Source of the DNA: Polyangiales bacterium
GTDB taxonomy: Bacteria > Myxococcota_A > Polyangia > Polyangiales > Houyiibacteriaceae
DNA: 64,000 nt
Assembly (NCBI GenBank): GCA_965227405.1
Contig: OZ245758.1
Coordinates: 3,124,338 to 3,188,337, forward strand
Reading direction: 5' to 3'
Each line of letters starts with the position of its first letter. Within the stretch, counting starts at the first letter, position 1. Under the pieces are notes generated by a model. That model ran no database searches. It was not told where the DNA came from and saw only the letters and a program-made list of their open reading frames with translations. Shown piece by piece: positions 1 through 64,000 of this stretch. A program made the position numbers and the translations under genes.

Positions 1-1337
1 GAGAGCCGCACATCACCGTCCTGCAGATCGACGATGAGCAGATCCGCGCGCATCTTGGAGTGCACCAGCTCGTTCCAGCGGTGAAAGTGCAACACGTCAA
101 AGCCCTCGGGCTGAAGCGCATCACGGACCAACTCGGCAATGTCGAGGTCGTGGTCGACCAACGCGACTTTCCACCGACGTGGGGATTCGGGCACGGCATC
201 CAAAATCGTGTCGCGCCCCGAGTCCTTCGCTGCGTAGAGCAACTCGTCGGCGGCATCGATCGCTTGGTCCAACGCCGCGTAAGGATCGAGCGCCGTGACA
301 CCCGCCGAGAAACTGATGCGTAGCTTCTTGGTGCTGATCGCCCGCGCTTTGAGTGCTTCGCGAAACTTCTCGAGCGCGATGCGAGCGCCGGCGGGGTTTG
401 TGTCGGGCAGGGTGATCGCAAACTCTTCACCACCCCAACGACCGAGCACGTCGGTTCCACGAAGCGTGTGCTGAAGCAGTTCGGCGAACTCGCGCAACAC
501 TTCGTCGCCCACCAAGTGGCCGTGCGTGTCGTTGACGCGCTTGAAGTGATCCAAGTCGATTAGGGCCAACGCGATGTTCATGCCGTTGCGGCGGGCCAAA
601 CTCGCAAGACGTTTGGTCTGTTCGAGATAGCCAGCACGGTTCGCGATTCCGGTCAGACCGTCAGTACGCGCTTGTCGCTCCATCTGCGCGTTGCGCCGGA
701 TGCTTGCGTCGACCGCAGCACGAAACAACGACGACTCGACCGGCTCTTCCAAGTAGCAATCGATGCCCAGTTCGAGCAGTCGCTCCAGTCGCTCTCGCGC
801 GGGGTGCTCGCTGACCACGATGACCGGCGTGTTTCGATGGCGGGGCGAGCGACGCATGCGTGCCAGCAGTGCGCTACACACCTGTCCGCCGATCATGTCA
901 CCAAGCACGATGACGTCGATGTCGTCGAGTTCGAGCAACTCGCGAAAGCGCTCCGAACTTCCGGTGTCGTGCACTTGCATCGCGCCGGTCATCGACTTCT
1001 TCCATGCCGCGCGCCGTTCGTCATCGCCTTGACCAAGCAAGACCTGCGGCGGCCGAGGCATGATCGAGGAGTGGCGAATCGCCGCTTCAATGGCGTCGAG
1101 AAGCCGGTCGACGTTGTCTTTGAGCGAGTCGTCGTCCGCAATCTCCACCGCGCGCGCGGCCTCGGTGATATCCGGGAACCCGTAACTCGCGGCAGCGCCA
1201 GCCAAGCGATGCGCTTCGAAGCGCAGCTCGCGACCGATCAAGGGATCCTGGCCAAGCCGCTGCCTGCCGCGGCGCAACGAATCGCGCTTGCGCGGAAGCG
1301 CCTGCACATACCGTCGCAGCAGCTTCTCGCTGACCAT
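1..1337 (-). CDS. Response-regulator/GGDEF diguanylate cyclase, 3' partial (C-terminus runs off the window start). Hpt-like region, then a receiver-like region, a GGDEF domain (GGEEF motif) and a second receiver-like region
   Basis: Minus-strand translation from ATG 1337..1335: MVSEKLLRRYVQ...TDGLTGIANRAGY...DHFKRVNDTHGH...LGRWGGEEFAITLPDT...AADELLYAAKDSGRDT. The 5' end (protein C-terminus) is not in the window. The + strand ORFs 60..323 and 672..1634 are antisense artefacts. Confidence 0.8.
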   Translation of the reverse strand, partial: MVSEKLLRRYVQALPRKRDSLRRGRQRLGQDPLIGRELRFEAHRLAGAAASYGFPDITEAARAVEIADDDSLKDNVDRLLDAIEAAIRHSSIMPRPPQVLLGQGDDERRAAWKKSMTGAMQVHDTGSSERFRELLELDDIDVIVLGDMIGGQVCSALLARMRRSPRHRNTPVIVVSEHPARERLERLLELGIDCYLEEPVESSLFRAAVDASIRRNAQMERQARTDGLTGIANRAGYLEQTKRLASLARRNGMNIALALIDLDHFKRVNDTHGHLVGDEVLREFAELLQHTLRGTDVLGRWGGEEFAITLPDTNPAGARIALEKFREALKARAISTKKLRISFSAGVTALDPYAALDQAIDAADELLYAAKDSGRDTILDAVPESPRRWKVALVDHDLDIAELVRDALQPEGFDVLHFHRWNELVHSKMRADLLIVDLQDGDVRL

Positions 1338-1380
1338 CCGCAGGAGCCTAGGGGGATCCTTGTCGGCCCGCTAGTCAGAG

Positions 1381-2646
1381 TTAGGGCGCGCGCCAGCTCT
1401 TCTCGGGTCGCTTGGGTTTTCGACCGATCTTCACCAACTGCTGTGGCTCGGCGACGGTATCGGGTGCATCCAAAGGCTCGAGCACGATTTCAAACGTGCC
1501 GTTATCAAACGGCCGACCATCGGCGGCTTCCCGTGCGACGAGTCGCTCCCGCAGACCTTCTTTTCGGCGCATGCGCGCACGGTGGTAGCAGTAGGGGTTG
1601 TTGCCGGGTCGTCCGAACACAGCGTGCGCGGTGAACGAACACCCACCCATGCACGTTTCGGCATACGCGCACTCGCGACAGTAGCCCCAAAGGTCATCCA
1701 CGGTTCGTTTGCGTGCGAACGCGAGTTCCGGCGAGCTGTCCCAGATGTCCTTCATGGAACGCTCTCGAAGTTTGCCGCCTACGTACGAGGTGCTTTGCAA
1801 CGAGGGGCAGCCCTTGACCCCACCATCCGACTCGATGCCCATGACGAACTTCCCAGCTTGGCAGCCCTGCCAGTGATCCTGTCCGTCGGGTTTGGGTGAC
1901 CGAATGATCGCTTCCTCGGGACCGAAGTACCCCAGGTTGTTTCCCGGCAAGATCCGAATGCCGTGTTTCCACGCGCGCTTCTTGAGTTCCGCAATGCGTG
2001 GAACCAAGTCCAACAGGTCCCAGGGTTGCAGCAGCATGTCGGGTCGATCGGCAGCGCGTCCTAGCGGCGATGTGATTTGGATCTGCCACGCCTTGATGCC
2101 CGCATCGCGCAGCTTCTCGAAGAGGTCTTCGATGTCGCCTCGGTTGACGCGGTTGATGTTGATGTTGGACGCAGTCGTGATCCCCGCGTCGCGAAAGTGA
2201 CCAAGCGCGGCGAACGCACCCTTCCAACTGCCCTTGCGTGCGCGAATCTTGTCGTGGCTCGGTTCAAGTCCGTCGATGCTCACGCTGACCAGTTGAAGTC
2301 CGGCCTTCTTCATGTCGCGTGCGAGTTCGGCGGTGATGCCAAGCCCACCGGTGGTCATGGTCGGGCGGATACCCGCGGCCGCGAGTGCGGCGATGATCTC
2401 AAGAAACCCGTCGTGCAGGTACGCTTCGCCGCCGATCAGTACAACCTCGCGTGCGCCCATTTCGTCGAGCTGAGCGACCACGTCCAACGCTTCGGACGTG
2501 GTCAGCTCATCAGCGCGGTGACCGCCGGCACGTGAACCGCAATGGCGGCACGCGTGGTCGCACGCGAGTGTCAGCTCCCACACCACGTATGCGGGATGCT
2601 GACCCTCGTGAACGACATCCAGTCGTCGGCCGCCGCGCTTCTTCAC
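1381..2646 (-). CDS. Radical SAM enzyme with C-terminal SPASM-type auxiliary Cys cluster (peptide/protein-modifying maturase class)
   Basis: GTG start (MKKRGG). CX3CX2C radical-SAM motif WELTLACDHACRHCGS. C-terminal Cys-rich region GYCRECAYAETCMGGCSF. Stop of the upstream small gene lies 5 nt before the start. Confidence 0.85.
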   Translation of the reverse strand: MKKRGGRRLDVVHEGQHPAYVVWELTLACDHACRHCGSRAGGHRADELTTSEALDVVAQLDEMGAREVVLIGGEAYLHDGFLEIIAALAAAGIRPTMTTGGLGITAELARDMKKAGLQLVSVSIDGLEPSHDKIRARKGSWKGAFAALGHFRDAGITTASNININRVNRGDIEDLFEKLRDAGIKAWQIQITSPLGRAADRPDMLLQPWDLLDLVPRIAELKKRAWKHGIRILPGNNLGYFGPEEAIIRSPKPDGQDHWQGCQAGKFVMGIESDGGVKGCPSLQSTSYVGGKLRERSMKDIWDSSPELAFARKRTVDDLWGYCRECAYAETCMGGCSFTAHAVFGRPGNNPYCYHRARMRRKEGLRERLVAREAADGRPFDNGTFEIVLEPLDAPDTVAEPQQLVKIGRKPKRPEKSWRAP

Positions 2647-2651
2647 GCTGT

Positions 2652-3008
2652 CTACGATCCGGCGTCGCCGGCGTATCCGTCAACCCCGTCGCAGTTCTGG
2701 TCTTCACCATCGCCGAGTTCATCGAACGCGAACGCATTCGTCGATGCAGACGACTCGTCGCAGTCCCACTCGCCGCAGTAACCGTCGCCGTCCAGATCGG
2801 ATGAGGGGTCATCGCAGTACATGCCACCATCGGGATCGATCGGATCGATCGGGACGCCGTAGCAAGCTGCGAGCGTGACCGCGGCCGCGCCCGTCGCAGC
2901 GACGTTCATCAACTTGCGCACGAAGCCCGTCTTCTTGGGCAGTGCATGGCCGCACTCCGGACAGATGTGACCAGGAACAAACGACTCGCAACACGGACAG
3001 CTCTTCAT
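2652..3008 (-). CDS. Small zinc-ribbon / single-TM / acidic Cys-containing protein (paralog A). Candidate substrate of the adjacent radical SAM enzyme
   Basis: MKSCPCCESFVPGHICPECGH (zinc ribbon), TM segment ...AATGAAAVTLAACYG, then an Asp-rich tail with DLDGDGYCGEWDCDES and NCDGVD. GGAGG Shine-Dalgarno 3 nt upstream of the ATG. Confidence 0.55.
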   Translation of the reverse strand: MKSCPCCESFVPGHICPECGHALPKKTGFVRKLMNVAATGAAAVTLAACYGVPIDPIDPDGGMYCDDPSSDLDGDGYCGEWDCDESSASTNAFAFDELGDGEDQNCDGVDGYAGDAGS

Positions 3009-3135
3009 GACTCCTCCAACTCAAACACCCAGACACGGAGGTACTTTGCAAAGCCTTTGCCACCGAAATTCCAGCGATCAAGGCCGATCAGGCACACGCT
3101 GGCACAAGGCACAGCGAGAGTGAGAACAGCGGTTG

Positions 3136-3396
3136 TCAGTGTACGTCCGGGTTGGATTCGTCGGTGTCGTACTGACCGCACCACCCATCCCCGTCTTGAT
3201 CGAGGCTGCTGTCTTCACAGACCGGCTGTTCAGCCATCTCGGGTTCTGGATATGCGGCGCCGTAGCACGCGGCCAGGGTGATCACGGAGATCGCACCGAG
3301 TGCTGCGTTTTTGAATCGACGACGCGGTCGGATCACGGCTCCGCATTCGGGACACCGGGTCGAAGGAACAAACGCACCGCACTTGCATCGATTCAT
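3136..3396 (-). CDS. Small zinc-ribbon / single-TM / acidic Cys-containing protein (paralog B)
   Basis: Internal start of ORF 3136..3774: MNRCKCGAFVPSTRCPECG, then TM ...GAISVITLAACYG, then DQDGDGWCGQYDTDES. Shares the LAACYG and DxDGDG[YW]CG[EQ][WY]DxDES blocks with paralog A. Confidence 0.5.
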   Translation of the reverse strand: MNRCKCGAFVPSTRCPECGAVIRPRRRFKNAALGAISVITLAACYGAAYPEPEMAEQPVCEDSSLDQDGDGWCGQYDTDESNPDVH

Positions 3397-3432
3397 AGCC
3401 GCAGGATACCCGATCGATCGTAGGCTGCGGCG

Positions 3433-4326
3433 ATGGCGAAGAAGAAGAACATGCTTCCCGTGGCGAGTCCCTATCTCGTTCCCTTCGATGGGAGCTGGAA
3501 GATCGGTAAATCCTCGCAGCAACCGCCCAAAGGCGCGCCTTCTGGAAAGAAGGGCAAGAAAGAGAACCGCAAGGTACTCGAGGGGATCGTGGACGAGATC
3601 TACGAGCTGCAGCGCATGTTCTACGCACACGATCGCTTCTCGATGCTGCTCGTGTTCCAAGCGATGGATGCGGCGGGTAAGGACGGCACGATTCGGGCTG
3701 TGATGACCGGCATCAACCCAGCGGGTTGTCAGGTGCAAACGTTCAAGCGTCCGAGTACCGAAGAGCTCGACCACGACTTTTTGTGGCGGGTCGCGCGCAA
3801 GCTACCAGAGCGAGGGCGAATCGGGATCTTCAACCGCAGTCACTACGAGGAAGTCCTCGTGGTGAAGGTGAACCCGAAGATTCTCGAGTACCAGAAGCTG
3901 CCGAAGATTCATGAAGACGTGTGGCAGCGTCGGTACGACGCGATTCGGAACTTCGAGAAGCACTTGGCCGACAACGGCACAGTGATCGTGAAGTTCTTTT
4001 TGAATGTGTCGAAGGAAGAGCAGAAGGATCGTTTGCTCGCGCGCATTGATGATGAGCGGAAGAACTGGAAGTTCGAGTCCGGAGACCTGGACGTACGCGA
4101 TCAGTGGGATTCGTACATGAAGGCGTATCAGAAGGCGTTGAACGCGACGTCTCGACCCTGGGCGCCGTGGTACGCGATTCCTGCTGACGACAAACCGTTC
4201 ATGCGAGCAACGGTGGCAGGAGTGGTACGGGATACCTTGGCCGCGTTGCCCTTGAAGTACCCGGAGTTGGACGCGAAGCAGAAAGCGCAACTTGCGGAGC
4301 ATCGCGCGCGGCTCGAAGCGAGTTGA
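3433..4326 (+). CDS. ppk2: Polyphosphate kinase 2 (PPK2) family nucleotide phosphotransferase
   Basis: PPK2 hallmarks: LLVFQAMDAAGKDGT (Walker A-like) and GIFNRSHYEEV. About 297 aa. Confidence 0.85.
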   Translation: MAKKKNMLPVASPYLVPFDGSWKIGKSSQQPPKGAPSGKKGKKENRKVLEGIVDEIYELQRMFYAHDRFSMLLVFQAMDAAGKDGTIRAVMTGINPAGCQVQTFKRPSTEELDHDFLWRVARKLPERGRIGIFNRSHYEEVLVVKVNPKILEYQKLPKIHEDVWQRRYDAIRNFEKHLADNGTVIVKFFLNVSKEEQKDRLLARIDDERKNWKFESGDLDVRDQWDSYMKAYQKALNATSRPWAPWYAIPADDKPFMRATVAGVVRDTLAALPLKYPELDAKQKAQLAEHRARLEAS

Positions 4327-4456
4327 ACGAGAAGCGCGACAAGGAAGAGTTTCGTAAGGACGTTCGCTTAGTGGCGATCAGCCTAGGTTGTGCCGCGTTG
4401 TTGTTGGCGATTGTGATGATCGGAATAGCGATCCTGGGAACGCGCGGTGGTTAGCC

Positions 4457-4771
4457 ATGGATGAACGTGCGCAACTTCTCGAAAAGCTACGTCAGCGTGG
4501 TTTGGAGATCAGAGACGGCTATCTCCCGGCGCAAAACGGCTTCATGGTGACCGACCCCAGCACGTTCGAGAGTGTCACGCTGGTCTCGGATGTCGGTTTC
4601 GTGCAGGTGTACGAGGTCGACGACGGGTGGGAGTGCAGAGTGACTCAGCACGGCGGTCCGCATTGGATACACGCCGCGAATTCACTTGCCGAGATCGAAG
4701 CGATCGTCGCGGAATTCTTCAGCGACCCTCAACGACCTCCGAAGGGCGACGGGTGGATCGTCGACGAATAG
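4457..4771 (+). CDS. Hypothetical small cytoplasmic protein
   Basis: Internal ATG of ORF 4388..4771 (MDERAQLLEKL...). No recognisable motifs. Confidence 0.35.
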   Translation: MDERAQLLEKLRQRGLEIRDGYLPAQNGFMVTDPSTFESVTLVSDVGFVQVYEVDDGWECRVTQHGGPHWIHAANSLAEIEAIVAEFFSDPQRPPKGDGWIVDE

Positions 4772-4789
4772 TTTCGCGGGTCGGTGATG

Positions 4790-4895
4790 GCCAACATTTT
4801 TGCCGGAAGTACGGGAAGGCTGGAAGGCGGGAAGGATGCCAAACCTTCCCGCCTTCCAGCCTTCTCGTACTTCCGGTAAAAAAATGGTCTCCCCG
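4790..4895. repeat. Palindromic MITE/REP-like intergenic element, copy 1 (33-bp stem with 32/33 complementarity, short loop, outer T-run/A-run)
   Basis: catttttgCCGGAAGTACGGGAAGGCTGGAAGGCGGGAAGGatgccaaaCCTTCCCGCCTTCCAGCCTTCTCGTACTTCCGGtaaaaaaatg. Lies between convergent genes. Confidence 0.65.
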
Positions 4896-4959
4896 CCAAC
4901 CACTTGACCGTCTTCGTCGCCTTGAAGTCTTCGAAAAACTAAATGGTCTACCCCGAGGA

Positions 4960-5835
4960 TCAGCGCTTCATCCGCGCCACGTGACGAATGATCGAACCCG
5001 CGACATCCAGTCGCGTCGTCCTTTCGATCCCTTCAAGACCCGGCGAACTGTTGATCTCCACCACCAAGGGACCGCGCTTGCTCTGAAGGATATCCACGCC
5101 CGCAACGCGCAGACCCACAGCCTCTGCCGCTCGAATCGCCACGTCCTTCTCTTCTGCGCTCAACTTCACAATGTCCGCCGTCCCGCCGCGATGCAGGTTG
5201 GATCGAAACTCACCCGCCTGCGCCTGACGTCGCATCGCCGCCACCACGCGCGTTCCCACCACGATGCACCGCAGGTCTGCGCCCGATGACTCTTCGATGA
5301 ACTCCTGCACCAACACGCCACTCGCCAAGTCGCGAAACGCTTCGATCGAAGACTCCGCAGCGTTCTGAGTCTCGCAAAGCACCACGCCGATGCCCTGCGT
5401 ACCCTTGATCACTTTTACAACCACCGGCGGTCCACCCACCGCGCGTACCAAGTCACCCGCATGAACCAGGGGACCTCGCCCGTACACCGTTGCAGGTACC
5501 GGCACACCCGCTTCTTCCAGAATCTGAAGACTCAGCATCTTGTCGCGTGATCGCAGGATTCCGTCCGAACTCACCGGCGTGAGCTTGCCCATCCGCTCGA
5601 GCTGACGAACCAGCGCAATTCCAAAGTGCGTCGCTGAAGCACCGATGCGTGGAATGAAGGCGTCGAGGTCGTCGTACGCGCGTCCTTGAAACGAAACCGG
5701 TGCAGGACCCGCGACACCCACGTGGCACTGCATGTAGTCAATGACGGAAACCTTGTGTCCTGCGCGACGACCGGCGTCGACGAGTCGGCGCGTCGAGTAG
5801 AGATCGATGCTCTGGCTGAGAACGGCGATCCGCAT
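4960..5835 (-). CDS. rimK: RimK-family ATP-grasp ligase (ribosomal protein S6 modification / alpha-L-glutamate ligase-like)
   Basis: Start MRIAVLSQSIDLYSTRRL. ATP-grasp blocks ...VVVKVIKGTQGIGVVLCE...VVEINSSPGLEG. The Ala/Ser/Gly-rich N-extension in the ORF track is the mirror of the opposite-strand repeat and is unlikely to be translated. Confidence 0.8.
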   Translation of the reverse strand: MRIAVLSQSIDLYSTRRLVDAGRRAGHKVSVIDYMQCHVGVAGPAPVSFQGRAYDDLDAFIPRIGASATHFGIALVRQLERMGKLTPVSSDGILRSRDKMLSLQILEEAGVPVPATVYGRGPLVHAGDLVRAVGGPPVVVKVIKGTQGIGVVLCETQNAAESSIEAFRDLASGVLVQEFIEESSGADLRCIVVGTRVVAAMRRQAQAGEFRSNLHRGGTADIVKLSAEEKDVAIRAAEAVGLRVAGVDILQSKRGPLVVEINSSPGLEGIERTTRLDVAGSIIRHVARMKR

Positions 5836-5854
5836 GCGAGCGAGCAGAGGTACC

Positions 5855-6742
5855 ATGCCTGCCATGCGGGTGGCATGCGTGATCGCGATGTTGTGGGGGG
5901 CTGGGTTGGTGCACGCACAAGCACCAGCCGAGAGCGAGGCCGAATCGGGTGCGAACCAGGTTGCGGCGCAGCCCGAAGAACCGGTGTCCGAACCCGAACC
6001 CGAACCCGAACCCGCACCCGAAGCCGAGGCCGAAGCTGAACCCGAAGCCGAAGCCGAGGCCGAAGCCGGAGTCGGACGCGAAGCTGCACCCGAAGCTGAT
6101 GCGGCGCCTTCGCCTCGCGAGACTGCGGCGCGGCAACCTGGTGAAGGCCCGCGCATGGAAGACCAAGTCCAAGCCGAGCCCGAAGAAGCAGAAGAAGAGG
6201 AAGACCGCTTTCGACTCTTCTACTTAGAGATCTCAGCGGGCTACGTGTGGTCGAACCTCGGTGTCATCAAGAACGAGAACTTCGTTCCCGACATTCAGAA
6301 GATCGAAGGAAGCGGCTACGGCTTTGGCGCGGGCGCAGGCTTCTTCATCTCGTTTCTCACGTTGGGCATCCAAGCCGAGTGGGCGCGGCACGGCGCGTTT
6401 GATCTCGGTACGGTGACCTTGGACTTGGGGATCCGTCTCCCAACACCTCATCTCGAACCCTACTTGCGAGCGGGCATTGGCTACGCGTGGTTGTCGAACT
6501 TGGACAACTTTCAAGAAGAGGGGGACGCCGCGATTCGAGGTGTGGCCGTCGATATTGGTTTGGGCTTTGACTACATGATCTCGCCGCTTGTGGCGGTTGG
6601 CATCGGTGGCGACGTATCGCTGTTCAACGTGCGTCGAAAAGGGGTGAGCGGCCGGCCGACCACGGACATCGTGCTGGAAGACGATGGCGATGCGATCGGG
6701 ATCCAGGTGAGCGCACTCTTGCAGCTCAACCTGCACTTTTAG
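5855..6742 (+). CDS. Secreted protein: signal peptide, Pro/Glu/Ala-rich low-complexity linker, and C-terminal beta-barrel-like outer-membrane domain
   Basis: MPAMRVACVIAMLWGAGLVHAQA signal, (EP)n/(EA)n tract, then FYLEISAGYVWSNLG...GFGAGAGFFISF alternating aromatic/Gly beta-strand pattern. Start could be 5855 or 5864. Confidence 0.55.
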   Translation: MPAMRVACVIAMLWGAGLVHAQAPAESEAESGANQVAAQPEEPVSEPEPEPEPAPEAEAEAEPEAEAEAEAGVGREAAPEADAAPSPRETAARQPGEGPRMEDQVQAEPEEAEEEEDRFRLFYLEISAGYVWSNLGVIKNENFVPDIQKIEGSGYGFGAGAGFFISFLTLGIQAEWARHGAFDLGTVTLDLGIRLPTPHLEPYLRAGIGYAWLSNLDNFQEEGDAAIRGVAVDIGLGFDYMISPLVAVGIGGDVSLFNVRRKGVSGRPTTDIVLEDDGDAIGIQVSALLQLNLHF

Positions 6743-7950
6743 CGAGGACTGCAGCGGAGCCATACATCTCCACACAGCACGCGCGACCCAACAACTTGGG
6801 AGCCGGTGGAGGTCACGCTTGTCCACGTCGCCATCACGGTGCCGTCATCCGCAACAGCAACCTGTACCTCGTCGCCATCTCCTGCGCCCAGATCGAGCGT
6901 GTGGACTCGGTCGCCAGTGCTGCCATGGATGAACGCCAGTCGTACAAGCGGCTCGGGACTTCCGGGCGGGCTGCCACGATACCCGACCACATACCCACCG
7001 AGGTACGTGCCGACACGAGCAACGCGTGCACCGAGTTCACCAACCGCATTGATGCGCAGTTCCGCTCCACGAGGCACACCCGTCGAGTCGAGACGAATCG
7101 CGTAGAGTTGCTCCTCACCCGTCGCTCCACTCTCGAATACGACGAGTCCTCCGTCCTCATGGAATGAGAGATCCACCGAACCAGTTGCGGGGTGGTTTGT
7201 TTCGACCCGGGTGGTCCCCTCCATGAGTCCTTCGCCATCAACTCGACCGATCTGCAAAGCGTCGCCCGACCGCCATGCGAGGATCGCGTACCCGGAGCGG
7301 CCGACAATCGCAGGCGCTTCGAGTTCCACGTTGTTGGCGATCACCACGCTCGCAGACGGAGCGTCCCCCCAGAAGCGTCCGTGCAACTGAGTTGTCGTCG
7401 CGCTGAGTTCGATCCATGTGACAAACCAGTTGTCCTCAACTCGGTCGACAGCGGGCAGGATTTGCGTACCGGACGAGTCGGCGATTCGCTGCTGGGCTCC
7501 GGAGGGCTCCATGCCATCCACGCGTCGTCCCACGACCTGAAAGCGTCCGTCCACTTCCTCGGTCCAAACCACGAGCCCATCACTCACGGCGGAAGAGTCG
7601 ACTACCGAACCCACGGACGAGAGCTGTGCGCTCGTCATCTCTTCACCTTCGCGCTCGACTTGTGCGGCGAAGACACCATCCTCGCGCGACCAGCTCACCA
7701 CAAAGCGCGATCCTCCGTGAACGTCGGTACGTCCGATCCCGACAGCTTCTTCAGGAGCGAGTTCAAAGTAGTCCGGTACACACGTGCCAAGCGGACCGGA
7801 GTCCGGGTTTGCAACTGTCGGACCCGAGTCAGGCACAGGCCGATCAGGCCTCATAAAGTTGGCGTCGAAGAGCGTGGTGGGCGGTGGGGGTGCAGACTCG
7901 CCGCATGCGCAGAGAATCGCGCAGACAACGGCACTATTCTTCCGGAACAC
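6739..7950 (-). CDS. Secreted lipoprotein, hypothetical (beta-rich)
   Basis: MFRKNSAVVCAILCACGES lipobox. Overlaps the upstream giant gene by 17 bp. Confidence 0.55.
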   Translation of the reverse strand: MFRKNSAVVCAILCACGESAPPPPTTLFDANFMRPDRPVPDSGPTVANPDSGPLGTCVPDYFELAPEEAVGIGRTDVHGGSRFVVSWSREDGVFAAQVEREGEEMTSAQLSSVGSVVDSSAVSDGLVVWTEEVDGRFQVVGRRVDGMEPSGAQQRIADSSGTQILPAVDRVEDNWFVTWIELSATTTQLHGRFWGDAPSASVVIANNVELEAPAIVGRSGYAILAWRSGDALQIGRVDGEGLMEGTTRVETNHPATGSVDLSFHEDGGLVVFESGATGEEQLYAIRLDSTGVPRGAELRINAVGELGARVARVGTYLGGYVVGYRGSPPGSPEPLVRLAFIHGSTGDRVHTLDLGAGDGDEVQVAVADDGTVMATWTSVTSTGSQVVGSRVLCGDVWLRCSPR

Positions 7951-10900
7951 AGAGAGCCTCCTGTCGGATGGTGCGGATCACTGGATAGGTCGCGGGGTCG
8001 GCGGTCGCCGCGGTCAACGTGACGCTCACTTCCATGAACAATCCGTGCGGCATGCCACCGGCTGTCAGGAGTGAACCGACGTCGACACCGCAGTAACTCG
8101 GTGCCACACCGTCACGTGGTGGGCAGATCACGGAGCCGCGAGAAACCTGTTCGGTGATCGTGACGGCTTCAAAGTCCAGGCGGCTCAGGGCGTCGAGCGT
8201 TTCGGCGCTACGCACACCCACTTCAAGTGAGCTGCCATCTGGAATCGAGGACTCCCACATGAACCAAGTCCAGGTTGGCCGTTCGGGCGGAACCATGCAG
8301 AGTTCTTCCGCAGCGTAAACAGCGGTGAACGTGCCGCTTGGCGGTTCGGGTTCAACACACACGCCGCCGTCTAGGTACATGTGAGGCGGGCAGATGCACG
8401 CGCCCAGCTCGCAGACAGCCCCTCCATCGCAAGTGACCCCGTCGCATGGATCGCTCGCAGCGGGACACGGAAAGTTGGCCTGCACCATGGCGCTTCCGTC
8501 GGCGAGGAAGTTGTCGCACCAGCTCCCTCGAAGTTCGATTCGGTTTTCACCAATGGCGACCCATCCATCGTCCGGGCTGCATGGAACCATCATTGAGTTG
8601 AGACTCAGGCTGCCCCCACCGCATGCGCCACGGCTTAGGTCGATCAGTCCGGAGAGGTCGAGCGCGCAACTGAGTTGCGAGGTGATGAGATCGGTCAACT
8701 CAGTCCGCAGCTCTGCGGCGGAGGTGACGGTGAAGTACGTTGCACCGCTATCCACACCTGCGCCCGCGTTGGCGACGGCTTGGAGGTGGTCGACAGCAAT
8801 GTCCTCGTCGATCGACACGACAAACGTCGGGAAGCCCGCATCGAACGCTTCCGATACGCGGTCGACCACCGCGTCTCGGCCGTAGTTGTCGGTTCCGCGA
8901 CACCCGTTGGGCTCTCCATCGGTCGCGAGGATGAGTGCAGTTGAGCCGGTCGGAAGCAGACCGCTTACACGCTGATCGACGAGCCAGTCGGTGGCTTGTT
9001 CGATCGCATCTGCGGTGGGCGTGCCTCCTCCGGGGCTCTGCGAGGAGATGAACGTGTTGAGTGTGTCACGAGCGTCGAGCTGGAGCGTACTGGTGCCCTC
9101 CAGCACGTCGCTGCATGAGCTTCCGCGGTACGTGCGCATGGCAAAGCGGACCTGGTCTTGCAGATTGGTGATCACGCCATCGCTGGCGTCAAACAACGCT
9201 TCCTTCATGCCCTCCCAGCGCGAACCGCCACCGGACCATCCCCAGTTCATGCTTCCCGATTGGTCCATGATGATCAGGAAGTTGGGGGGAACCGGTTCGG
9301 CCTCGAAATCAAGCGATGCGCATGTGCGCCCCGTGGTGGAACAACAGCCGAGTAAACAGATTTCTCCACTCGAGCAATCTGCGTCGCCACCACACGACGC
9401 TCCAGTCGAGCACTCGGGTCCACCGCAGTCTGCAGGCAGATCGTCGACTGTCTTGCCCAAGCAGAGCTCGCAGCGACCGCATTCGTTGATGCACTCGCTG
9501 CTCTGCGTGCACGTGGTGCAGAACCGCGGGTCATCGATCACGTCCAGCGAGCAGCTGTCCGCGATCATCACATGCGTCGTGGTGCCGTCGTCGAGTTCGA
9601 CCGCACAGCAACCGAAGCAGTCGCAACCGTTCGGAGCCAACGGCGCGCAGAACGCGAGACATCGGTCTGCAACTTGGCATGAAGAGTCCGAAGCGGGACG
9701 CTCACCCGTAATGCACTCGGTGTGGTAGCGGCAGCCGTCGTCGCCAGCACCGGAGTTGCCGTCGAAGAAGCAGTCTTGCCAGAATGGGTCGCGATTGTCG
9801 CCCGGGATGCCCGTTCCAAAGGAGCCTTCGTCGTTGTCATTCGGCCCGGTGCACTCCGGATCTGCACCGTCGATGAGTCCGTCTCCTTCGTCGTCGCGAC
9901 CGTTGCTGCATGCACATCCGTCCGCGGGACAGTGGTCTGGGACCACGTCGGAAAGACCGTCCCCGGAGCCACCGCTGCCGTCGATGCTGAACGCTCCGCT
10001 GAGCGAACAACCACTCGCGGGAATGACGATTCGTACCGGAACCGCCGAGACGACTGCGCTTGAGCCCCCGGTGTCTTTTCGCGAGAGGTGCAGCTCGAAA
10101 TCGAAGACCCGTGGTGTGTCCGTCGCGGGAATGGTCGCATTGAGGAACGACACATCAAACAGCACCTCGGTATCGCGAGCACAGTTGGTGACGCTGGTTG
10201 CGGACTGCCCGGCGCAGTGTCCGTCAACAGAGACCACGTCGATGCCAGCAACCTCGCTCGGTGTAAACGGAAGCCCTGAGCCGACGAACTCAGCGCTTAG
10301 TTCTCGGTAGGTCGAACGCCCACTGGGAAACACGTAGCGAAGTTGGGTGCTGCTGGGAAGAGCAGGTGGTGTGTACGCCGTCAGTGACTCGGCCCCACTT
10401 GCGCAACCGACGAACTCGGTGGCACCGGCAGCATCAGGACAGTCGTCCGCTACATCGACGATTCCGTCCGCGTCGCGATCCGCCATGGTTTCGCAGGCAT
10501 CCCCTGTGGGAGGCGGACCTGCGGGTGTACCTGTGAAGCCACCCATTCCGTCCACTCCGTAGGCGCCGTGTGCGTCACACCCGATCGGTGGAACCACCAC
10601 GACGACATCGTACGTGCTTCGACTGGTACGCGTTCGTGGCGGGCGCGTCGTGCTGATGTCTTGGACGATTGAAACTTCGAAGCGGTACACCTGCGGTGTT
10701 GCCGACGCTGCGATCGTTCCGTCAAACCGGAGTCGGAATGCAACTCGGGCATCCATATCGCAGGAGGAGAACGTTTCGGCTCCTGTGGTTCGACAGAAAC
10801 CAGACGTAGGTCCCTCGGCGACCCACTCGGTGACAAAGCCAGGATCGCCATCGACTTCGAACGAGACTTCCGTGGTCGCTTCGGGCAGCTGGAGCGCAAC

Positions 10901-11980
10901 AAGAGCTTCGGCGTTCGCGCCTTCGGGTAGGATCGCACTGACCCGCTCGGCACCACTGAGACAGCCACCGAACTGTGGCGAACCGACCTCAAGCGGACAC
11001 ATGTCCATGGCGTCGGGCATGCTGTCGCCGTCGCCGTCGACCAAGTCACCGCAGGGGCCGTCGGTTCCAGGCGGAAAAATCACACCGCGACCGTCCATTC
11101 CAACAGCTCCTGCCGTGTCGCAGTCTGCGGCGGGAACGATCACGCGAACTAAGCCCTGTGCATTGGTGCTGCCGCCGTCGTTCAATCCGACTTGATGATC
11201 AAAAAGTTGTGCGTCCGCGGTTTGAGCGATCACGCCTTGGTTGCGGAGGGTGATCACAAAACGCACTCGGGTCCCTGGGTCGCAGTCGCGGAAATCGGTG
11301 GACGTTTGTGACCGACAACTTCCGCTCATCACCGAAAATGTACGAACCCGGACCAGTAGGTCGGGGTGTGGTCCCATCAGTTCAAGTTCAACGTCGGAAC
11401 CTCGTGCGCCGACAACGAGATCGGCGGCGACGCTGTACTCGCGAGGCCGGTCTGGAAGAATTGCGACCACGGCTGCATCGCCACTGGTGCACCCTAAGTA
11501 CTGAGCGCGGCCTGCCTCGTCGGGGCACTCGTCGCCAATGTCGGGCACCCGGTCCGCGTCTTCGTCGGGCGAGCAGCTTCGTGGAACGTCGGGAGGCTCC
11601 AAGGTGATGCCGCCACCCGGTGCAGTCGTGGTTCCTTCCCCGTCGCTTCCCTCAGGCTCACCGGTGACCTGTCGACAACCTGGGTTGCAGTCGTAGCAAG
11701 CCTGTTCACTTTCGATCAGCTCTTGGCTCACGCCCATCACGTCCTCGAGGACGTACGTCGTGGCATCGAGACACTCCGTCCACGCTCCCCCTTGACAGAA
11801 GCGCATGCCGGAACGGCAGGTGAGTCCGTGTTCGCTTTGCTCCACCTTCTCGTGGCACTCGATCGCCGTGCCTTCGACACAGCGGCAACCTTCTGCAGGT
11901 GTGGGACATTCGGGCGCGTCGACGAACGAGGTGTCCCAGCACGCCGTCGTAAACACCAGGGCTAGGAAGAACGAGCGCAT
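7934..11980 (-). CDS. Giant (1348 aa) secreted protein with TSP3/MopE-like Asp-Cys calcium-binding repeats and a C-terminal von Willebrand factor A domain
   Basis: N-terminal hydrophobic MRSFFLALVFTTAC. Repeats DADRVPDIGDECPD, DGDGDSMPDAMDMCP, DRDADGIVDVADDCPD. vWA with MIDAS LIIMDQSGSM...ATDGEPN. Confidence 0.8.
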   Translation of the reverse strand: MRSFFLALVFTTACWDTSFVDAPECPTPAEGCRCVEGTAIECHEKVEQSEHGLTCRSGMRFCQGGAWTECLDATTYVLEDVMGVSQELIESEQACYDCNPGCRQVTGEPEGSDGEGTTTAPGGGITLEPPDVPRSCSPDEDADRVPDIGDECPDEAGRAQYLGCTSGDAAVVAILPDRPREYSVAADLVVGARGSDVELELMGPHPDLLVRVRTFSVMSGSCRSQTSTDFRDCDPGTRVRFVITLRNQGVIAQTADAQLFDHQVGLNDGGSTNAQGLVRVIVPAADCDTAGAVGMDGRGVIFPPGTDGPCGDLVDGDGDSMPDAMDMCPLEVGSPQFGGCLSGAERVSAILPEGANAEALVALQLPEATTEVSFEVDGDPGFVTEWVAEGPTSGFCRTTGAETFSSCDMDARVAFRLRFDGTIAASATPQVYRFEVSIVQDISTTRPPRTRTSRSTYDVVVVVPPIGCDAHGAYGVDGMGGFTGTPAGPPPTGDACETMADRDADGIVDVADDCPDAAGATEFVGCASGAESLTAYTPPALPSSTQLRYVFPSGRSTYRELSAEFVGSGLPFTPSEVAGIDVVSVDGHCAGQSATSVTNCARDTEVLFDVSFLNATIPATDTPRVFDFELHLSRKDTGGSSAVVSAVPVRIVIPASGCSLSGAFSIDGSGGSGDGLSDVVPDHCPADGCACSNGRDDEGDGLIDGADPECTGPNDNDEGSFGTGIPGDNRDPFWQDCFFDGNSGAGDDGCRYHTECITGERPASDSSCQVADRCLAFCAPLAPNGCDCFGCCAVELDDGTTTHVMIADSCSLDVIDDPRFCTTCTQSSECINECGRCELCLGKTVDDLPADCGGPECSTGASCGGDADCSSGEICLLGCCSTTGRTCASLDFEAEPVPPNFLIIMDQSGSMNWGWSGGGSRWEGMKEALFDASDGVITNLQDQVRFAMRTYRGSSCSDVLEGTSTLQLDARDTLNTFISSQSPGGGTPTADAIEQATDWLVDQRVSGLLPTGSTALILATDGEPNGCRGTDNYGRDAVVDRVSEAFDAGFPTFVVSIDEDIAVDHLQAVANAGAGVDSGATYFTVTSAAELRTELTDLITSQLSCALDLSGLIDLSRGACGGGSLSLNSMMVPCSPDDGWVAIGENRIELRGSWCDNFLADGSAMVQANFPCPAASDPCDGVTCDGGAVCELGACICPPHMYLDGGVCVEPEPPSGTFTAVYAAEELCMVPPERPTWTWFMWESSIPDGSSLEVGVRSAETLDALSRLDFEAVTITEQVSRGSVICPPRDGVAPSYCGVDVGSLLTAGGMPHGLFMEVSVTLTAATADPATYPVIRTIRQEALCVPEE

Positions 11981-12027
11981 CGCCGATCGGTTCGGCCGAG
12001 TCGGCTGCGATCTTAAAGTTCAGGTGT

Positions 12028-12552
12028 TCATAAAGACGACACAACACTGTCGATCCATCGCCCAACCTGTCGACGAAACGGCCACATCCACCCGTAGGCA
12101 GGACCAACAAACTGCTCAATCACGTGCTCGCGCAGTGCGGGAGCCTCGGCAGCCTGCTTGCCGTACACCTCGGCCGTGGCGCGAAATGTCTCCGCATACG
12201 CTTCCCACTCGATGCGGGCGCGTCCCCAGGCCAGTCCCATCGGAAGGATGGGAAGCAGGTAGAGCAACGTCATTCCAACTAAGGTGTACCGACGAAACTG
12301 ACGAAGGTGCACAGCCTCGTGTCGCAACGTGACGTACTTGGCGCGTGGGTCGCGTTGGTCCCAGTTGCTCGGCAAATAGATCGAACGACCAATCGTCGTG
12401 ACGTACCGAGTCATGTATGCGCTTTGTCCACCCAAGGTGAGCACTTTGAGTGCACCCGAGATCGCGCGTGAAAACGCGTCGTCGGATTTGTAGAGCACGC
12501 GGATCCCCGGAATCTCTTGGCGAAGCTCCTCGATGTACGCGTCGGGATCCAC
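12028..12552 (-). CDS. Hypothetical protein with a C-terminal hydrophobic segment
   Basis: ORF MDPDAYIEELRQ... with coding-like periodicity. No motif recognised. Confidence 0.45.
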   Translation of the reverse strand: MDPDAYIEELRQEIPGIRVLYKSDDAFSRAISGALKVLTLGGQSAYMTRYVTTIGRSIYLPSNWDQRDPRAKYVTLRHEAVHLRQFRRYTLVGMTLLYLLPILPMGLAWGRARIEWEAYAETFRATAEVYGKQAAEAPALREHVIEQFVGPAYGWMWPFRRQVGRWIDSVVSSL

Positions 12553-12581
12553 GACCGCAGCGTAGCGCGTATGCTCTCCCG

Positions 12582-13127
12582 ATGAGTACGAGTCTGAAGC
12601 TAGTCGAAGACACGATTGAGTCCGCTCGAGAAGGAATCGTCGTCGTGTGCGGACCCAAGTCGGACCCGACTCCCATCACCGATGCACAGCGCGCGGCGAT
12701 CGCGGAGACGAAAGTGAAGCTTCCAGCGAGTATGGAGCGTTGGTTGGAGTTTGATGCCCCCTCACTCGATCTCTTCGATACCGGTGGTGACTTCGTCGCG
12801 CTCACTACACTCACCAAGTTCTTGCTCGCCGAGTTCGAACAAGTGGCCGACCAGCTGCCGCCGGACATGGTCGACGAGATGCGCGCCGGAGTCGTGTACA
12901 TGTTGGGCGAGTACGCCGAACACGGAGACACCCCGGCCGTCGTCCTGCCGGGTTCGGCATCGCAAGCACATGTTCTTCTCTTGGACGGTTCCGACGAACC
13001 GCCCGTGCTTGGCTACGAGAAGGAGGAGTTCTGGGAGAAGTACCCCTCCTTCGGAGCGTGCGTTGCGCACATCATCGGGAACCGCGACTACGAAGAGATC
13101 GGGCCCGACTGGGCAAAGAACTCTTAG
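12582..13127 (+). CDS. Hypothetical cytoplasmic protein
   Basis: Internal ATG 12582 (MSTSLKLVEDTIES...). Divergent from 12028..12552. Confidence 0.45.
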   Translation: MSTSLKLVEDTIESAREGIVVVCGPKSDPTPITDAQRAAIAETKVKLPASMERWLEFDAPSLDLFDTGGDFVALTTLTKFLLAEFEQVADQLPPDMVDEMRAGVVYMLGEYAEHGDTPAVVLPGSASQAHVLLLDGSDEPPVLGYEKEEFWEKYPSFGACVAHIIGNRDYEEIGPDWAKNS

Positions 13128-15265
13128 GGCAGCGAACCGACCAAGTTGAGATCGAGGACGATCGAGTCTTCACGCACATCGAGTCGATCCGCCAACTCGA
13201 TGTTTAGCGCGAATCCACTCAGCCCAGGTGCGAGGGACGACAGGTCGCCCACATCCAAACTCGGCAACGAGATCGCCAAGCCGCCAACAACAGAGTCGCG
13301 AAGCTCGGGCCACAACTGCGTGAGCAACAAGGTGCGCAACGTTTCCTCATCGATCGGCGGACTCGCGTCGGTCGACGAGATGATCCACGTCCGGATGAAC
13401 GGTTCTTCGGCCACGTCCAAGGTGATCGCACCGTCGGCGACGTTCAGTGTCGTTCCGGCTTCGATAGTGATGCCGAAAACCGTGGTCGCACCCAGCGCTT
13501 CGAGCGTGAGTTCCGCTTGACCGATCACGAGGACCAAGTCGTCGGTTTCCGCGCCGCGTGCCGGTCGTGCTACCGGAGGCAGTCGACCCACCAGTTGTGC
13601 GTTCATGACCAAGCCTTCCACGCTCTCCGGAAGAAGCGTGGACGCATCGACATTCAACAAACCGGAGTTCCACAACGCATGGGTCAGCCCATTGAGCAAT
13701 GACACCTTCACACCGAGCTGCACAGGGGTTGTTTCGAAGAGCGGGTTGGCCATCGGGATCAAATCGGCCGCGCCTCGCGAGTCGGGGAACTGCACCATCG
13801 AATCCGTGGACACCGTCATCTGCAGCGGAGCGCGCATGTGCCGGCGGTACTCGCTGTCCAAACCGGCCAGACGTCCGTCGATGTTGAGCGTGACCGGCGC
13901 AAAGATGTCGGTCTCGATCGGGAAGCTCTGATCGCGAAGCGCGCTATCCAACGCACCCAATGCATCGGTAAGCACCGCCGGAATGGCGTCGAGCACGGAG
14001 TCACCAAAAGCGCTTTCCAGTTCGGCTTCGATGGTCGAACGCAACAGACCCTCGGCGAGACGCAAGATCGCGTTGGCCTCGGGCGCGGTGAAGCGACCTT
14101 CGATGTCTTCAATCGCGACACTCAGCTCGCTGACCGACGACTCGATCGGGGAATCCGGTCCGTCCTTGCTGACGTCAACGTGAGCGAACGCCGACACCGC
14201 CGCGGTCATTCCGCCACCGAGGTCGAGCATGGTTCCCTCAAAGTCCAGGTTTCCGGCTGTGTCGAGTTCGAGTGCGCCGATTCGCACAAAGAGTTCGACG
14301 CCTCCATCCACCACCTCAGTGATCACGTCCACGTCCTCGATCCGAGCTTCGGTGATGCGAAGGGTGAGCGTGGGTGGACTGTCGACCACGGGGTCGGGCA
14401 GGAACCCGCGGAAGTCGACGTTGCGAATCACTAGTTCAAACACATCGGCCAAGTCGGTGGTTCGAATGGGCATCGCTGCGGTGTCGAGCGGCGTACCGTC
14501 GTCGAAGAAGTCCTGTCCCAACTGAAGGATCAGCGCATCGTCGAGCATGACCTGCGGCGTATCGCCGTTGGCAGCGGGCGAGTAGACGTCGGCCCAGAGC
14601 ACGTCCATTTCAACGCGCGAATCTTCGGTCACACCGTCGGATGCGACCACTTCGATGTGGTTGATTCCAAAGAGTGCGGGAACGTTCGCGGTAAACGCAC
14701 CCATGTCGTCGAGCTCCGCCTGTACGCCGTTCACGAATACGCGCACGTCACGAGTGTCTGCAACCGAACCGATGACTTCGATCGCGCTGCTTCCGTCGGC
14801 GCCCAGTTCCGCGCCAGGCGTCGGGCTGATCACTTCAAGGTTGGGTGCACCCGAGTCCACCAAGATACGCGCGAAGTCGCACAGCGGGCTTCCATCGGGA
14901 CCCAGTTCGACCGTGCAGCCTGTGAACTCGACGTACCCCTCTTCGATCAATTCAAACACTCCGTCGCCCATGTCGGTTGCGGCGCTTGCCGGGTCGGCAC
15001 TCCACGTGACTTGGGCGTCGGTGATGACGAGGTCGTCGACGTCGCGGACTTCGGCGAGCATGCGAATCGACTGTTCGGTTCGATACACCGAACGCGGGGG
15101 TGACACGCTGACTTCGATGCTGGCCGGCTCTGCACCTGGAGGTGCGGGTGTGTCGGTGGCCGAATCGAGCATGCCCGCATCCGGCGTGCCTCCGTCGTCA
15201 TCGTCCCCACAGCCAAAGGCCAGTAGGGAGGCAAGAGAAAGCAAGAGTGCGCGCTGCATGATCAA
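13124..15265 (-). CDS. Large secreted lipoprotein, paralog 1 of a tandem pair
   Basis: MIMQRALLLSLASLLAFGCGDDDDG lipobox. C-terminal domain (ALWNSGLL...GRLPPVA) paralogous to 15262..17949. ATGA overlap with the upstream gene. Confidence 0.65.
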   Translation of the reverse strand: MIMQRALLLSLASLLAFGCGDDDDGGTPDAGMLDSATDTPAPPGAEPASIEVSVSPPRSVYRTEQSIRMLAEVRDVDDLVITDAQVTWSADPASAATDMGDGVFELIEEGYVEFTGCTVELGPDGSPLCDFARILVDSGAPNLEVISPTPGAELGADGSSAIEVIGSVADTRDVRVFVNGVQAELDDMGAFTANVPALFGINHIEVVASDGVTEDSRVEMDVLWADVYSPAANGDTPQVMLDDALILQLGQDFFDDGTPLDTAAMPIRTTDLADVFELVIRNVDFRGFLPDPVVDSPPTLTLRITEARIEDVDVITEVVDGGVELFVRIGALELDTAGNLDFEGTMLDLGGGMTAAVSAFAHVDVSKDGPDSPIESSVSELSVAIEDIEGRFTAPEANAILRLAEGLLRSTIEAELESAFGDSVLDAIPAVLTDALGALDSALRDQSFPIETDIFAPVTLNIDGRLAGLDSEYRRHMRAPLQMTVSTDSMVQFPDSRGAADLIPMANPLFETTPVQLGVKVSLLNGLTHALWNSGLLNVDASTLLPESVEGLVMNAQLVGRLPPVARPARGAETDDLVLVIGQAELTLEALGATTVFGITIEAGTTLNVADGAITLDVAEEPFIRTWIISSTDASPPIDEETLRTLLLTQLWPELRDSVVGGLAISLPSLDVGDLSSLAPGLSGFALNIELADRLDVREDSIVLDLNLVGSLP

Positions 15266-17949
15266 AGCCTCCCGAAGCTGCCGCGCAGCACGAAGTGTTG
15301 CTCTTCGCGGGCGAGCGCCGGTGTTCGAATGCCGAGTTCGGCGCCGGCGGGCAAGCCGTACGCGCTCAACGAACTCGGGAGCTCGAACGAGGGAATCGGG
15401 AGTGCAGGCAACGAATCGTTGAGCACGTTGTCGACGATCGACTGCACGAGCGTTCGCAGGAAGCCTTCCAGCACATCACGCGTGGAGGGATCGAGCGAGA
15501 CGTCGCCCGTGCTGAAGAAGAGCTCGTCGATCGAAATCGCGGAGAAGCTCAAATCGTTGCCCGAGAGAGAAACATCGGTGCTGGCAACAGCGCCTAGCGT
15601 CACGCGAATCGGCTCTTCGAAGAGACCCGGATACACCAAGTCGAGATCCAGTGCGCCGATGCCGACTTCGACACCTTCACCGGTCAGCTGTGCGACTGGC
15701 GGAAGTCGACCGTTGAGGTTCGCGCTCACGCCTGCGGGCAATCCACCACCAAGGTCGCTGCCCGTGACCTCGGCATCGAGCAAGCCTCCTCTCCACAACG
15801 CGTGCATGACCTGGTTGAACACACCGGTTTGGATCGATACCGCCATGTTCTGTCCAGATAGCCCTGGGTCATCGAGGAAGGCGGGGTTGGGCGAGGTGCC
15901 CGGCGGCATCGCAACGCCCAGCGTCGGAAACGCGACGTTGACCGGGCCGCTGAAGCGCGAACCGATGCCGATGAGCATGCGCGCCGTAGACGTATCGACA
16001 CTGGAGAAGCCGACTCCGAAGTTGATCGGCAGCGTTCCTCCGTCGAGTCGCGGCACGTTGAAGGTCGAGCCAAGCGTGGAGATATCCAAACCGCTCAGCA
16101 GTCCATCGAGAACGTCGTTGAAGCTGTCTTCGATGTAGTCGCGCAGCAGGTTCGAGACGAGGTTGCGAACCGTGCCGTTGAGAAGACTGACGACAATGTT
16201 GATGACTGCGCCACTAAGGCCGCTAAACGAGGTGCTGATGCTTCCCACGCTGACCGACACGCTGCCGGGTCGAACCGAAATTCGGGGTCGTCCTGCGGCC
16301 AGGCGTACGTCGAAGATCATGTCGACGTCGACCGAGGAGAACGTTGCCCAGCCCGTGGTGTCGAAGTTAATGCCCAGGGCACGACCATCGATGCGCAACT
16401 GAATCCGCGTGTTTCGGAGGTCCACTCCAGCGCTCAGCCCATCGTTGACGAGTGCCAACGACGTGGAGTTTGGACCGTTGAGCTGCGAGTTCACGTAGCG
16501 AACCTGAGTTCGCAGCGCGCAGCCGAAGATCGTTCCTTGGTCACAGCTGCTCGGCTTGAGCGGGTTGTTCGCGAGGAGCTCTGCGTGGAGCGTGTCGCGC
16601 AGACCCGAGCTATTGACCACGGTGTGAAGCAGGTCGTTGAGCGAGTCGAGTCCGTCTGCGCGGTTGCCGTCGTCGATAGCACCCATGCCGAGCTTCAACG
16701 AGATCGTGTCGTCGGTAGGTGAGGAGTCAGGGGACCAACGGTTTGACACGAGGAACGTGCAGGTCGTGCTGTTCTCGGCCCCGAACGTATCCGTCGCGAC
16801 AACGTCGATGAAGTTCATGCCGAAGCGCACCGTTTGCGCAGCGCTGAACGTTCCACCGTCGAGGCTGGCCGGAGATCCGTTGACCATCACACTGGCAATG
16901 CCGCTGGTGTCGTCGACCGTGCCGCTCACCGTGATGGTGGAGCCAGGAACGGCGTCGACCATGCTGCCATCTCGTGGACCGGTGCACTGGATGGTCGGGC
17001 CGTTGCCGTTGACCACGATCGTGGTTTGAGCGACCAAGGGATCGCCGCTTTCTGTGGGCGGATCCACCGTTGCCGTGACGGTGTAGGTGCCGTCTTCATC
17101 GTAGCGAAAGCGGTTTCGGCCAAGCGTTGCGCCGGCGGGTGCCGAGACGAAGCCAACGTCTGCATCCTCGACCGTGTTGCCGTAGCGATCGGTCACAACA
17201 GCTGCGATCTCGATGACCTGGCCGATGGCGTACACCGGTTGGTCAGGGACTTTGGCGATGACCAGGTTGGCCGGAACGGTCGGGGTGACTTCGACGCGCT
17301 CGGAGGTGCTCGTCGCCCCGGGGAGTTCGCAGCTGACTTGGTACTGACCGGCCACGGTGAACTCGGTGGAGAGATCCGTGGTGGTGTTTCCGTCTTCGGC
17401 GGGGTTCACCGACATGCCCGGCGCCGCATCCGCAACACGGTTGCCGTAGGCGTCGAATACTTCGCACGTCACGTTGACGGTTTCACCGGCCTCGACTTGG
17501 GAGCGATCCACCGTTGTGATTACTTCCGCGGGTGCAGCGGGAATGATCTCGACGATGGCGGGACTCTCGTCGGTGAGCATCAAGTCGGGGAATGCACAGC
17601 TCACTTCCACTTCGCCGACGCGGATGGCGGTGATCATTCCGTCCGCGCGTTCGATCGACGACTCAGGCGACACTCGAATTTGAGGCGTGCGACCTGCCGC
17701 GGAGTAGGGCTCACCGTTCTCATCCAAGATGAGACACGTGACGTTGATCAGTTCACCTGCGGTGACTTGATCGGGCGCCATGGTTTGCACCAAGACCGGG
17801 TTGGGAATGTCGACCGGAGGCAGACTTGTGTCGGGTCCACCGTCGGCGGGAATCGTCCCCGTGTCGTCCATTGGAGGCGGATTGTTGCCACCACACGCCA
17901 TCGCGACGCAGGCGAGAGTCCACACAAACTTACGAACCATGAAAAACAC
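15262..17949 (-). CDS. Large secreted lipoprotein with Ig-like (Big/DUF11-type) repeats, paralog 2
   Basis: MFFMVRKFVWTLACVAMACGG lipobox. Repeated ~90-aa segments (VNVTCEV..., YQVSCELPG...). C-terminal HALWRGGLL...GRLPPVAQ block shared with 13124..15265. Confidence 0.7.
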   Translation of the reverse strand: MFFMVRKFVWTLACVAMACGGNNPPPMDDTGTIPADGGPDTSLPPVDIPNPVLVQTMAPDQVTAGELINVTCLILDENGEPYSAAGRTPQIRVSPESSIERADGMITAIRVGEVEVSCAFPDLMLTDESPAIVEIIPAAPAEVITTVDRSQVEAGETVNVTCEVFDAYGNRVADAAPGMSVNPAEDGNTTTDLSTEFTVAGQYQVSCELPGATSTSERVEVTPTVPANLVIAKVPDQPVYAIGQVIEIAAVVTDRYGNTVEDADVGFVSAPAGATLGRNRFRYDEDGTYTVTATVDPPTESGDPLVAQTTIVVNGNGPTIQCTGPRDGSMVDAVPGSTITVSGTVDDTSGIASVMVNGSPASLDGGTFSAAQTVRFGMNFIDVVATDTFGAENSTTCTFLVSNRWSPDSSPTDDTISLKLGMGAIDDGNRADGLDSLNDLLHTVVNSSGLRDTLHAELLANNPLKPSSCDQGTIFGCALRTQVRYVNSQLNGPNSTSLALVNDGLSAGVDLRNTRIQLRIDGRALGINFDTTGWATFSSVDVDMIFDVRLAAGRPRISVRPGSVSVSVGSISTSFSGLSGAVINIVVSLLNGTVRNLVSNLLRDYIEDSFNDVLDGLLSGLDISTLGSTFNVPRLDGGTLPINFGVGFSSVDTSTARMLIGIGSRFSGPVNVAFPTLGVAMPPGTSPNPAFLDDPGLSGQNMAVSIQTGVFNQVMHALWRGGLLDAEVTGSDLGGGLPAGVSANLNGRLPPVAQLTGEGVEVGIGALDLDLVYPGLFEEPIRVTLGAVASTDVSLSGNDLSFSAISIDELFFSTGDVSLDPSTRDVLEGFLRTLVQSIVDNVLNDSLPALPIPSFELPSSLSAYGLPAGAELGIRTPALAREEQHFVLRGSFGRL

Positions 17950-17989
17950 CCCAAGCTACGGAAAACCCCGCGGGAGTAGGGTATCCCAA

Positions 17990-18705
17990 CGCCTACGCGG
18001 GCACCACGATCGCGCTGAATACCCTCATCCGTGTGCGGCTTGGGAAGACGCTTTCGCTCGCGTCCTTCCCTTTTGCTTCGTGGGCATGGGCAAAGGCAGG
18101 GGCAGGTTTACCAGGACGACCCAGGGAGTGAGCTGCTCTTACCTCGAGCAGCCTGCGTCTCGCCGATACGTCGTCCGCGTCCACCGACGTGCCCATGCCC
18201 ATGCCCATGCCCAGACTAAGGAGGACGATGGTTAGCGAAGAACCGGGGCCTATCCCCATTCTCCTCTTCCTTTTCCCGCGTTGCAGTTCGAATGACGCTC
18301 GGCTTCGGGGAAGTTCTGTTCGAAGCGTTGGACCTATCGCTATCTGCTTCTAGGGAAGAGGAATAGGAAGGGAAAGGTCCGTTTGTGCGGGACGCTCTGC
18401 GTCGCATGGCTTGGGAAGACGCGTTCGCTCGCGTCCTTACGTCGTCCGCGTCCACCGACGTGCCCGTGCCCGTGCCCATGCCCATGCCCACCAGACTAAG
18501 GAGGACGACGCCTAGCGAAGAACGGAGGCCCTGCACACCTATCCCATTCCTCTTCCTCTTCCTCTTCCTTTTCCCGCGTTGCAGTTCGAATGACGCTCGG
18601 CTTCGGGGAAGTTCTGTTCGAAGCGTTGGACCTATCGGAATGCGCCCACCAACTACTCAGTCACCACGATCGCGCGTGAGAACGCTGAATACGGTCGCCT
18701 ACGCG
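17990..18705. repeat. Complex non-coding direct repeat: two ~280-bp units (unit 1 carries a ~105-bp insertion) plus a partial third, with internal (CATGCC)n and (CCTCTT)n microsatellites and inverted CTCTTCC/GGAAGAG arms
   Basis: Unit core cgtcgtccgcgtccaccgacgtgcccatgcccatgcccatgccc...actaaggaggacga...ccttttcccgcgttgcagttcgaatgacgctcggcttcggggaagttctgttcgaagcgttggacctatcg is present at ~18166-18338 and ~18440-18638 with few mismatches. caccacgatcgcgc...gctgaatac occurs at both ends. Confidence 0.65.
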
Positions 18706-20031
18706 TAATAAAGGTCGCTGTGTAGACCCCAGGCTCGCCCGTCACTGCAATCGCTCCATCCGCTTCGAATGCGCGGTCGACCGAAACTTCCAGAAGGACT
18801 TCTTCCTCAATGGTGGGTGCAGGTCGTGCGGTCGGTCGTGGGTCGTCGCAGCCAAATGCACGAGTAATACGAAACGTGGCTGGTCCCGCTGCTTCGTCCA
18901 CACGAAGCCGAACACGAAGCCACGCCATCGTCGAGTCTTCGGCGCGCGAACCATCCGACGCGTACCCATCGATGGTCAGAAAGCTCTCGCCCTCACCGAT
19001 CGCGACGACTCCACTGCGCATGCCTTCGACGATGTCGGGCCACGTGTCGCCGGTTGCCCACACGTAGGTTCGCGGATAGCCGATCGCAGGATCGAAAAGT
19101 CGACCGGGTGCGGGCGTGTTGATGCGATGACAATCGCTGGCTCCGATCGGAGTCACGTTTCGTCCCGCCAACAAATCGCAGCGCCACGCATCGAATGCCA
19201 TCGCGTCGTCATCGCGAAAGCTCAGCGTGCCATTCCACACTTCCATCGCTTCGTAGCCCCAGTTCATGACTCCGCTGTCGGCCCAATCAAACGAGGTCCA
19301 CACGGCATCGGCATAAGGATGGTTGAGCACGGTGTAACAACCGCGCTCACGCGCCTGCATGAGCACGTTGCCTCCACTGATCGTTCCGCGTGGACGATCG
19401 ATGAACGGACTGTCGCGATCGAAGGTGTCCAGATCGATGGGAAGACAGCCGATGTGTCCGGTTGGATCGGTCGGAATCTCGCCTTCCATCACTGGACTGA
19501 TCTCGTTGCCGTCGATCATCAGAAAGCGACCGGGCTCCGTAAGCGCTGCAGCCGTGTCCCAGTACGGAAACTCCGGTCCCATGTTGAAGAGATCCGGATC
19601 TTCGTCAGTGGTGGTCACGTCACTGCCGGTGGAGTTGCTGTGGTCGGTCAGCACGACGAAGTACAGGCCCTCCTCCAGCGCACGCGTTTTGATGTCTTCG
19701 GGGAAACTGTCCCCACCGGTGTCGTTGCTCGCGCCTGTCGCATGCACGTGAACATCGCCGGCGTACCAGGCTCCTGCAGGGTCGTCTTCGAACGCGAGTT
19801 CGTCGGATGGAGTCAGGCCAAGGTCAGGTGGACCCGCGTCGGACTCTGCGTCTCCGCTGTCGGAGCTGCTGTCAGACCCAGCATCGGAACCGCTGTCGGA
19901 GGCTCCGCTATCCGCTTCGTCGTCGTCGCCTCCGCATGCCACACACGCGACAAGCGCGACGCTAATCCATGCGTACTTCGCCTCACGGCTACTCACAAAC
20001 AAACGAAAGGATGTCGCTGCACGAGACATCG
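18653..20031 (-). CDS. Secreted lipoprotein with PHP-like metal-dependent phosphoesterase domain
   Basis: Internal start MSRAATSFRLFVSSREAKYAWISVALVACVACGG (lipobox). GDVHVHATGASND...VVLTDHSNS His-rich PHP-like motifs. Start is uncertain (ORF extends to 20293). Confidence 0.45.
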
Positions 20032-21320
20032 TTCCACTCTCCGTTGGGCCGAAGCGAACCGCAATCTTCGTTGCCGGAGTTGTTGGGTTCGTCGTTGGCC
20101 CAGTTGCAGTCTCCGGAGACGCAGTCACATGGACCAAAACCCGAGCAGTCCGTGAACTGGGTTCCATTGACCCAGAACCATTCTTCTTCGTCGGCTCGAT
20201 CGCTGGCGCCGATCCACCACGTGAAGTCGGTGCGGATAGCGCGAAGACCTTCGATGACCGCGTCGTTTTCGGCATCGCTGTCGAGAACAGCAAGGTCCAT
20301 CATGAACGTGTTGCACGTGACGCGTGCACTATCCCAGTCGCGGGGAATCTCGGGACACGCGATGTAGCGCCCCACCGGAAGCTCCAGGGGTTCGCACGCA
20401 CAGCCTTCGTCGATCGCCGTGTCGCAATCGTTGTCATCGCCGTCGCACAGTTCGCTCGGCATGCGCGGCTGGCAGAAAAAGCAGTCGTCGTCGCAGTCCA
20501 TGGAGTCGGTGATCGTCCCGGGCGGCTGTTCGCATGCTTGAACTTCGGTGCCCGGATCGCCAAACCCATCGCCGTCGAGGTCCTGGTAGTAAAACCCGCC
20601 TGCGTCCTCGTCGGTGTTGCTATCGCAGTCATCGTCGACGCTGTTGCACGACTCTTCGATCCCAGGGCGTCGTGTGTCGGTGGTGTCGTCGCAGTCCATC
20701 GAGTTGGAAACAAAGCCGTCGGGAAGCGCACAGGCTTCGATCATCATCGAGGGTGTACCGAATCCATCGCCGTCCGCATCGCGGAAGTAGATGGTGCGCA
20801 CCATCTCGTCGGTCATCCCGTCGCAGTCGTCGTCCAGGTCGTTGCAGGTCTCACCGGTCGGCGTGACGGCACCCATGCACGGGCTCCACGTCTCACCGTC
20901 ACAGGTTTGAGTTCCAAACTCGCACGCGCCGACATCCGTGTCGCCACACGCACGCGGTCCACCCGAACACGCGCACTCTTCGTCGACGGCTCCGTCACAG
21001 TCTTCATCCAGTGCGGCGGTACAGTCTTCGTCGCCGGGCAAAATCGAACACGGGCTCCACGCACCGCCGCTGCAGGTTTCGACACCGTCCATGCACACGC
21101 CAGACAGACCACACGAACGGGTCGTCAACATCTCGTCGATCGATCCGTCGCAGTCGTCATCGACACCGTTGCAGTCCTCGGCGCTTGCTACGCACGCATC
21201 AAACCCGCTGTCATCGACGCCACCATCACCCACGCCTCCATCGTTGCTCGTCAGTGCACCGCGTGGCACTCCGCAGGACAGGCAAAGCACGCACGTCACG
21301 AGGACACGAGTCACGGAATC
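19989..21320 (-). CDS. Secreted Cys/Asp-rich lipoprotein with MopE-like putative metal-binding repeats and a C-terminal C-type lectin-like domain (paralog 1)
   Basis: Likely GTG start at 21320 (VTRVLVTCVLCLSCGVPRG). Repeats DADGDGFG / CDDxDxxxxPG. C-terminus WNDVSCSDILSFVCE matches the C-type lectin WxDxxC...FVCE signature. Confidence 0.6.
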   Translation of the reverse strand, partial: DSVTRVLVTCVLCLSCGVPRGALTSNDGGVGDGGVDDSGFDACVASAEDCNGVDDDCDGSIDEMLTTRSCGLSGVCMDGVETCSGGAWSPCSILPGDEDCTAALDEDCDGAVDEECACSGGPRACGDTDVGACEFGTQTCDGETWSPCMGAVTPTGETCNDLDDDCDGMTDEMVRTIYFRDADGDGFGTPSMMIEACALPDGFVSNSMDCDDTTDTRRPGIEESCNSVDDDCDSNTDEDAGGFYYQDLDGDGFGDPGTEVQACEQPPGTITDSMDCDDDCFFCQPRMPSELCDGDDNDCDTAIDEGCACEPLELPVGRYIACPEIPRDWDSARVTCNTFMMDLAVLDSDAENDAVIEGLRAIRTDFTWWIGASDRADEEEWFWVNGTQFTDCSGFGPCDCVSGDCNWANDEPNNSGNEDCGSLRPNGEWNDVSCSDILSFVCE

Positions 21321-22663
21321 TCGCAGACGAAAGCCAGGTTGGTGCCGCAGTTGATGTCCGCCCACTGACCCCCGATATCCGCGCGGAATCTTGCGCAGTC
21401 GTTGGCAAATGCCGAGTCGGGTTCCCCTGCGAGCCAGTTGCAGTAGCTCACGCAGGTGCATCCAAAGCCGGTGCAGCTTGTCGCCAGAGCCGACCCGTCG
21501 GCCCAGAACCAGTTGTTGCCCGAACCTTCGACGCCGCCTGCCCAGAAATCGCGATCGTAGGGATCAAGCAACGCCCACACTTCCGCGTTCTCGGTCGCAT
21601 CGTCGATCTTGACCATGTCCCAACCTGCCAAGCGACACGCCGTGACCGCGTCGTTGTAGTTGTCGACGGCAAAGTCGCAGATGGCGTAGTCACCGTTGGT
21701 GGGCGTCGACTCGATGAAGCAGTCGATGCAGCCCTCGTCCACCGTGGTGTTGCAGTTGTTGTCGAGTCCGTCGCACAGCTCGATCGGAAAACCCGGTCGG
21801 CATTCGGGACAGCTGTCGTCGCAGTCGTCGGGGTTGTCGACGAGACCTGGACCCCCACAGCCCGCCATCAGCATCGTTCCGTCACCGAACCCGTCGCCGT
21901 CCGCGTCGACCCAGAAATCGCGCGTCAGCCCTTCGTCCGGCACGCCGTTGCAGTTGTTGTCGAGCCCATCGCACACCTCGGTGCCGAGTGGATTGCAATC
22001 GAAACACGCGTCGTTGCAGTCCTCGTCGTTGAGCACACGGCCCATCGCAGGATCACAGTCCGTCATGGGGGCGCCTGCGCCAAAGCCGTCCGTGTCTGCG
22101 TCGGTGTACCAAGTGTTCGGCGTGGACCCGCCTTCGCACGCGCCCATCAATCCCGCGGGTGTGCAGGTGGACGTTCCGTCTCCGCACGGACCACACGATG
22201 TCGTGGCGCCGGGTTCGCATTCGCAGTTCTCGTCGATCATCCCGTCGCAGTCATCGTCGTCGCCGTTGATGCAGACTTCGGCTGCGCTTGGATCGTCGAC
22301 GTTGGTGCAATCGGCTTCGAACACGCCACCGACGCACGCTTGTCCGCATGCGGTGCCAACCCCGCACGAGCGAACCAAGTCATCTTCATCGACAGTCCCA
22401 TCACAATCACTGTCGACGCCGTCACAGAGGTCGTCGCCTGGCATGCACGCGTCGGTGCCTCCATCAAACGCGTCAACGCCGACATCGGCCGGTCCTGCGT
22501 CTTCGCCCGCGTCGACCCTTGCATCATTGCCTGAGTCGCGCGCATCGACCTCAGCATCGACCGTGACGTCAGGTGTCGCGTCCGCCACACCTGCGTCGGC
22601 GCCATCCAGCCCACCGCGCGGAACCCCGCAACCCAACAAAGCTAAACACACTACCCAACGCAC
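21311..22663 (-). CDS. Secreted Cys/Asp-rich lipoprotein with MopE-like repeats and a C-terminal C-type lectin-like domain (paralog 2)
   Basis: MRWVVCLALLGCGVPRG lipobox. DADTDGFG, DADGDGFGD, CDGLDNNC repeats. C-terminus WADINCGTNLAFVCE. Confidence 0.7.
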   Translation of the reverse strand: MRWVVCLALLGCGVPRGGLDGADAGVADATPDVTVDAEVDARDSGNDARVDAGEDAGPADVGVDAFDGGTDACMPGDDLCDGVDSDCDGTVDEDDLVRSCGVGTACGQACVGGVFEADCTNVDDPSAAEVCINGDDDDCDGMIDENCECEPGATTSCGPCGDGTSTCTPAGLMGACEGGSTPNTWYTDADTDGFGAGAPMTDCDPAMGRVLNDEDCNDACFDCNPLGTEVCDGLDNNCNGVPDEGLTRDFWVDADGDGFGDGTMLMAGCGGPGLVDNPDDCDDSCPECRPGFPIELCDGLDNNCNTTVDEGCIDCFIESTPTNGDYAICDFAVDNYNDAVTACRLAGWDMVKIDDATENAEVWALLDPYDRDFWAGGVEGSGNNWFWADGSALATSCTGFGCTCVSYCNWLAGEPDSAFANDCARFRADIGGQWADINCGTNLAFVCEIP

Positions 22664-22698
22664 AGAGGCTCAAGGTTAGCGCTCAAAGCAGGGGAACT

Positions 22699-23397
22699 CT
22701 ACTCGAGCACGCGTCTGGCGCGGTCGGCGTAAATTCCCGTCGGATGCGCTCGCAAAAACGCACGTGCACGACGTTGTGCAGCCGCTTCACGCCCCATTCG
22801 GACCAATGCTTGAATCGCCAGTAGCTCGCGTTCGGCCCGCAACTGACCACGTGGATGGTCGCGCGCGTGGCGTCGCGTCACCCGAAGCGCAGCGCGTGGG
22901 TCGCGTTCTAGCTGCGCACGTGCGTCTTCAAGGAGTGCCGCTTCCGCTTGGAGCGATTCCAGCGTGGCGGGTTCTGCGCTGCGACGGGTCGTCGGTTGCA
23001 TCACCGGCTCCTCGGCGACCACCGCCACTTCCCTCGGCTCGGGGACAGCTTCGCGCACGGTGGGGACCGCCGGTGTCGAAACAGGGGGCGGCGGCAATTC
23101 GGCGGTTGGTGCTTCGGTTGCTACCTCGGGCGTGTCTGACTGGACCATGTAGGTGCCCGCGACAGCAGCGATGGAGAGTCCGCCTGCAAGAAGCCAGAGT
23201 TTGACGCCCGTGGCGGTTGTCGCGCTGGCCACAGCCGTTGTGCTTGCTGCGGCAACACCGCCGGTGGCAACCGCGCCTGCAAGCGCTGCAGCTTTGGTTT
23301 TGGCGTCGAGTTTGGGCGGCGTCACGTGCTCGGTGAAGAGTTCGCGGAGCTCCGCCGGGACATTCGGATCGTCGCTCATGCGGATGGGATCGGTCAT
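22699..23397 (-). CDS. Anti-sigma factor-like membrane protein (cytoplasmic N-terminus, one TM, Pro-rich linker, C-terminal helical/TPR-like domain)
   Basis: Start MTDPIRMSDDPNV overlaps the sigma stop (ATGA). TM segment LWLLAGGLSIAAVAG. Position directly downstream of the ECF sigma. Confidence 0.55.
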   Translation of the reverse strand: MTDPIRMSDDPNVPAELRELFTEHVTPPKLDAKTKAAALAGAVATGGVAAASTTAVASATTATGVKLWLLAGGLSIAAVAGTYMVQSDTPEVATEAPTAELPPPPVSTPAVPTVREAVPEPREVAVVAEEPVMQPTTRRSAEPATLESLQAEAALLEDARAQLERDPRAALRVTRRHARDHPRGQLRAERELLAIQALVRMGREAAAQRRARAFLRAHPTGIYADRARRVLE

Positions 23398-23978
23398 GCG
23401 GCACCTCGTTGAAGCTGAGCGCGCTTTCGGTTCCACACGCGCTTGAGTTCCGCGCGGGCGTGATGCAGACGCGAGTAGACGGTGCCGACCGGAACTCCGA
23501 TCTGTTCCGCGATCTCGGCGCAAGAAAGTTCTTCAAGTTCAAACATGACCAGCACAGCGCGACGGTCGACATCCAACTCATCGAGCAACGCATGCAAGAG
23601 TTCGGCACGGTTCCGCGCGATCGCAGCGGCTTCGGGCGTGTCGTGATGCCCATCGTCTTGCGGTTGTTCGGTCGGCTTCTCGCGGCGGACATGCGCACGA
23701 CGTCGGTAGTTGGATGCGACGCGTTTGCAGATCCCGAACAACCACGTGGTGAGTTTGGACGAGCCATCGAACGAATCGAGTCGTCGGTGCACCACCACAA
23801 AGACCTCCTGCAGCATGTCTGGGAGGTCCGCTTCGGGGACACCCATGCGATGCAGATTCCGCCACACGCGTTCGGCGTGTTCGTCATGAATCTGTTCCAG
23901 CTGCAGCACGTTGGGTGAATGTCGAAAGGTTGCGTGACGCTTCAAAGAAACATCGAGGCCTTTGGGATTATTGATCAA
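23394..23978 (-). CDS. ECF-family RNA polymerase sigma-70 factor
   Basis: Region 2 LQEVFVVVHRRLDSFDGSSKLTTWLFGICKRVASNYRR. Region 4 HTH LEELSCAEIAEQIGVPVGTVYSRLHHARAELK. Confidence 0.8.
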   Translation of the reverse strand: MINNPKGLDVSLKRHATFRHSPNVLQLEQIHDEHAERVWRNLHRMGVPEADLPDMLQEVFVVVHRRLDSFDGSSKLTTWLFGICKRVASNYRRRAHVRREKPTEQPQDDGHHDTPEAAAIARNRAELLHALLDELDVDRRAVLVMFELEELSCAEIAEQIGVPVGTVYSRLHHARAELKRVWNRKRAQLQRGAA

Positions 23979-24986
23979 TCAGAGCGTGACGCCGAACTCG
24001 AGTGCCAAGAGCGGTGCTGCGCGCGCGGGTGAGAACACCGGCGAAGGTTGGCCTTCGACGTTGAGATCGTGGTCGATCAAAGGCAACGACACACCCGCGT
24101 AGAGCGCGAGGTGAACGGGTCCTGCCAACACGATGGCAGGGCGGACGCCAAGCGTGGCGCCGAGGTAGACCCGGTCGCCAGGATCGCGCGGAACGGGGTC
24201 GTACACCACGACGTGAAGCGCGCCCACATCCAGTGCGGCACAACCCTGGACGTCGACACGTCCCCACGATGAGCCGACGCAGAGACCGATCGATGCAGAT
24301 GTGAGTCCGACTCCGAGTTTGGCGCCGTTGTGTCGAATGTGCTGTTCCGGCCAGAAGCGTGCGTCGACCACCCAACGAAGAAGCGCGGTGATCGCGCCGT
24401 CGACGCGGAGGCGGAACCCGTAGCCGCTATTGGGGACGAGGTTGTAGGCGTACGTTGCGCCGATGGAGAGGCGCGGGGATCGAAATTCTGTTTGGCGCGT
24501 CTCAGTCGGAGTTTCGGTCTCAGTCGTGTTCGCTTCAGTCCCAGTCTCCGCTTCAGTCTCAGTTTCAGCGTTAGCGTCAGCGTGAGTCTCAGCGTCGGGT
24601 TCGGTTTCCGCGTTGTTCGCGAGCGCGGCTTCGGGATCGATCGCCAACGCCACCGCCAACGTGATCGCCTCGGCCAAACCTGTGCACTCCTCTGCTTCGC
24701 TGCTGAGTTCGCGCTCTCCCACCAACGCGCCTGTCGCATCGCGTTTGAAGAGCCGCACCGTCCAGACACCGTTTTGGTGTTCGACCGTTCCTTCCAGGAA
24801 CACGTTCGCGGGTGACGTGAACGGGTCGTAGCCCAAGCGAGATCGTACGTCTTGCCGGAGTGTCGTCGCACTCGGACAACTCGCGGCGTCCGAACCGCGC
24901 ACCCAGGAGAGGTCGACGCCTCCCGATTGTGCCGAAGCCGACGAACAAACAAGTAAGAAAGCCACGGCCCAGCCGCGCATACTCAA
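23979..24986 (-). CDS. Secreted protein with signal peptide, Thr/Glu-rich linker and beta-barrel-like C-terminal domain. First gene of the ECF sigma operon
   Basis: MSMRGWAVAFLLVCSSASAQS signal. (ETxA)n tract. Gly/aromatic alternating C-terminus. Stop abuts the sigma start. Confidence 0.55.
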   Translation of the reverse strand: MSMRGWAVAFLLVCSSASAQSGGVDLSWVRGSDAASCPSATTLRQDVRSRLGYDPFTSPANVFLEGTVEHQNGVWTVRLFKRDATGALVGERELSSEAEECTGLAEAITLAVALAIDPEAALANNAETEPDAETHADANAETETEAETGTEANTTETETPTETRQTEFRSPRLSIGATYAYNLVPNSGYGFRLRVDGAITALLRWVVDARFWPEQHIRHNGAKLGVGLTSASIGLCVGSSWGRVDVQGCAALDVGALHVVVYDPVPRDPGDRVYLGATLGVRPAIVLAGPVHLALYAGVSLPLIDHDLNVEGQPSPVFSPARAAPLLALEFGVTL

Positions 24987-25107
24987 AGCGTATCAAACGT
25001 CGGATTCCCGGTCGTGCGAACCCGCGGCTGAGCGACCTTTCCTCTTCCTGTTCCTCTGAGCGATCTTTTTCGTGAAGGGATCGTGCGTGCATTGCGATTC
25101 ACCCTGC

Positions 25108-26775
25108 ATGGAGGTGGGTGTGAAACTTAGCTTGCGGACCTTTTTGCTTTGTTTATGCGCGGCGTGCTCTTGCGACTCGACAGTCGCAGGCCCAGCCGAT
25201 GGCGGTGACGAGGACGGCGGTATGGATGCTCCGGACTTTGATTCAGCCGTGGATGCCAACGGTGAGGACGCGGGTGACGACGCAAACACACCGGACGGAG
25301 GGATGGACGACGCCGGTCCGATGATGGACGCGATGATGTGCAACGACGTCGACGGCGATGGGGTGACGGACTGCGACGGGGATTGCGACGACGACGATCC
25401 GCTGACCTATCCGGGCGCCCCCGAAGTCTGTGGCGATGGTGTCGACAACGCGTGCGGATCCGATCCCGACCCCGCTTCGCTCTGCAGCGGCGTGGGCACG
25501 CACGTATCGCCTGCTGGCGATGACAGCACAGGAGACGGAACGCGCGAAAACCCAGTCCGCACGATCACGCAGGGCATTGCCAACGCAGTCAGCATTGGCG
25601 GCTCCACAACGGTCGTGGTGGCTGGAGGCGACTACAACGAGACCGTGACGGTTGTGGAAGGCGTGTCGATCACCGGTGGATTCGACTGCCCCTCGTTGCC
25701 GTGCTCGTGGAACCACGATCCGAGCTCGCATACCTCGACCGTGGATGGAGGCGGTACCGCCAACGCGGTCGAGATCGATGACACGATCACGCGTGCAACG
25801 ACGATCTCGCACTTGAGCCTTCGTTCGGGACGCGATGGTGTGTCAGTTCGTGGAGGCGCACCGACGCTTCGCACGCTGAACATCGACGCGCGTACCGGCA
25901 TGAGCGCCTTTGGCGCAGGTACCGATCCCTTACTGGAGAACAGCACCGTGTTGGGCATGAACGCGGGCGTCACGATCGAAGGAAGCGGAGAGATTCGATC
26001 TTCGGATATCGAAGGCTCGCCTGGACTCACGGTGCGTGGTTCGGTGTTGGTCGAAGACAACGTGATTCACGCGGCCGGGGATAGCGGCATGACGATCTGG
26101 GAGGGCAACCCGCAGATCTTGGCCAACGTCATCAACGAAGACGGCACACGTGTGGGCACGTGCGGCTTTGGCTTTTGCGCGGGCATCGCAATCTGGGGTG
26201 GTAGTCCCTACATCGCCAACAACGTCGTGTACGGCATGGGCGGCGACCGCTCGGCATCGATCGCCATCGTCCACGGCGAACTGGTCGTGGAGCGACCCAT
26301 CATCAACAGCAACACGTTGTACGCATCACGGACGGCGGGGAGTGGATCGGCGATCAGTGCTGGCGTGACGTGCGAAAGCTTCTTCGGCATCGCGATGTTC
26401 GGAGAGATTCGAAACAACATCGTGATCGGTGCATCCGCAGGCCAGTCGTTCGGGTTCTACGAAGAAGACAACGATCCGAGCACGACGTGTCGACCGGTCA
26501 TGATTGAAACCAACCTGTTTTCGGGAATCGATCATGTCGCTCGCTTCTTCAACGGTGGCGATCAGTTCTTCACCGCGGTGGCCGACGCAGATGCCGAAGC
26601 GTGGGCGACTAGCAACCAAGCCGGTGATCCGATGTTGGATGCGAACCATCGCCTGATGGCAGGCTCGCCTGCGATCGACATGGGCGTTGCGACAGACGCA
26701 CCCAGTGTGGACCGTGACGGTGATGCGCGCCCCGCAGGTGGGGGGTACGACATCGGAGCCGACGAACGTCCGTGA
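25108..26775 (+). CDS. Secreted right-handed parallel beta-helix (pectate-lyase-fold) protein with N-terminal MopE-like metal-binding motif
   Basis: MEVGVKLSLRTFLLCLCAACSC signal. CNDVDGDGVTDCDGDCDDDDPLTYPGAPEVCGDGVDNAC. Repeated ...VEGVSITGG.../...NSTVLGMNAGVTIEGSG... beta-helix turns. Confidence 0.6.
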   Translation: MEVGVKLSLRTFLLCLCAACSCDSTVAGPADGGDEDGGMDAPDFDSAVDANGEDAGDDANTPDGGMDDAGPMMDAMMCNDVDGDGVTDCDGDCDDDDPLTYPGAPEVCGDGVDNACGSDPDPASLCSGVGTHVSPAGDDSTGDGTRENPVRTITQGIANAVSIGGSTTVVVAGGDYNETVTVVEGVSITGGFDCPSLPCSWNHDPSSHTSTVDGGGTANAVEIDDTITRATTISHLSLRSGRDGVSVRGGAPTLRTLNIDARTGMSAFGAGTDPLLENSTVLGMNAGVTIEGSGEIRSSDIEGSPGLTVRGSVLVEDNVIHAAGDSGMTIWEGNPQILANVINEDGTRVGTCGFGFCAGIAIWGGSPYIANNVVYGMGGDRSASIAIVHGELVVERPIINSNTLYASRTAGSGSAISAGVTCESFFGIAMFGEIRNNIVIGASAGQSFGFYEEDNDPSTTCRPVMIETNLFSGIDHVARFFNGGDQFFTAVADADAEAWATSNQAGDPMLDANHRLMAGSPAIDMGVATDAPSVDRDGDARPAGGGYDIGADERP

Positions 26776-26787
26776 TAGAATTGCCGC

Positions 26788-27363
26788 ATGCGAGCAGTAC
26801 CGTGGATGTTGTTGGCGTTGGTGTTGGCGTGTGGTGATGACGACAGCGCGCCGGGTTCAGACAGTGGAACCCGGCGCGACTCGAGCTCCGGCGTGGACGC
26901 GATGTTGCCGAGTAGTTGTGACGACGGCCCTTTGGCGCTGCCCATTGAAGGCTGCAGTCCGACGCCACCACCATCCACAGGTGACCCTGCACAGGATTGC
27001 GTGAACCGCATCAACCAGTTGCGTGCCGAGTGTCAGTGCCTACCGCCACTCGGCCGTTGGACCGAGGGCGAGAGCTGCGCCGAAGAACACGCGGAATACG
27101 ACAGCACGCGTAGTCCGCACGACGGCTTCCGCGACGGCATCTGCGAGAACGGTGGGTTTGGTCAGAACGAATGTCCGGGATGGGGTTCGATCGACCAAAC
27201 GATTTCAGGATGTTTGCAAGCGATGTGGGACGAAGGTCCGGGCGAGGATTTTCAGATGCATGGGCACTACCTGAACATGACCAACTCGCGTTTTAGCGAG
27301 GTTGCGTGTGGTTTCTACACAACGTCCGATGGGCGTGTGTGGGCGGTGCACAACTTCCGCTGA
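26788..27363 (+). CDS. Lipoprotein with CAP/SCP (PR-1-like) domain
   Basis: MRAVPWMLLALVLACGDDD lipobox. VNRINQLRAEC...GHYLNMTNSRFSEVACGFY resembles CAP-domain motifs. Confidence 0.5.
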   Translation: MRAVPWMLLALVLACGDDDSAPGSDSGTRRDSSSGVDAMLPSSCDDGPLALPIEGCSPTPPPSTGDPAQDCVNRINQLRAECQCLPPLGRWTEGESCAEEHAEYDSTRSPHDGFRDGICENGGFGQNECPGWGSIDQTISGCLQAMWDEGPGEDFQMHGHYLNMTNSRFSEVACGFYTTSDGRVWAVHNFR

Positions 27364-27394
27364 TTCTCGACCGCTTCGAAGCTGTTCCGGGTGG

Positions 27395-27525
27395 GCGGCA
27401 TTCCGCTTCGCGGATCTGGAAGCATGGAAGTTCGGGAGTACGGAAGCTCAACGCATGGGCCCAAAAAAAAATCTGTTTCGCTTCCAGGCTTCCCCCCTTT
27501 CGATCTTCCAGGATAAAAAATGAAT
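27395..27525. repeat. Degenerate copy 2 of the palindromic GGAAGG-type MITE/REP-like element
   Basis: ctggaagcatggaagttcgggagtacggaagc...cccaaaaaaaaa...gcttccaggcttcccc...cttccaggataaaaaatg. Shares the CTGGAAG/CTTCCAG arms and A-run with copies at 4790 and 35148. Lies between convergent genes. Confidence 0.45.
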
Positions 27526-27542
27526 CGCCCACCAAACCAGAG

Positions 27543-29117
27543 CTAACGCCGCTCGAGTATCAGCAGCTCTGGCTGCGCGCACTCGCTACAGATCGTGTAC
27601 GGGTCACTGCTAAAGCGCGCAGCCACATCGAACTGCGGACTGTGCACCAAGCGTGGAAACCAGCTCTCGAAAATCACGTAGTAACGCGGCTGCGTATCGC
27701 GAAGAATCGTTTCGAGTTGCCCGTCGATCACGCGATGATCGTTGAGCCCGACCAAGTCCACCACGCGGCGCTTCCCAAAGAGCCGTACGGCACCGGCGTC
27801 GTTGCTCGCGACCCACTCGGACTCGTCGGTTCGCTCACGGAGCCACTCCGCAGCCGCAACGTTCATCTCGACGATGTTGCGGCAGTTCCCTGCGTACTCC
27901 GGAAGCAATACGACCGTCCCGGCAATCGCCACCGCAACGATCGCAGCTGCGGCAGGTTTGAGGATTCGCTCGGTCAGCACCGTACCGATCAGGATCCACA
28001 CGAAAGGCCGAAATACCCATCCGTAACGCGCCCAATAAAAGCCGTCGTACTCCGCCAGGTCGTGCGCCCAGGCGACACCAATCGGCGCGACCAGCACCAT
28101 GGCACCGAGCAACATTGCTTGAGGATCGCGTTCGTTGAATGCTCGTCGCAGTGCCAGCGCGATCAGCGGTAAGAGCAAGAGCCCGAGTGCAAACCCGCCG
28201 AGCACGACGAGGTAGGCCACGTGGACATCACGCCACTGCGTTGCGAAGTCTGTGACGTGCTTCGCGTAGAACGTCGTGGGCAGCGCGCGGTTGGTCGCAT
28301 GCATGCACCACAAACTCCAACCCCCGAGCGTAACCACCGAAGGCAACCACAGTTCCGTATGGGGACGTAGTCCGTGCGGACCCGAACCTGCCTCCTTTGA
28401 GTCCGTTTTCTCCGACGTTCCGCGATGCTGCCAGAACGCCCACGCCACCACGAGCGCGGTGACCAGGAGCATCTCGGGTCGCGCCAAAGCAGCCAGTCCA
28501 AAGAGGACGCCGGCAACGCGCCGACGTTCGGCAAAGAGCGCAGCCATGGCTCCCGCTCCAAGCGCACACGCGAGCGACACTTCCATCCCCGACACGCTTC
28601 CGAACACCAACGCGGGATCGAGCGCGAGTGCCAAGCCAATGACCAGTGCTGCGCGCGGGCTTCGGGATCGAATCGCCGCGTCACCAGCAAACGCGGTCAA
28701 CGCACCCAGCAGCGCACCAAGTACTTTGGTCGCGACGATGGGCGTGCTCATGCCCAAGCGATGAAAGATCGCCAACAAGAGCGCCCACAAAGGACTGGTG
28801 CTTCCGGCTGCGGGAGTCTCGGGGTTGTACGCGAGCCCTTCGCCATACGCGATGCCCTCGGCGTACACGTGGTGGATGTATGCGTCGTCGAGCGGAAACC
28901 CGATCGCTGCGTAGCCAGACATCGCGACAAAGAGCGCGCTGACCCCACCATGGACCAACGCATAGAGCGCCAGCCGTTTGCGCCAATCGTCCAAGCCCTC
29001 TCCATACTGCCGATCCTGGCAGCGGCCAAGTCCGCGCGATGCCTCAGGTTTTGCAGGTGTTGGGGAGCAACCTCGGCCAATGTCGTATATGCCCACCATG
29101 AGACTCGCGCTGGCCAC
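27543..29117 (-). CDS. Polytopic integral membrane protein, possible GT-C-fold glycosyltransferase (ArnT/PMT-like)
   Basis: At least 10 predicted TM helices. First periplasmic loop FPLDDAYIHHVYAEG is reminiscent of GT-C DD/DE motifs. Start uncertain: it overlaps the divergent neighbour's start by ~20 bp. Confidence 0.45.
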   Translation of the reverse strand: MASASLMVGIYDIGRGCSPTPAKPEASRGLGRCQDRQYGEGLDDWRKRLALYALVHGGVSALFVAMSGYAAIGFPLDDAYIHHVYAEGIAYGEGLAYNPETPAAGSTSPLWALLLAIFHRLGMSTPIVATKVLGALLGALTAFAGDAAIRSRSPRAALVIGLALALDPALVFGSVSGMEVSLACALGAGAMAALFAERRRVAGVLFGLAALARPEMLLVTALVVAWAFWQHRGTSEKTDSKEAGSGPHGLRPHTELWLPSVVTLGGWSLWCMHATNRALPTTFYAKHVTDFATQWRDVHVAYLVVLGGFALGLLLLPLIALALRRAFNERDPQAMLLGAMVLVAPIGVAWAHDLAEYDGFYWARYGWVFRPFVWILIGTVLTERILKPAAAAIVAVAIAGTVVLLPEYAGNCRNIVEMNVAAAEWLRERTDESEWVASNDAGAVRLFGKRRVVDLVGLNDHRVIDGQLETILRDTQPRYYVIFESWFPRLVHSPQFDVAARFSSDPYTICSECAQPELLILERR

Positions 29118-29961
29118 CCTTTCGATTTCCTTGCTGCTTCCGATGATTCCGGAACAAGCCGACGCGCAGTTGGGTGCTTTGGTGCGAGCCGCACGAGCTG
29201 CTGGACGTGCGGGATCAAGTGCGGGTCGCGCTGCAGGTCGCGCCGCTCACTTGGGCGGAAGTGCAGGTCGAGTCGGAACACGTGCGGGTCGTGCGGGTGC
29301 GCATGCAGGTGCTCTTGGAACTCGGTCCACACGCATCACCGCAGCGGGCGTCACGCTTGCCGCTGCGGCCGATGTGCGCGCAGCGCGTCTGTTCACCTCG
29401 CTTCCCGACGAACTCGGACACGGCGCTGCATATCTAACGGACGACCTCGCAGGTTCGTACCGCGTTATCGCCCCGAACCACGCCGACGAACTGACCGGCG
29501 CAGTGACCGACATCTACATCGATCTTCCGATGGCGCGACATCCCGATCGTCTGCCTCCGCTCGAAGGCCGCAACCTTCACGTGTTGGATGCCGAGGGCAC
29601 ACCGCATGCCGTTCGCGTGGTGGAAAAGGAAGACGGGCTGATCGACTACATCGTCGATGCGGGCGAGACCGCGTTGGACGTGGGCTCGGATCTAGCGGAC
29701 TTCGCCGAAGACGAGATGGACGAGAGCGAAGCGGAACGTCAGCGACAGGAGCTTCTTGAGGAAGTTCTCGCGCAAGAGGATGTGCAGCGTGAACTCGATG
29801 ACTTGCTGCGCGAGCATGACGTGGATCTGGAGCAAGCCGCTGCGTTTGTACCGCCCCAGGAAGAGGAGAGCGGTGGGTGGTGGAAGTGGGGACTCGGCGG
29901 ATTGGCCCTCGTTTTCGCCGGCATGTGGTGGGTTGGTCGCAAGCCGAAGCCGATCGGATGA
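29098..29961 (+). CDS. Secreted hypothetical protein with Ala/Gly/Arg-rich repeats and a C-terminal TM anchor
   Basis: MRLALATLSISLLLPMIPEQADAQ signal. (AGRA)n-like tract. C-terminus WWKWGLGGLALVFAGMWWVGRK. Confidence 0.5.
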   Translation: MRLALATLSISLLLPMIPEQADAQLGALVRAARAAGRAGSSAGRAAGRAAHLGGSAGRVGTRAGRAGAHAGALGTRSTRITAAGVTLAAAADVRAARLFTSLPDELGHGAAYLTDDLAGSYRVIAPNHADELTGAVTDIYIDLPMARHPDRLPPLEGRNLHVLDAEGTPHAVRVVEKEDGLIDYIVDAGETALDVGSDLADFAEDEMDESEAERQRQELLEEVLAQEDVQRELDDLLREHDVDLEQAAAFVPPQEEESGGWWKWGLGGLALVFAGMWWVGRKPKPIG

Positions 29962-30224
29962 ACGGCGACGCGCTTGGGCACCGCTACGCGCACGCCGTGT
30001 GGCAAATCAAGTTCGACGTGTCGGACCGGGCGCAGAAGCACGATGCGCTCGGCCGGATTCGCGACGGTGAGCACTGGGTGGTCGCGCCCACGTTTCTATC
30101 GCGGAAAGGGCGCGAAGGTTGGCAGGTGGTGAGTGTGACCATGCATCCCAATCCGGCGCATGCTGGGTCGCTCTTGGTGTTCGCGCGTCGTCTCGAAGAA
30201 GCGCACCAACAACGCGAAGAGTAG
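29958..30224 (+). CDS. Hypothetical small protein
   Basis: ATG 29958 (MNGDALGHRYAHAVWQIKF...). Overlaps the upstream stop by 4 bp. Confidence 0.3.
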   Translation: MNGDALGHRYAHAVWQIKFDVSDRAQKHDALGRIRDGEHWVVAPTFLSRKGREGWQVVSVTMHPNPAHAGSLLVFARRLEEAHQQREE

Positions 30225-30236
30225 TACCCTCGCTAC

Positions 30237-30761
30237 GTGCAGTTGCAGACCCCGCGCGTGCTCTGGTTCGCGCTGTTGATGTCGAATGCGATGTACGCCG
30301 TGGTCGGCATGCTCGCCGCTCCAACGGATGGGACCACGATCGATCCGACTCTCTTGGTTGCGCTGGGTGTCGTGGCACTCGGCAACGGAGTCGGCGCGTT
30401 CATCATCGGGATGAAGCTCCGTCGAACCGCGTACTTGAAAGCCAACTTCGAGGTTGAAGAGGTTCCCGATCCAAACGCCGAAACGATGTTTCGCGATTCG
30501 CCACCGATGATTCGTCAGTTCGCAAAGCCCGACACGATTCCTAAGCGCTTGATGCCGCTGGCGTTCACACCCTTCATTCTCGAGCTCGCACTGAGTGAGT
30601 CGGTGGCGATATTTGGGCTGGTCGCAGCGCTGTTGGGCGCCGATGTGCTGACCTGGATTCCCTTCATCCTCACTGGCGCCACGCTGATCGCAGTGCGTTT
30701 TCCTACCGAAGCCCGCTGGCTACGTGCTCTCGAGCGGATCTACGACGCACGCATGCCCTGA
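30237..30761 (+). CDS. Hypothetical membrane protein (4 TM)
   Basis: MQLQTPRVLWFALLMSNAMYAVVGMLAA... hydrophobic segments. Confidence 0.45.
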   Translation: MQLQTPRVLWFALLMSNAMYAVVGMLAAPTDGTTIDPTLLVALGVVALGNGVGAFIIGMKLRRTAYLKANFEVEEVPDPNAETMFRDSPPMIRQFAKPDTIPKRLMPLAFTPFILELALSESVAIFGLVAALLGADVLTWIPFILTGATLIAVRFPTEARWLRALERIYDARMP

Positions 30762-30787
30762 CACCCGGTCGGTGCTAAGCACTCTCG

Positions 30788-32191
30788 ATGGCGCGCACGA
30801 TCCATTTCGTGTCGCTCGGTTGCGCCAAGAACCGGGTGGATACGGAAGTCATGCTTGGAGTCGCAGGACTCGAGGGATTCGTGCACGTGCCCGATGCCGC
30901 CGACGCGGAAGTGATTGTGGTCAACACGTGTGGCTTCATCGGACCGGCGAAAGAAGAAAGCGTCGACACCATCCTGGAGATGGCTGAGCTCAAGACGCAG
31001 GGACGTTGCGAGCAACTGGTGGTTGCGGGATGTCTTTCTCAGCGATACCCGCAGCAGCTTGCGACCGAGATGCCGGAGGTCGACCACTTCCTGGGCAGCT
31101 CCGACATGCTCAAGCTTGCGACGGTTCTGCAGCGCAAGGGCACGCGCATGATGGTGGGCAATCCCGCCGAGTACACGATGCGCGCGACCGACCCGCGCGA
31201 GATCACACAGGCTGGTCACAGTGCCTACCTGAAGATCGCGGAGGGCTGTAACCGCAGCTGTAGTTTCTGCACGATTCCTTCGTTTCGCGGGAAGCAGCGT
31301 TCGCGACGCATTGAAGATGTGGTGGCCGAAGCCACGCGTCTGTCGGAACAAGGCGTGGTCGAGGTGAACCTGATCAGTCAGGACACGGTTGCGTACGGTC
31401 GCGATCTTGAAGGCCGTCCGGCGCTGTCCGATCTGGTGCGTGCGCTGGGCGACGTCGAAGACCTGCGTTGGATTCGGCTTCACTACCTCTATCCCGAGAA
31501 GCTCACCGACGCGCTGCTCGAGTTGCTCGCGGACCATCCCAAGGTCGTGCCTTACGTCGACATGCCCTTGCAACATGCAGCGACCAACATGCTCAAGCGC
31601 ATGCGTCGCGGGCACGGTGGCAAGCGGCTCTACGATTTGGTCGAGCGATTGCGAGCGCGGGTTCCCGACCTGGTTTTCCGGACCAGCTTTATCGTCGGAC
31701 ATCCCGGCGAAACCGAGGCCGAGTACCAAGAGCTGCTCGACTTCGTGAAGTGGGCCGAGTTCGACCACGTGGGCGTGTTTCTCTATTCGCCAGAAGAGGG
31801 AACACCGAGCGGCGAGATGGATGCCGCGGTGCCCGAGGATGTCGCGCGCGCGCGAAGCCACAAGCTGCTGGAAATGCAGCGCCCGATCAGTGCAGCGAAG
31901 CTTGGTGCACGCGTGGGCACCGAAGTGGAGGTGCTCGTCGATGGCATCAGCGACGAGAGCGAGTTCTTGCTCGAAGGACGTTGGTGGGGCCAGGCACCCG
32001 AAGTCGATGGCAAGATCTACCTCGCGAACAACACGGCTCATCCCGGTGAGATTCGCCGCGCCTTGGTGACCGATGCCGCGGACTACGATTTGGTGGCGGA
32101 TCTGCTGGGACGCGACGGGAGTTGGGATGCACCCCCGGGTATCGAAAGACCGCGTCGCCGAAAGGTCAAACTGCGCACGTTCAACGATTAG
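30788..32191 (+). CDS. rimO: Ribosomal protein S12 methylthiotransferase RimO (MiaB-family radical SAM with TRAM domain)
   Basis: N-terminal MTTase Cys triad (FVSLGCAKN...VVNTCGF...VAGCL). Radical SAM CNRSCSFCTIPSFRG. C-terminal TRAM-like EVLVDG. Length about 467 aa. Confidence 0.75.
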   Translation: MARTIHFVSLGCAKNRVDTEVMLGVAGLEGFVHVPDAADAEVIVVNTCGFIGPAKEESVDTILEMAELKTQGRCEQLVVAGCLSQRYPQQLATEMPEVDHFLGSSDMLKLATVLQRKGTRMMVGNPAEYTMRATDPREITQAGHSAYLKIAEGCNRSCSFCTIPSFRGKQRSRRIEDVVAEATRLSEQGVVEVNLISQDTVAYGRDLEGRPALSDLVRALGDVEDLRWIRLHYLYPEKLTDALLELLADHPKVVPYVDMPLQHAATNMLKRMRRGHGGKRLYDLVERLRARVPDLVFRTSFIVGHPGETEAEYQELLDFVKWAEFDHVGVFLYSPEEGTPSGEMDAAVPEDVARARSHKLLEMQRPISAAKLGARVGTEVEVLVDGISDESEFLLEGRWWGQAPEVDGKIYLANNTAHPGEIRRALVTDAADYDLVADLLGRDGSWDAPPGIERPRRRKVKLRTFND

Positions 32192-32239
32192 AGATTTCGA
32201 TAGAAATCTGCGGTCGTTAGCGCTTCACTTGCCCCGCCG

Positions 32240-32947
32240 ATGCGACTTCAACTCGCCATGGTCGGTTTGGTGTTGATGGGTTGCGCTTCGGCGATCCCCA
32301 CAGCGACCGGCGCATCGACCACACCCAAGTCGCGTAGTGATCTTGGTGGCGGTGTTGCGTTTCGAGTTCCAACGGGTGACCTGCGTGACGACGAACCGAC
32401 CGAGTCGCGTGTTGCGGACGCCGCGTTGGCGGGGGGTGCGGTTCCCTTTGCCTACACCCGACGTGGGCTGACCCGCCATCTCGATATCGGGTTGATGGTT
32501 TCCGGAACCACGATTCGAGCTGAAGTGCGTGGCGAACGCGGTGTGTCCGAAGGATCGACTCGACCTGCGTGGACCTGGGCCATCGCGCCGTACGTGGGTC
32601 CGACCATCGAAGACGACGACTCTGGCCGAGGCGTGCGTTTCGGACTCGACGTTCCGATTGCCTACGGAATCGACTTTGGTGGTCTCTACGATTTTTGGAT
32701 CGGGTTTCGCGGAATGGTGGAAGGACTCACCGGCGATTTCACGCGCGTCGATCGCGAAGAGAGCGCGTGGGTGGTGGCGATGCGCGGTGGGGCGATGATC
32801 GGACTCGCTGCGGGGTTTCGACGCGTGCACGCCTTTGTCGAGGTCACCGTTGCGTGGGAACAACAGTGGGGCGAGCACGGCGACCTGGAGTTGGATCGCG
32901 GCGGCGTTGTCCTGATCCCTGCGGCCGGACTTCGAATTCGGATCTAG
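32240..32947 (+). CDS. Lipoprotein, hypothetical (beta-rich)
   Basis: MRLQLAMVGLVLMGCASA lipobox. Confidence 0.5.
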   Translation: MRLQLAMVGLVLMGCASAIPTATGASTTPKSRSDLGGGVAFRVPTGDLRDDEPTESRVADAALAGGAVPFAYTRRGLTRHLDIGLMVSGTTIRAEVRGERGVSEGSTRPAWTWAIAPYVGPTIEDDDSGRGVRFGLDVPIAYGIDFGGLYDFWIGFRGMVEGLTGDFTRVDREESAWVVAMRGGAMIGLAAGFRRVHAFVEVTVAWEQQWGEHGDLELDRGGVVLIPAAGLRIRI

Positions 32948-33472
32948 CTACGAGTGGCCGCGCGTGGACATCTGGAGCTTCTCGCCCAGGAATCCACCAA
33001 GAAGCGTGACCATCACACCGATCATGCCGCCGACGATGTTGGCGAGCAGTGAGAGCTGATGCACATCGGCGATGTGGTTGAGCCAGAGCAAGGTGGGAAC
33101 GACGGCAAGGAGCGCACCGACAGCAGGCTCGATGAACGTCTTACCCGGCGAGATGAATCCCACAGCGGCGCCACCCACAAACCAGACACCTGCAGAGATC
33201 AACAATCCCGGTAGACCCTGAGGGTCGTAGGTGTCGATGACCATCGGAAGCAGAACGAGGGCAATCGCCTGAAGCGTGGCGTAGATGGCGAACGAGATCG
33301 CGACCCACTTCCACTCGAAGCTTTCCTGCTGGTAGCGCCGTGCGTGTGCTTCTTCGGCGGTCAGCTCGCCACGCTCGAGGACGTCGAGCTTCGCACCACA
33401 CGACGTGCATCGCTTGGCAGAGGGGTCGTTCGCCGCCCCACAGATCGAGCAGATGATCTCCTTGTCGGCCAT
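32948..33472 (-). CDS. Zinc-ribbon domain membrane protein
   Basis: MADKEIICSICGAANDPSAKRCTSCGAKL (CxxC...CxxC) followed by 4 TM segments. Confidence 0.5.
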   Translation of the reverse strand: MADKEIICSICGAANDPSAKRCTSCGAKLDVLERGELTAEEAHARRYQQESFEWKWVAISFAIYATLQAIALVLLPMVIDTYDPQGLPGLLISAGVWFVGGAAVGFISPGKTFIEPAVGALLAVVPTLLWLNHIADVHQLSLLANIVGGMIGVMVTLLGGFLGEKLQMSTRGHS

Positions 33473-33633
33473 GTGGGCTGATTCTCACAAAATGGCCCTA
33501 CAGAAAGCAAGGTTTGTTGCATTTCTCCGCGTTGGCACTCGTTTGAGGCGGTGGGGCGGCGTGGACCCAGCCGTGATACGTTCCAAGCCCCCAAGGACCA
33601 CGCCTCTGGGGTGGTCGTAGCGATGAGGGTGCA

Positions 33634-35067
33634 GTGAGACCCGGCTGGTTCGAGATCTCGCATGAGGGATGGCGGCGTCGTTCGACGCAGCGAAGCCTGG
33701 GGCGTTTGCTTCTGGAAGGCGTCCAAAATGCGTTTGATGCCCGGGCATCGACAGTGGAGGTCTCGCTCGGTCGCAAAGAGATTGTGATCGAAGATGACGC
33801 GCGTAGCGGTATGGCCGACGGGCGTTTGGTCTACACGGTCTTCCTCAGCAACAAGCAAGAGGACCCCTCCCAACGAGGGCGTCTGGGGCGCGGGCTCAAA
33901 GAGCTGATCGTGACCATGGACGAAGCCATCGTCGAGGCGGTGGGCATCACCGTTCGCTTCGATGAGACGGGTCGCCACGAAGAGCCGAACAAACGCGAGT
34001 CGGGTACGCGCATTGTGCTGCGACGAAAGTTCGAAGCGTCTGAGCTTTCGGATGCCGTGCGCTACTTGCGCTTGTGCATTCCCCCCAAGGGGATTCGCCT
34101 TCTTGTGGATGGTCGTGCCGTTCGACGACCTCGCAGTGTGATCTCGTTGGGATCCTGTGAGCTCGAAAGCGTCGAAGTCGAAGATGGTGTGGAGCGTGCG
34201 GTTGTGGGCGCAACCACAGTGGCTCTCTATCAACCGCGCAAGGGACAGGACGCGTATCTCTTTGAGATGGGTGTGCCGATCGAGTCGTGGGATGTGCCCT
34301 GGCACGTTGACGTTGGTCAACGCGTTCCGCTTCTCGATGGACGTGATGGTGTCCCGGATCGGTTCAAGCTTCGACTCAAGGCGTTGTTGTTGGAATCGAT
34401 GATCCATCGGTATCTGGAGACCAAAGACCTTCGCGCGGATTGGGTGCACGACGTGATCGCGCGTTATCCGGTCAAGACGTCAGTGCTTGATGCGTTCGTG
34501 AGCCGTGCGTTTCCGCGGGGAGCGGTACTTGGGGGGACGTCGCGAGCCAACGACCGTGCGCGACAGTTGGGTGCGCACGTGATCGATACGTCGGCGATCA
34601 GTGATGGCGCGTACGTGGGGCTCAGCCGTGTCGTTGAGACCGCAGATGATTTTGTTCGGCGTCGTTCAGCCGAGTTTGGCGGTGAAGACGTCGAACCGGA
34701 CGAAGTGCAACGGCGGTTCGCCGAGTCGGTACGTTGGTTGGCGCGACGCGTGGCTGGACGCGTGGTTCGGGTTCGCTTTTTTGCGCGCGATGCGTCGGAC
34801 GCAGGGCTGCTCGAAGATGCGACCTGTGACGCGGACGCCCGGGTGATCTCGTTCAACGTGAAGGGTCCGTTGCGTTTCGACGATATTTTGGATCCGTCCA
34901 CGTTGGGTGTGGTGCTGCATGAGATCGCACACCTCGAAACGTTGGAGCACGATCTGCGTTTTATCGATCGCTTGCAGACCTTGGCGGGGATGACTGCGAA
35001 GGTGCTCGCGGAGGGTGGACCAGCGTTGGCGAAGGCGTTGCGCCGTGGTGATCCGGATCGGCACTAG
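33634..35067 (+). CDS. Hypothetical protein with N-terminal GHKL/Bergerat-fold ATPase-like motifs and a C-terminal HExxH metallopeptidase-like motif
   Basis: LLEGVQNAFDA (E-x3-N-x2-D N-box), GRLGRGLKE (GxxGxG G2 box), and VVLHEIAHLETLEH near the C-terminus. Confidence 0.45.
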   Translation: MRPGWFEISHEGWRRRSTQRSLGRLLLEGVQNAFDARASTVEVSLGRKEIVIEDDARSGMADGRLVYTVFLSNKQEDPSQRGRLGRGLKELIVTMDEAIVEAVGITVRFDETGRHEEPNKRESGTRIVLRRKFEASELSDAVRYLRLCIPPKGIRLLVDGRAVRRPRSVISLGSCELESVEVEDGVERAVVGATTVALYQPRKGQDAYLFEMGVPIESWDVPWHVDVGQRVPLLDGRDGVPDRFKLRLKALLLESMIHRYLETKDLRADWVHDVIARYPVKTSVLDAFVSRAFPRGAVLGGTSRANDRARQLGAHVIDTSAISDGAYVGLSRVVETADDFVRRRSAEFGGEDVEPDEVQRRFAESVRWLARRVAGRVVRVRFFARDASDAGLLEDATCDADARVISFNVKGPLRFDDILDPSTLGVVLHEIAHLETLEHDLRFIDRLQTLAGMTAKVLAEGGPALAKALRRGDPDRH

Positions 35068-35147
35068 AGGGTGGGGGAGTTTTCATTTTTCGAAGACTCC
35101 AAGATGCAAAGAGCGCAAGTTGAGTTGTCTTCTACTTGGTGGTGGTT

Positions 35148-35262
35148 CGATTTTTTTAACCGGAAGTACTGGAAGGCTGGAAGACGGGAAGGTTTTGGCT
35201 CCTAAACCTTCCCGCCTTCCAGCCTTCCCGCACTTCCGGTCAAAAAAATGTTGGCGATCCCA
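35148..35262. repeat. Palindromic MITE/REP-like element, copy 3
   Basis: atttttttaaCCGGAAGTACTGGAAGGCTGGAAGACGGGAAGGttttggctcctaaaCCTTCCCGCCTTCCAGCCTTCCCGCACTTCCGGtcaaaaaaatg. Confidence 0.65.
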
Positions 35263-35402
35263 TAGGCCTCAAAGCGACTTCGGTGCACGGAGGATAGCCA
35301 GCGTCGCGAACCATCGTTTCCATTCCCTTTCCCATTCCCATTCCCGCCCAGCCGTCTGGTGAACGTGATGGGATAGGGCGCCAATGCCGCTACAATCGAA
35401 GT

Positions 35403-36113
35403 ATGAGATTGGCTTTGGGGATGGGTCTCGCAACGCTCCTGGCGTTCGCGGGTTGCGGCGATGACGACGGCACTGCCGATGCAGGTCGCGACGCAGGTAC
35501 GGCGGATACCGGCGGCAGCGACACGGGCGGCGCAGACACGGGTGGTGCAGACACAGGCGGCGCGGACACAGGTGGCGCGGACACAGGCGGCACAGACACA
35601 GGTGCAGATACGGGTGGTGCAGACACGGGTGGCGCGGACACAGGTGCTTCCGACGCGGGCTCAGGATGTGAAACCGACTCCGACTGCACCGTAGGTGACG
35701 AGTGGTGCGTCGAAGGCGCGTGCGTGCCGTGCGACAACTCCGGACTGCTTTGCGACATCGCCTGTTCGTTGGGATGGACGACCTACATGCGCAACGGCTG
35801 CTCGCCTTGCGAATGCGCGCCGCCGAACCAGTGCACGAGTGACGCTGAGTGCGAAGGCGACAGCACGTGCGTCGCCGGCGAGTTCTGCTGGGATTGGTGC
35901 CCTGAAGACGACCCGAGTTGTTGTTTCGGAAACACCTGCGTGGCTCCGGGGTGCGAAGGTCCGCCCCCGGTTGGCTGTCGGCAACGTGGTTGTGCCCCGG
36001 GCGGAACGTGCGAGGAAGACACCGGGTGTGCTCCAAGCGGTTGTGGTTGCTCGGACGGTGCATGGATCTGCACAAGTGATTGCAATGGAGGAACCTGCTC
36101 CTTCCCCGAGTAA
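35403..36113 (+). CDS. Lipoprotein with (DTGGA)n tandem pentapeptide repeats and a Cys-rich C-terminal domain
   Basis: MRLALGMGLATLLAFAGCGDDDG lipobox. ~11 copies of the 15-nt repeat ggcgcggacacaggt encoding GADTG. C-terminal 30+ Cys. Confidence 0.6.
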   Translation: MRLALGMGLATLLAFAGCGDDDGTADAGRDAGTADTGGSDTGGADTGGADTGGADTGGADTGGTDTGADTGGADTGGADTGASDAGSGCETDSDCTVGDEWCVEGACVPCDNSGLLCDIACSLGWTTYMRNGCSPCECAPPNQCTSDAECEGDSTCVAGEFCWDWCPEDDPSCCFGNTCVAPGCEGPPPVGCRQRGCAPGGTCEEDTGCAPSGCGCSDGAWICTSDCNGGTCSFPE

Positions 36114-36300
36114 GGTCTTGTCTTGTGAAGACTCTTGCGCTGAGCAGAGCGACCTCCGCTTCTAGGGAATAGGAAAAGGAAGAGGAAAGGGCCGTTTGGG
36201 CCGGACGAGCAGAGACCGCCCGTTCCTATTCCTATTCCTTTTCCCGCGTGGCGATTCGAGTCAGGCCGGCGTCGGGGTCTTCCCAAGCCCAGCCAAAACA

Positions 36301-37872
36301 TTAGCGGCGCAGCCATTCCCGCAAAGCCTCCAGCGGACGACAGTTGAGTACATCGTCCACCGTCAGACCCGCGCGTCGCGCGACCGCAACGCCATGATCC
36401 AAGTTGCGGATCTCCTGAATCGAATGTGCGTCTGCCGAGATGCTCACCAGCACCCCACGCTCTCGCGCTTTCGCCAAGTGCTCGGCACTGAGATCCAAAC
36501 GCGCAGGGTTCGCGTTGAGTTCGATGGCACAACCCGCTTCGGCACACGCGTCCAGCAACACTTCGACGTCGAAATCGGCAGGTTTGCGTCCCAGCAAAAG
36601 GCGTCCGGTGGGATGACCGATACAGCAGGTGTGTGGGTTCTTGGCTGCAGCGACTAAACGCTGGGTTCGCGTTTCGCGGTCATGCCGGTAGCGCCGGTGA
36701 ATGGATGCGATCACCACCTCGAGGGTGCCCAGCACCGCATCGGGGTAGTCGAGTTCACCGTGTTCCAGGATGTCGCTCTCGACTCCGGTCAGCAGGACGC
36801 ACCCCGCGCCGGAACCGTTGAGCTCTGCGATCGTCTGCGCTTGCTTCGCGAGTGCATCGGCTTGAAGACCGCGTGCGTAAAACGCGCTGGCGCTGTGCTC
36901 CGAAATCCCAAAGTACGCGAGTCCCGCTGCAGCTGCGGCATCGCGCATCTGTTCGATGCTGTGCGAGCCGTCAGAAGCGAGTGTGTGGTTGTGCAGCGCG
37001 CCGCGCAGAGCGTTGCGCGAGACCAGCGGCGTCGTGGCTTTCCCGACTTCGACGAGTGGCACGTGTGGTTCACGACGTTCGGGTGGAGTCGGGTGCAGTC
37101 CAAGCAACGCATACACTGCGTCTTCGTCGTCGGCGTCAGCCAGCTCGACATCGCGTTCCGCGGCTCGCTCTTGAAGCGCTTGGACATGTTCGTCAGACGC
37201 ACGGAGCTGAAGCGCCTGCCAGCCGAACCCTGCGCTTGCATGCACAACGCTGAGTCCTTCAGGAGCCTCCACCGGATCGGCGTCACCGACGATGACACCG
37301 ATCGCTTCGACCAGCTCCCAGCCGCGGGGAAGGTGTCCTGTCGGAAGCGCGCGACGACCCTTCAACGACTCCAACAAGGGCTGAACGATGGCGGTCGCAT
37401 GATCACGCCGCAGTTTCCCAGCGTTGGCTTTCTTCTCGAGGATTTGATCGAGGACTTTGGCCTGCGTCTTCTTTCCAAAACCCTTCAGGTCCAGCAGGCG
37501 GTTTTCTCGACACGCGTACTCCAGTTCGGCCAGCGAGGTGATGTCGAGTTCTTCCCAGAGCAGTTTGATCTTCTTGGCGCCCAACCCCTTGATGTGTCGG
37601 ATCTCGAAGAGTCCCTCGGGCAAGCCCTCTTCGATCTCGTCCAACACTTTCGGACGAAGACCATCGAGTAGATCTGCAACAAGCGCTGAGGTGGACGGAC
37701 CGATCCCGCGAACGCGGGCAAGCCTTCGCTCTTCGATCATGACCTGAAGATCCTCGTCCACGCTTCGCAGTGCCCACGCCGCGTTGGACCACGCCCGAGC
37801 TCGCTTATCGCTTTTCAGTTCCGCGGCGAACGCCAGGCGTTGAATCGCACGAACGATCTCCTTCCGAGTCAC
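36301..37872 (-). CDS. polX: DNA polymerase X family protein with C-terminal PHP phosphoesterase domain (PolX)
   Basis: HhH motifs (VRGIGPSTSALVADLL, IKGLGAKKIKLLWEEL). Pol beta-like core. PHP domain ALHNHTLASDGSHSIEQM...LTGVESDILEHG. Start probably GTG ~37872 (VTRKEIVRAIQRL); the ATG at 37998 would overlap the upstream gene by 118 bp. Confidence 0.85.
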   Translation of the reverse strand: MTRKEIVRAIQRLAFAAELKSDKRARAWSNAAWALRSVDEDLQVMIEERRLARVRGIGPSTSALVADLLDGLRPKVLDEIEEGLPEGLFEIRHIKGLGAKKIKLLWEELDITSLAELEYACRENRLLDLKGFGKKTQAKVLDQILEKKANAGKLRRDHATAIVQPLLESLKGRRALPTGHLPRGWELVEAIGVIVGDADPVEAPEGLSVVHASAGFGWQALQLRASDEHVQALQERAAERDVELADADDEDAVYALLGLHPTPPERREPHVPLVEVGKATTPLVSRNALRGALHNHTLASDGSHSIEQMRDAAAAAGLAYFGISEHSASAFYARGLQADALAKQAQTIAELNGSGAGCVLLTGVESDILEHGELDYPDAVLGTLEVVIASIHRRYRHDRETRTQRLVAAAKNPHTCCIGHPTGRLLLGRKPADFDVEVLLDACAEAGCAIELNANPARLDLSAEHLAKARERGVLVSISADAHSIQEIRNLDHGVAVARRAGLTVDDVLNCRPLEALREWLRR

Positions 37873-37879
37873 CCCAACG

Positions 37880-38596
37880 TTATACACGCTTCTGGGGAAG
37901 CCAACGCAGCACCACCCGTCTGCCGTCTTCGTCTCCGATAACTTCGTGGGGTGCACGGGCTGCATCGCGGTATCCCACGCGATCGAGCCGTCGCGCACTT
38001 TGTTGAATGGGTCGAGCCACTCCGATCACTTCCACCCGATCGCCCGTACGAAGTTCGACCACACTCACTTGGTTGTGCGCGTACCGAGGCAGCCCCAAGT
38101 GCGCCGGAAGCATCCGGCGATGCCGAACGCTTAAACCGTCGATGACCGAGCTGGTCAGCTCGACACGCCGTGGCGCGATCACGATCGGCGCCAACCCAAG
38201 CGAAATGATCACGGGCGGGCCCTCGTCTGGAGCCACCGTGAAGTCGCATGCTTTCGCAACGCGCCACGGACTGGGATCGTTGGCCCACGCGTCCCACACC
38301 AACGTGGTCTGCTCGTTGGAGTGCAACGTGCCGACGACCCGTTGGCCTTCGCCAGCTCGCATCAGTCCCAAGCAGTCGCGGCCGTCGTCGTCGAACGGAA
38401 GCTGCCAGCCCAAGTACGAGCGCAGACCCACGCGCCCCAGCCACCGCTGCCACCAACTTCCACGTAGCTTCTCGTTTTGCTTGCGCGGGAAGTACGCCGA
38501 TTTGACGACGAAGCCCACGCCTTGGTCCGGTTCGTCGTCGCGCCAGTGAACTTCGCGCACGCGGGTTCCAGAGAAGTGTTGAACGAAGACGTGCAT
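37880..38596 (-). CDS. Hypothetical protein, possibly MOSC-like
   Basis: Internal ATG MHVFVQHFSGTRVREVHW.... Weak resemblance to MOSC beta-barrel proteins. Start uncertain. Confidence 0.3.
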   Translation of the reverse strand: MHVFVQHFSGTRVREVHWRDDEPDQGVGFVVKSAYFPRKQNEKLRGSWWQRWLGRVGLRSYLGWQLPFDDDGRDCLGLMRAGEGQRVVGTLHSNEQTTLVWDAWANDPSPWRVAKACDFTVAPDEGPPVIISLGLAPIVIAPRRVELTSSVIDGLSVRHRRMLPAHLGLPRYAHNQVSVVELRTGDRVEVIGVARPIQQSARRLDRVGYRDAARAPHEVIGDEDGRRVVLRWLPQKRV

Positions 38597-38626
38597 CGAG
38601 GAGAAGGTACGCCAGTCGTGACCGAA

Positions 38627-39913
38627 ATGAACTTCGATGGGCTGGTGGGGCCCACTCACAACTTTGCAGGTCTCGCGTTCGGCAACACGGCGTCGACGGC
38701 CAACAAGGGGCAGGTCAGCAGTCCGCGCGCGGCCGTGCTCGAGGGTCTTGCCAAGATGGAAGCCCTGCACCAGCTCGGTGTGCCGCAGGGAATCTTGCCT
38801 CCCCAACAGCGACCTCGGATCGATGTCCTTCGCAAACTCGGCTTTTCGGGAGACGACGCCAAGGTGCTGCAACAAGCCCAAAGCGACGCACCTCATCTCT
38901 TGGCGGGCGTGTTCAGCGCGTCACCGATGTGGGCAGCGAACGCAGCGACGGTTAGTCCTTCGGCGGACACACGTGACGGCTGCGTGCACTTCACGCCGGC
39001 CAACCTCATCACGCTCTTTCATCGATCGCTCGAAGGTCCAGACACCGCGCGCGCGTTGCGTCGCATCTTTCCGACCGAGCGCTTTGTCGTGCATGAACCC
39101 CTCCCTGCTTCCGTTCCATGGGGCGACGAAGGCGCGGCCAACCACATCCGGTTTCACGACGGTGGTGCGGGCACGGAGGTCTTCGTGTACGGACGTACGT
39201 CGGGTGGCGAAGCAACTCGGAAGTTTCCAGCACGTCAGACGTTGGACGCCTGTCGCGCGATCGTTCGCAGCCACGGTGTCGACAATGCGCTCTACCTTCA
39301 ACAAGCCGCTACGGTGATCGACGCCGGTGCGTTTCACAACGACGTTGTCTCCGTGGGTCACGAACGCGTGCTCCTCTGGCACCAGGACGCCTTTGAGGAC
39401 CCCGATGCGATCGACACGCTGTTTGCAGCGCTTGATGTTGAGCTCGTGTCGTGGCGCGTCAGTCGTGACGAGCTGAGTGTGGCGGATGCGGTCACGACGT
39501 ACCTTTTCAACTCCCAGATTGTCACCACACCCGAGGGCTGGGTGCTGATCGCACCCAAAGAAGTGGAAGAGAACCAGGCCGCGCGCACAGTGGTGGACCG
39601 ACTTCGGACCGAAGGGCTCGCGGCAGCGCACTACCTCGACGTTCGTCAGTCGATGCGAAACGGCGGTGGGCCTGCGTGCTTGCGCCTGCGGGTGGAGTTG
39701 AACGATGCCGAGCGCGCCGATGTGAACCCTGGGTGCGTGTTCACGCCGGAAAAGCACGCCGCGCTGCGTGCTTGGGCACAAACGCACTATCGCGAAGCCT
39801 TAGCGCCAGCGGATCTGATCGACCCTGCTCTGATTACGGAAACGCACGCCGCGTTGGACGCGTTGACGCAAATCCTCCAGCTCGGCAGCGACTTCTACGC
39901 GTTTCAGCGGTAG
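38627..39913 (+). CDS. astB: N-succinylarginine dihydrolase
   Basis: MNFDGLVGPTHNFAGLAFGNTAS N-terminus characteristic of AstB. Conserved ...GAFHNDVVSV...GGGPACLRLRV C-terminal region. About 428 aa. Confidence 0.8.
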   Translation: MNFDGLVGPTHNFAGLAFGNTASTANKGQVSSPRAAVLEGLAKMEALHQLGVPQGILPPQQRPRIDVLRKLGFSGDDAKVLQQAQSDAPHLLAGVFSASPMWAANAATVSPSADTRDGCVHFTPANLITLFHRSLEGPDTARALRRIFPTERFVVHEPLPASVPWGDEGAANHIRFHDGGAGTEVFVYGRTSGGEATRKFPARQTLDACRAIVRSHGVDNALYLQQAATVIDAGAFHNDVVSVGHERVLLWHQDAFEDPDAIDTLFAALDVELVSWRVSRDELSVADAVTTYLFNSQIVTTPEGWVLIAPKEVEENQAARTVVDRLRTEGLAAAHYLDVRQSMRNGGGPACLRLRVELNDAERADVNPGCVFTPEKHAALRAWAQTHYREALAPADLIDPALITETHAALDALTQILQLGSDFYAFQR

Positions 39914-41635
39914 CTACCAACCCACCACAAGCGGGTCGTCGGTCATCGATGTTCGGCGGCGCATGTTGTTATTGCGCATCGTGTTGCGCATCGACGCGGT
40001 TCGCATCTCTGAACGCGCTGACGTCATCGTGACCATTTCAGCCACCGGTTCCGGATCCACCTCGGGCTGCGCAATCGCAACTTCGGGCGCCTGCTCCACT
40101 TCGGGCTCTTCAGGCTGCTCCACTTCCGGTTCAATTACCGGTTCCGCGGCCTCGGGTTCCACGGCGGTGACTTGAGCGACTGTTTCCGGTTCGGTCTCTG
40201 CGGGCTCCATCGGAGCGTTTGGCTCCAACGATTCGGCCACGGGGGTCGACTCGCCGCTAAACACCCAAACCGATCCGATTCCGATGCCGACAACCAGCGC
40301 AGCAACTGCAGCGATCAGCGGCAATCGGTTTGGACGACGAGGCGCAGGAATCGTATCGGGCGCACCATTGTCGACGGTCAGTTCGATCGTCACCGCGTTG
40401 TCGAGGTCCGGCTTGTCCTTGTCGGCCTTCTTGCCTCGCTCAAGCGTGATCGCTTCGCTGGTATCGATCGACTCCAACCCCGGATGCGAGGGCGTGGGCG
40501 TGACCATCGTCGGGACAATTCCGGAAGTCGGATCGATCTGCCCGGTTGGCGTGACGACGATCGGCGTCGGCTGCAGTGCCGCAGCACCGTCGATCAGAAT
40601 CGCGTCGGGCGAACGGGTCATCTTGTCGAGCACGCTCGCGGGTACTTGCACCGTGACGGGCTTACCCAGCGCCGACGCGACCGAAGGATCGTGGTCGACG
40701 TTGATCTTCTCGGCCATGGAAGCGCCGATGAGCTCTGCCACCTGCTTCGCGGTGATCCGAAGCGCGCCTGGAACCGCACTGGCGAGCATCATCCGGAACT
40801 CGTCGCAGTTGGCAGGTCGCTGTTCTGGATCTTTGGACAAGGCTTTCATCAACGCTTTGTCGAGTGCCTTGGGAACTGAGATCAAACGCCCGGGACTCAC
40901 GACCTCCGGTTCGCGAACCATGTCCAAGAGGGCGAGGTCGTTTGGCGCGTCGAAGAGTCGACGCATCATCAACATCTCCCACAACACGATGCCCAACGTG
41001 TAGAGGTCGGAGCGATGGTCGAGTTCGCGACCGCGGGCCTGTTCCGGCGACATATAGCGGAACGTTCCCTTGAGCATTCCGCCTGTCGTCTTGGTCGCAC
41101 GCCCTGCAGCTTTCGCGATACCAAAGTCGATCACTTTGACGTAGCCCTTGAACGCAACCAACACGTTCTTGGGGCTGACATCCCGGTGGACGATGCCGAG
41201 CGGGTTGCCTTCATCGTCCGTAGTTTCGTGTGCGGCATGCAGACCCGCGGCGATTTGCATCGCGATCCAGGTCGCCACTTCCGGGGAGAGCCTGCGGCCC
41301 AACTTGGCGACCGCCCGCATCAACTGCGTCAGCGACACCGAAGGCACGTACTCCATGACCAGGAAGTAGTGGTTGTTCGCAAACCCGAGGTCGTGAACAT
41401 GAACGACGTTCGGATGTTCGATACGCGCCGTGATTCGCGCTTCGTCGAGGAACATCTTCACGAAGCCCTCGTCGTCCGCGAGGTGGTCATGCACGACCTT
41501 GATCGCGACATGCTTCGCGAACCCTGCGGCGCCCTGACGTCGTCCAAGGTAGAGCGCCGCCATGCCACCCGCTTTGAGCTTGGCCACAATCTCGTAGCCA
41601 GCGATGGTGTCGCCTACCTGCATTCCCCGCGACAC
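39914..41635 (-). CDS. Hanks-type Ser/Thr protein kinase with C-terminal TM segment and Pro/Glu-rich tail
   Basis: GxGxxA loop KLKAGGMAALY, VAIK, HRDVSPKNVLV catalytic loop, DFGIAKA, SPEQ activation segment. Confidence 0.9.
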   Translation of the reverse strand: MSRGMQVGDTIAGYEIVAKLKAGGMAALYLGRRQGAAGFAKHVAIKVVHDHLADDEGFVKMFLDEARITARIEHPNVVHVHDLGFANNHYFLVMEYVPSVSLTQLMRAVAKLGRRLSPEVATWIAMQIAAGLHAAHETTDDEGNPLGIVHRDVSPKNVLVAFKGYVKVIDFGIAKAAGRATKTTGGMLKGTFRYMSPEQARGRELDHRSDLYTLGIVLWEMLMMRRLFDAPNDLALLDMVREPEVVSPGRLISVPKALDKALMKALSKDPEQRPANCDEFRMMLASAVPGALRITAKQVAELIGASMAEKINVDHDPSVASALGKPVTVQVPASVLDKMTRSPDAILIDGAAALQPTPIVVTPTGQIDPTSGIVPTMVTPTPSHPGLESIDTSEAITLERGKKADKDKPDLDNAVTIELTVDNGAPDTIPAPRRPNRLPLIAAVAALVVGIGIGSVWVFSGESTPVAESLEPNAPMEPAETEPETVAQVTAVEPEAAEPVIEPEVEQPEEPEVEQAPEVAIAQPEVDPEPVAEMVTMTSARSEMRTASMRNTMRNNNMRRRTSMTDDPLVVGW

Positions 41636-41734
41636 AAGGGTAACGGGTGCCGATGAGTTCCCACAAATGTGTGACCCGCCAGGCCTTCGGATCGACGCGG
41701 ATCTGCGCGGATCTACGTCGGATCTAGGTCGGTT

Positions 41735-42283
41735 CTAGTTCAACTTGCGGCGCACTTCGTTCGCGCAGTTCTCGAGATCTCGTCCGGATTCACCCGCGGT
41801 CTTTTCCACCCAACGGGCTGCACTGCGAACGTCCCCGAACAAACGAACAGGTCGTTCGCGTGCGATCAATGCCACGATCGCCTTGGCAATTGTGCGGATC
41901 GCTGCGCCGATCACACCCTTCTGCAACACGACGAGTGCAATGGCACGCACGCGTCCCGGTCCGTCCTCGCTCGCTTCGCGCCATACCGCACGCGTTTCGC
42001 CCGATGGCGCACTCTTCGCACCTTCGATCACGATCAGCAGCGATGCTTGGCCCAGTTCGTCGGCTGTGTCGCGAACGGCTTGGATTTCCTCACGTGCCTC
42101 CGCCGGCGTTGGCGTTCCAATATGCCAACCCACCACTGTGCTTCCTTGACGTTCCCAGCCGAACACTGACGCGTTGTACCTCGCCTGTGGTAAGAATGCA
42201 TGCGATGCGCTCCGCGGGACTGCTTGCCGTATGTCTAGCTTGGTCAGCGCTGGCCCCGTCGACTGCGGAGGCCCAAGACGCAC
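41735..42283 (-). CDS. Hypothetical protein
   Basis: ORF with coding periodicity. The 5' end overlaps the divergent + gene by ~85 bp, so the true start is probably internal. Confidence 0.3.
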   Translation of the reverse strand: MRLGPPQSTGPALTKLDIRQAVPRSASHAFLPQARYNASVFGWERQGSTVVGWHIGTPTPAEAREEIQAVRDTADELGQASLLIVIEGAKSAPSGETRAVWREASEDGPGRVRAIALVVLQKGVIGAAIRTIAKAIVALIARERPVRLFGDVRSAARWVEKTAGESGRDLENCANEVRRKLN

Positions 42284-42948
42284 GCGAGCTCTTCACGCAA
42301 GGCGTCGAGGCCATGGGCGCAGAGCAGTACGAGCGCGCACGCGATCTCTTCAAACAAGCGTACGAGCTGTCCCAGCGCCCTAACATCTTGGTCAATTTGG
42401 GAAGTGCGCAGCGTCAGGTTGGCGAGCTTCTCGAAGCGCGTGCTTCGTACGAGCGGTTTCTCGAAGAGTCCGACGACCGCCGTTTGAACCGCCGTGTCGA
42501 GCAAGAACTTGAGGACGTCGAGTCGCTGATCCCGCAGCTCACGATTCGAGTCGAGAATCTCGGCGGCGGCGATCGCGTGCAGGTCGACCACGAAGATGTC
42601 GAAACCCTCGACGAGCCGTTCGAGATCAATCCAGGTCTGCGCGAAGTCCGCGTGATGCGTGGTGAGCGTGAGTTGACGTCGATTCGTGTTCGAGTTGAGC
42701 CTGAGGGTCGCGAGTTGGTCGAGCTGAGCGTTCCCGATGTCACCGATCCGGCGGAAGTCGCCATCGCACAACCGGATCCGGACCCCGATCCGGACCCCGA
42801 TCCGGGCGGAAGCAACGTGGGTGTGATCGTGGGCGTGACCTTGGGCGTGGTTGCTGTTGCCGTCGCGGTGGTGCTCGCCATTGTTCTGAGCGGCGGCGAG
42901 GATCCCTTTCAGGGCAGCATCCCGCCGGGAAGCGTGGACGTGCCATGA
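42198..42948 (+). CDS. Secreted TPR-like protein with C-terminal (PD)n linker and TM anchor
   Basis: MHAMRSAGLLAVCLAWSALAPSTAEA signal. AMGAEQYERARDLFKQAYELSQRPNILVNLGSAQRQVGELLEARASYERFL TPR-like pair. PDPDPDPDPDPG, then TM VGVIVGVTLGVVAVAVAVVLAIVL. Confidence 0.55.
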
Positions 42949-43391
42949 GGGCTTTGCTTCTCGCGTTGTTTCTCGCTAGCTGCGGCAGCGATGTCACCGA
43001 ACTGGTGATCGTGATCGAGAGTCCGGACTTACCGATCCCCGACGAGCTGCAGCAGATCGATCTGATCGTGACCGGTCCGGATGGTTCGACGGTGGTCGAC
43101 ACGATGCTGGATTTCACACTGCCCGGCGCACCCGAGCCGCCCTTGACCTTGGGACTGGTGCAAGAGGGCGAAGCAGGACCGATCGTGGCCGAAGCGATTG
43201 GTCGCACAGCCGGTGGTCAGGTCGTGACACGCACGATGCGAACGAACTTCGTGGATGGCGAGTCACGCCGAGTCACGTTGCCGCTGCAAGGTGCGTGTTT
43301 GGACATGACGTGTTCTCCGGGGATGACGTGCGACAACGGCATTTGCGTGTCGGACGAAGTCTTCGGCGAGTCGCTGCCACCGTTTCCTTAG
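42945..43391 (+). CDS. Lipoprotein, hypothetical
   Basis: MRALLLALFLASCGSD lipobox. ATGA overlap with the upstream gene. Confidence 0.5.
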   Translation: MRALLLALFLASCGSDVTELVIVIESPDLPIPDELQQIDLIVTGPDGSTVVDTMLDFTLPGAPEPPLTLGLVQEGEAGPIVAEAIGRTAGGQVVTRTMRTNFVDGESRRVTLPLQGACLDMTCSPGMTCDNGICVSDEVFGESLPPFP

Positions 43392-43401
43392 GGGACCCTC
43401 C

Positions 43402-44619
43402 CTAGAGCTCGTGCAACTGCACGGACTTGAGATCGACCGCGTCGATGATCGCGGACACGGACAAGAACGCCGCGAGCGCGGGTAGCTCCTTGGCCCATGT
43501 CGGGAGATAGGTCGGCTTGTCGATCGCGTCGTCGAATGCGCCTTCCAACGCGTCAATGTCGCCGAGAGTCACCCGTCCTACAAATAAGCGTTCGATGACG
43601 TCGACGCGATGCTCCGAGATCGCTTTGCGCAAGTAGGTGTGCATGGCGAACAGCCCTTTGAGGTACACGACGTCTTTCGTGAACGGATAGCGTCCGCGAA
43701 CATCGCCTCCCCGGAACACGCGCATGGTTGTTCGCACGGCTTCATTTTCCGGTTCGTCGAGTTCAAGCAAGCGCTCGAACACCTGAACGAAGTCAGCGCC
43801 TTGTTCCGCGAGATGAATCGCTTCGATCCGCAGTGCGATTCGGCGAAGGCGCGCGAGATCGATCGCGCCTGTGACCAGTTCAGCAAACGTAGCCAGTCCT
43901 TCTTGGGTGGCGGTTGTTCGGGGTGCGCCTAAACCCAGCGCGCGGATCCGACTTTGTTTGCGTCCGTTGCGCGACGTCAACGCATGCACGCCGATCTCGT
44001 GGGCCGACAACTGACGCGCGTCGTAGTCCGTGAAACAAGTACCGGAACGCAAACGAACCCGACTCGACGACGCCGCAGCTTTTGCACTCAGATCGGCATC
44101 GATGACGATTCGCATCGGCGTGTCGAAGAAGCCTTCCCAGTCTTGGGCAAGTTGATCTGCGACGGCGTGGGCGGTCACACAGTACGCGCCTTCGACCGGT
44201 TGAGTTGCTGCTGCGAGCGTCGCACTACTGTCGAGTAGACGCGTCGCGGCTTCCCGGTGTGTCATGTCGGAACCCAAAAGAGTTCCATTGGCACCTCCGT
44301 AGATCTCACGGCTGATGCGATGAAACTCGGGAGTGCCGACGTGTTCGAGTAAATCGGCGGCACGACGATAGCTATGGGCCGTGCGTGCGATGTACGCCTG
44401 AATCGGATCGGCCGTGTCGCACGCGCTCTCGATCGCGACGAGTTCCGCCGCAGCATCGCTGGTTTGCTTCTCCCGAATCGTGGGGAGCTTGGGGTTCTGT
44501 TTACGCCAGCTCTCCAGGAACTCGTTCGCGACGCGTTGCGACCAGGACAGCGCACTCAGAACTTTGAGCGACTTTGCCGCGTCGACCAATCGGTCCGAGA
44601 GTTCTTCACGAGACGCCAC
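43402..44619 (-). CDS. QEGLA-motif protein (DUF1704 / flavohemoglobin expression-modulating family, putative metallopeptidase-like)
   Basis: HEIGVHALTSRNG...TTATQEGLATFAE carries the family-defining QEGLA block. Confidence 0.6.
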   Translation of the reverse strand: MASREELSDRLVDAAKSLKVLSALSWSQRVANEFLESWRKQNPKLPTIREKQTSDAAAELVAIESACDTADPIQAYIARTAHSYRRAADLLEHVGTPEFHRISREIYGGANGTLLGSDMTHREAATRLLDSSATLAAATQPVEGAYCVTAHAVADQLAQDWEGFFDTPMRIVIDADLSAKAAASSSRVRLRSGTCFTDYDARQLSAHEIGVHALTSRNGRKQSRIRALGLGAPRTTATQEGLATFAELVTGAIDLARLRRIALRIEAIHLAEQGADFVQVFERLLELDEPENEAVRTTMRVFRGGDVRGRYPFTKDVVYLKGLFAMHTYLRKAISEHRVDVIERLFVGRVTLGDIDALEGAFDDAIDKPTYLPTWAKELPALAAFLSVSAIIDAVDLKSVQLHEL

Positions 44620-44652
44620 GACGTCGACTTTACGCTACGAGTGCTGGTGTAA

Positions 44653-45990
44653 CTAGGCTCGGCTCAACCCATGTTTTTTCATGAGTCGGTGTACGTAGCT
44701 GCGATCGACTCCCATCGCTTCAGCAACGGCGCTTACGTTCCATTGTTTCCGGGCAAGCCACCCTTCGAGGTACGTGCGCTCCAGATGATCGATGCAACGC
44801 TCACGAGCGTCTTTGAACGGTTCATCCAAGTCCACCGAAGGGATTCGACGTTGTCGAGCTGGACCTGGCATGGAGTCGAGGGCACGACGCCCGCCGAGAG
44901 CACGCGCACGCTGGACGAAGTTGCGAAGCTCGCGGGCGTTGCCGAGCCAAGGCATGTTTTCGACGTCCGCCATGACGTCCGGAAGCAAGGGATCAGCCCC
45001 GGCGAGAAAATGCTCAACCAAGAGACGAATGTCTTCGCGCCGTTCGCGAAGCGGCGGGATGCTCACAGGAAGCACGGCAAGTCGGAAGTACAGGTCTTCG
45101 CGAAACGCTCCTGCTGAGACCATGGCGGCGAGGTCGCGATGCGTTGCTGCAACGACGCGAACATCGGTCGCGCGATGTTCCGCTTCTCCAACTCGCCGGA
45201 TTTCCCCGGTCTCCAGTGCGCGTAGCAGTTTGGGTTGAACCGAAAGAGGAAGCTCGCCGATCTCGTCGAGGAATAATGTCCCACCATGGGCCGCGCCGAA
45301 CGACCCTTGATGAGCGCGGACTGCTCCAGAAAATGCCCCGCGGGTGTGCCCAAAGAGTTCGCTTTCGACCAACGACTCCGGGATCGCACCACAGTCCACG
45401 ACGATGAACGGTGCATTGGACCGCTCCGATGCCTGGTGAATTGCGCGTGCGACGACGTCCTTGCCGGTTCCTGTCTCACCAGAAATCAACACGGTGCTGG
45501 ATGTCTGTGCGTAGTCGTGAAGCAACGCGAACAACGCGCGCATCGATGCGCTTCGCCCCACCAGGGGTCCGAATGACTCCTGCGGCCAAACGCTTCGGTC
45601 TCGCGCTTCTCCCACTCGAACGAGCAGTTGGACATCTCCGAGCCGAAGCAGAGCTCCATCGTGGAGTCGAGCTCCACTGACACGGGTGGAGTTGACGAAC
45701 GTGCCGTTGGTGGAGTCCAGATCAACAACCCACGGCCCATCGAGCCGGAACTCGATGCGAGCATGGATTCGAGACACTGTGCGGTCTTGGATACAAACCG
45801 CGGTTCCTGGCGAGCTGCCAATCTCGATGTCGTTGTCGATCTCGAGCGATCGGGGTTGAGTCTCTACGTTCCAGTGAAGTTCGATGGGTTGCCGAACAAA
45901 CTTGGTTGCAGCGACCCGAGTGGTTGCCTCCTCCGCGTCGAAGGGATTCATATAGAGCGAGCATACCGTGGACACGCGTGACGCTGACAC
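44653..45990 (-). CDS. Sigma-54-dependent transcriptional activator with N-terminal FHA domain and C-terminal Fis-type HTH
   Basis: FHA: IGSSPGTAVCIQDRTVSRIHARIEF...LDSTNGTFVN. AAA+ sigma54 activator: ISGETGTGKDVVARAIH, GAFSGA, GTLFLDEIGEL. HTH VSAVAEAMGVDRSYVHRLMKKHGL. Confidence 0.85.
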   Translation of the reverse strand: MSASRVSTVCSLYMNPFDAEEATTRVAATKFVRQPIELHWNVETQPRSLEIDNDIEIGSSPGTAVCIQDRTVSRIHARIEFRLDGPWVVDLDSTNGTFVNSTRVSGARLHDGALLRLGDVQLLVRVGEARDRSVWPQESFGPLVGRSASMRALFALLHDYAQTSSTVLISGETGTGKDVVARAIHQASERSNAPFIVVDCGAIPESLVESELFGHTRGAFSGAVRAHQGSFGAAHGGTLFLDEIGELPLSVQPKLLRALETGEIRRVGEAEHRATDVRVVAATHRDLAAMVSAGAFREDLYFRLAVLPVSIPPLRERREDIRLLVEHFLAGADPLLPDVMADVENMPWLGNARELRNFVQRARALGGRRALDSMPGPARQRRIPSVDLDEPFKDARERCIDHLERTYLEGWLARKQWNVSAVAEAMGVDRSYVHRLMKKHGLSRA

Positions 45991-47270
45991 CTAGCTCTCA
46001 CCTTCAATGAGGCTTGGCCGTTCCAAAACGCGCTCGTCTTGTCGATGCCAACGGCTCAGGAACGACCAGGTTCGGAGCATTGGAGCGAAGTCAAAACGTG
46101 TTCCTCCAAGGAGGTGGTGACCTCCGTCCACACCGAGAAACACCAGCGAGAGATCACCAGCCTCGTGACGCCTTTCGAACGTGAACAGCCCAACGTCTGT
46201 GGTCTCTTCTCGCCCTGCGTCGCCAGTCGCAGCACGAATGTGCGATCGGAGCATGGAGTAGGAGTCTTCAACGCCGAGTACCCGACCACCGTCGGTACTA
46301 ACGTTCTCGAACACACCTCCGCGTTCACCCCACGGGACGAAAGCATCCCCATCGACGGATTCGTCCGGCGTTGGAAACCCGCGACCGGCGACGTAGAGCA
46401 CGGACATGTCGGCGTTTGCGTTTGGTTCGCATCGAGGACGGCCGACTCCCGTGCTCAACGCTTCGGGAAGAACCGCCACGAGGCTAGCCACTGCTGCAAC
46501 ACGTTGGAGTGCTGGGACGTGCGGACCCATTTCGCACAAAATCCGCTGCACCATCATTCCACCGTTGCTGGTGCCGCTGAGATACATGCGCTCCGGATCG
46601 ACGGAGAACGCCTCGACTTCGGCCAGGAGGGTTTCGACGACGTGATCGAGGAACCCAACATCATCGCGGAGCTCCTCATCGGTGCCAAACCCAGGGCTGG
46701 GAATGCGTCCATCTTCCCAGTGGCGACCACTGCTATCTGCTTCAACGATCCCCTCAGGGAAGACCAACAGCACTGGCTCCACACTTTCTGCAGCGACGGT
46801 TTCTGGTGTGCAGGGCTCCCCCTCGGAGTCCACAAACCCGGTTGGGCGACGGTAAGGGTCGAACTGACACTCGTTGGTGTTCCGCTGCCAAAAAAGGGGC
46901 TCGCCTCGAACGATCGGGTAGCCCGAAAACGTTTCGATCATCCGTTGCGCGCTTCCTGCTCCGCCGTGCAGATGAATCCACACAGGTGCATGGGCGCCAA
47001 GATTCTCGGGGACGAAGACGTAGAACGTGCGTTCATGAACGGTGTCTTCGAAGGTTTCCTCGACGTCGAAACGCAGTAGGTCTCCTCCCGTGGGCCAATC
47101 GTCGCACTCGGATTCGCATCGGTGTGGTTCGCTACGAAGGGTCTGAAAAGGCGGAGCACCAGCGTCCATTCCAGCGTCAGCAGTGAACGTGTCAGAAAGG
47201 TTTGCATCTGGTGCGTCAGCCAACATCGGCGAGTTGCAGGCGATGAGCAGAGCAAGCGGGAGATGGGATC
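45991..47270 (-). CDS. Secreted alpha/beta-hydrolase esterase lipoprotein (PHB-depolymerase/LpqC-like)
   Basis: Likely GTG start (VTRSHLPLALLIACNSP lipobox). WIHLHGGAGSAQRM and GxSxG nucleophile elbow LSGTSNGGMM. Confidence 0.55.
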
Positions 47271-47443
47271 GGGTCACCTCGGAACCCTTTGCAACGGCTG
47301 TGCCTTCGACCCCACCGGATGCATCGCGAACGATGTGTGGATCGTTGTCGACAGACTGATGCAGGCGTGCACCGGGGATGGGTCTGGATCGGGTGCGAAG
47401 TGCACGTCGCGAAGGAGGCCCAGTTCTTGAAATGCCCAGTGAG

Positions 47444-49112
47444 CATGACGAAATCTTCTCTCCTGGCCCTGTTCGCACTCGCTGCCTGCGACTCACCCTC
47501 CACCAACCCAGACGCGGAGCTACCCGATTCAGCAGTGTCGGACGCCGGTATGCTGTTCGATGCTTCGAGCGACGTCGGCGAAGGAACCGATGCTTCGATG
47601 GATGCATCTGTGCCGCCGCCTCCTCCTGGTGTTCCTCAGGTTTCGGCAGCAGGAGGACACATTCGTGGAACGCGTGAGGCTGGCATCGAGAGTTTCTTGG
47701 GAATCCGCTACGGCGAACCGCCGACCGGCGAGCAACGCTTTCGTGCTCCTGTGCCGCATGTCCTCGATGGCATTGTCGAGGCAACCGACGTTGGCGTTGG
47801 GTGCCCCGGTGGGAGTCGGTCATCCGACGGTGATGAGGACTGCTTGAAGTTGAGTGTTTGGCGCTCCGAACCAGAGGAGGGTGACGCTCTGAAGCCTGTC
47901 ATGGTGTTCATCCATGGTGGTGCGTTCGTGACCGGATTCTACGGAGACTCCACCTACGAAGGTCAGAACCTCGTTACGCGAGACGTGATCTTAGTGAACA
48001 TCGACTACCGAATCGGATTGCTCGGATGGCTGGCGACGGACGCGTTGGCGGAAGAAGCTGGCAGCGCAGGAAACTACGGTCTGCGAGACCAGGTGCTCGC
48101 GTTGCAATGGGTGCGCGACAACATCCGCGCCTTTGGTGGTGACCCCGACAACGTGACGATCTTTGGCGAGTCGTCTGGGGGAATGTCGGTCTGTGCGTTG
48201 CTTGCCACGCCAAGCGCAGAGGGGCTGTTTCATCGCGCGATTTCACAAAGCGCAGTGGGATGTCACTACCCGAGCCCATCGGAATACCATCAGGTCGGTG
48301 ATGACCTCGCAGCAGCTGCGGGGTGTCCGGATGGTGACCTGGCGTGCCTCCGTGCTGCACCCACATCCGCGCTGTTGGACGCCGCGTCCACTGTCACGGG
48401 AGGCCTGATGGGAGGACCCCGCCTGCGACCGGTGTCCGACGGGATCCTCTTGGAGCGTCGCCGTCTCGATACCCCGGATGGCATCGATGTTCCGCTACTG
48501 ATCGGGTCAAATCTTGATGAAGGCGACGGGTTCGTGGGTCAGCGAGCTGGTGATGTGTCCGATGAGGCGAGTTACCGGGAGTACCTGACGTCGCAATTTG
48601 AGGTCTACTTTGGCGAGCCGCGTCCTGAGCTGGTGAACGACATCATGGCGCTCTACCCGGTGTCGGAAGGCGTAGCTGAGGGGCGGCGCTGGACCGCCGC
48701 ACAAGATGCGCTCGGACGTTTCTGGACCGACACCGCGTTTCGATGTCCTGCGATCGACACAGCGATGATCCACACCACTGCAGGGTCACCAACCTACCTC
48801 TTTGAGTTCCGCCGACCCGTCCAAGTTGGCTTTGGGCGACCGATTGCGGGACACGGTTACGAACTCTTCTACGTGTTCGGGAACTTCCCCTCAATGACGC
48901 CTCCCAGTCCGGAAGACCTGGCACTTGCGGCCCAGATGCAGGACATCTGGACACAGTTCGCGCATCGGGGTCGAATCGATGCTGTGGATGAGTTTACGTT
49001 GAGCGGTACCAATCGTTTGGTGTTCGACGAGAGTGTCACCATGGACGATGCAGCTTCTGCAATCGCAGACTGCGATGCGTTGGTGGCCACCGGGATGCCG
49101 CTCGGATCGTGA
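47444..49112 (+). CDS. Carboxylesterase type B family lipoprotein
   Basis: MTKSSLLALFALAACDSP lipobox. EDCLKLSVW, VFIHGGAFVTG oxyanion region, IFGESSGGMSV (GESxG). Confidence 0.8.
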
Positions 49113-50641
49113 GGTACCCTTGTCGGATGCGAAGGGTCGCGATGTTGACGCTCTTGCTTGCGTGCGACCCTTCACTTGGCTGGACGGTGGCCTCGACTTG
49201 TGAAGGGCAGGTCGCTCTTGCCGTCGAGACCGGTGATTGCGGAAGCCGATCGGGTGCACCGACCCAATCCACCAACGATGGCGAACTCACGATCGAGAAC
49301 ATCGAGCCGGGCCTCTATTGCTTGTCCACTCTTGCGTACGTGTCTTCCGACACGCGATCGACAAGTACGAATGGGTTCGACTGTCGTTTGCTCGATGTGG
49401 ACTCGCAAACGCGCAACCTACCCATGGAGCGTTCGTCGTTGGTCGCGACGCTGACCTGTTCTGAACCTCCGGTGCCGAGCGCCGCTTTGGACACGCTCTT
49501 GGAAGAAGTCGCGGGTTGTTCTCCTGCGTGTGATGTCGAGAGGTGTACGTGCTCGGCGAGTTGTGTGGAGCAAGGGACAGGGGAGTGTCCCGCTCCGGTA
49601 CGTGGTCGGCAGTTGGCGATCTCGGACAACTTCGTCTGCGCCTTGGCGGTGGATAGTCGAGGGCTCAGCTGTTGGGGGACGGGGTTGGCGCCAGGAACGC
49701 ACCTTGGCGCTGCCTTGGGAGAGGCCCCTGGTGTTGCTCGGTACTTTGATGTCGACACACTTCGCGTTGATCCACCAACAGAAGAAGACGACCGCAGAAT
49801 CTTCACCATGGCCGCCGATGAAGATCGTTTGTGCTTCAATCTTCGAAAGAGCATTGAGTGCGTCGACGTGCAGACACATTCTCTGGCGAGCGAGGTCGTG
49901 GATGCAACGGCCCCCACCCGGATCGCGGTCAGCTCGAACGTGTTCTGCGTCGGAGAGGCGAACCCCAACTGCGTTGCAAGTGGCGATGACATGCCTGCAA
50001 GGTTCCTCGACAGCGCCTTTCGCGGTGGCAACGAAGTAACCGGAACGAGCGGCGAGATCTGTTCAATCGTCGGTGGGCAGGTGGTGTGTGCGACACCTAC
50101 GAGACTGCCGCCGCGACGCTGCACCGATCGTTCGTGCCCAAGCGGTTTGATCTGTGTTGAACAGGAGCGCGGAGAATCGGTCTGTCAGACGCCACCCATC
50201 GACCTGCCCGTCACAATCGCTCTTGACTCTGGCTGGGGACGGAACTGCGTCGTCACCTCAATGCGAGACGTTCGCTGCTGGGAGAGTGGTGAATTGTCTC
50301 CGCGTACGGTCCAACGCGAGGCCGAGGGTGAACTGAAAGCTTTGGATGTGTCGGTTGGCGAAGATCACATCTGTGTTCTGCGCAATGAAGGTGGCGTCGA
50401 GTGTGGGAGGCTTTCACTGTCAGGTGACGAGTACCGATTTGCATCGGCAGAGCTACTCGACGTCGAAAACGTCGGTGACTTCGTCGCCGGTCCTGACGGA
50501 GTGAGCTGCGTGATCCGACTTGATGATTCGGCCGTGGTTTGCTCACAACTCGCGGACTTCGTCGTCGACGGGACACCCAGTCCTTTGCTCGGAATTGGGA
50601 ACACCTCGACGCTCGACCCCAATCCTCCGGTGTGTCCATGA
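49109..50641 (+). CDS. Cys-rich secreted lipoprotein, hypothetical
   Basis: MRRVAMLTLLLACDPS lipobox. Repeated ...C.ES/C.GE... segments. ATGA overlap with the esterase gene. Confidence 0.5.
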   Translation: MRYPCRMRRVAMLTLLLACDPSLGWTVASTCEGQVALAVETGDCGSRSGAPTQSTNDGELTIENIEPGLYCLSTLAYVSSDTRSTSTNGFDCRLLDVDSQTRNLPMERSSLVATLTCSEPPVPSAALDTLLEEVAGCSPACDVERCTCSASCVEQGTGECPAPVRGRQLAISDNFVCALAVDSRGLSCWGTGLAPGTHLGAALGEAPGVARYFDVDTLRVDPPTEEDDRRIFTMAADEDRLCFNLRKSIECVDVQTHSLASEVVDATAPTRIAVSSNVFCVGEANPNCVASGDDMPARFLDSAFRGGNEVTGTSGEICSIVGGQVVCATPTRLPPRRCTDRSCPSGLICVEQERGESVCQTPPIDLPVTIALDSGWGRNCVVTSMRDVRCWESGELSPRTVQREAEGELKALDVSVGEDHICVLRNEGGVECGRLSLSGDEYRFASAELLDVENVGDFVAGPDGVSCVIRLDDSAVVCSQLADFVVDGTPSPLLGIGNTSTLDPNPPVCP

Positions 50642-51477
50642 GGTTGACGGCATTGTTGTTGAGCTTGTTCAGCATCCCTGGATTCGCTCAGTCTCCCGGC
50701 TCCGAAGTCGAAGAAGTTGAGCAAGACGCGCAACGCCAGGACACTCAGCACGAACCGACCACTGCTGAAGAGTTCCTTGTCGCCATCGACCAAGCGCTTG
50801 CTGATGAGGCTATCCAACAGGCAAGTACGTTGCTCGACCAAGCGTTTCAGTGTGAAACGATCAGTCGGGCGCAGCTCTCTCGGATGACCCAGTTGCGCGC
50901 AGCGTTTGCCTACGCAAATGGTGAGCTCGGTCAGTTGGAGCGTTCACTCGCTGGCCTTGCAACCCTCGATGCAGAGCTCGAGGCGGGACTTGCGCCACCT
51001 CCGGTCCAAGCACGCTATGCCGAAGTGCGTGAGAGCAGTCCCGAGCTCGCCCTGGATGTAGAAGTCGCGAGCGAAGTCGTCGACGGTGTTCGGGTTGCGC
51101 GTTTGGTTTCCCGGGTGGATGGCGATCCGGGTCGGTTGGTGCACGGCGTTCGAATCCGCGCTGCGCTTGAGGGTGCACCACTGCGTCTTCTCGGCTCAGA
51201 CGACCAACTTGAGCTTGGCGACCCACACGAGCCGATCAATCTCGACTTCACCCTCGAAGCGTTGGGTGTCGGAGGCGCGGTCGTGGGTCGTCGCGGAGCA
51301 CCGGACTCCCCGGTTTCGTTGCACGTCGAAGCGCTCCCCAAAGATCGAACATTTCTGTATGTCACTCTCGCGACAATCGCTGTTGTGGTCGTCGCAGGAG
51401 CAATTGGGTTTGGGTTTGCGTGGGTGCTCACCGACGGTTTCACCCGCGGGGATGACACGGAGGTAAGCGTGCGATGA
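50638..51477 (+). CDS. Secreted protein with signal peptide and C-terminal TM anchor
   Basis: MRLTALLLSLFSIPGFAQS signal. C-terminal TM LYVTLATIAVVVVAGAIGFGFAWVL. Overlaps the upstream stop. Confidence 0.5.
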   Translation: MRLTALLLSLFSIPGFAQSPGSEVEEVEQDAQRQDTQHEPTTAEEFLVAIDQALADEAIQQASTLLDQAFQCETISRAQLSRMTQLRAAFAYANGELGQLERSLAGLATLDAELEAGLAPPPVQARYAEVRESSPELALDVEVASEVVDGVRVARLVSRVDGDPGRLVHGVRIRAALEGAPLRLLGSDDQLELGDPHEPINLDFTLEALGVGGAVVGRRGAPDSPVSLHVEALPKDRTFLYVTLATIAVVVVAGAIGFGFAWVLTDGFTRGDDTEVSVR

Positions 51478-51480
51478 CGC

Positions 51481-53124
51481 CTACCTCGGCTGAAAATGCA
51501 GCCGGAGATTGAGTCGTTGGCCGGGAGCTAACGGGATGACTTTGCGAACGAGCCTGTCTGGGACCTGCGCGGCGCTGTCCGCATACGGAATCTGATAGAT
51601 CGTGTACTCGCCCGGTGGTCGACTTCGCCTTGCTGGCACCAGCCCTCCGACAGCTCGGTTCCTACCTGCACAGTTGTCGATACAAACGGCGATACCGTTC
51701 GGAACCACAAACTCTCCCGGCGGTCCTTCGAGCGGTGGTTCTGCCTCGCGGACTTCCTCCATCGGTTGCATCTGCGGTGGCCGTCGCGGTTCATCCCGCG
51801 GCGATGTCTCCATCTCGGAGGGACCAGTCGACATGGTTGGTCGCACCGGTTCTTGGGTCGGTTCCGAAGGCGGAGTCTCTTGGACCGGTTCCGAAGCGGG
51901 AGTCTCTTCCGCAGGCTCACCAGGAGTCGTGGGTTCAGGAGGCGTCCCAACTGCAGCGAGCTCTTCGGCACCCTCGGCTTCGGTGGAAGCCGTTGCTGTT
52001 GTATCTGAGGGCCATGCCGCCCATGTACCGACGCTCAACAGAACCAGCGTGCTGAGGATGATGGGCAGCGTTCGAGAGCGCCGCGGTCGTTGAATGTTGG
52101 TCCGCGACAACCGCTCTGAAACGTCGATCGAGATTTCCTCGAGCGTACCTTCCACCGGTTCCGGTTGGGCCCGCTTCGGTGCGTCACTCTTCTCGTCGTC
52201 TCTGGCAAGGAGAGCGTCTGCATAAGTTTGGCGTTCGCGTCGCGACATCGGGCCACCGAGTGGCTGGAGTGCAAGTTGAAGCCGATCCGCATACTCCAGT
52301 GCAGTGGATGGTCTGTCGTTGGGGTCTCGTTGCAGTGCGATCAACGCGATGTCGCACGGGAGATCTGCGAGCGAAGGTCTGATCTCATCGGGACGGGGGA
52401 TCGGTCCGTTGAGGACGGCAAGTATCGTTTCTGGCTGCGTCGCGCGACGAAAGAGCGGACGCAAGGTCAGAAGCTGGTGATGAATCACACCAAGCGCCCA
52501 AATGTCTGACCGGCGCTCAGCACGTCCGTGTGTTTGCTCGGGTGACATGTACGAGAACTTGCCTTTGACCTCATCCGGCATGGTTTGGTGGATGCGATTG
52601 CGTGCTTTGGCGATGCCAAAATCCAGCACCTTCACTTCGCCGGCGTTGGTCAGAAACAAGTTCGACGGAGAGACATCACGATGGACGATCTCCAAAGGTT
52701 CTCCATCCTCGTTTCTCGCTTCGTGCGCCGCATGAAGACCTTCGGCCGCTTCGATGATCAGCGTGGTGACGAAGCGGAAGCAGTCTTGGTCACTTGGAGC
52801 CCGCGTCACGAGAGCCTTGAGCACGCGGAGTACTGTGGTTCCCGTCAGCAGCTCCATGACGATGAATGCACCATCTGCGCCGTCTCCATAGTCCAAGATG
52901 CGGCAGACGTTCGGATGATTGATCTGCGAAACGATCCGCGCCTCGTCCAAGAACATCTCGCGAAAGCTGACGTCCTTGGACAAGTGCGGGTGAATGCGCT
53001 TTAGCGCGACCGTGCGACCAACACCGGCGGTCGTGGCGCGGGCTTCATAGACGGTAGCCATTCCGCCTGAAGCGAGCTCCCGAACGAGTTCGTATCGACC
53101 TTCTGTGGTGACGACCACACTCAC
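51481..53124 (-). CDS. Hanks-type Ser/Thr protein kinase with Pro/Glu-rich linker and C-terminal domain
   Basis: ELASGGMATVYEA, VALKRI, HRDVSPSNLFL, DFGIAKA, SPEQ. Confidence 0.9.
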   Translation of the reverse strand: MSVVVTTEGRYELVRELASGGMATVYEARATTAGVGRTVALKRIHPHLSKDVSFREMFLDEARIVSQINHPNVCRILDYGDGADGAFIVMELLTGTTVLRVLKALVTRAPSDQDCFRFVTTLIIEAAEGLHAAHEARNEDGEPLEIVHRDVSPSNLFLTNAGEVKVLDFGIAKARNRIHQTMPDEVKGKFSYMSPEQTHGRAERRSDIWALGVIHHQLLTLRPLFRRATQPETILAVLNGPIPRPDEIRPSLADLPCDIALIALQRDPNDRPSTALEYADRLQLALQPLGGPMSRRERQTYADALLARDDEKSDAPKRAQPEPVEGTLEEISIDVSERLSRTNIQRPRRSRTLPIILSTLVLLSVGTWAAWPSDTTATASTEAEGAEELAAVGTPPEPTTPGEPAEETPASEPVQETPPSEPTQEPVRPTMSTGPSEMETSPRDEPRRPPQMQPMEEVREAEPPLEGPPGEFVVPNGIAVCIDNCAGRNRAVGGLVPARRSRPPGEYTIYQIPYADSAAQVPDRLVRKVIPLAPGQRLNLRLHFQPR

Positions 53125-53148
53125 GCGTGGTCGAGATTATCACGACTA

Positions 53149-55071
53149 CTACGACTCAGACTTCTCGGACTTCTCAGACTTCTCGGACTTCACGACGCGG
53201 ATCGACAGCTCTTCGAGCTGGTTGTCGTCCACAAGTCCCGGTGCGCCGGTCATCAAATCGTTGGCGCGCTGGGTCTTGGGGAACGCGATCACATCGCGAA
53301 TCGACTCGGTCTGGCACGCGAGCATTGCGACGCGGTCCATGCCAAAGGCGATGCCCCCATGCGGAGGTGCACCGTAGGTCAACGCGTCCAGGAGGAAACC
53401 AAACTTGTCGCGTGCGTCTTCGTCCGTCAGGCCGATGACTTCGAACACCTTGGCTTGAACGTCGGGTTTGTGCAGACGAATGGAACCACCGGCGATCTCG
53501 AACCCGTTGAGCACGAGGTCGTAGCGGTAGCACTTCACCATGCCGGGGTCGGTGCCGAGCTTCTCGACATCTTCGTCGTGGGGACGCGTGAACACGTGGT
53601 GAGCCGCAGCCCAACCGTCGCCGTCTCGCTCAAAGAGCGGTGGCTCGACCACCCACAGGAAGTTCCAGTCTCCGTCGGTGCCAACCTCGGGAATCATCCC
53701 GAACTTCTTGCCGAGGTGAACGCGAAGCTTGTCCATGACGGTGTGCACGACACCTTCGGGACCAAACTGGAAGAGCAGGAGGTCGCCAGCTTCAGCGCCG
53801 CACGCCTTGTTGATCGCGAGCCGAAGTTCGTCGCTGATCGTCTTGGCAAAGGGGCTCTGCGTCCACGCACCGTCTTCGTTGACCTTGGCGCGCGCCAGGC
53901 CCTTGGCGCCGTTTTGCTTGCAGAGCTTCTCCAGCAAGTCGGTGTCCTTGCGGCTGAGCTTGTGCTCGGCCGGGACGCGGATCGCTTTGACGATCTCTTC
54001 GGGCAGTTCGAGTCGGTAGGTGCCGTCCTTGAACTTGCTGGCAAGAGGCTCCAGCAGCGGCACGCCACCACCGCCGTGCTCCACAATGAGCTCGGTCAAC
54101 TCGATGTGCTCGAGTCCGAAACGCATGTCGGGCTTGTCGTTTCCGAAGCGGCGCATCGACTCGTAGAAGTTGAGCCGCGGGAACTTCCCGTCGGGATAAC
54201 GCTCGGTGAGATCGACGCCCAGTTCCTTCCACAGACGCACCACGAGGCCTTCGAGCATCGTGAAGAGGTCGTCCTGGTTGATGAACGACATCTCGATGTC
54301 GATCTGGGTGAACTCGGGCTGACGGTCGATGCGCAGCGCTTCGTCGCGGAAGCAGCGCACGATCTGGAAGTAGCGGTCGTAGCCACCCACCATCAGCAGC
54401 TGCTTGTAGAGCTGCGGACTTTCGGCGAGTGCGTACATGCTTCCTGGGTAGAGCCGCGCAGGCACCAAGAAGTTTCGTGCACCACCTGGGGTGTACTTCA
54501 CCAGGTAGGGCGTTTCGACTTCGAGAAACCCGTTGGCGTGAAAGTACTCGCGCGTGGCTTGGTTGAGCTTGGACCGAAGAACCAAGTTCTTCTGCAGCTG
54601 CGGACGACGAAGGTCGAGGTAGCGGTACGCGAGACGCTTGTCCTCGTTGGTGTCGATGTCGTCTTCGATCTGGAAGGGCGGGGTTTGCGCTTCGTTGAAG
54701 ATCGCCATCTCGAGCGCGACAACTTCGATCGCGCCGGTGGCCAGGTTCGGGTTGTGCAGCGAGCCGCCGTCGTCTTTGGTTCCGCGATCACGCACTTTGC
54801 CGCGGATGCCGAGGCACCACTCGCCGCGTGCGCGATCCGCCTCGGGGAACTTCGTCGCGGGATCGAATACAACCTGGGTCAGTCCCTCGCGATCGCGAAG
54901 GTCGATGAAGATGCAGCCGCCGTGATCTCGGCGGTTGTGAACCCAGCCAAAGAGGACAACCTCTTGGTCGATGTGATCTTGGCGAAGCTCTCCGCAGGTG
55001 TGGGTTCGCTTCAGCTCGTCGATAAATCGCGCCACGCTTCGTGTGCCTTTCCGTCCGCGGGACCAGCGCAC
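53149..55071 (-). CDS. aspS: Aspartate--tRNA ligase with an unusual C-terminal (SEK)n tail
   Basis: N-terminal OB fold RTHTCGELR...VVLFGWVHNRRDHGGCIFIDLRDREG. Class II motifs FQIVRCFRDEALR, GGSIRLH, GAPPHGGIAFGMDR. Start may be a GTG ~36 nt inside the ATG. Confidence 0.9.
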   Translation of the reverse strand: MRWSRGRKGTRSVARFIDELKRTHTCGELRQDHIDQEVVLFGWVHNRRDHGGCIFIDLRDREGLTQVVFDPATKFPEADRARGEWCLGIRGKVRDRGTKDDGGSLHNPNLATGAIEVVALEMAIFNEAQTPPFQIEDDIDTNEDKRLAYRYLDLRRPQLQKNLVLRSKLNQATREYFHANGFLEVETPYLVKYTPGGARNFLVPARLYPGSMYALAESPQLYKQLLMVGGYDRYFQIVRCFRDEALRIDRQPEFTQIDIEMSFINQDDLFTMLEGLVVRLWKELGVDLTERYPDGKFPRLNFYESMRRFGNDKPDMRFGLEHIELTELIVEHGGGGVPLLEPLASKFKDGTYRLELPEEIVKAIRVPAEHKLSRKDTDLLEKLCKQNGAKGLARAKVNEDGAWTQSPFAKTISDELRLAINKACGAEAGDLLLFQFGPEGVVHTVMDKLRVHLGKKFGMIPEVGTDGDWNFLWVVEPPLFERDGDGWAAAHHVFTRPHDEDVEKLGTDPGMVKCYRYDLVLNGFEIAGGSIRLHKPDVQAKVFEVIGLTDEDARDKFGFLLDALTYGAPPHGGIAFGMDRVAMLACQTESIRDVIAFPKTQRANDLMTGAPGLVDDNQLEELSIRVVKSEKSEKSEKSES

Positions 55072-55136
55072 GGTAGTCCCGGCCGCACGGAGGTCAAGCC
55101 GTCGAGATCACAGAGATCTGCGCTAGAGTCCGCCGC

Positions 55137-56096
55137 ATGTGGCGTTTGGCCATCGTGATCCTGGTCGCTTGCGCAGGCAGTCCGCGTCGCGACCTGCCGC
55201 CGGCTCCACCGGGCGCACAGGAGGTTCTGCTCGACGCCGGGTATCGAGTCGCGTGGCCGTGGGTTGCGGTGCGTCTGGACGCGCGAGGCACCCGCACCGA
55301 CGAGCACTACCTGCGAGCGGGACAATGCCTGGCGGTGATCGTCTCGGATCCCTCGATTCAGATCGAAGCGGGCGGCGCGACGGGGCTTTCGACCGCCCAA
55401 GGTTCGTGGCTGGTGGGTTGCGTGCCCACCGACGGGCCAGTGCCGGTGACCTTGCAGGGCGAGGGGCGCGGACGCGTGGTGGTGGGTCTCTTCATCGGGA
55501 TGCCTGAAGCGAACGCTCACGTCCTGCTCGCCGAACACTTTCGGTACGCCGTGCCCGAGGCCGAACAAGTCCCCACGACACTTCTGATGCAGGAGAACGC
55601 GTGTGGCGAAGACGAGGCCCGTGGGCATTATCAACGCGGCATGGAACTCGCGCGCGAAGAGAAGTTTGCGGAGGCGGGTGACGCCTTGGCATTGGCATAC
55701 GCGTGTCATGCGGACGGAACGATCCTGTTCAACCTTGCGACGGTGACTGCGCAGCGCGGTCGTGAACAGGAAGCGCGGGAAATGTTTGTTCAGCTGCTGC
55801 GCGACCATTCGAACTTGCCGGATGAACGGCGGACTCAAGTTCAAGAGTCGCTCGATCGGCTTCTCCGGCCAGGCACAATTCGCATTCGGGTCGCTCGCGG
55901 GGATCAGCTTTTCGTCAACGAGGTTCGCTGCTCGTTCGAAGGCCAGCATGCCGAGGTGGTCGCGATGCCGGGTAGCCATCGCGTGTTGCTACGCAGTCCG
56001 GACGGAGAACGCCACGAGGTGCGCGTGCAGCTACGTTCCACGCAGACCGTCGAGATCGATCCTCGACTCTGGGTGTCCACCGCCGAGAGCGAATGA
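55137..56096 (+). CDS. Secreted lipoprotein, kinase-linked paralog family member 1 (N-terminal beta domain, TPR-like helical block, C-terminal beta domain)
   Basis: MWRLAIVILVACAGSP lipobox. Conserved block GDALALAYACHADGTILFNLATVTAQRGREQEAREMFVQLLRDH shared with 56181..57224. Confidence 0.6.
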   Translation: MWRLAIVILVACAGSPRRDLPPAPPGAQEVLLDAGYRVAWPWVAVRLDARGTRTDEHYLRAGQCLAVIVSDPSIQIEAGGATGLSTAQGSWLVGCVPTDGPVPVTLQGEGRGRVVVGLFIGMPEANAHVLLAEHFRYAVPEAEQVPTTLLMQENACGEDEARGHYQRGMELAREEKFAEAGDALALAYACHADGTILFNLATVTAQRGREQEAREMFVQLLRDHSNLPDERRTQVQESLDRLLRPGTIRIRVARGDQLFVNEVRCSFEGQHAEVVAMPGSHRVLLRSPDGERHEVRVQLRSTQTVEIDPRLWVSTAESE

Positions 56097-56180
56097 TCCT
56101 AAGCGGTGGCTGAAAAAACGGTGCCGGCGCACGCGTCTTCCCAAGACCTGAGCAGGTGAACGTGCAAGAGTGCGAGCACG

Positions 56181-57224
56181 GTGAGATCGCTTGCGCTCAG
56201 CGTTTGTTTGGCCTGCGGCGGCACGGCAGCAGCAGGCCCTGGACTTCAAGCCACGTTGCGTGACGTGAACTCCGGTCTGCGCAACGAAGGGCTGATCCTC
56301 CACGAAGATGGCTGGCTCGAGTTGACGCTCAGCGACGACGGGTGGACGCGCTCGCATGAGCTCGAGCCCAACAGTTGCCTGACGGCTGTTGCGCTGAGCG
56401 ATGAACTGGTGTCGGTCCACGTCGGCCTCCAGGAAAGCGAGCAATCCGACGGTGCGTCGTGGATCTCGGTTTGCGCAGAGGACGACGCACGCAGCATGGA
56501 CGTGCGCTTGGAAGGGCCGCCCGAGACAGCGGTTGCGTTTGCGTTGTTCACGGGTCCAGTCGGCGGCGACGCGTTTGCACGCTCGTACTTTCAAACCGAC
56601 ACCCCACCGGAAATCATGGAGCCGGTAGCTGCAGAACCCACGCCGAGTGAACCCGAGACACTGGTCCTTCCAACACCCACGCCCACGCCTACCGAGCGCT
56701 GCGACGATGACGAAGCGCGCGAGCACTACCGGCGGGGAATGCGCTTTGCCCGTGAGAACGAACTCGGTCGCGCCGCCGATGCACTTGCTTTGGCGTACGC
56801 ATGTCACGCCGATGGGACGATCTTGTTCAACCTCGCAAGCGTGACTGCACAGCAGGGAAATCTAGAAGAGGCACGCCAAATGTTTGTGCAGCTTCTTCGT
56901 GATCACCCCAACGTTCCCGATGCTTTGCGGGCTGAAGTCGACTCGGCCTTGGACTCTCTTCGGCGCCCGGGCACTCTGATCGTATCGGTGCGACGCGGTG
57001 ACCAGGTTTTCATCAACGGAGTGGAAGTCGAGGCTGGCAATCGGAATCAGAATCAGCGCCGACGTCGACTTCGCGTGCGAGTGCTGCCAGGCACTCACCG
57101 CATCGTTGTGCGCTCCGGTGCCCGACGGTTCAACGCAGAGGTGCGAACCGAGGGTCGAGACGAAGTCAGCGTGGACCCGCGAAACGCGAGCAACCGAAGT
57201 AGCGGCCCGCCGGAGTCGCGTTAG
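56181..57224 (+). CDS. Secreted lipoprotein, kinase-linked paralog family member 2
   Basis: GTG start, VRSLALSVCLACGG lipobox. ADALALAYACHADGTILFNLASVTAQQGNLEEARQMFVQLLRDH. Stop lies 3 nt before the kinase ATG. Confidence 0.6.
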   Translation: MRSLALSVCLACGGTAAAGPGLQATLRDVNSGLRNEGLILHEDGWLELTLSDDGWTRSHELEPNSCLTAVALSDELVSVHVGLQESEQSDGASWISVCAEDDARSMDVRLEGPPETAVAFALFTGPVGGDAFARSYFQTDTPPEIMEPVAAEPTPSEPETLVLPTPTPTPTERCDDDEAREHYRRGMRFARENELGRAADALALAYACHADGTILFNLASVTAQQGNLEEARQMFVQLLRDHPNVPDALRAEVDSALDSLRRPGTLIVSVRRGDQVFINGVEVEAGNRNQNQRRRRLRVRVLPGTHRIVVRSGARRFNAEVRTEGRDEVSVDPRNASNRSSGPPESR

Positions 57225-57227
57225 CCC

Positions 57228-58775
57228 ATGAGCAAGGTCTCGCGCATTGGTGCCTACGACATCGTTGCGAAGCTCGGCAGCGGTGGGATGGCCGATGTGT
57301 ACCTCGGCACGAAAACCGGCGCCGCGGGATTTAGTCGACCGGTTGTCGTGAAACGTATTCGAGACTCGCTGCGCGGCAAGACCGACGTTCAGCAAATGTT
57401 TATCGACGAAGCGCGGCTTTCGTCACGCATCCAGCATCCCAACGTGGTGGGAGTGGAAGAGCTCGGTGAAGAAGACGGCTGCTTCTTCATGGTCATGGAG
57501 TACGTGCACGGCGTTGAGCTCGCAGCACTCTTGCGCGACCTGGCGCAGATACGACGCCAGCTGACTCCGGATGCAGCGGTGGCGATTGCCTGTGCCGTTG
57601 CGGATGGACTGCACGCAGCGCACGAAGCTCGAGACGCGCAAGGCCGAGCGCTTGGGGTCGTGCACCGCGACGTGAGCCCGCAGAACATCATCTTGTCGGC
57701 GAACGGCGGCGTGAAGGTGATCGACTTTGGCGTCGCGAAAGCCGCGTATCGTCTGCACCGTACCGAAGGTCACAAGATCAAGGGCAAGCTGCGCTACATG
57801 AGCCCAGAGCAGATCAACGGCGAGGTCGATCGTCGTAGCGATCTCTTCGCGCTGGGCGTCGTGTTGTGGGAGTGCTTGACGAACCGGCGCCTGTTTAGCG
57901 AGTCGGACGACATGGTGGTGCTCAAGCGCATCCAAGAAGGCGACATTCCACCGCCCAGTCAGTTTGCGAAGACCACTCGCGAGTTGGACTCGGTCGTCAT
58001 GCAGACACTCGCCGTGAATCCCGATATCCGGCCGCCGACTGGCCGCAAACTTCGGCAGATGCTGCAGCGAGCGGTTCCAAGCGCTCAAGAGTTTGATGAC
58101 GCTGCGTGCGCCGCACTTCTGATGGCAACGCTGGGAGGCGAACTCGAGGACCAGGCGCGTCGGCTCATGGTTCCGGTGCAGATGGCGCTCAACACGCAAG
58201 AGCTCACCACCGAACCCGCCCAAGCGTTGCAGCGATTCACGATGGAGTGGGTGGAAGCTCCGCGACACGTGGTGAGCACGCCGAACGTCTTCATGGAGCC
58301 TGTGGCGCAAGAGTCGGCGCGGCCGATGAACGCGCCGGCATCTGCTCCGAAGCGACCTTCGCATTGGTTGATCGGAGCGATCGCGGGCTTGGCGGTGTTT
58401 CTGGGCATCGCGGGTGCGGGACTCTTCTTTATGGCGCGCGAAGAACCGGCAGAATCTACATCGGATGCTGTGACCGTGATCGCGCCACCTGCTCAGCCTT
58501 TGGCGCAGCCGGTTCAGGCCACGGCCGATCCCACTCCGGAGCCCGCTGCGGATCCTTCAGAGCCTGTCGAGCCCATCGAGGAAACCGATAACGAAGCGGA
58601 CGCAGGGACGGAAGCGGAGCCACGACGATCTTCGAGACGCACGCCGCGAAACCGGATGCGCGAAAATCCGGCGGCATCGACCGCAGAGCCATCGTCCTCC
58701 GCGGACTCAGACATGTCTGATGATCGGGGCTTTCGGTTGATCGAAACCGAAGACCCTTTTCAAGACGAGTTCTAG
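57228..58775 (+). CDS. Hanks-type Ser/Thr protein kinase with C-terminal TM and acidic tail
   Basis: KLGSGGMADVYLG, VVVKRI, HRDVSPQNIIL, DFGVAKA, SPEQ. TM WLIGAIAGLAVFLGIAGAGLFF. Confidence 0.9.
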   Translation: MSKVSRIGAYDIVAKLGSGGMADVYLGTKTGAAGFSRPVVVKRIRDSLRGKTDVQQMFIDEARLSSRIQHPNVVGVEELGEEDGCFFMVMEYVHGVELAALLRDLAQIRRQLTPDAAVAIACAVADGLHAAHEARDAQGRALGVVHRDVSPQNIILSANGGVKVIDFGVAKAAYRLHRTEGHKIKGKLRYMSPEQINGEVDRRSDLFALGVVLWECLTNRRLFSESDDMVVLKRIQEGDIPPPSQFAKTTRELDSVVMQTLAVNPDIRPPTGRKLRQMLQRAVPSAQEFDDAACAALLMATLGGELEDQARRLMVPVQMALNTQELTTEPAQALQRFTMEWVEAPRHVVSTPNVFMEPVAQESARPMNAPASAPKRPSHWLIGAIAGLAVFLGIAGAGLFFMAREEPAESTSDAVTVIAPPAQPLAQPVQATADPTPEPAADPSEPVEPIEETDNEADAGTEAEPRRSSRRTPRNRMRENPAASTAEPSSSADSDMSDDRGFRLIETEDPFQDEF

Positions 58776-58779
58776 AGTA

Positions 58780-59037
58780 CTAGTGGCCGAGTCGGTCGCA
58801 GGCGGCTTGGCTGCCGGCGTAGCAAGCTTCCTCAAGCTGAGGGCGTTCCATCGCGTCGAGTTCAGCGCGCGTGAACGAGGGCGGCGTGTCGTCCTCTTCC
58901 TCGAGTTCCTCTTCTTCGTCTTCGATCTCGGTTTCGGCCTCTGCTGGCGTCTCCGTTGGAGGTTCAACGGGAGCGGCTTCTTCCGGTTCTCCGCCGCATC
59001 CGAGAAGGGCGGCGATGACGACAGCACGCAACAACAT
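58780..59037 (-). CDS. Small acidic lipoprotein, hypothetical
   Basis: Internal start MLLRAVVIAALLGCGGEPEE (lipobox). Glu-rich. Confidence 0.4.
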   Translation of the reverse strand: MLLRAVVIAALLGCGGEPEEAAPVEPPTETPAEAETEIEDEEEELEEEDDTPPSFTRAELDAMERPQLEEACYAGSQAACDRLGH

Positions 59038-59082
59038 GGTCAATGAATAGCAGCATTTGGAGAGCGTCGATATGCTTGGACC

Positions 59083-59382
59083 ATGCGTTTCCTCGTCCCG
59101 ATCGTTGTGCTCGCGTTGCCCTTGGTGGTTCTTGCTGCGGATCAGACCGAAGTGCCGAGTTGTGTGGAGGTGACGAAAGAAGCGCCCTACCAGGCGTACG
59201 GTCACACCCACATCGTGGTGATCCGAAACGGGTGCGACGAAGCGGTGCAGTGCCGTGTGGCGACGAACGTGGATCCGGAAGAGCAGCGGGTCACGGTGCA
59301 GGCCGGCGAGACCTCGCGAACGGCAACACGGAGGGGAAGCCCGTCGCGAGAGTTCGACGCGAGGGTGAGCTGTACGGAGTAG
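59083..59382 (+). CDS. Small secreted protein, hypothetical
   Basis: MRFLVPIVVLALPLVVLAADQ signal. 4 Cys. Confidence 0.4.
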   Translation: MRFLVPIVVLALPLVVLAADQTEVPSCVEVTKEAPYQAYGHTHIVVIRNGCDEAVQCRVATNVDPEEQRVTVQAGETSRTATRRGSPSREFDARVSCTE

Positions 59383-59563
59383 GTCGCTCTATTTTTTAGT
59401 GGAAGTTTCGAAGGCGCAAGACTCAAGGTGAGCTGTCATTTTCATGGGTACCTCGGAGTCGCGACACCCAGATTTAATTTCGGTCTACCGCGCTCTCTTT
59501 CGTCTGGGCCTCCCTCGACTTCGAATCTTCCACAAAATTAATGAATAGAGCGTAAACCCACAC

Positions 59564-60382
59564 TTACACGACAAGGTCAGCCATCACGCCAAAGTGATCG
59601 CTGCAATACACGCCGTCCTCCGGCTGATCAAAACACAGCCGCACTTCGGTGGGTCGTCCGCGACCCTTCTCGTCGGGACCGCGCACAAAGATGTAGTCCA
59701 GTCGACGCGGCGGTTCGTGCACCAACGCTGCGAAGGGATTGCGCGTTCCGTCAAACGTCGCCGAACGCTCCTGCGTCGTGTAGTCCCACATGTCTTGAAA
59801 GCGAATCGTGCGCTCTCGGCCTAGGTTGGTGTAGCCGCCCAAGTATCGAATCTCGTCGCTCTGTGGTTCCGCGTTCAGATCGCCCATCAAGATGGGTGGG
59901 TAGCGACCATCGACGGGTGCACGCTTCATGATCTGATCGACGATGAACAAAATCTGCTTCTGACGAATCCAGCCTTCATGCAGCTTCCAGTTGAGATGTG
60001 TGACAAACACATCCACAGGACCAAAGGGAGCATCGACGACGGCATGCAGAAGGCTGCGCTTCTGGTCGCTCTCATCCGCGCCCGGAAGCTCCATGCTTTC
60101 GTGTCGGAGAATCGGCCATCGACTCAGCACCGCGTTGCCGAAGTAGAGCTTGTTGTCCTTGCCCCAACTCGAAGTCACGTTGTGCGCGGCGGAATACACG
60201 CGATGCAGGTTGCCGCGTAGCTCGTCGGCTTGGTTCATCACCAGATCGCCACGCCGCAGTTCGAGAACTTCTTGAAGCCCGATTATGTCGGCGTCCAAGC
60301 GTCCCATCTCGTGCACGATCAGCTTGGTGCGCGCGGCCCACGGCCCGCTTTTGTTCCAGATGTTGAGGGTCGCGACCTTCAT
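59564..60382 (-). CDS. Endonuclease/exonuclease/phosphatase (EEP) family protein
   Basis: MKVATLNIWN...IIGLQEV...GDLNAEP...SDHFGVMADL EEP motifs. Confidence 0.7.
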   Translation of the reverse strand: MKVATLNIWNKSGPWAARTKLIVHEMGRLDADIIGLQEVLELRRGDLVMNQADELRGNLHRVYSAAHNVTSSWGKDNKLYFGNAVLSRWPILRHESMELPGADESDQKRSLLHAVVDAPFGPVDVFVTHLNWKLHEGWIRQKQILFIVDQIMKRAPVDGRYPPILMGDLNAEPQSDEIRYLGGYTNLGRERTIRFQDMWDYTTQERSATFDGTRNPFAALVHEPPRRLDYIFVRGPDEKGRGRPTEVRLCFDQPEDGVYCSDHFGVMADLVV

Positions 60383-61287
60383 CGCGCGCTCGCGTTGAGA
60401 CCCCAGTCGTACCGGTCGTACACCCACGGTCGGTCACTCGCGAAGGCCTGGCGCAGCTGGCTGTTCAGCTCCTGGTCCGCGTGCTCGAGCAGAAACTTTC
60501 GAATCCCTGTCGCACCGCCCCAATCCACGGCGTAGTAGCGAAAGATCATGGGCAGACGGACCTCTTTCGGAAGCACTCGTACGTCGGTGTTGACGTAGTT
60601 CGCGCTGGCCATACGCAACTGGTCGTCGAGCTTGTCGGGATCGTAGAACGCAACCGGTGGGCAACTGGTCGACGCGCACACCAACGCCATGTGAATGCGT
60701 GGGTCGATCAAGGACGGTGAGTACGCGTGCGCTGGCGAGTCGTCCGCAAGCGTTGGCCGACGCGTGGCAGGGTGACCCGCGTTGCGACGCAATACTCCGT
60801 TTTCCATCTCGTCCAACGAGAGCACCACGTCGCCGACTTGATAGGACACGCGCCCGAAGAACGAGGGTACTTCCATGACCGACTCGTCGATCTGAAACGC
60901 GAGCACACCGTGAATCGAAAGCACGTTGTAGAGGTTCACAAAGAACGCGATGCGATCGTCGTCGGTGGGTAGGTCTTCCGGTGTGACGTGACGCAATGCC
61001 GGAGCGAGCTGAATGACCTCTTCAAACGACTTGGTCGCTCGGAGTCTTCGGTAGTCGACCTTGCCCTTGTCATCGACATGGCCACGGAGCGTGTTTGTCG
61101 CCAGTTTGAGGGCCGCAACCAGCTCGCCCGCATCCATGCGCTTCGCTTCGCCCTCCTCGTTAAGCACGACCTTCGCCCCTAAACGCGGGATGACCGCGCG
61201 GACGATTTCGCCGACGTTTCGTGCCCTTCGGAAGATGTCGTAGACGTCGCGTGCACCATCGCGAACGTCGCTCCAGCGACCCACCAA
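60379..61287 (-). CDS. DUF547-family protein
   Basis: ...RIAFFVNLYNVLSIHGV...HMALVCASTSCPPV... matches DUF547 conserved blocks. ATGA overlap with the EEP gene. Confidence 0.55.
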   Translation of the reverse strand: MVGRWSDVRDGARDVYDIFRRARNVGEIVRAVIPRLGAKVVLNEEGEAKRMDAGELVAALKLATNTLRGHVDDKGKVDYRRLRATKSFEEVIQLAPALRHVTPEDLPTDDDRIAFFVNLYNVLSIHGVLAFQIDESVMEVPSFFGRVSYQVGDVVLSLDEMENGVLRRNAGHPATRRPTLADDSPAHAYSPSLIDPRIHMALVCASTSCPPVAFYDPDKLDDQLRMASANYVNTDVRVLPKEVRLPMIFRYYAVDWGGATGIRKFLLEHADQELNSQLRQAFASDRPWVYDRYDWGLNASAR

Positions 61288-61314
61288 ATCATCCTCTCAG
61301 GCTATAACCGGCAC

Positions 61315-62457
61315 ATGCAAGAGCTTCACGAGGCCGACACGCTTGCCGCCGCACTGAACCAAGGGACGTTGGAAAACGTTGCGGTTCAATCCATCGACCT
61401 CCAGCCCTTCGCGGACAAACTCGGCAACGTTTCCGTGGCGGGAACGATCTTCATGGGTTGTTCGCTCTCAGCCGAGCTCTCCAGTTCGTTGATGGCGCGA
61501 GGCGCATTGGTCTTTCCAGAACTTCCCGACGTTCCGTACACGACGTATCCCGCTTCGCTCTACACGGTCGACGCGTTGTTCGACGGCTTCGACGTCAACG
61601 ACCCTTGCACCTACTGCCACACGCCCGACGCGAAGATCTACGCGCACTGGAAGAAGACCGGCGGTGCGGCGGCGTCGACCATTCACGAAACGCTTGCACG
61701 TCGACTTCACGATCATGCGATCACCGACTCGCTCGACGAGTTGGTGCACGGTCAAAAAGTCGTCGCGATCATGGGCGGACATTCGATGTCGCGTGCTTCC
61801 GATTCGTATCGCGCGGTAGCGAGCATGAGTGCGGAGTTAGCGCGTCGCGGATACCTGATGGCCAGCGGTGGTGGTCCAGGTGCCATGGAAGCAACGCACC
61901 TTGGGGTGTACTTCGCCGACCAAGATGGTTTGGAAGATGCGATTGCAATCCTTGCCGAAGCCCCCAAGTACAACCATCGCGATTGGCTTTCTGCAGCGTT
62001 TCGAGTGCGTGAGCGCTTTCCGAATCCCAAGCCGCGAACCAGCGTTGGCATTCCGACTTGGTTCTACGGACACGAGCCACCGAACGCGTTTGCCTCTCAC
62101 GTGGCCAAGTACTTTGCGAACAGCGTGCGCGAAGAAGGTTTGGTCACGATCGCCACACACGGGATCCTCTTTGCACCCGGTAAGGCAGGGACGGTGCAGG
62201 AGATCTTCCAGGATGCAGCACAGAACCACTACGGCACCGTGCAGAGCATGATCAGTCCGATGGCGCTCTATGGGGTGGACTACTGGACCAAGAAGTACCC
62301 CGTCAAAGCGCTGCTTGATCGCTTGTCCGAAGGACGTGACTACGCCGACATGATGACGATCGACGACGACCCCGATCGTTTGGTTCAGTTCATCGTCGAC
62401 CACCCACCGCGTGAAGTGCAGATGGGCTGGTCGTACTGCGAGGAGTTTTGCTCGTGA
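61315..62457 (+). CDS. LOG/TIGR00730-family Rossmann-fold nucleotide-binding protein with N-terminal extension
   Basis: VAIMGGHSMSRAS...ELARRGYLMASGGGPGAMEATHLG matches the LOG signature GGGxGxMEA. Confidence 0.6.
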   Translation: MQELHEADTLAAALNQGTLENVAVQSIDLQPFADKLGNVSVAGTIFMGCSLSAELSSSLMARGALVFPELPDVPYTTYPASLYTVDALFDGFDVNDPCTYCHTPDAKIYAHWKKTGGAAASTIHETLARRLHDHAITDSLDELVHGQKVVAIMGGHSMSRASDSYRAVASMSAELARRGYLMASGGGPGAMEATHLGVYFADQDGLEDAIAILAEAPKYNHRDWLSAAFRVRERFPNPKPRTSVGIPTWFYGHEPPNAFASHVAKYFANSVREEGLVTIATHGILFAPGKAGTVQEIFQDAAQNHYGTVQSMISPMALYGVDYWTKKYPVKALLDRLSEGRDYADMMTIDDDPDRLVQFIVDHPPREVQMGWSYCEEFCS

Positions 62458-63611
62458 GGTTCGCTTGGGTCTGCATCTTGCTGATCGCGTGTGGGGACGA
62501 CTCCACGCCCGAAGTCGATGCAGCTGTCGACACCGCACAAGATGTGCCGGGGGTCGATGCGCCGATCGATGTCCCCGGTACCGACGTGCCAGCAATGGAC
62601 TCCGCGTTCGACAGCGGCACCGACAGCGGGATGGATGCAGGTATCGAATGCGAGTGCCCCGAACTCCCGGCCGTGTGCGACGGCATCACGTTGGGTCCGG
62701 TGTTCTCGCCCGATGACGCGAACTTTGGACAAGAGTTGATGCAGGCGTTGGCGTGTGCCGATACCAGCGTGCATGCCGCGCTCTACGACGTGAAATGGGA
62801 CTGTTTGGTCGACGCGATGATGCAGCGTTTGGATGCGGACGCGGACCTCGAGATCGATATTGTGACGGACGACGGCACGTGTCCCTTTGATGGATCGACC
62901 TACGACTGTGCGCTCAACGCGTTGGCGAGCCATCCCCGCGTCGAGATTGTGCTGGACGGTCGCCCCGAGCGAATGCGGCACAACTTCATGACGTTCGATT
63001 CGCTTCGCACGTGGACCTCGTCGGCCGATCTGACCGAGCCCTCGTTTTGCGACCAGTTCAATCACTCGTTGGTCGTGGAAGACGCTGAGACGGTGTTTGC
63101 GTTCGAGGATGTGTTCTTTCGCATGTTCTTTGATCGGAACTTTGGGCCGGTACCCATTGAGGATCCCCGTTTTGGCGGCGTGTTTGCGCTGTACTTCAGC
63201 CCGCAAGAACCGGCTGGCGTGGCACCCAACTGGTTCAACGACGTGATTCGCGAAATCGGCGCGGCAACGATTCGCTTGGATTTGATGATGCGGGACTACG
63301 ATCGCTTCGAAATCACCAACGCACTTCTCGAGGCACGCGATCGGGGTGTCACGGTGCGTGTTCTGGTGGGGCTTGGCGCATCGAGTGATCCGGCCGTGCA
63401 GACCCTTCGTGATGCGGGCGTCGAAGTGCGCGCAGCATCGATGGGACACCGCGTGTTGGTGGCCGACGGAGCCACCGTGCTTGCCGGCAGCGTGGATTAC
63501 ACCGCGCGAAGCTGGGATGACTCGGGCACCAGTTTGTGGATTGCCGACGCCGCGGTTGCAGACTCGTTTGTGCGCGAGATGGATCGCATCTGGTCGATCG
63601 TCGCGCCCTAG
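62448..63611 (+). CDS. Lipoprotein with phospholipase D-like (PLD/HKD-fold) domain
   Basis: MLVRFAWVCILLIACGDDS lipobox. HNFMTFD and MGHRVLVADG resemble degenerate HKD-type motifs. Overlaps the upstream gene by 10 bp. Confidence 0.45.
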   Translation: MLVRFAWVCILLIACGDDSTPEVDAAVDTAQDVPGVDAPIDVPGTDVPAMDSAFDSGTDSGMDAGIECECPELPAVCDGITLGPVFSPDDANFGQELMQALACADTSVHAALYDVKWDCLVDAMMQRLDADADLEIDIVTDDGTCPFDGSTYDCALNALASHPRVEIVLDGRPERMRHNFMTFDSLRTWTSSADLTEPSFCDQFNHSLVVEDAETVFAFEDVFFRMFFDRNFGPVPIEDPRFGGVFALYFSPQEPAGVAPNWFNDVIREIGAATIRLDLMMRDYDRFEITNALLEARDRGVTVRVLVGLGASSDPAVQTLRDAGVEVRAASMGHRVLVADGATVLAGSVDYTARSWDDSGTSLWIADAAVADSFVREMDRIWSIVAP

Positions 63612-63624
63612 CTTCTTCAGCCTG

Positions 63625-64000
63625 CTAAGCCGGGATGAGTTCGCGGGTCCGTATGAACCGCTGCTTGAAACGGCGAATGCGACGCAGCTGCTGCGTGTCG
63701 AAGAAGGGCGGACCTTCACCGCGCAGGTAACTCATGATGTTGCCAGGGGTGTCGCTGTGCGGGTTTCCGAAGAAGTGACCCAGTTCATGAGCGAGTACTG
63801 TGGGTCCGGCGATCGACGAGAGAATCACGTAGTGCCGTGGGCTTCCACCGCGACGACTGCGCCAATGCACACCGCGGATGAAGCGACCTTCGATATCGAC
63901 GTCGGCCATGCTCCGAACGACGAAGACGTTGATGACGTCGGGTTGAACCAAGGGGCCGAGTTTGTGGCGGTCGGCGCGAGTCACCAAGTCTTCGGGCCAA
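63625..64000 (-). CDS. Zinc metalloprotease (metzincin-like HExxHxxGxxH), 5' partial at window end
   Basis: VLAHELGHFFGNPHSD motif. ORF continues to the window edge. Confidence 0.5.
   Translation of the reverse strand, partial: WPEDLVTRADRHKLGPLVQPDVINVFVVRSMADVDIEGRFIRGVHWRSRRGGSPRHYVILSSIAGPTVLAHELGHFFGNPHSDTPGNIMSYLRGEGPPFFDTQQLRRIRRFKQRFIRTRELIPA

Follow-up and report, generated by a model that had tools for sequence, protein, structure and literature searches.

Tandem TPR–PEGA lipoproteins as putative periplasmic co-receptors of a Hanks-type kinase in a Polyangiales bacterium

Two lipoprotein genes in tandem, followed directly by the gene of a Hanks-type Ser/Thr kinase, were analyzed in a 64,000-nucleotide stretch of DNA from a Polyangiales bacterium (the window). 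The lipoproteins keep a near-identical TPR block under purifying selection, and the kinase carries beyond its membrane helix a tail that closes in an invariant peptide. Our preferred reading, held tentatively and at a little under even weight, is that the lipoproteins are periplasmic co-receptors of the downstream kinase, the TPR groove capturing the C-terminal peptide of the kinase. The pattern points to a sensor-plus-kinase partnership, so far undescribed, that occurs widely among these bacteria.

A myxobacterium can have dozens to hundreds of Hanks kinases, many of which lack a recognisable sensor domain, and to our knowledge the input signal of nearly all of them is unknown. If the conserved end of the tail docks into a TPR–PEGA protein of the same operon, many membrane kinases that seem 'sensorless' would gain a defined periplasmic partner, and kinase–sensor pairs could be predicted from sequence by rule.

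Lipoprotein genes and their conserved TPR block

The open reading frames of both lipoproteins and of the kinase were recovered where the initial annotation had placed them (Table 1), with the kinase ATG at 57228, 3 nt (CCC) past the TAG of paralogue 2. The paralogues lie 84 nt apart in one orientation, and the trio lipo1-lipo2-kinase is best read from its sequence as one operon. The two proteins are 38% identical overall (BLASTP, E 4e-51) and have a common layout: a lipobox and a β jelly-roll are joined by a disordered linker to two TPR repeats, which a capping helix closes, and a PEGA-like β domain comes last. The linker is short in paralogue 1 and longer and Pro/Thr-rich in paralogue 2 (aa 141-171). 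The regions flanking the block had been described as less than 30% identical, which is correct for the N-terminal domains (about 27%) but not for the C-terminal β domains (about 40-50%).

Table 1. Coordinates of the lipoprotein, module and kinase features in the window
Feature	Position	Strand	Description
Second Hanks kinase	39914..41635	-	TM at aa 435-462; divergent from the 42196-42948 gene
Distant module paralogue	42196..42948	+	250 aa; module HMM E 2e-43
Paralogue 1	55137..56096	+	319 aa, ATG start; module HMM E 1e-39; orthologues P0008-P0011
Conserved block, paralogue 1	55674..55808	+	aa 180-224, GDALALAYACHADGTILFNLATVTAQRGREQEAREMFVQLLRDH
Paralogue 2	56181..57224	+	347 aa, GTG start; stop TAG at 57222-57224
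N-terminal domain, paralogue 2	56238..56591	+	aa 20-137; one helix and β jelly-roll
TPR region, paralogue 2	56706..56960	+	aa 176-260; helices A1, B1, A2, B2 and capping helix
Conserved block, paralogue 2	56772..56906	+	aa 198-242; helix B1, turn CHADGT, helix A2 (with Asn217), helix B2
PEGA-like β-sandwich, paralogue 2	56970..57173	+	aa 264-331; seven strands predicted by AF2
Hanks-type Ser/Thr kinase	57228..58775	+	515 aa; Pfam Pkinase E 4.7e-37
Single TM helix of kinase	58356..58439	+	aa 377-404; hydropathy scan
Kinase outside tail	58440..58730	+	Pro/Ala/acidic, poorly conserved, disordered; Arg/Met-rich patch near end
Invariant C-terminal peptide of kinase	58731..58772	+	FRLIETEDPFQDEF-COOH

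An AF2 model of paralogue 2 (m802adc4f5ebc) had a mean pLDDT of 80, with the domains above 90. The jelly-roll N-terminal domain, in which Cys66/Cys98 and Trp45/Trp94 are conserved in paralogue 2, is restricted to the lipoprotein subfamily of the window and resembles generic ligand-binding jelly-rolls. The TPR region was assigned to the TPR fold, which is defined by tandem 34-residue helix-turn-helix units in a right-handed superhelix and by a match to Pfam TPR models. No match to Pfam PEGA (PF08308) was obtained in the window lipoproteins at E values up to 1; the PEGA-like region aligned by profile HMM with the remote homologues P0031 and P0033, which themselves match PF08308, a β-sandwich of about 70 aa, in the aligned region (E 1e-12; 47.6 and 44.5 bits, respectively, against a cut-off of 20.8).

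With the lipobox consensus taken as [LVI][ASTVI][GAS]-C closing a short signal peptide, LVAC of paralogue 1 and LTAC, VAAC and VVGC of distant homologues all fit. In paralogue 2 and its orthologues the motif reads C-(L/V/M)-A-C, in which Cys at -3 is atypical. The lipoproteins have signal/lipobox N-termini as well as two conserved Cys pairs, and both paralogues are predicted to be secreted. No membrane helix was found in the window lipoprotein subfamily.

Both paralogues carry the block DALALAYACHADGTILFNLA(S/T)VTAQ...EAR(Q/E)MFVQLLRDH, which takes in TPR1 helix B, the turn and the whole of TPR2. The initial annotation had called it near-identical and under strong purifying selection, and both statements were borne out. 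About 27 consecutive residues are 100% identical between the paralogues, a run whose naive chance against the 38% background is 0.38^27, or about 5e-12. In sliding windows the amino-acid identity of the block was 93-100% and its third-codon-position identity 0.33-0.53. Nei-Gojobori comparison of the paralogues gave a pS of 0.86 and a pN of 0.107 in the block, compared to a pN of 0.44 in the remaining TPR+PEGA region and 0.57 in the N-domain, and the synonymous sites of the block were as saturated as those of its flanks. Saturated pS together with low pN indicates purifying selection and not gene conversion. Recent conversion between the paralogues, which their tandem arrangement in the same orientation at 84 nt would favor, is thus refuted by the synonymous sites, and orthologues from six assemblies keep the block just as unchanged (11 of 11 family members, both paralogue groups); we regard conversion as next to impossible.

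The conserved element had also been described as one short helical hairpin. It is not free-standing; it proved to be the signature core of the large TPR–PEGA superfamily (AR..F..G...A...F..AY.L.P....L.NLA). This coincidence attributes part, possibly much, of its conservation to folding and to a disulfide. The conserved Cys174 begins helix A1 and the conserved Cys208 ends helix B1; these positions are neighbours in a helical hairpin, and the two residues are probably paired. The block might then be kept only as the folding core of a disulfide-held two-repeat TPR, and the adjacency to kinase genes might reflect envelope co-expression and no specific partnership. Such an explanation would account for the match to AY.L.P....L.NLA, mostly small and hydrophobic residues, and for the side-by-side placement of Cys174 and Cys208. 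However, TPR structural cores normally accept conservative changes, whereas here about 27 straight positions are invariant in two paralogue lines despite saturated synonymous divergence; the polar turn residues H209, D211 and T213 are among the positions invariant in the subfamily, and so are residues of every helix face. Co-expression alone would not predict overlap with the kinase gene in three deep subfamilies, nor a matching tail motif. A purely structural role of the block is therefore judged unlikely.

The block of the window lipoproteins has the subfamily-specific residues C-H-A-D-G-T; R180, H182, R185, R191, R232, R240 and H242 belong to the invariant positions of the TPR. R180, in helix A1, is 83% conserved. 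Of 155 superfamily representatives, 146 (94%) have an equivalent of Asn217, one of the most conserved columns. Among PDB sequences the TPRs of OGT matched best, and N-L-A-S of the block was aligned to N-L-A-(S/N) of OGT. The OGT Asn aligned with Asn217 is presumably the asparagine-ladder position of the OGT TPR consensus. The ladder asparagines of OGT contact the backbone of unstructured peptides (PMC11145291).

Kinase tail and kinase linkage in relatives

The kinase encoded at 57228-58775 scored 128 bits with Pfam Pkinase (cut-off 31.7), placing it among the Hanks-type kinases, and its orthologues are 74-85% identical. The catalytic domain (aa 10-270) contains the motifs GSGGMA (G-loop), VVVK, HRDVSPQN, DFG and SPE. 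The NCBIfam model PknB_PASTA (NF033483), which has a cut-off of 450 bits, reached 230 bits and matched the kinase domain only; the protein is not a PASTA-type kinase. The TM helix is flanked N-terminally by KRPSH and C-terminally by AREE, which indicates an N-in/C-out orientation, and the catalytic domain, N-terminal to the sole TM helix, is therefore placed in the cytoplasm. The initial annotation had considered the lipoproteins as possible substrates of the kinase, a role that only their adjacency supports; the lipoproteins, with export signals, no TM and Cys pairs typical of the periplasm, are separated from the cytoplasmic catalytic domain, and this topology rules the role out but for a very small residual probability.

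A periplasmic portion, on which the idea of a periplasmic partner depends, is present in the kinase: one TM helix is followed by an outside tail of about 110 aa, in the same compartment as the lipoproteins. The last 14 residues are the only conserved extracytoplasmic feature, the rest of the tail being unalignable. The end FRLI(E/D)T(E/D)DPFxDxF is kept in L001, L002, L003, L168 and L169, and the distant L084 kinase retains it as FPLAEVDDPFADDF. The peptide is strongly acidic, a charge complementary to the basic invariant residues of the TPR.

A Hanks kinase gene lies directly after the lipoprotein gene in 10 of 10 recovered loci (6 of 6 close, 4 of 4 distant). The order lipo1-lipo2-kinase, with a 3-nt gap or a 4-nt overlap, was found in the window and in L001, L002, L003, L168 and L169, and the single-copy distant homologues P0012-P0015 (E 4e-54 to 1e-26) each have an overlapping kinase gene downstream. 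The window proteins are remote members (HMMER profile E 1e-9 to 1e-12 across TPR+PEGA) of the TPR–PEGA superfamily, which comprises 1,375 or more clusters at 50% identity; its members bear no annotation beyond 'PEGA domain' or 'TPR repeat' protein. A literature search found no publication on kinase linkage of the PEGA/TPR protein family.

In the soil Polyangiales subfamily a kinase gene was present directly upstream on the same strand in 33 of 40 evaluable loci; an adjacent kinase was found in 20 of the 24 loci with both flanks readable and in 14 of the 17 evaluable clusters at 70% identity. These kinases are composed of a kinase domain, one TM and a disordered tail with the end ...EPGxDL...(L/I)DE(R/K)DPY(A/S)(P/K)-COOH or LDxDNPFR-COOH. 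With tails read by eye, a [DN]P[FYL] end was recorded in 44 of 45 kinases lying at most 700 nt from a module and in 0 of 7 kinases having no module inside 1 kb, a group from which 4 orthologues of the 39914-41635 kinase were left out. The claim that the block always stands beside kinases thus held for the close and distant loci but not for the whole superfamily, in which the member L170 has no kinase in 3.3 kb and L172 has one two genes away; the superfamily-wide link to kinases is frequent, not universal.

The TPR block and the tail each take a form particular to the subfamily, and block and tail are conserved jointly in three subfamilies. Since the soil sample amounts to about one subfamily at 50% identity, only some three independent lineages bear on this pairing, and joint conservation is also expected from common descent of a linked gene pair without contact. 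A functional link in which the tail does not dock into the TPR is possible, though somewhat doubtful in our view. The lipoproteins would then bind another envelope component, for instance a peptide of peptidoglycan, a protein of the outer membrane or some secreted factor. They would share a pathway with the kinase or contact it by another route, and the tail would be read by a different factor, such as a PDZ protease or a C-terminal processing protease, or serve as a sorting signal. Operon linkage by itself leaves the contact unspecified, and the likeness of the N-domain to generic ligand-binding jelly-rolls fits this alternative, as do the C-terminal hydrophobic segments of most superfamily members, which could permit contact with the kinase inside the membrane. 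PDZ domains read C-terminal signals ending in aromatic residues, as in DegS/OMP recognition, and several tails have such ends (…DEF, …VGW, …DDF). On the other hand, the tails of the soil kinases close in …DPYAP or …DPYSK, with no aromatic residue at the end, and fit PDZ reading poorly, and the lipoprotein-kinase loci compared share no neighbouring protease or PDZ gene. Furthermore, the window lipoprotein subfamily lacks a membrane helix and can meet the kinase only in the periplasm, where the tail peptide is the one part of the kinase that is conserved.

Proposed co-receptor mechanism and known systems

In the co-receptor mechanism, the inner-membrane kinase, with its catalytic domain in the cytoplasm, would present to the periplasm only a disordered tether ending in FRLIETEDPFxDxF-COOH. 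The TPR core of the lipoprotein, stapled by Cys174-Cys208, would display the invariant Arg180 and Asn217 on its A helices, and its groove would hold the end peptide of the kinase in the manner of Hop, OGT and other TPRs with extended peptides. The diverged jelly-roll N-domains and the PEGA domain may bind different envelope ligands or anchor points, and the two alternative sensors would compete for, or take turns on, one kinase tail, altering kinase clustering and activity. A route by which one kinase could integrate two inputs is suggested by the tandem paralogues, whose TPR core is identical and whose sensor domains have diverged.

It is conceivable, although we doubt it more than the local mechanism, that Myxococcota possess an undescribed, widespread class of split receptor kinases in which the outside part of the kinase is reduced to a disordered tether, the tether motif (D/E)x(D/N)P(F/Y) near the carboxyl end plugs into the TPR groove of a separate TPR–PEGA co-receptor and duplicated co-receptors with different sensor domains, like those of the window, share one kinase. 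That docking would concern a large group of membrane kinases rests on the number of superfamily clusters, their generic annotation and the pairing in three subfamilies. Motif-based receptor/co-receptor signalling is familiar in eukaryotes, and we know of no such case among bacterial Hanks kinases.

Peptide-clamping TPRs line their concave groove with conserved Asn, Lys or Arg of the A helices, which contact the backbone or carboxylate of the ligand. The TPRs of Hop/Sti1 (TPR1 with Hsc70 EEVD) and of OGT, with its asparagine ladder, consist of three or more repeats, whereas the window proteins have two and a cap, and the classical carboxylate clamp (Lys/Asn/Lys/Arg; three repeats) was not identified in the window TPRs. 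Unlike Hop and OGT, the window proteins are periplasmic, predicted to be disulfide-stapled and lipid-anchored, and their peptide binding is putative. The outer-membrane lipoprotein regulators LpoA/LpoB/LpoP (with PBPs), CpoB, RcsF–IgaA and NlpE–CpxA showed no homology to them beyond generic TPR; in these regulators the tether is part of the lipoprotein, here of the inner-membrane protein, and a Hanks kinase takes the place of the PBP or histidine kinase. PknB/StkP (PASTA), PknD (β-propeller) and PknH are of the same catalytic family as the window kinase and are likewise single-pass with an extracytoplasmic C-terminal part, but the window ectodomain is a disordered tail with a short motif, the folded periplasmic domains being separate co-operonic proteins. 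The Polyangiales PEGA/TPR proteins (PF08308 and PF07719), whose family names 'PEGA domain-containing' and 'TPR repeat' have no function attached, differ from the window lipoproteins in that the latter have a predicted N-terminal lipid anchor and a jelly-roll replacing the C-terminal hydrophobic anchor.

Other module and kinase genes in the window

The gene at 50638-51477 lies tail-to-tail with the 51481-53124 kinase gene, as had been annotated, but this convergent pair falls outside the pattern. The 50638-51477 protein showed no homology to the lipoprotein family (hhalign probability 0.2%; no Pfam or NCBIfam match), the kinase carries a C-terminal globular domain of its own and does not end in DP[FY], and the segment with both genes is absent from relatives.

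The weaker copy of the block noted previously is real, and its gene is indeed divergent from the 39914-41635 kinase gene, but it starts at 42196 and not at 42198, and the match spans the TPR and the β domain. The protein aligned to the window lipoproteins with 25% identity over 168 aa (E 5e-5) and scored 29.1 bits with Pfam TPR_2 (cut-off 27). It consists of a signal peptide, 2 TPR repeats, a PEGA-like domain, a (PD)n linker, a TM helix and the conserved tail GGEDPFQGSIPPGSVDVP. This tail, predicted to be cytoplasmic, contains the DP[FY] motif, which is thus not exclusive to periplasmic kinase ends. The 39914-41635 kinase is of the same design as the 57228-58775 kinase, with a kinase domain, a TM, an acidic disordered tail, an Arg/Met-rich patch and the end ...MTDDPLVVGW. 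L002 and L003 conserve its C-terminus, L018, L031 and L004 have related ends (GPLIVDDF, ILIEDW), and the partner kinases of 42196-42948 homologues end in DDPLVVGW or GPLIVDDF.

The lipoprotein pair and its conserved block

The tandem lipoprotein genes, paralogue 1 and paralogue 2, and the Hanks-type kinase gene that follows them were present as the initial annotation had described them, with three bases between the TAG stop of paralogue 2 and the kinase ATG. The window has a G+C content of about 61% and its aspartyl-tRNA synthetase (AspRS) shares 88% identity with the counterparts in uncultured Myxococcota/Polyangiales metagenome-assembled genomes (MAGs). Promoter and terminator scans of 54900-59500 gave nothing informative.

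Features of the lipoprotein-kinase trio and of the neighbouring genes
Feature	Coordinates	Strand	Product	Remarks
Second Hanks-type kinase	39914-41635	-		Divergent from the TPR–PEGA paralogue
Small gene	41735-42136	-	~133 aa	No Pfam match on record
Distant TPR–PEGA paralogue	42196-42948	+		
Cys-rich lipoprotein	42945-43391	+	148 aa	MRALLLALFLASCGS…; Cys-rich C-terminus
MATCAP homologue	43402-44619	-		PF08014, E 5e-102; no signal peptide
FHA-domain sigma-54 activator	44653-45990			
Membrane protein	50638-51477			
Third kinase	51481-53124			
Paralogue 1	55137-56096	+	319 aa	ORF
Paralogue 2	56181-57224	+	347 aa, GTG start	ORF; start backed by orthologue alignment
Hanks-type kinase of the trio	57228-58775	+	515 aa	Pfam Pkinase E 4.7e-37; all catalytic motifs visible in the sequence
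Acidic lipoprotein	58780-59037	-	85 aa	Highly acidic, LLGCGG; just downstream of kinase
Secreted Cys-containing protein	59083-59382	+	99 aa	Weak A_amylase_inhib Pfam match in relatives

Overall identity between the two lipoproteins is 38% (E 4e-51). Sliding windows gave 93-100% identity in the block DALALAYACHADGTILFNLA(S/T)VTAQ and high identity again in the stretch EAR(Q/E)MFVQLLRDH, in agreement with the near-identical block first noted in otherwise diverged paralogues. The flanks had been put at less than 30% identity, which holds for the N-terminal domains (about 27%) but not for the C-terminal beta domains (40-60%). Third-codon-position identity in the block was only 0.33-0.53, and Nei-Gojobori analysis gave pS 0.86 and pN 0.107 for the block, against pN 0.44 and 0.57 for the flanking parts. 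These results indicate that the block is held by selection on the protein, as the initial annotation had proposed; gene conversion as the source of the identical block is ruled out by the saturated synonymous sites.

The structure of paralogue 2 was predicted with AlphaFold from an 11-sequence alignment. In the model, an N-terminal helix and beta-sandwich (aa 20-137, pLDDT >90) is joined by a disordered Pro/Thr linker (aa 141-171) to five helices (aa 176-260), and a beta domain of seven strands (aa 264-331) follows. The block spans most of helix B of TPR repeat 1, the turn and the whole of repeat 2. A purely structural role would account for a conserved helical core, but the polar turn residues and all helix faces are fully invariant over saturated synonymous divergence, making this explanation improbable. 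Two Cys pairs are conserved (C66/C98 and C174/C208, paralogue 2 numbering). C174 opens helix A1 and C208 closes helix B1, so that the two are neighbours in the hairpin and a disulfide stapling it is plausible. Both paralogues have an N-terminal lipobox; that of paralogue 1, like those of the distant homologues, is canonical, and that of paralogue 2 has an odd Cys at -3.

The close family of these lipoproteins is small, comprising 11 clusters in two orthologue groups among 5.8 billion proteins, and the block is invariant in all 11. Scanning 185,579 species-representative genomes for the patterns ADGTILFN and [DE]ALALAYAC returned 75 pattern matches and no relative; thus the subfamily is known from metagenome assemblies only. 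L004, whose AspRS is 88% identical, is the closest MAG with sufficient flanking sequence and has no trio adjoining AspRS.

The TPR–PEGA superfamily and its linkage to Hanks-type kinases

An exhaustive profile search retrieved 1,375 cluster representatives at E <=1e-3. Outside the close family only P0012, P0014, P0015 and P0018 aligned through the N-terminal domain in this search, and protein alignment revealed the domain in P0013 as well. The remaining matches cover profile positions ~170-330, corresponding to the TPR and beta domain, which in these proteins (~250-360 aa) directly follow the signal peptide. The beta domain of homologues P0031 and P0033 is the Pfam PEGA domain, and in most superfamily members C-terminal hydrophobic segments replace the putative lipid anchor. 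Database names are limited to 'PEGA domain-containing protein [Polyangiales]' or 'TPR repeat protein', and neither Pfam nor NCBIfam holds a specific model for the family. The superfamily shares the signature AR..F..G...........A...F..AY.L.P....L.NLA, and the block, judged by sequence comparison, is the subfamily version of its core.

Two further architectures were observed. Typical superfamily members (P0033, P0034, P0041 and others of alignment A5; loci L088-L167) carry, after a Pro-rich linker, a conserved C-terminal region of ~110 aa that contains two hydrophobic segments and finishes in G-x-F; this region may be a two-helix inner-membrane anchor or an outer-membrane signal. Some proteins (P0016, P0017 and P0019-P0023), 600-980 aa long, are built from six to nine tandem copies of the two-TPR unit (~72 aa, …AYEL.P.YK.L..LA…), followed in P0016 and P0020 by one PEGA domain; this repetition within single proteins indicates that the two-TPR unit is a modular repeat.

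The order lipoprotein 1-lipoprotein 2-kinase, with overlapping or nearly abutting genes, was found in 6/6 close loci (the window, L001, L002, L003, L168 and L169). The distant homologues with the N-terminal domain whose loci could be looked up (P0012, P0013, P0014 and P0015) are single-copy and followed by an overlapping kinase gene in 4/4 cases, extending the kinase adjacency first seen in the window. Alignment A5, of a soil subfamily of the module, was used to collect 80 metagenome loci as an independent sample; the broader 36-sequence alignment A4 had proved too variable to scan for loci. A same-strand kinase gene ended at or overlapped the TPR–PEGA start in 33 of the 40 loci with enough upstream sequence. 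The kinase was adjacent in 20 of 24 loci with both flanks readable and in 14 of 17 evaluable 70%-identity clusters; the sample is essentially one subfamily at 50% identity, so that about three independent lineages, not dozens, are counted. The initial statement that these proteins are always next to kinases therefore stands for every close and distant locus with the N-terminal domain that could be looked up and is too strict for the superfamily, as L170 (member P0027) has no kinase within 3.3 kb and in L172 the kinase lies two genes upstream in the same gene string. No kinase/TPR–PEGA fusion protein, which would be Rosetta-stone evidence, occurred among 87 matches. A general partnership between lipoprotein and kinase is probable.

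Kinase tails and a proposed docking site

The trio kinase has one TM helix (aa 377-404) in positive-inside orientation, which places a tail of about 110 aa outside. With its catalytic domain in the cytoplasm, the kinase cannot have the exported lipoproteins as substrates, and this part of the initial proposal was rejected. The lipoproteins have no TM helix, and any contact with the kinase must therefore be periplasmic.

Among orthologues of the trio kinase (74-85% identical overall) only an Arg/Met-rich patch and the 14 C-terminal residues of the tail can be aligned, the latter being invariant as FRLI(E/D)T(E/D)DPFxDxF (FRLIETEDPFQDEF-COOH in the C-terminal peptide). Among the periplasmic parts of the kinase, this peptide alone is conserved. 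FPLAEVDDPFADDF forms the end of the distant L084 kinase, and the second kinase, of the same design, ends in MTDDPLVVGW, conserved in L002 and L003. In soil kinases adjoining TPR–PEGA genes, a single TM helix is followed by a Pro/Ala-rich tail that ends in ...EPGxDL...(L/I)DE(R/K)DPY(A/S)(P/K) or LDxDNPFR. The tails were read by eye, a scripted motif criterion being judged too strict. The motif [DN]P[FYL] was found at the end of 44/45 kinases lying <=700 nt from a module and in 0/7 kinases without a module within 1 kb, a count that leaves out four orthologues of the second kinase with GPLIVDDF-like or ILIEDW-like ends and a module 1.3-2.5 kb away. Each subfamily pairs its own block variant with its own tail variant. 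Block and tail are thus conserved jointly, in linked genes, although co-inheritance of linked genes can mimic co-evolution of the two.

Acidic peptides in extended form, often C-terminal ones, are common ligands of TPR grooves. The best PDB sequence matches were the TPRs of OGT, which were weak (E 0.06), the N-L-A-S of the block aligning with OGT N-L-A-(S/N); from the OGT TPR consensus we take the aligned block Asn to be a ladder position. Of 155 diverse superfamily representatives, 146 have the corresponding Asn, and its column ranks, together with that of a helix-A1 Arg, among the best conserved. In OGT the asparagines of the ladder bind unstructured peptides through bidentate contacts with the peptide backbone (PMC11145291). 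Arg and His are frequent among the invariant TPR residues, and the kinase tail peptide is strongly acidic. Taken together, the single conserved periplasmic element, the OGT-like Asn and these charges led us to propose that the block would form and present a groove capturing the kinase C-terminal peptide. Paralogues 1 and 2, with identical grooves and diverged sensor domains, would then be alternative co-receptors for one kinase. Our data show linkage, topology and joint conservation; we infer both binding and its consequences, and this specific docking mode is tentative. The lipoprotein has two TPR repeats only, and a conserved DP[FY] also occurs on the predicted cytoplasmic tail of the distant paralogue. 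Both are caveats to docking. A partnership without tail docking, in which the kinase tail could be read by something else, is rather unlikely.

The individual parts (TPR, PEGA-like sandwich, lipobox and Hanks kinase) are known. The nearest functional analogies are LpoA/B/P, CpoB, RcsF and NlpE, envelope lipoproteins that regulate inner-membrane partners, and the peptide-clamping TPRs of Hop and OGT. On the other hand, the pairing of TPR–PEGA and single-pass kinase genes in operons, a kinase ectodomain reduced to a disordered tether and terminal motif, and the subfamily-specific joint conservation of block and tail appear to be undescribed. Searches of the searchable literature, which is incomplete, found nothing relevant on a PEGA/TPR/kinase link, and only unrelated papers for Mkap proteins.

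Neighbouring genes of the region

The distant TPR–PEGA paralogue is a typical superfamily member, with signal peptide, TPR, PEGA-like domain, (PD)n linker and TM helix. Its 25% identity with paralogue 2 over 168 aa confirms as homologous the weaker block copy first placed at 42198-42948. The tail after its single TM helix (42889-42945) reads GG(E/D)DP(F/Y)(Q/V/I)G(S/N)xPPGSxx(V/I)(P/R) and is also found in L002, L003, L004, L005, L018 and L031. Its DP[FY] resembles the kinase-tail motif but is predicted on the cytoplasmic side, where it could be a contact site for the cytoplasmic part of the kinase, or a coincidence.

The Cys-rich lipoprotein gene overlaps the stop of the distant paralogue by ATGA and is conserved in L002 and L003. 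In L170 a different Cys-rich lipoprotein overlaps the stop of P0027, and TPR–PEGA proteins may have a second recurrent partner in such lipoproteins. The small gene immediately upstream of the second kinase, on the same strand, is also called in L002 and L003, at the corresponding position. In L002, L003, L087 and L169 the MATCAP gene, whose family is named after a tubulin tyrosine carboxypeptidase, keeps its place near AspRS and the kinase modules. Its product was considered as a trimmer of aromatic kinase C-termini and rejected, since the lack of a signal peptide makes it cytoplasmic.

The membrane protein at 50638-51477 and the third kinase had been included in the same pattern, which was not upheld. 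The former resembles the TPR–PEGA family in gross layout, shows no detectable homology to it and was rejected as a member; the latter lacks a DP[FY] end and its C-terminal domain is folded. In L002 and L003 the MATCAP gene directly adjoins AspRS, and the ~44.6-53.1 kb segment that separates them in the window and contains this pair is therefore absent there. The segment (~44650-53130) is an insertion in the window or a deletion in L002/L003, and also encodes the FHA-domain activator, a 610-aa protein without Pfam match, a carboxylesterase and an RCC1-like protein. Near kinases, the activator is plausible as a phospho-Thr reader.

The acidic lipoprotein and secreted Cys-containing protein genes are syntenic in L001, L002, L003, L168 and L169, and their products might belong to the same envelope module as the trio.
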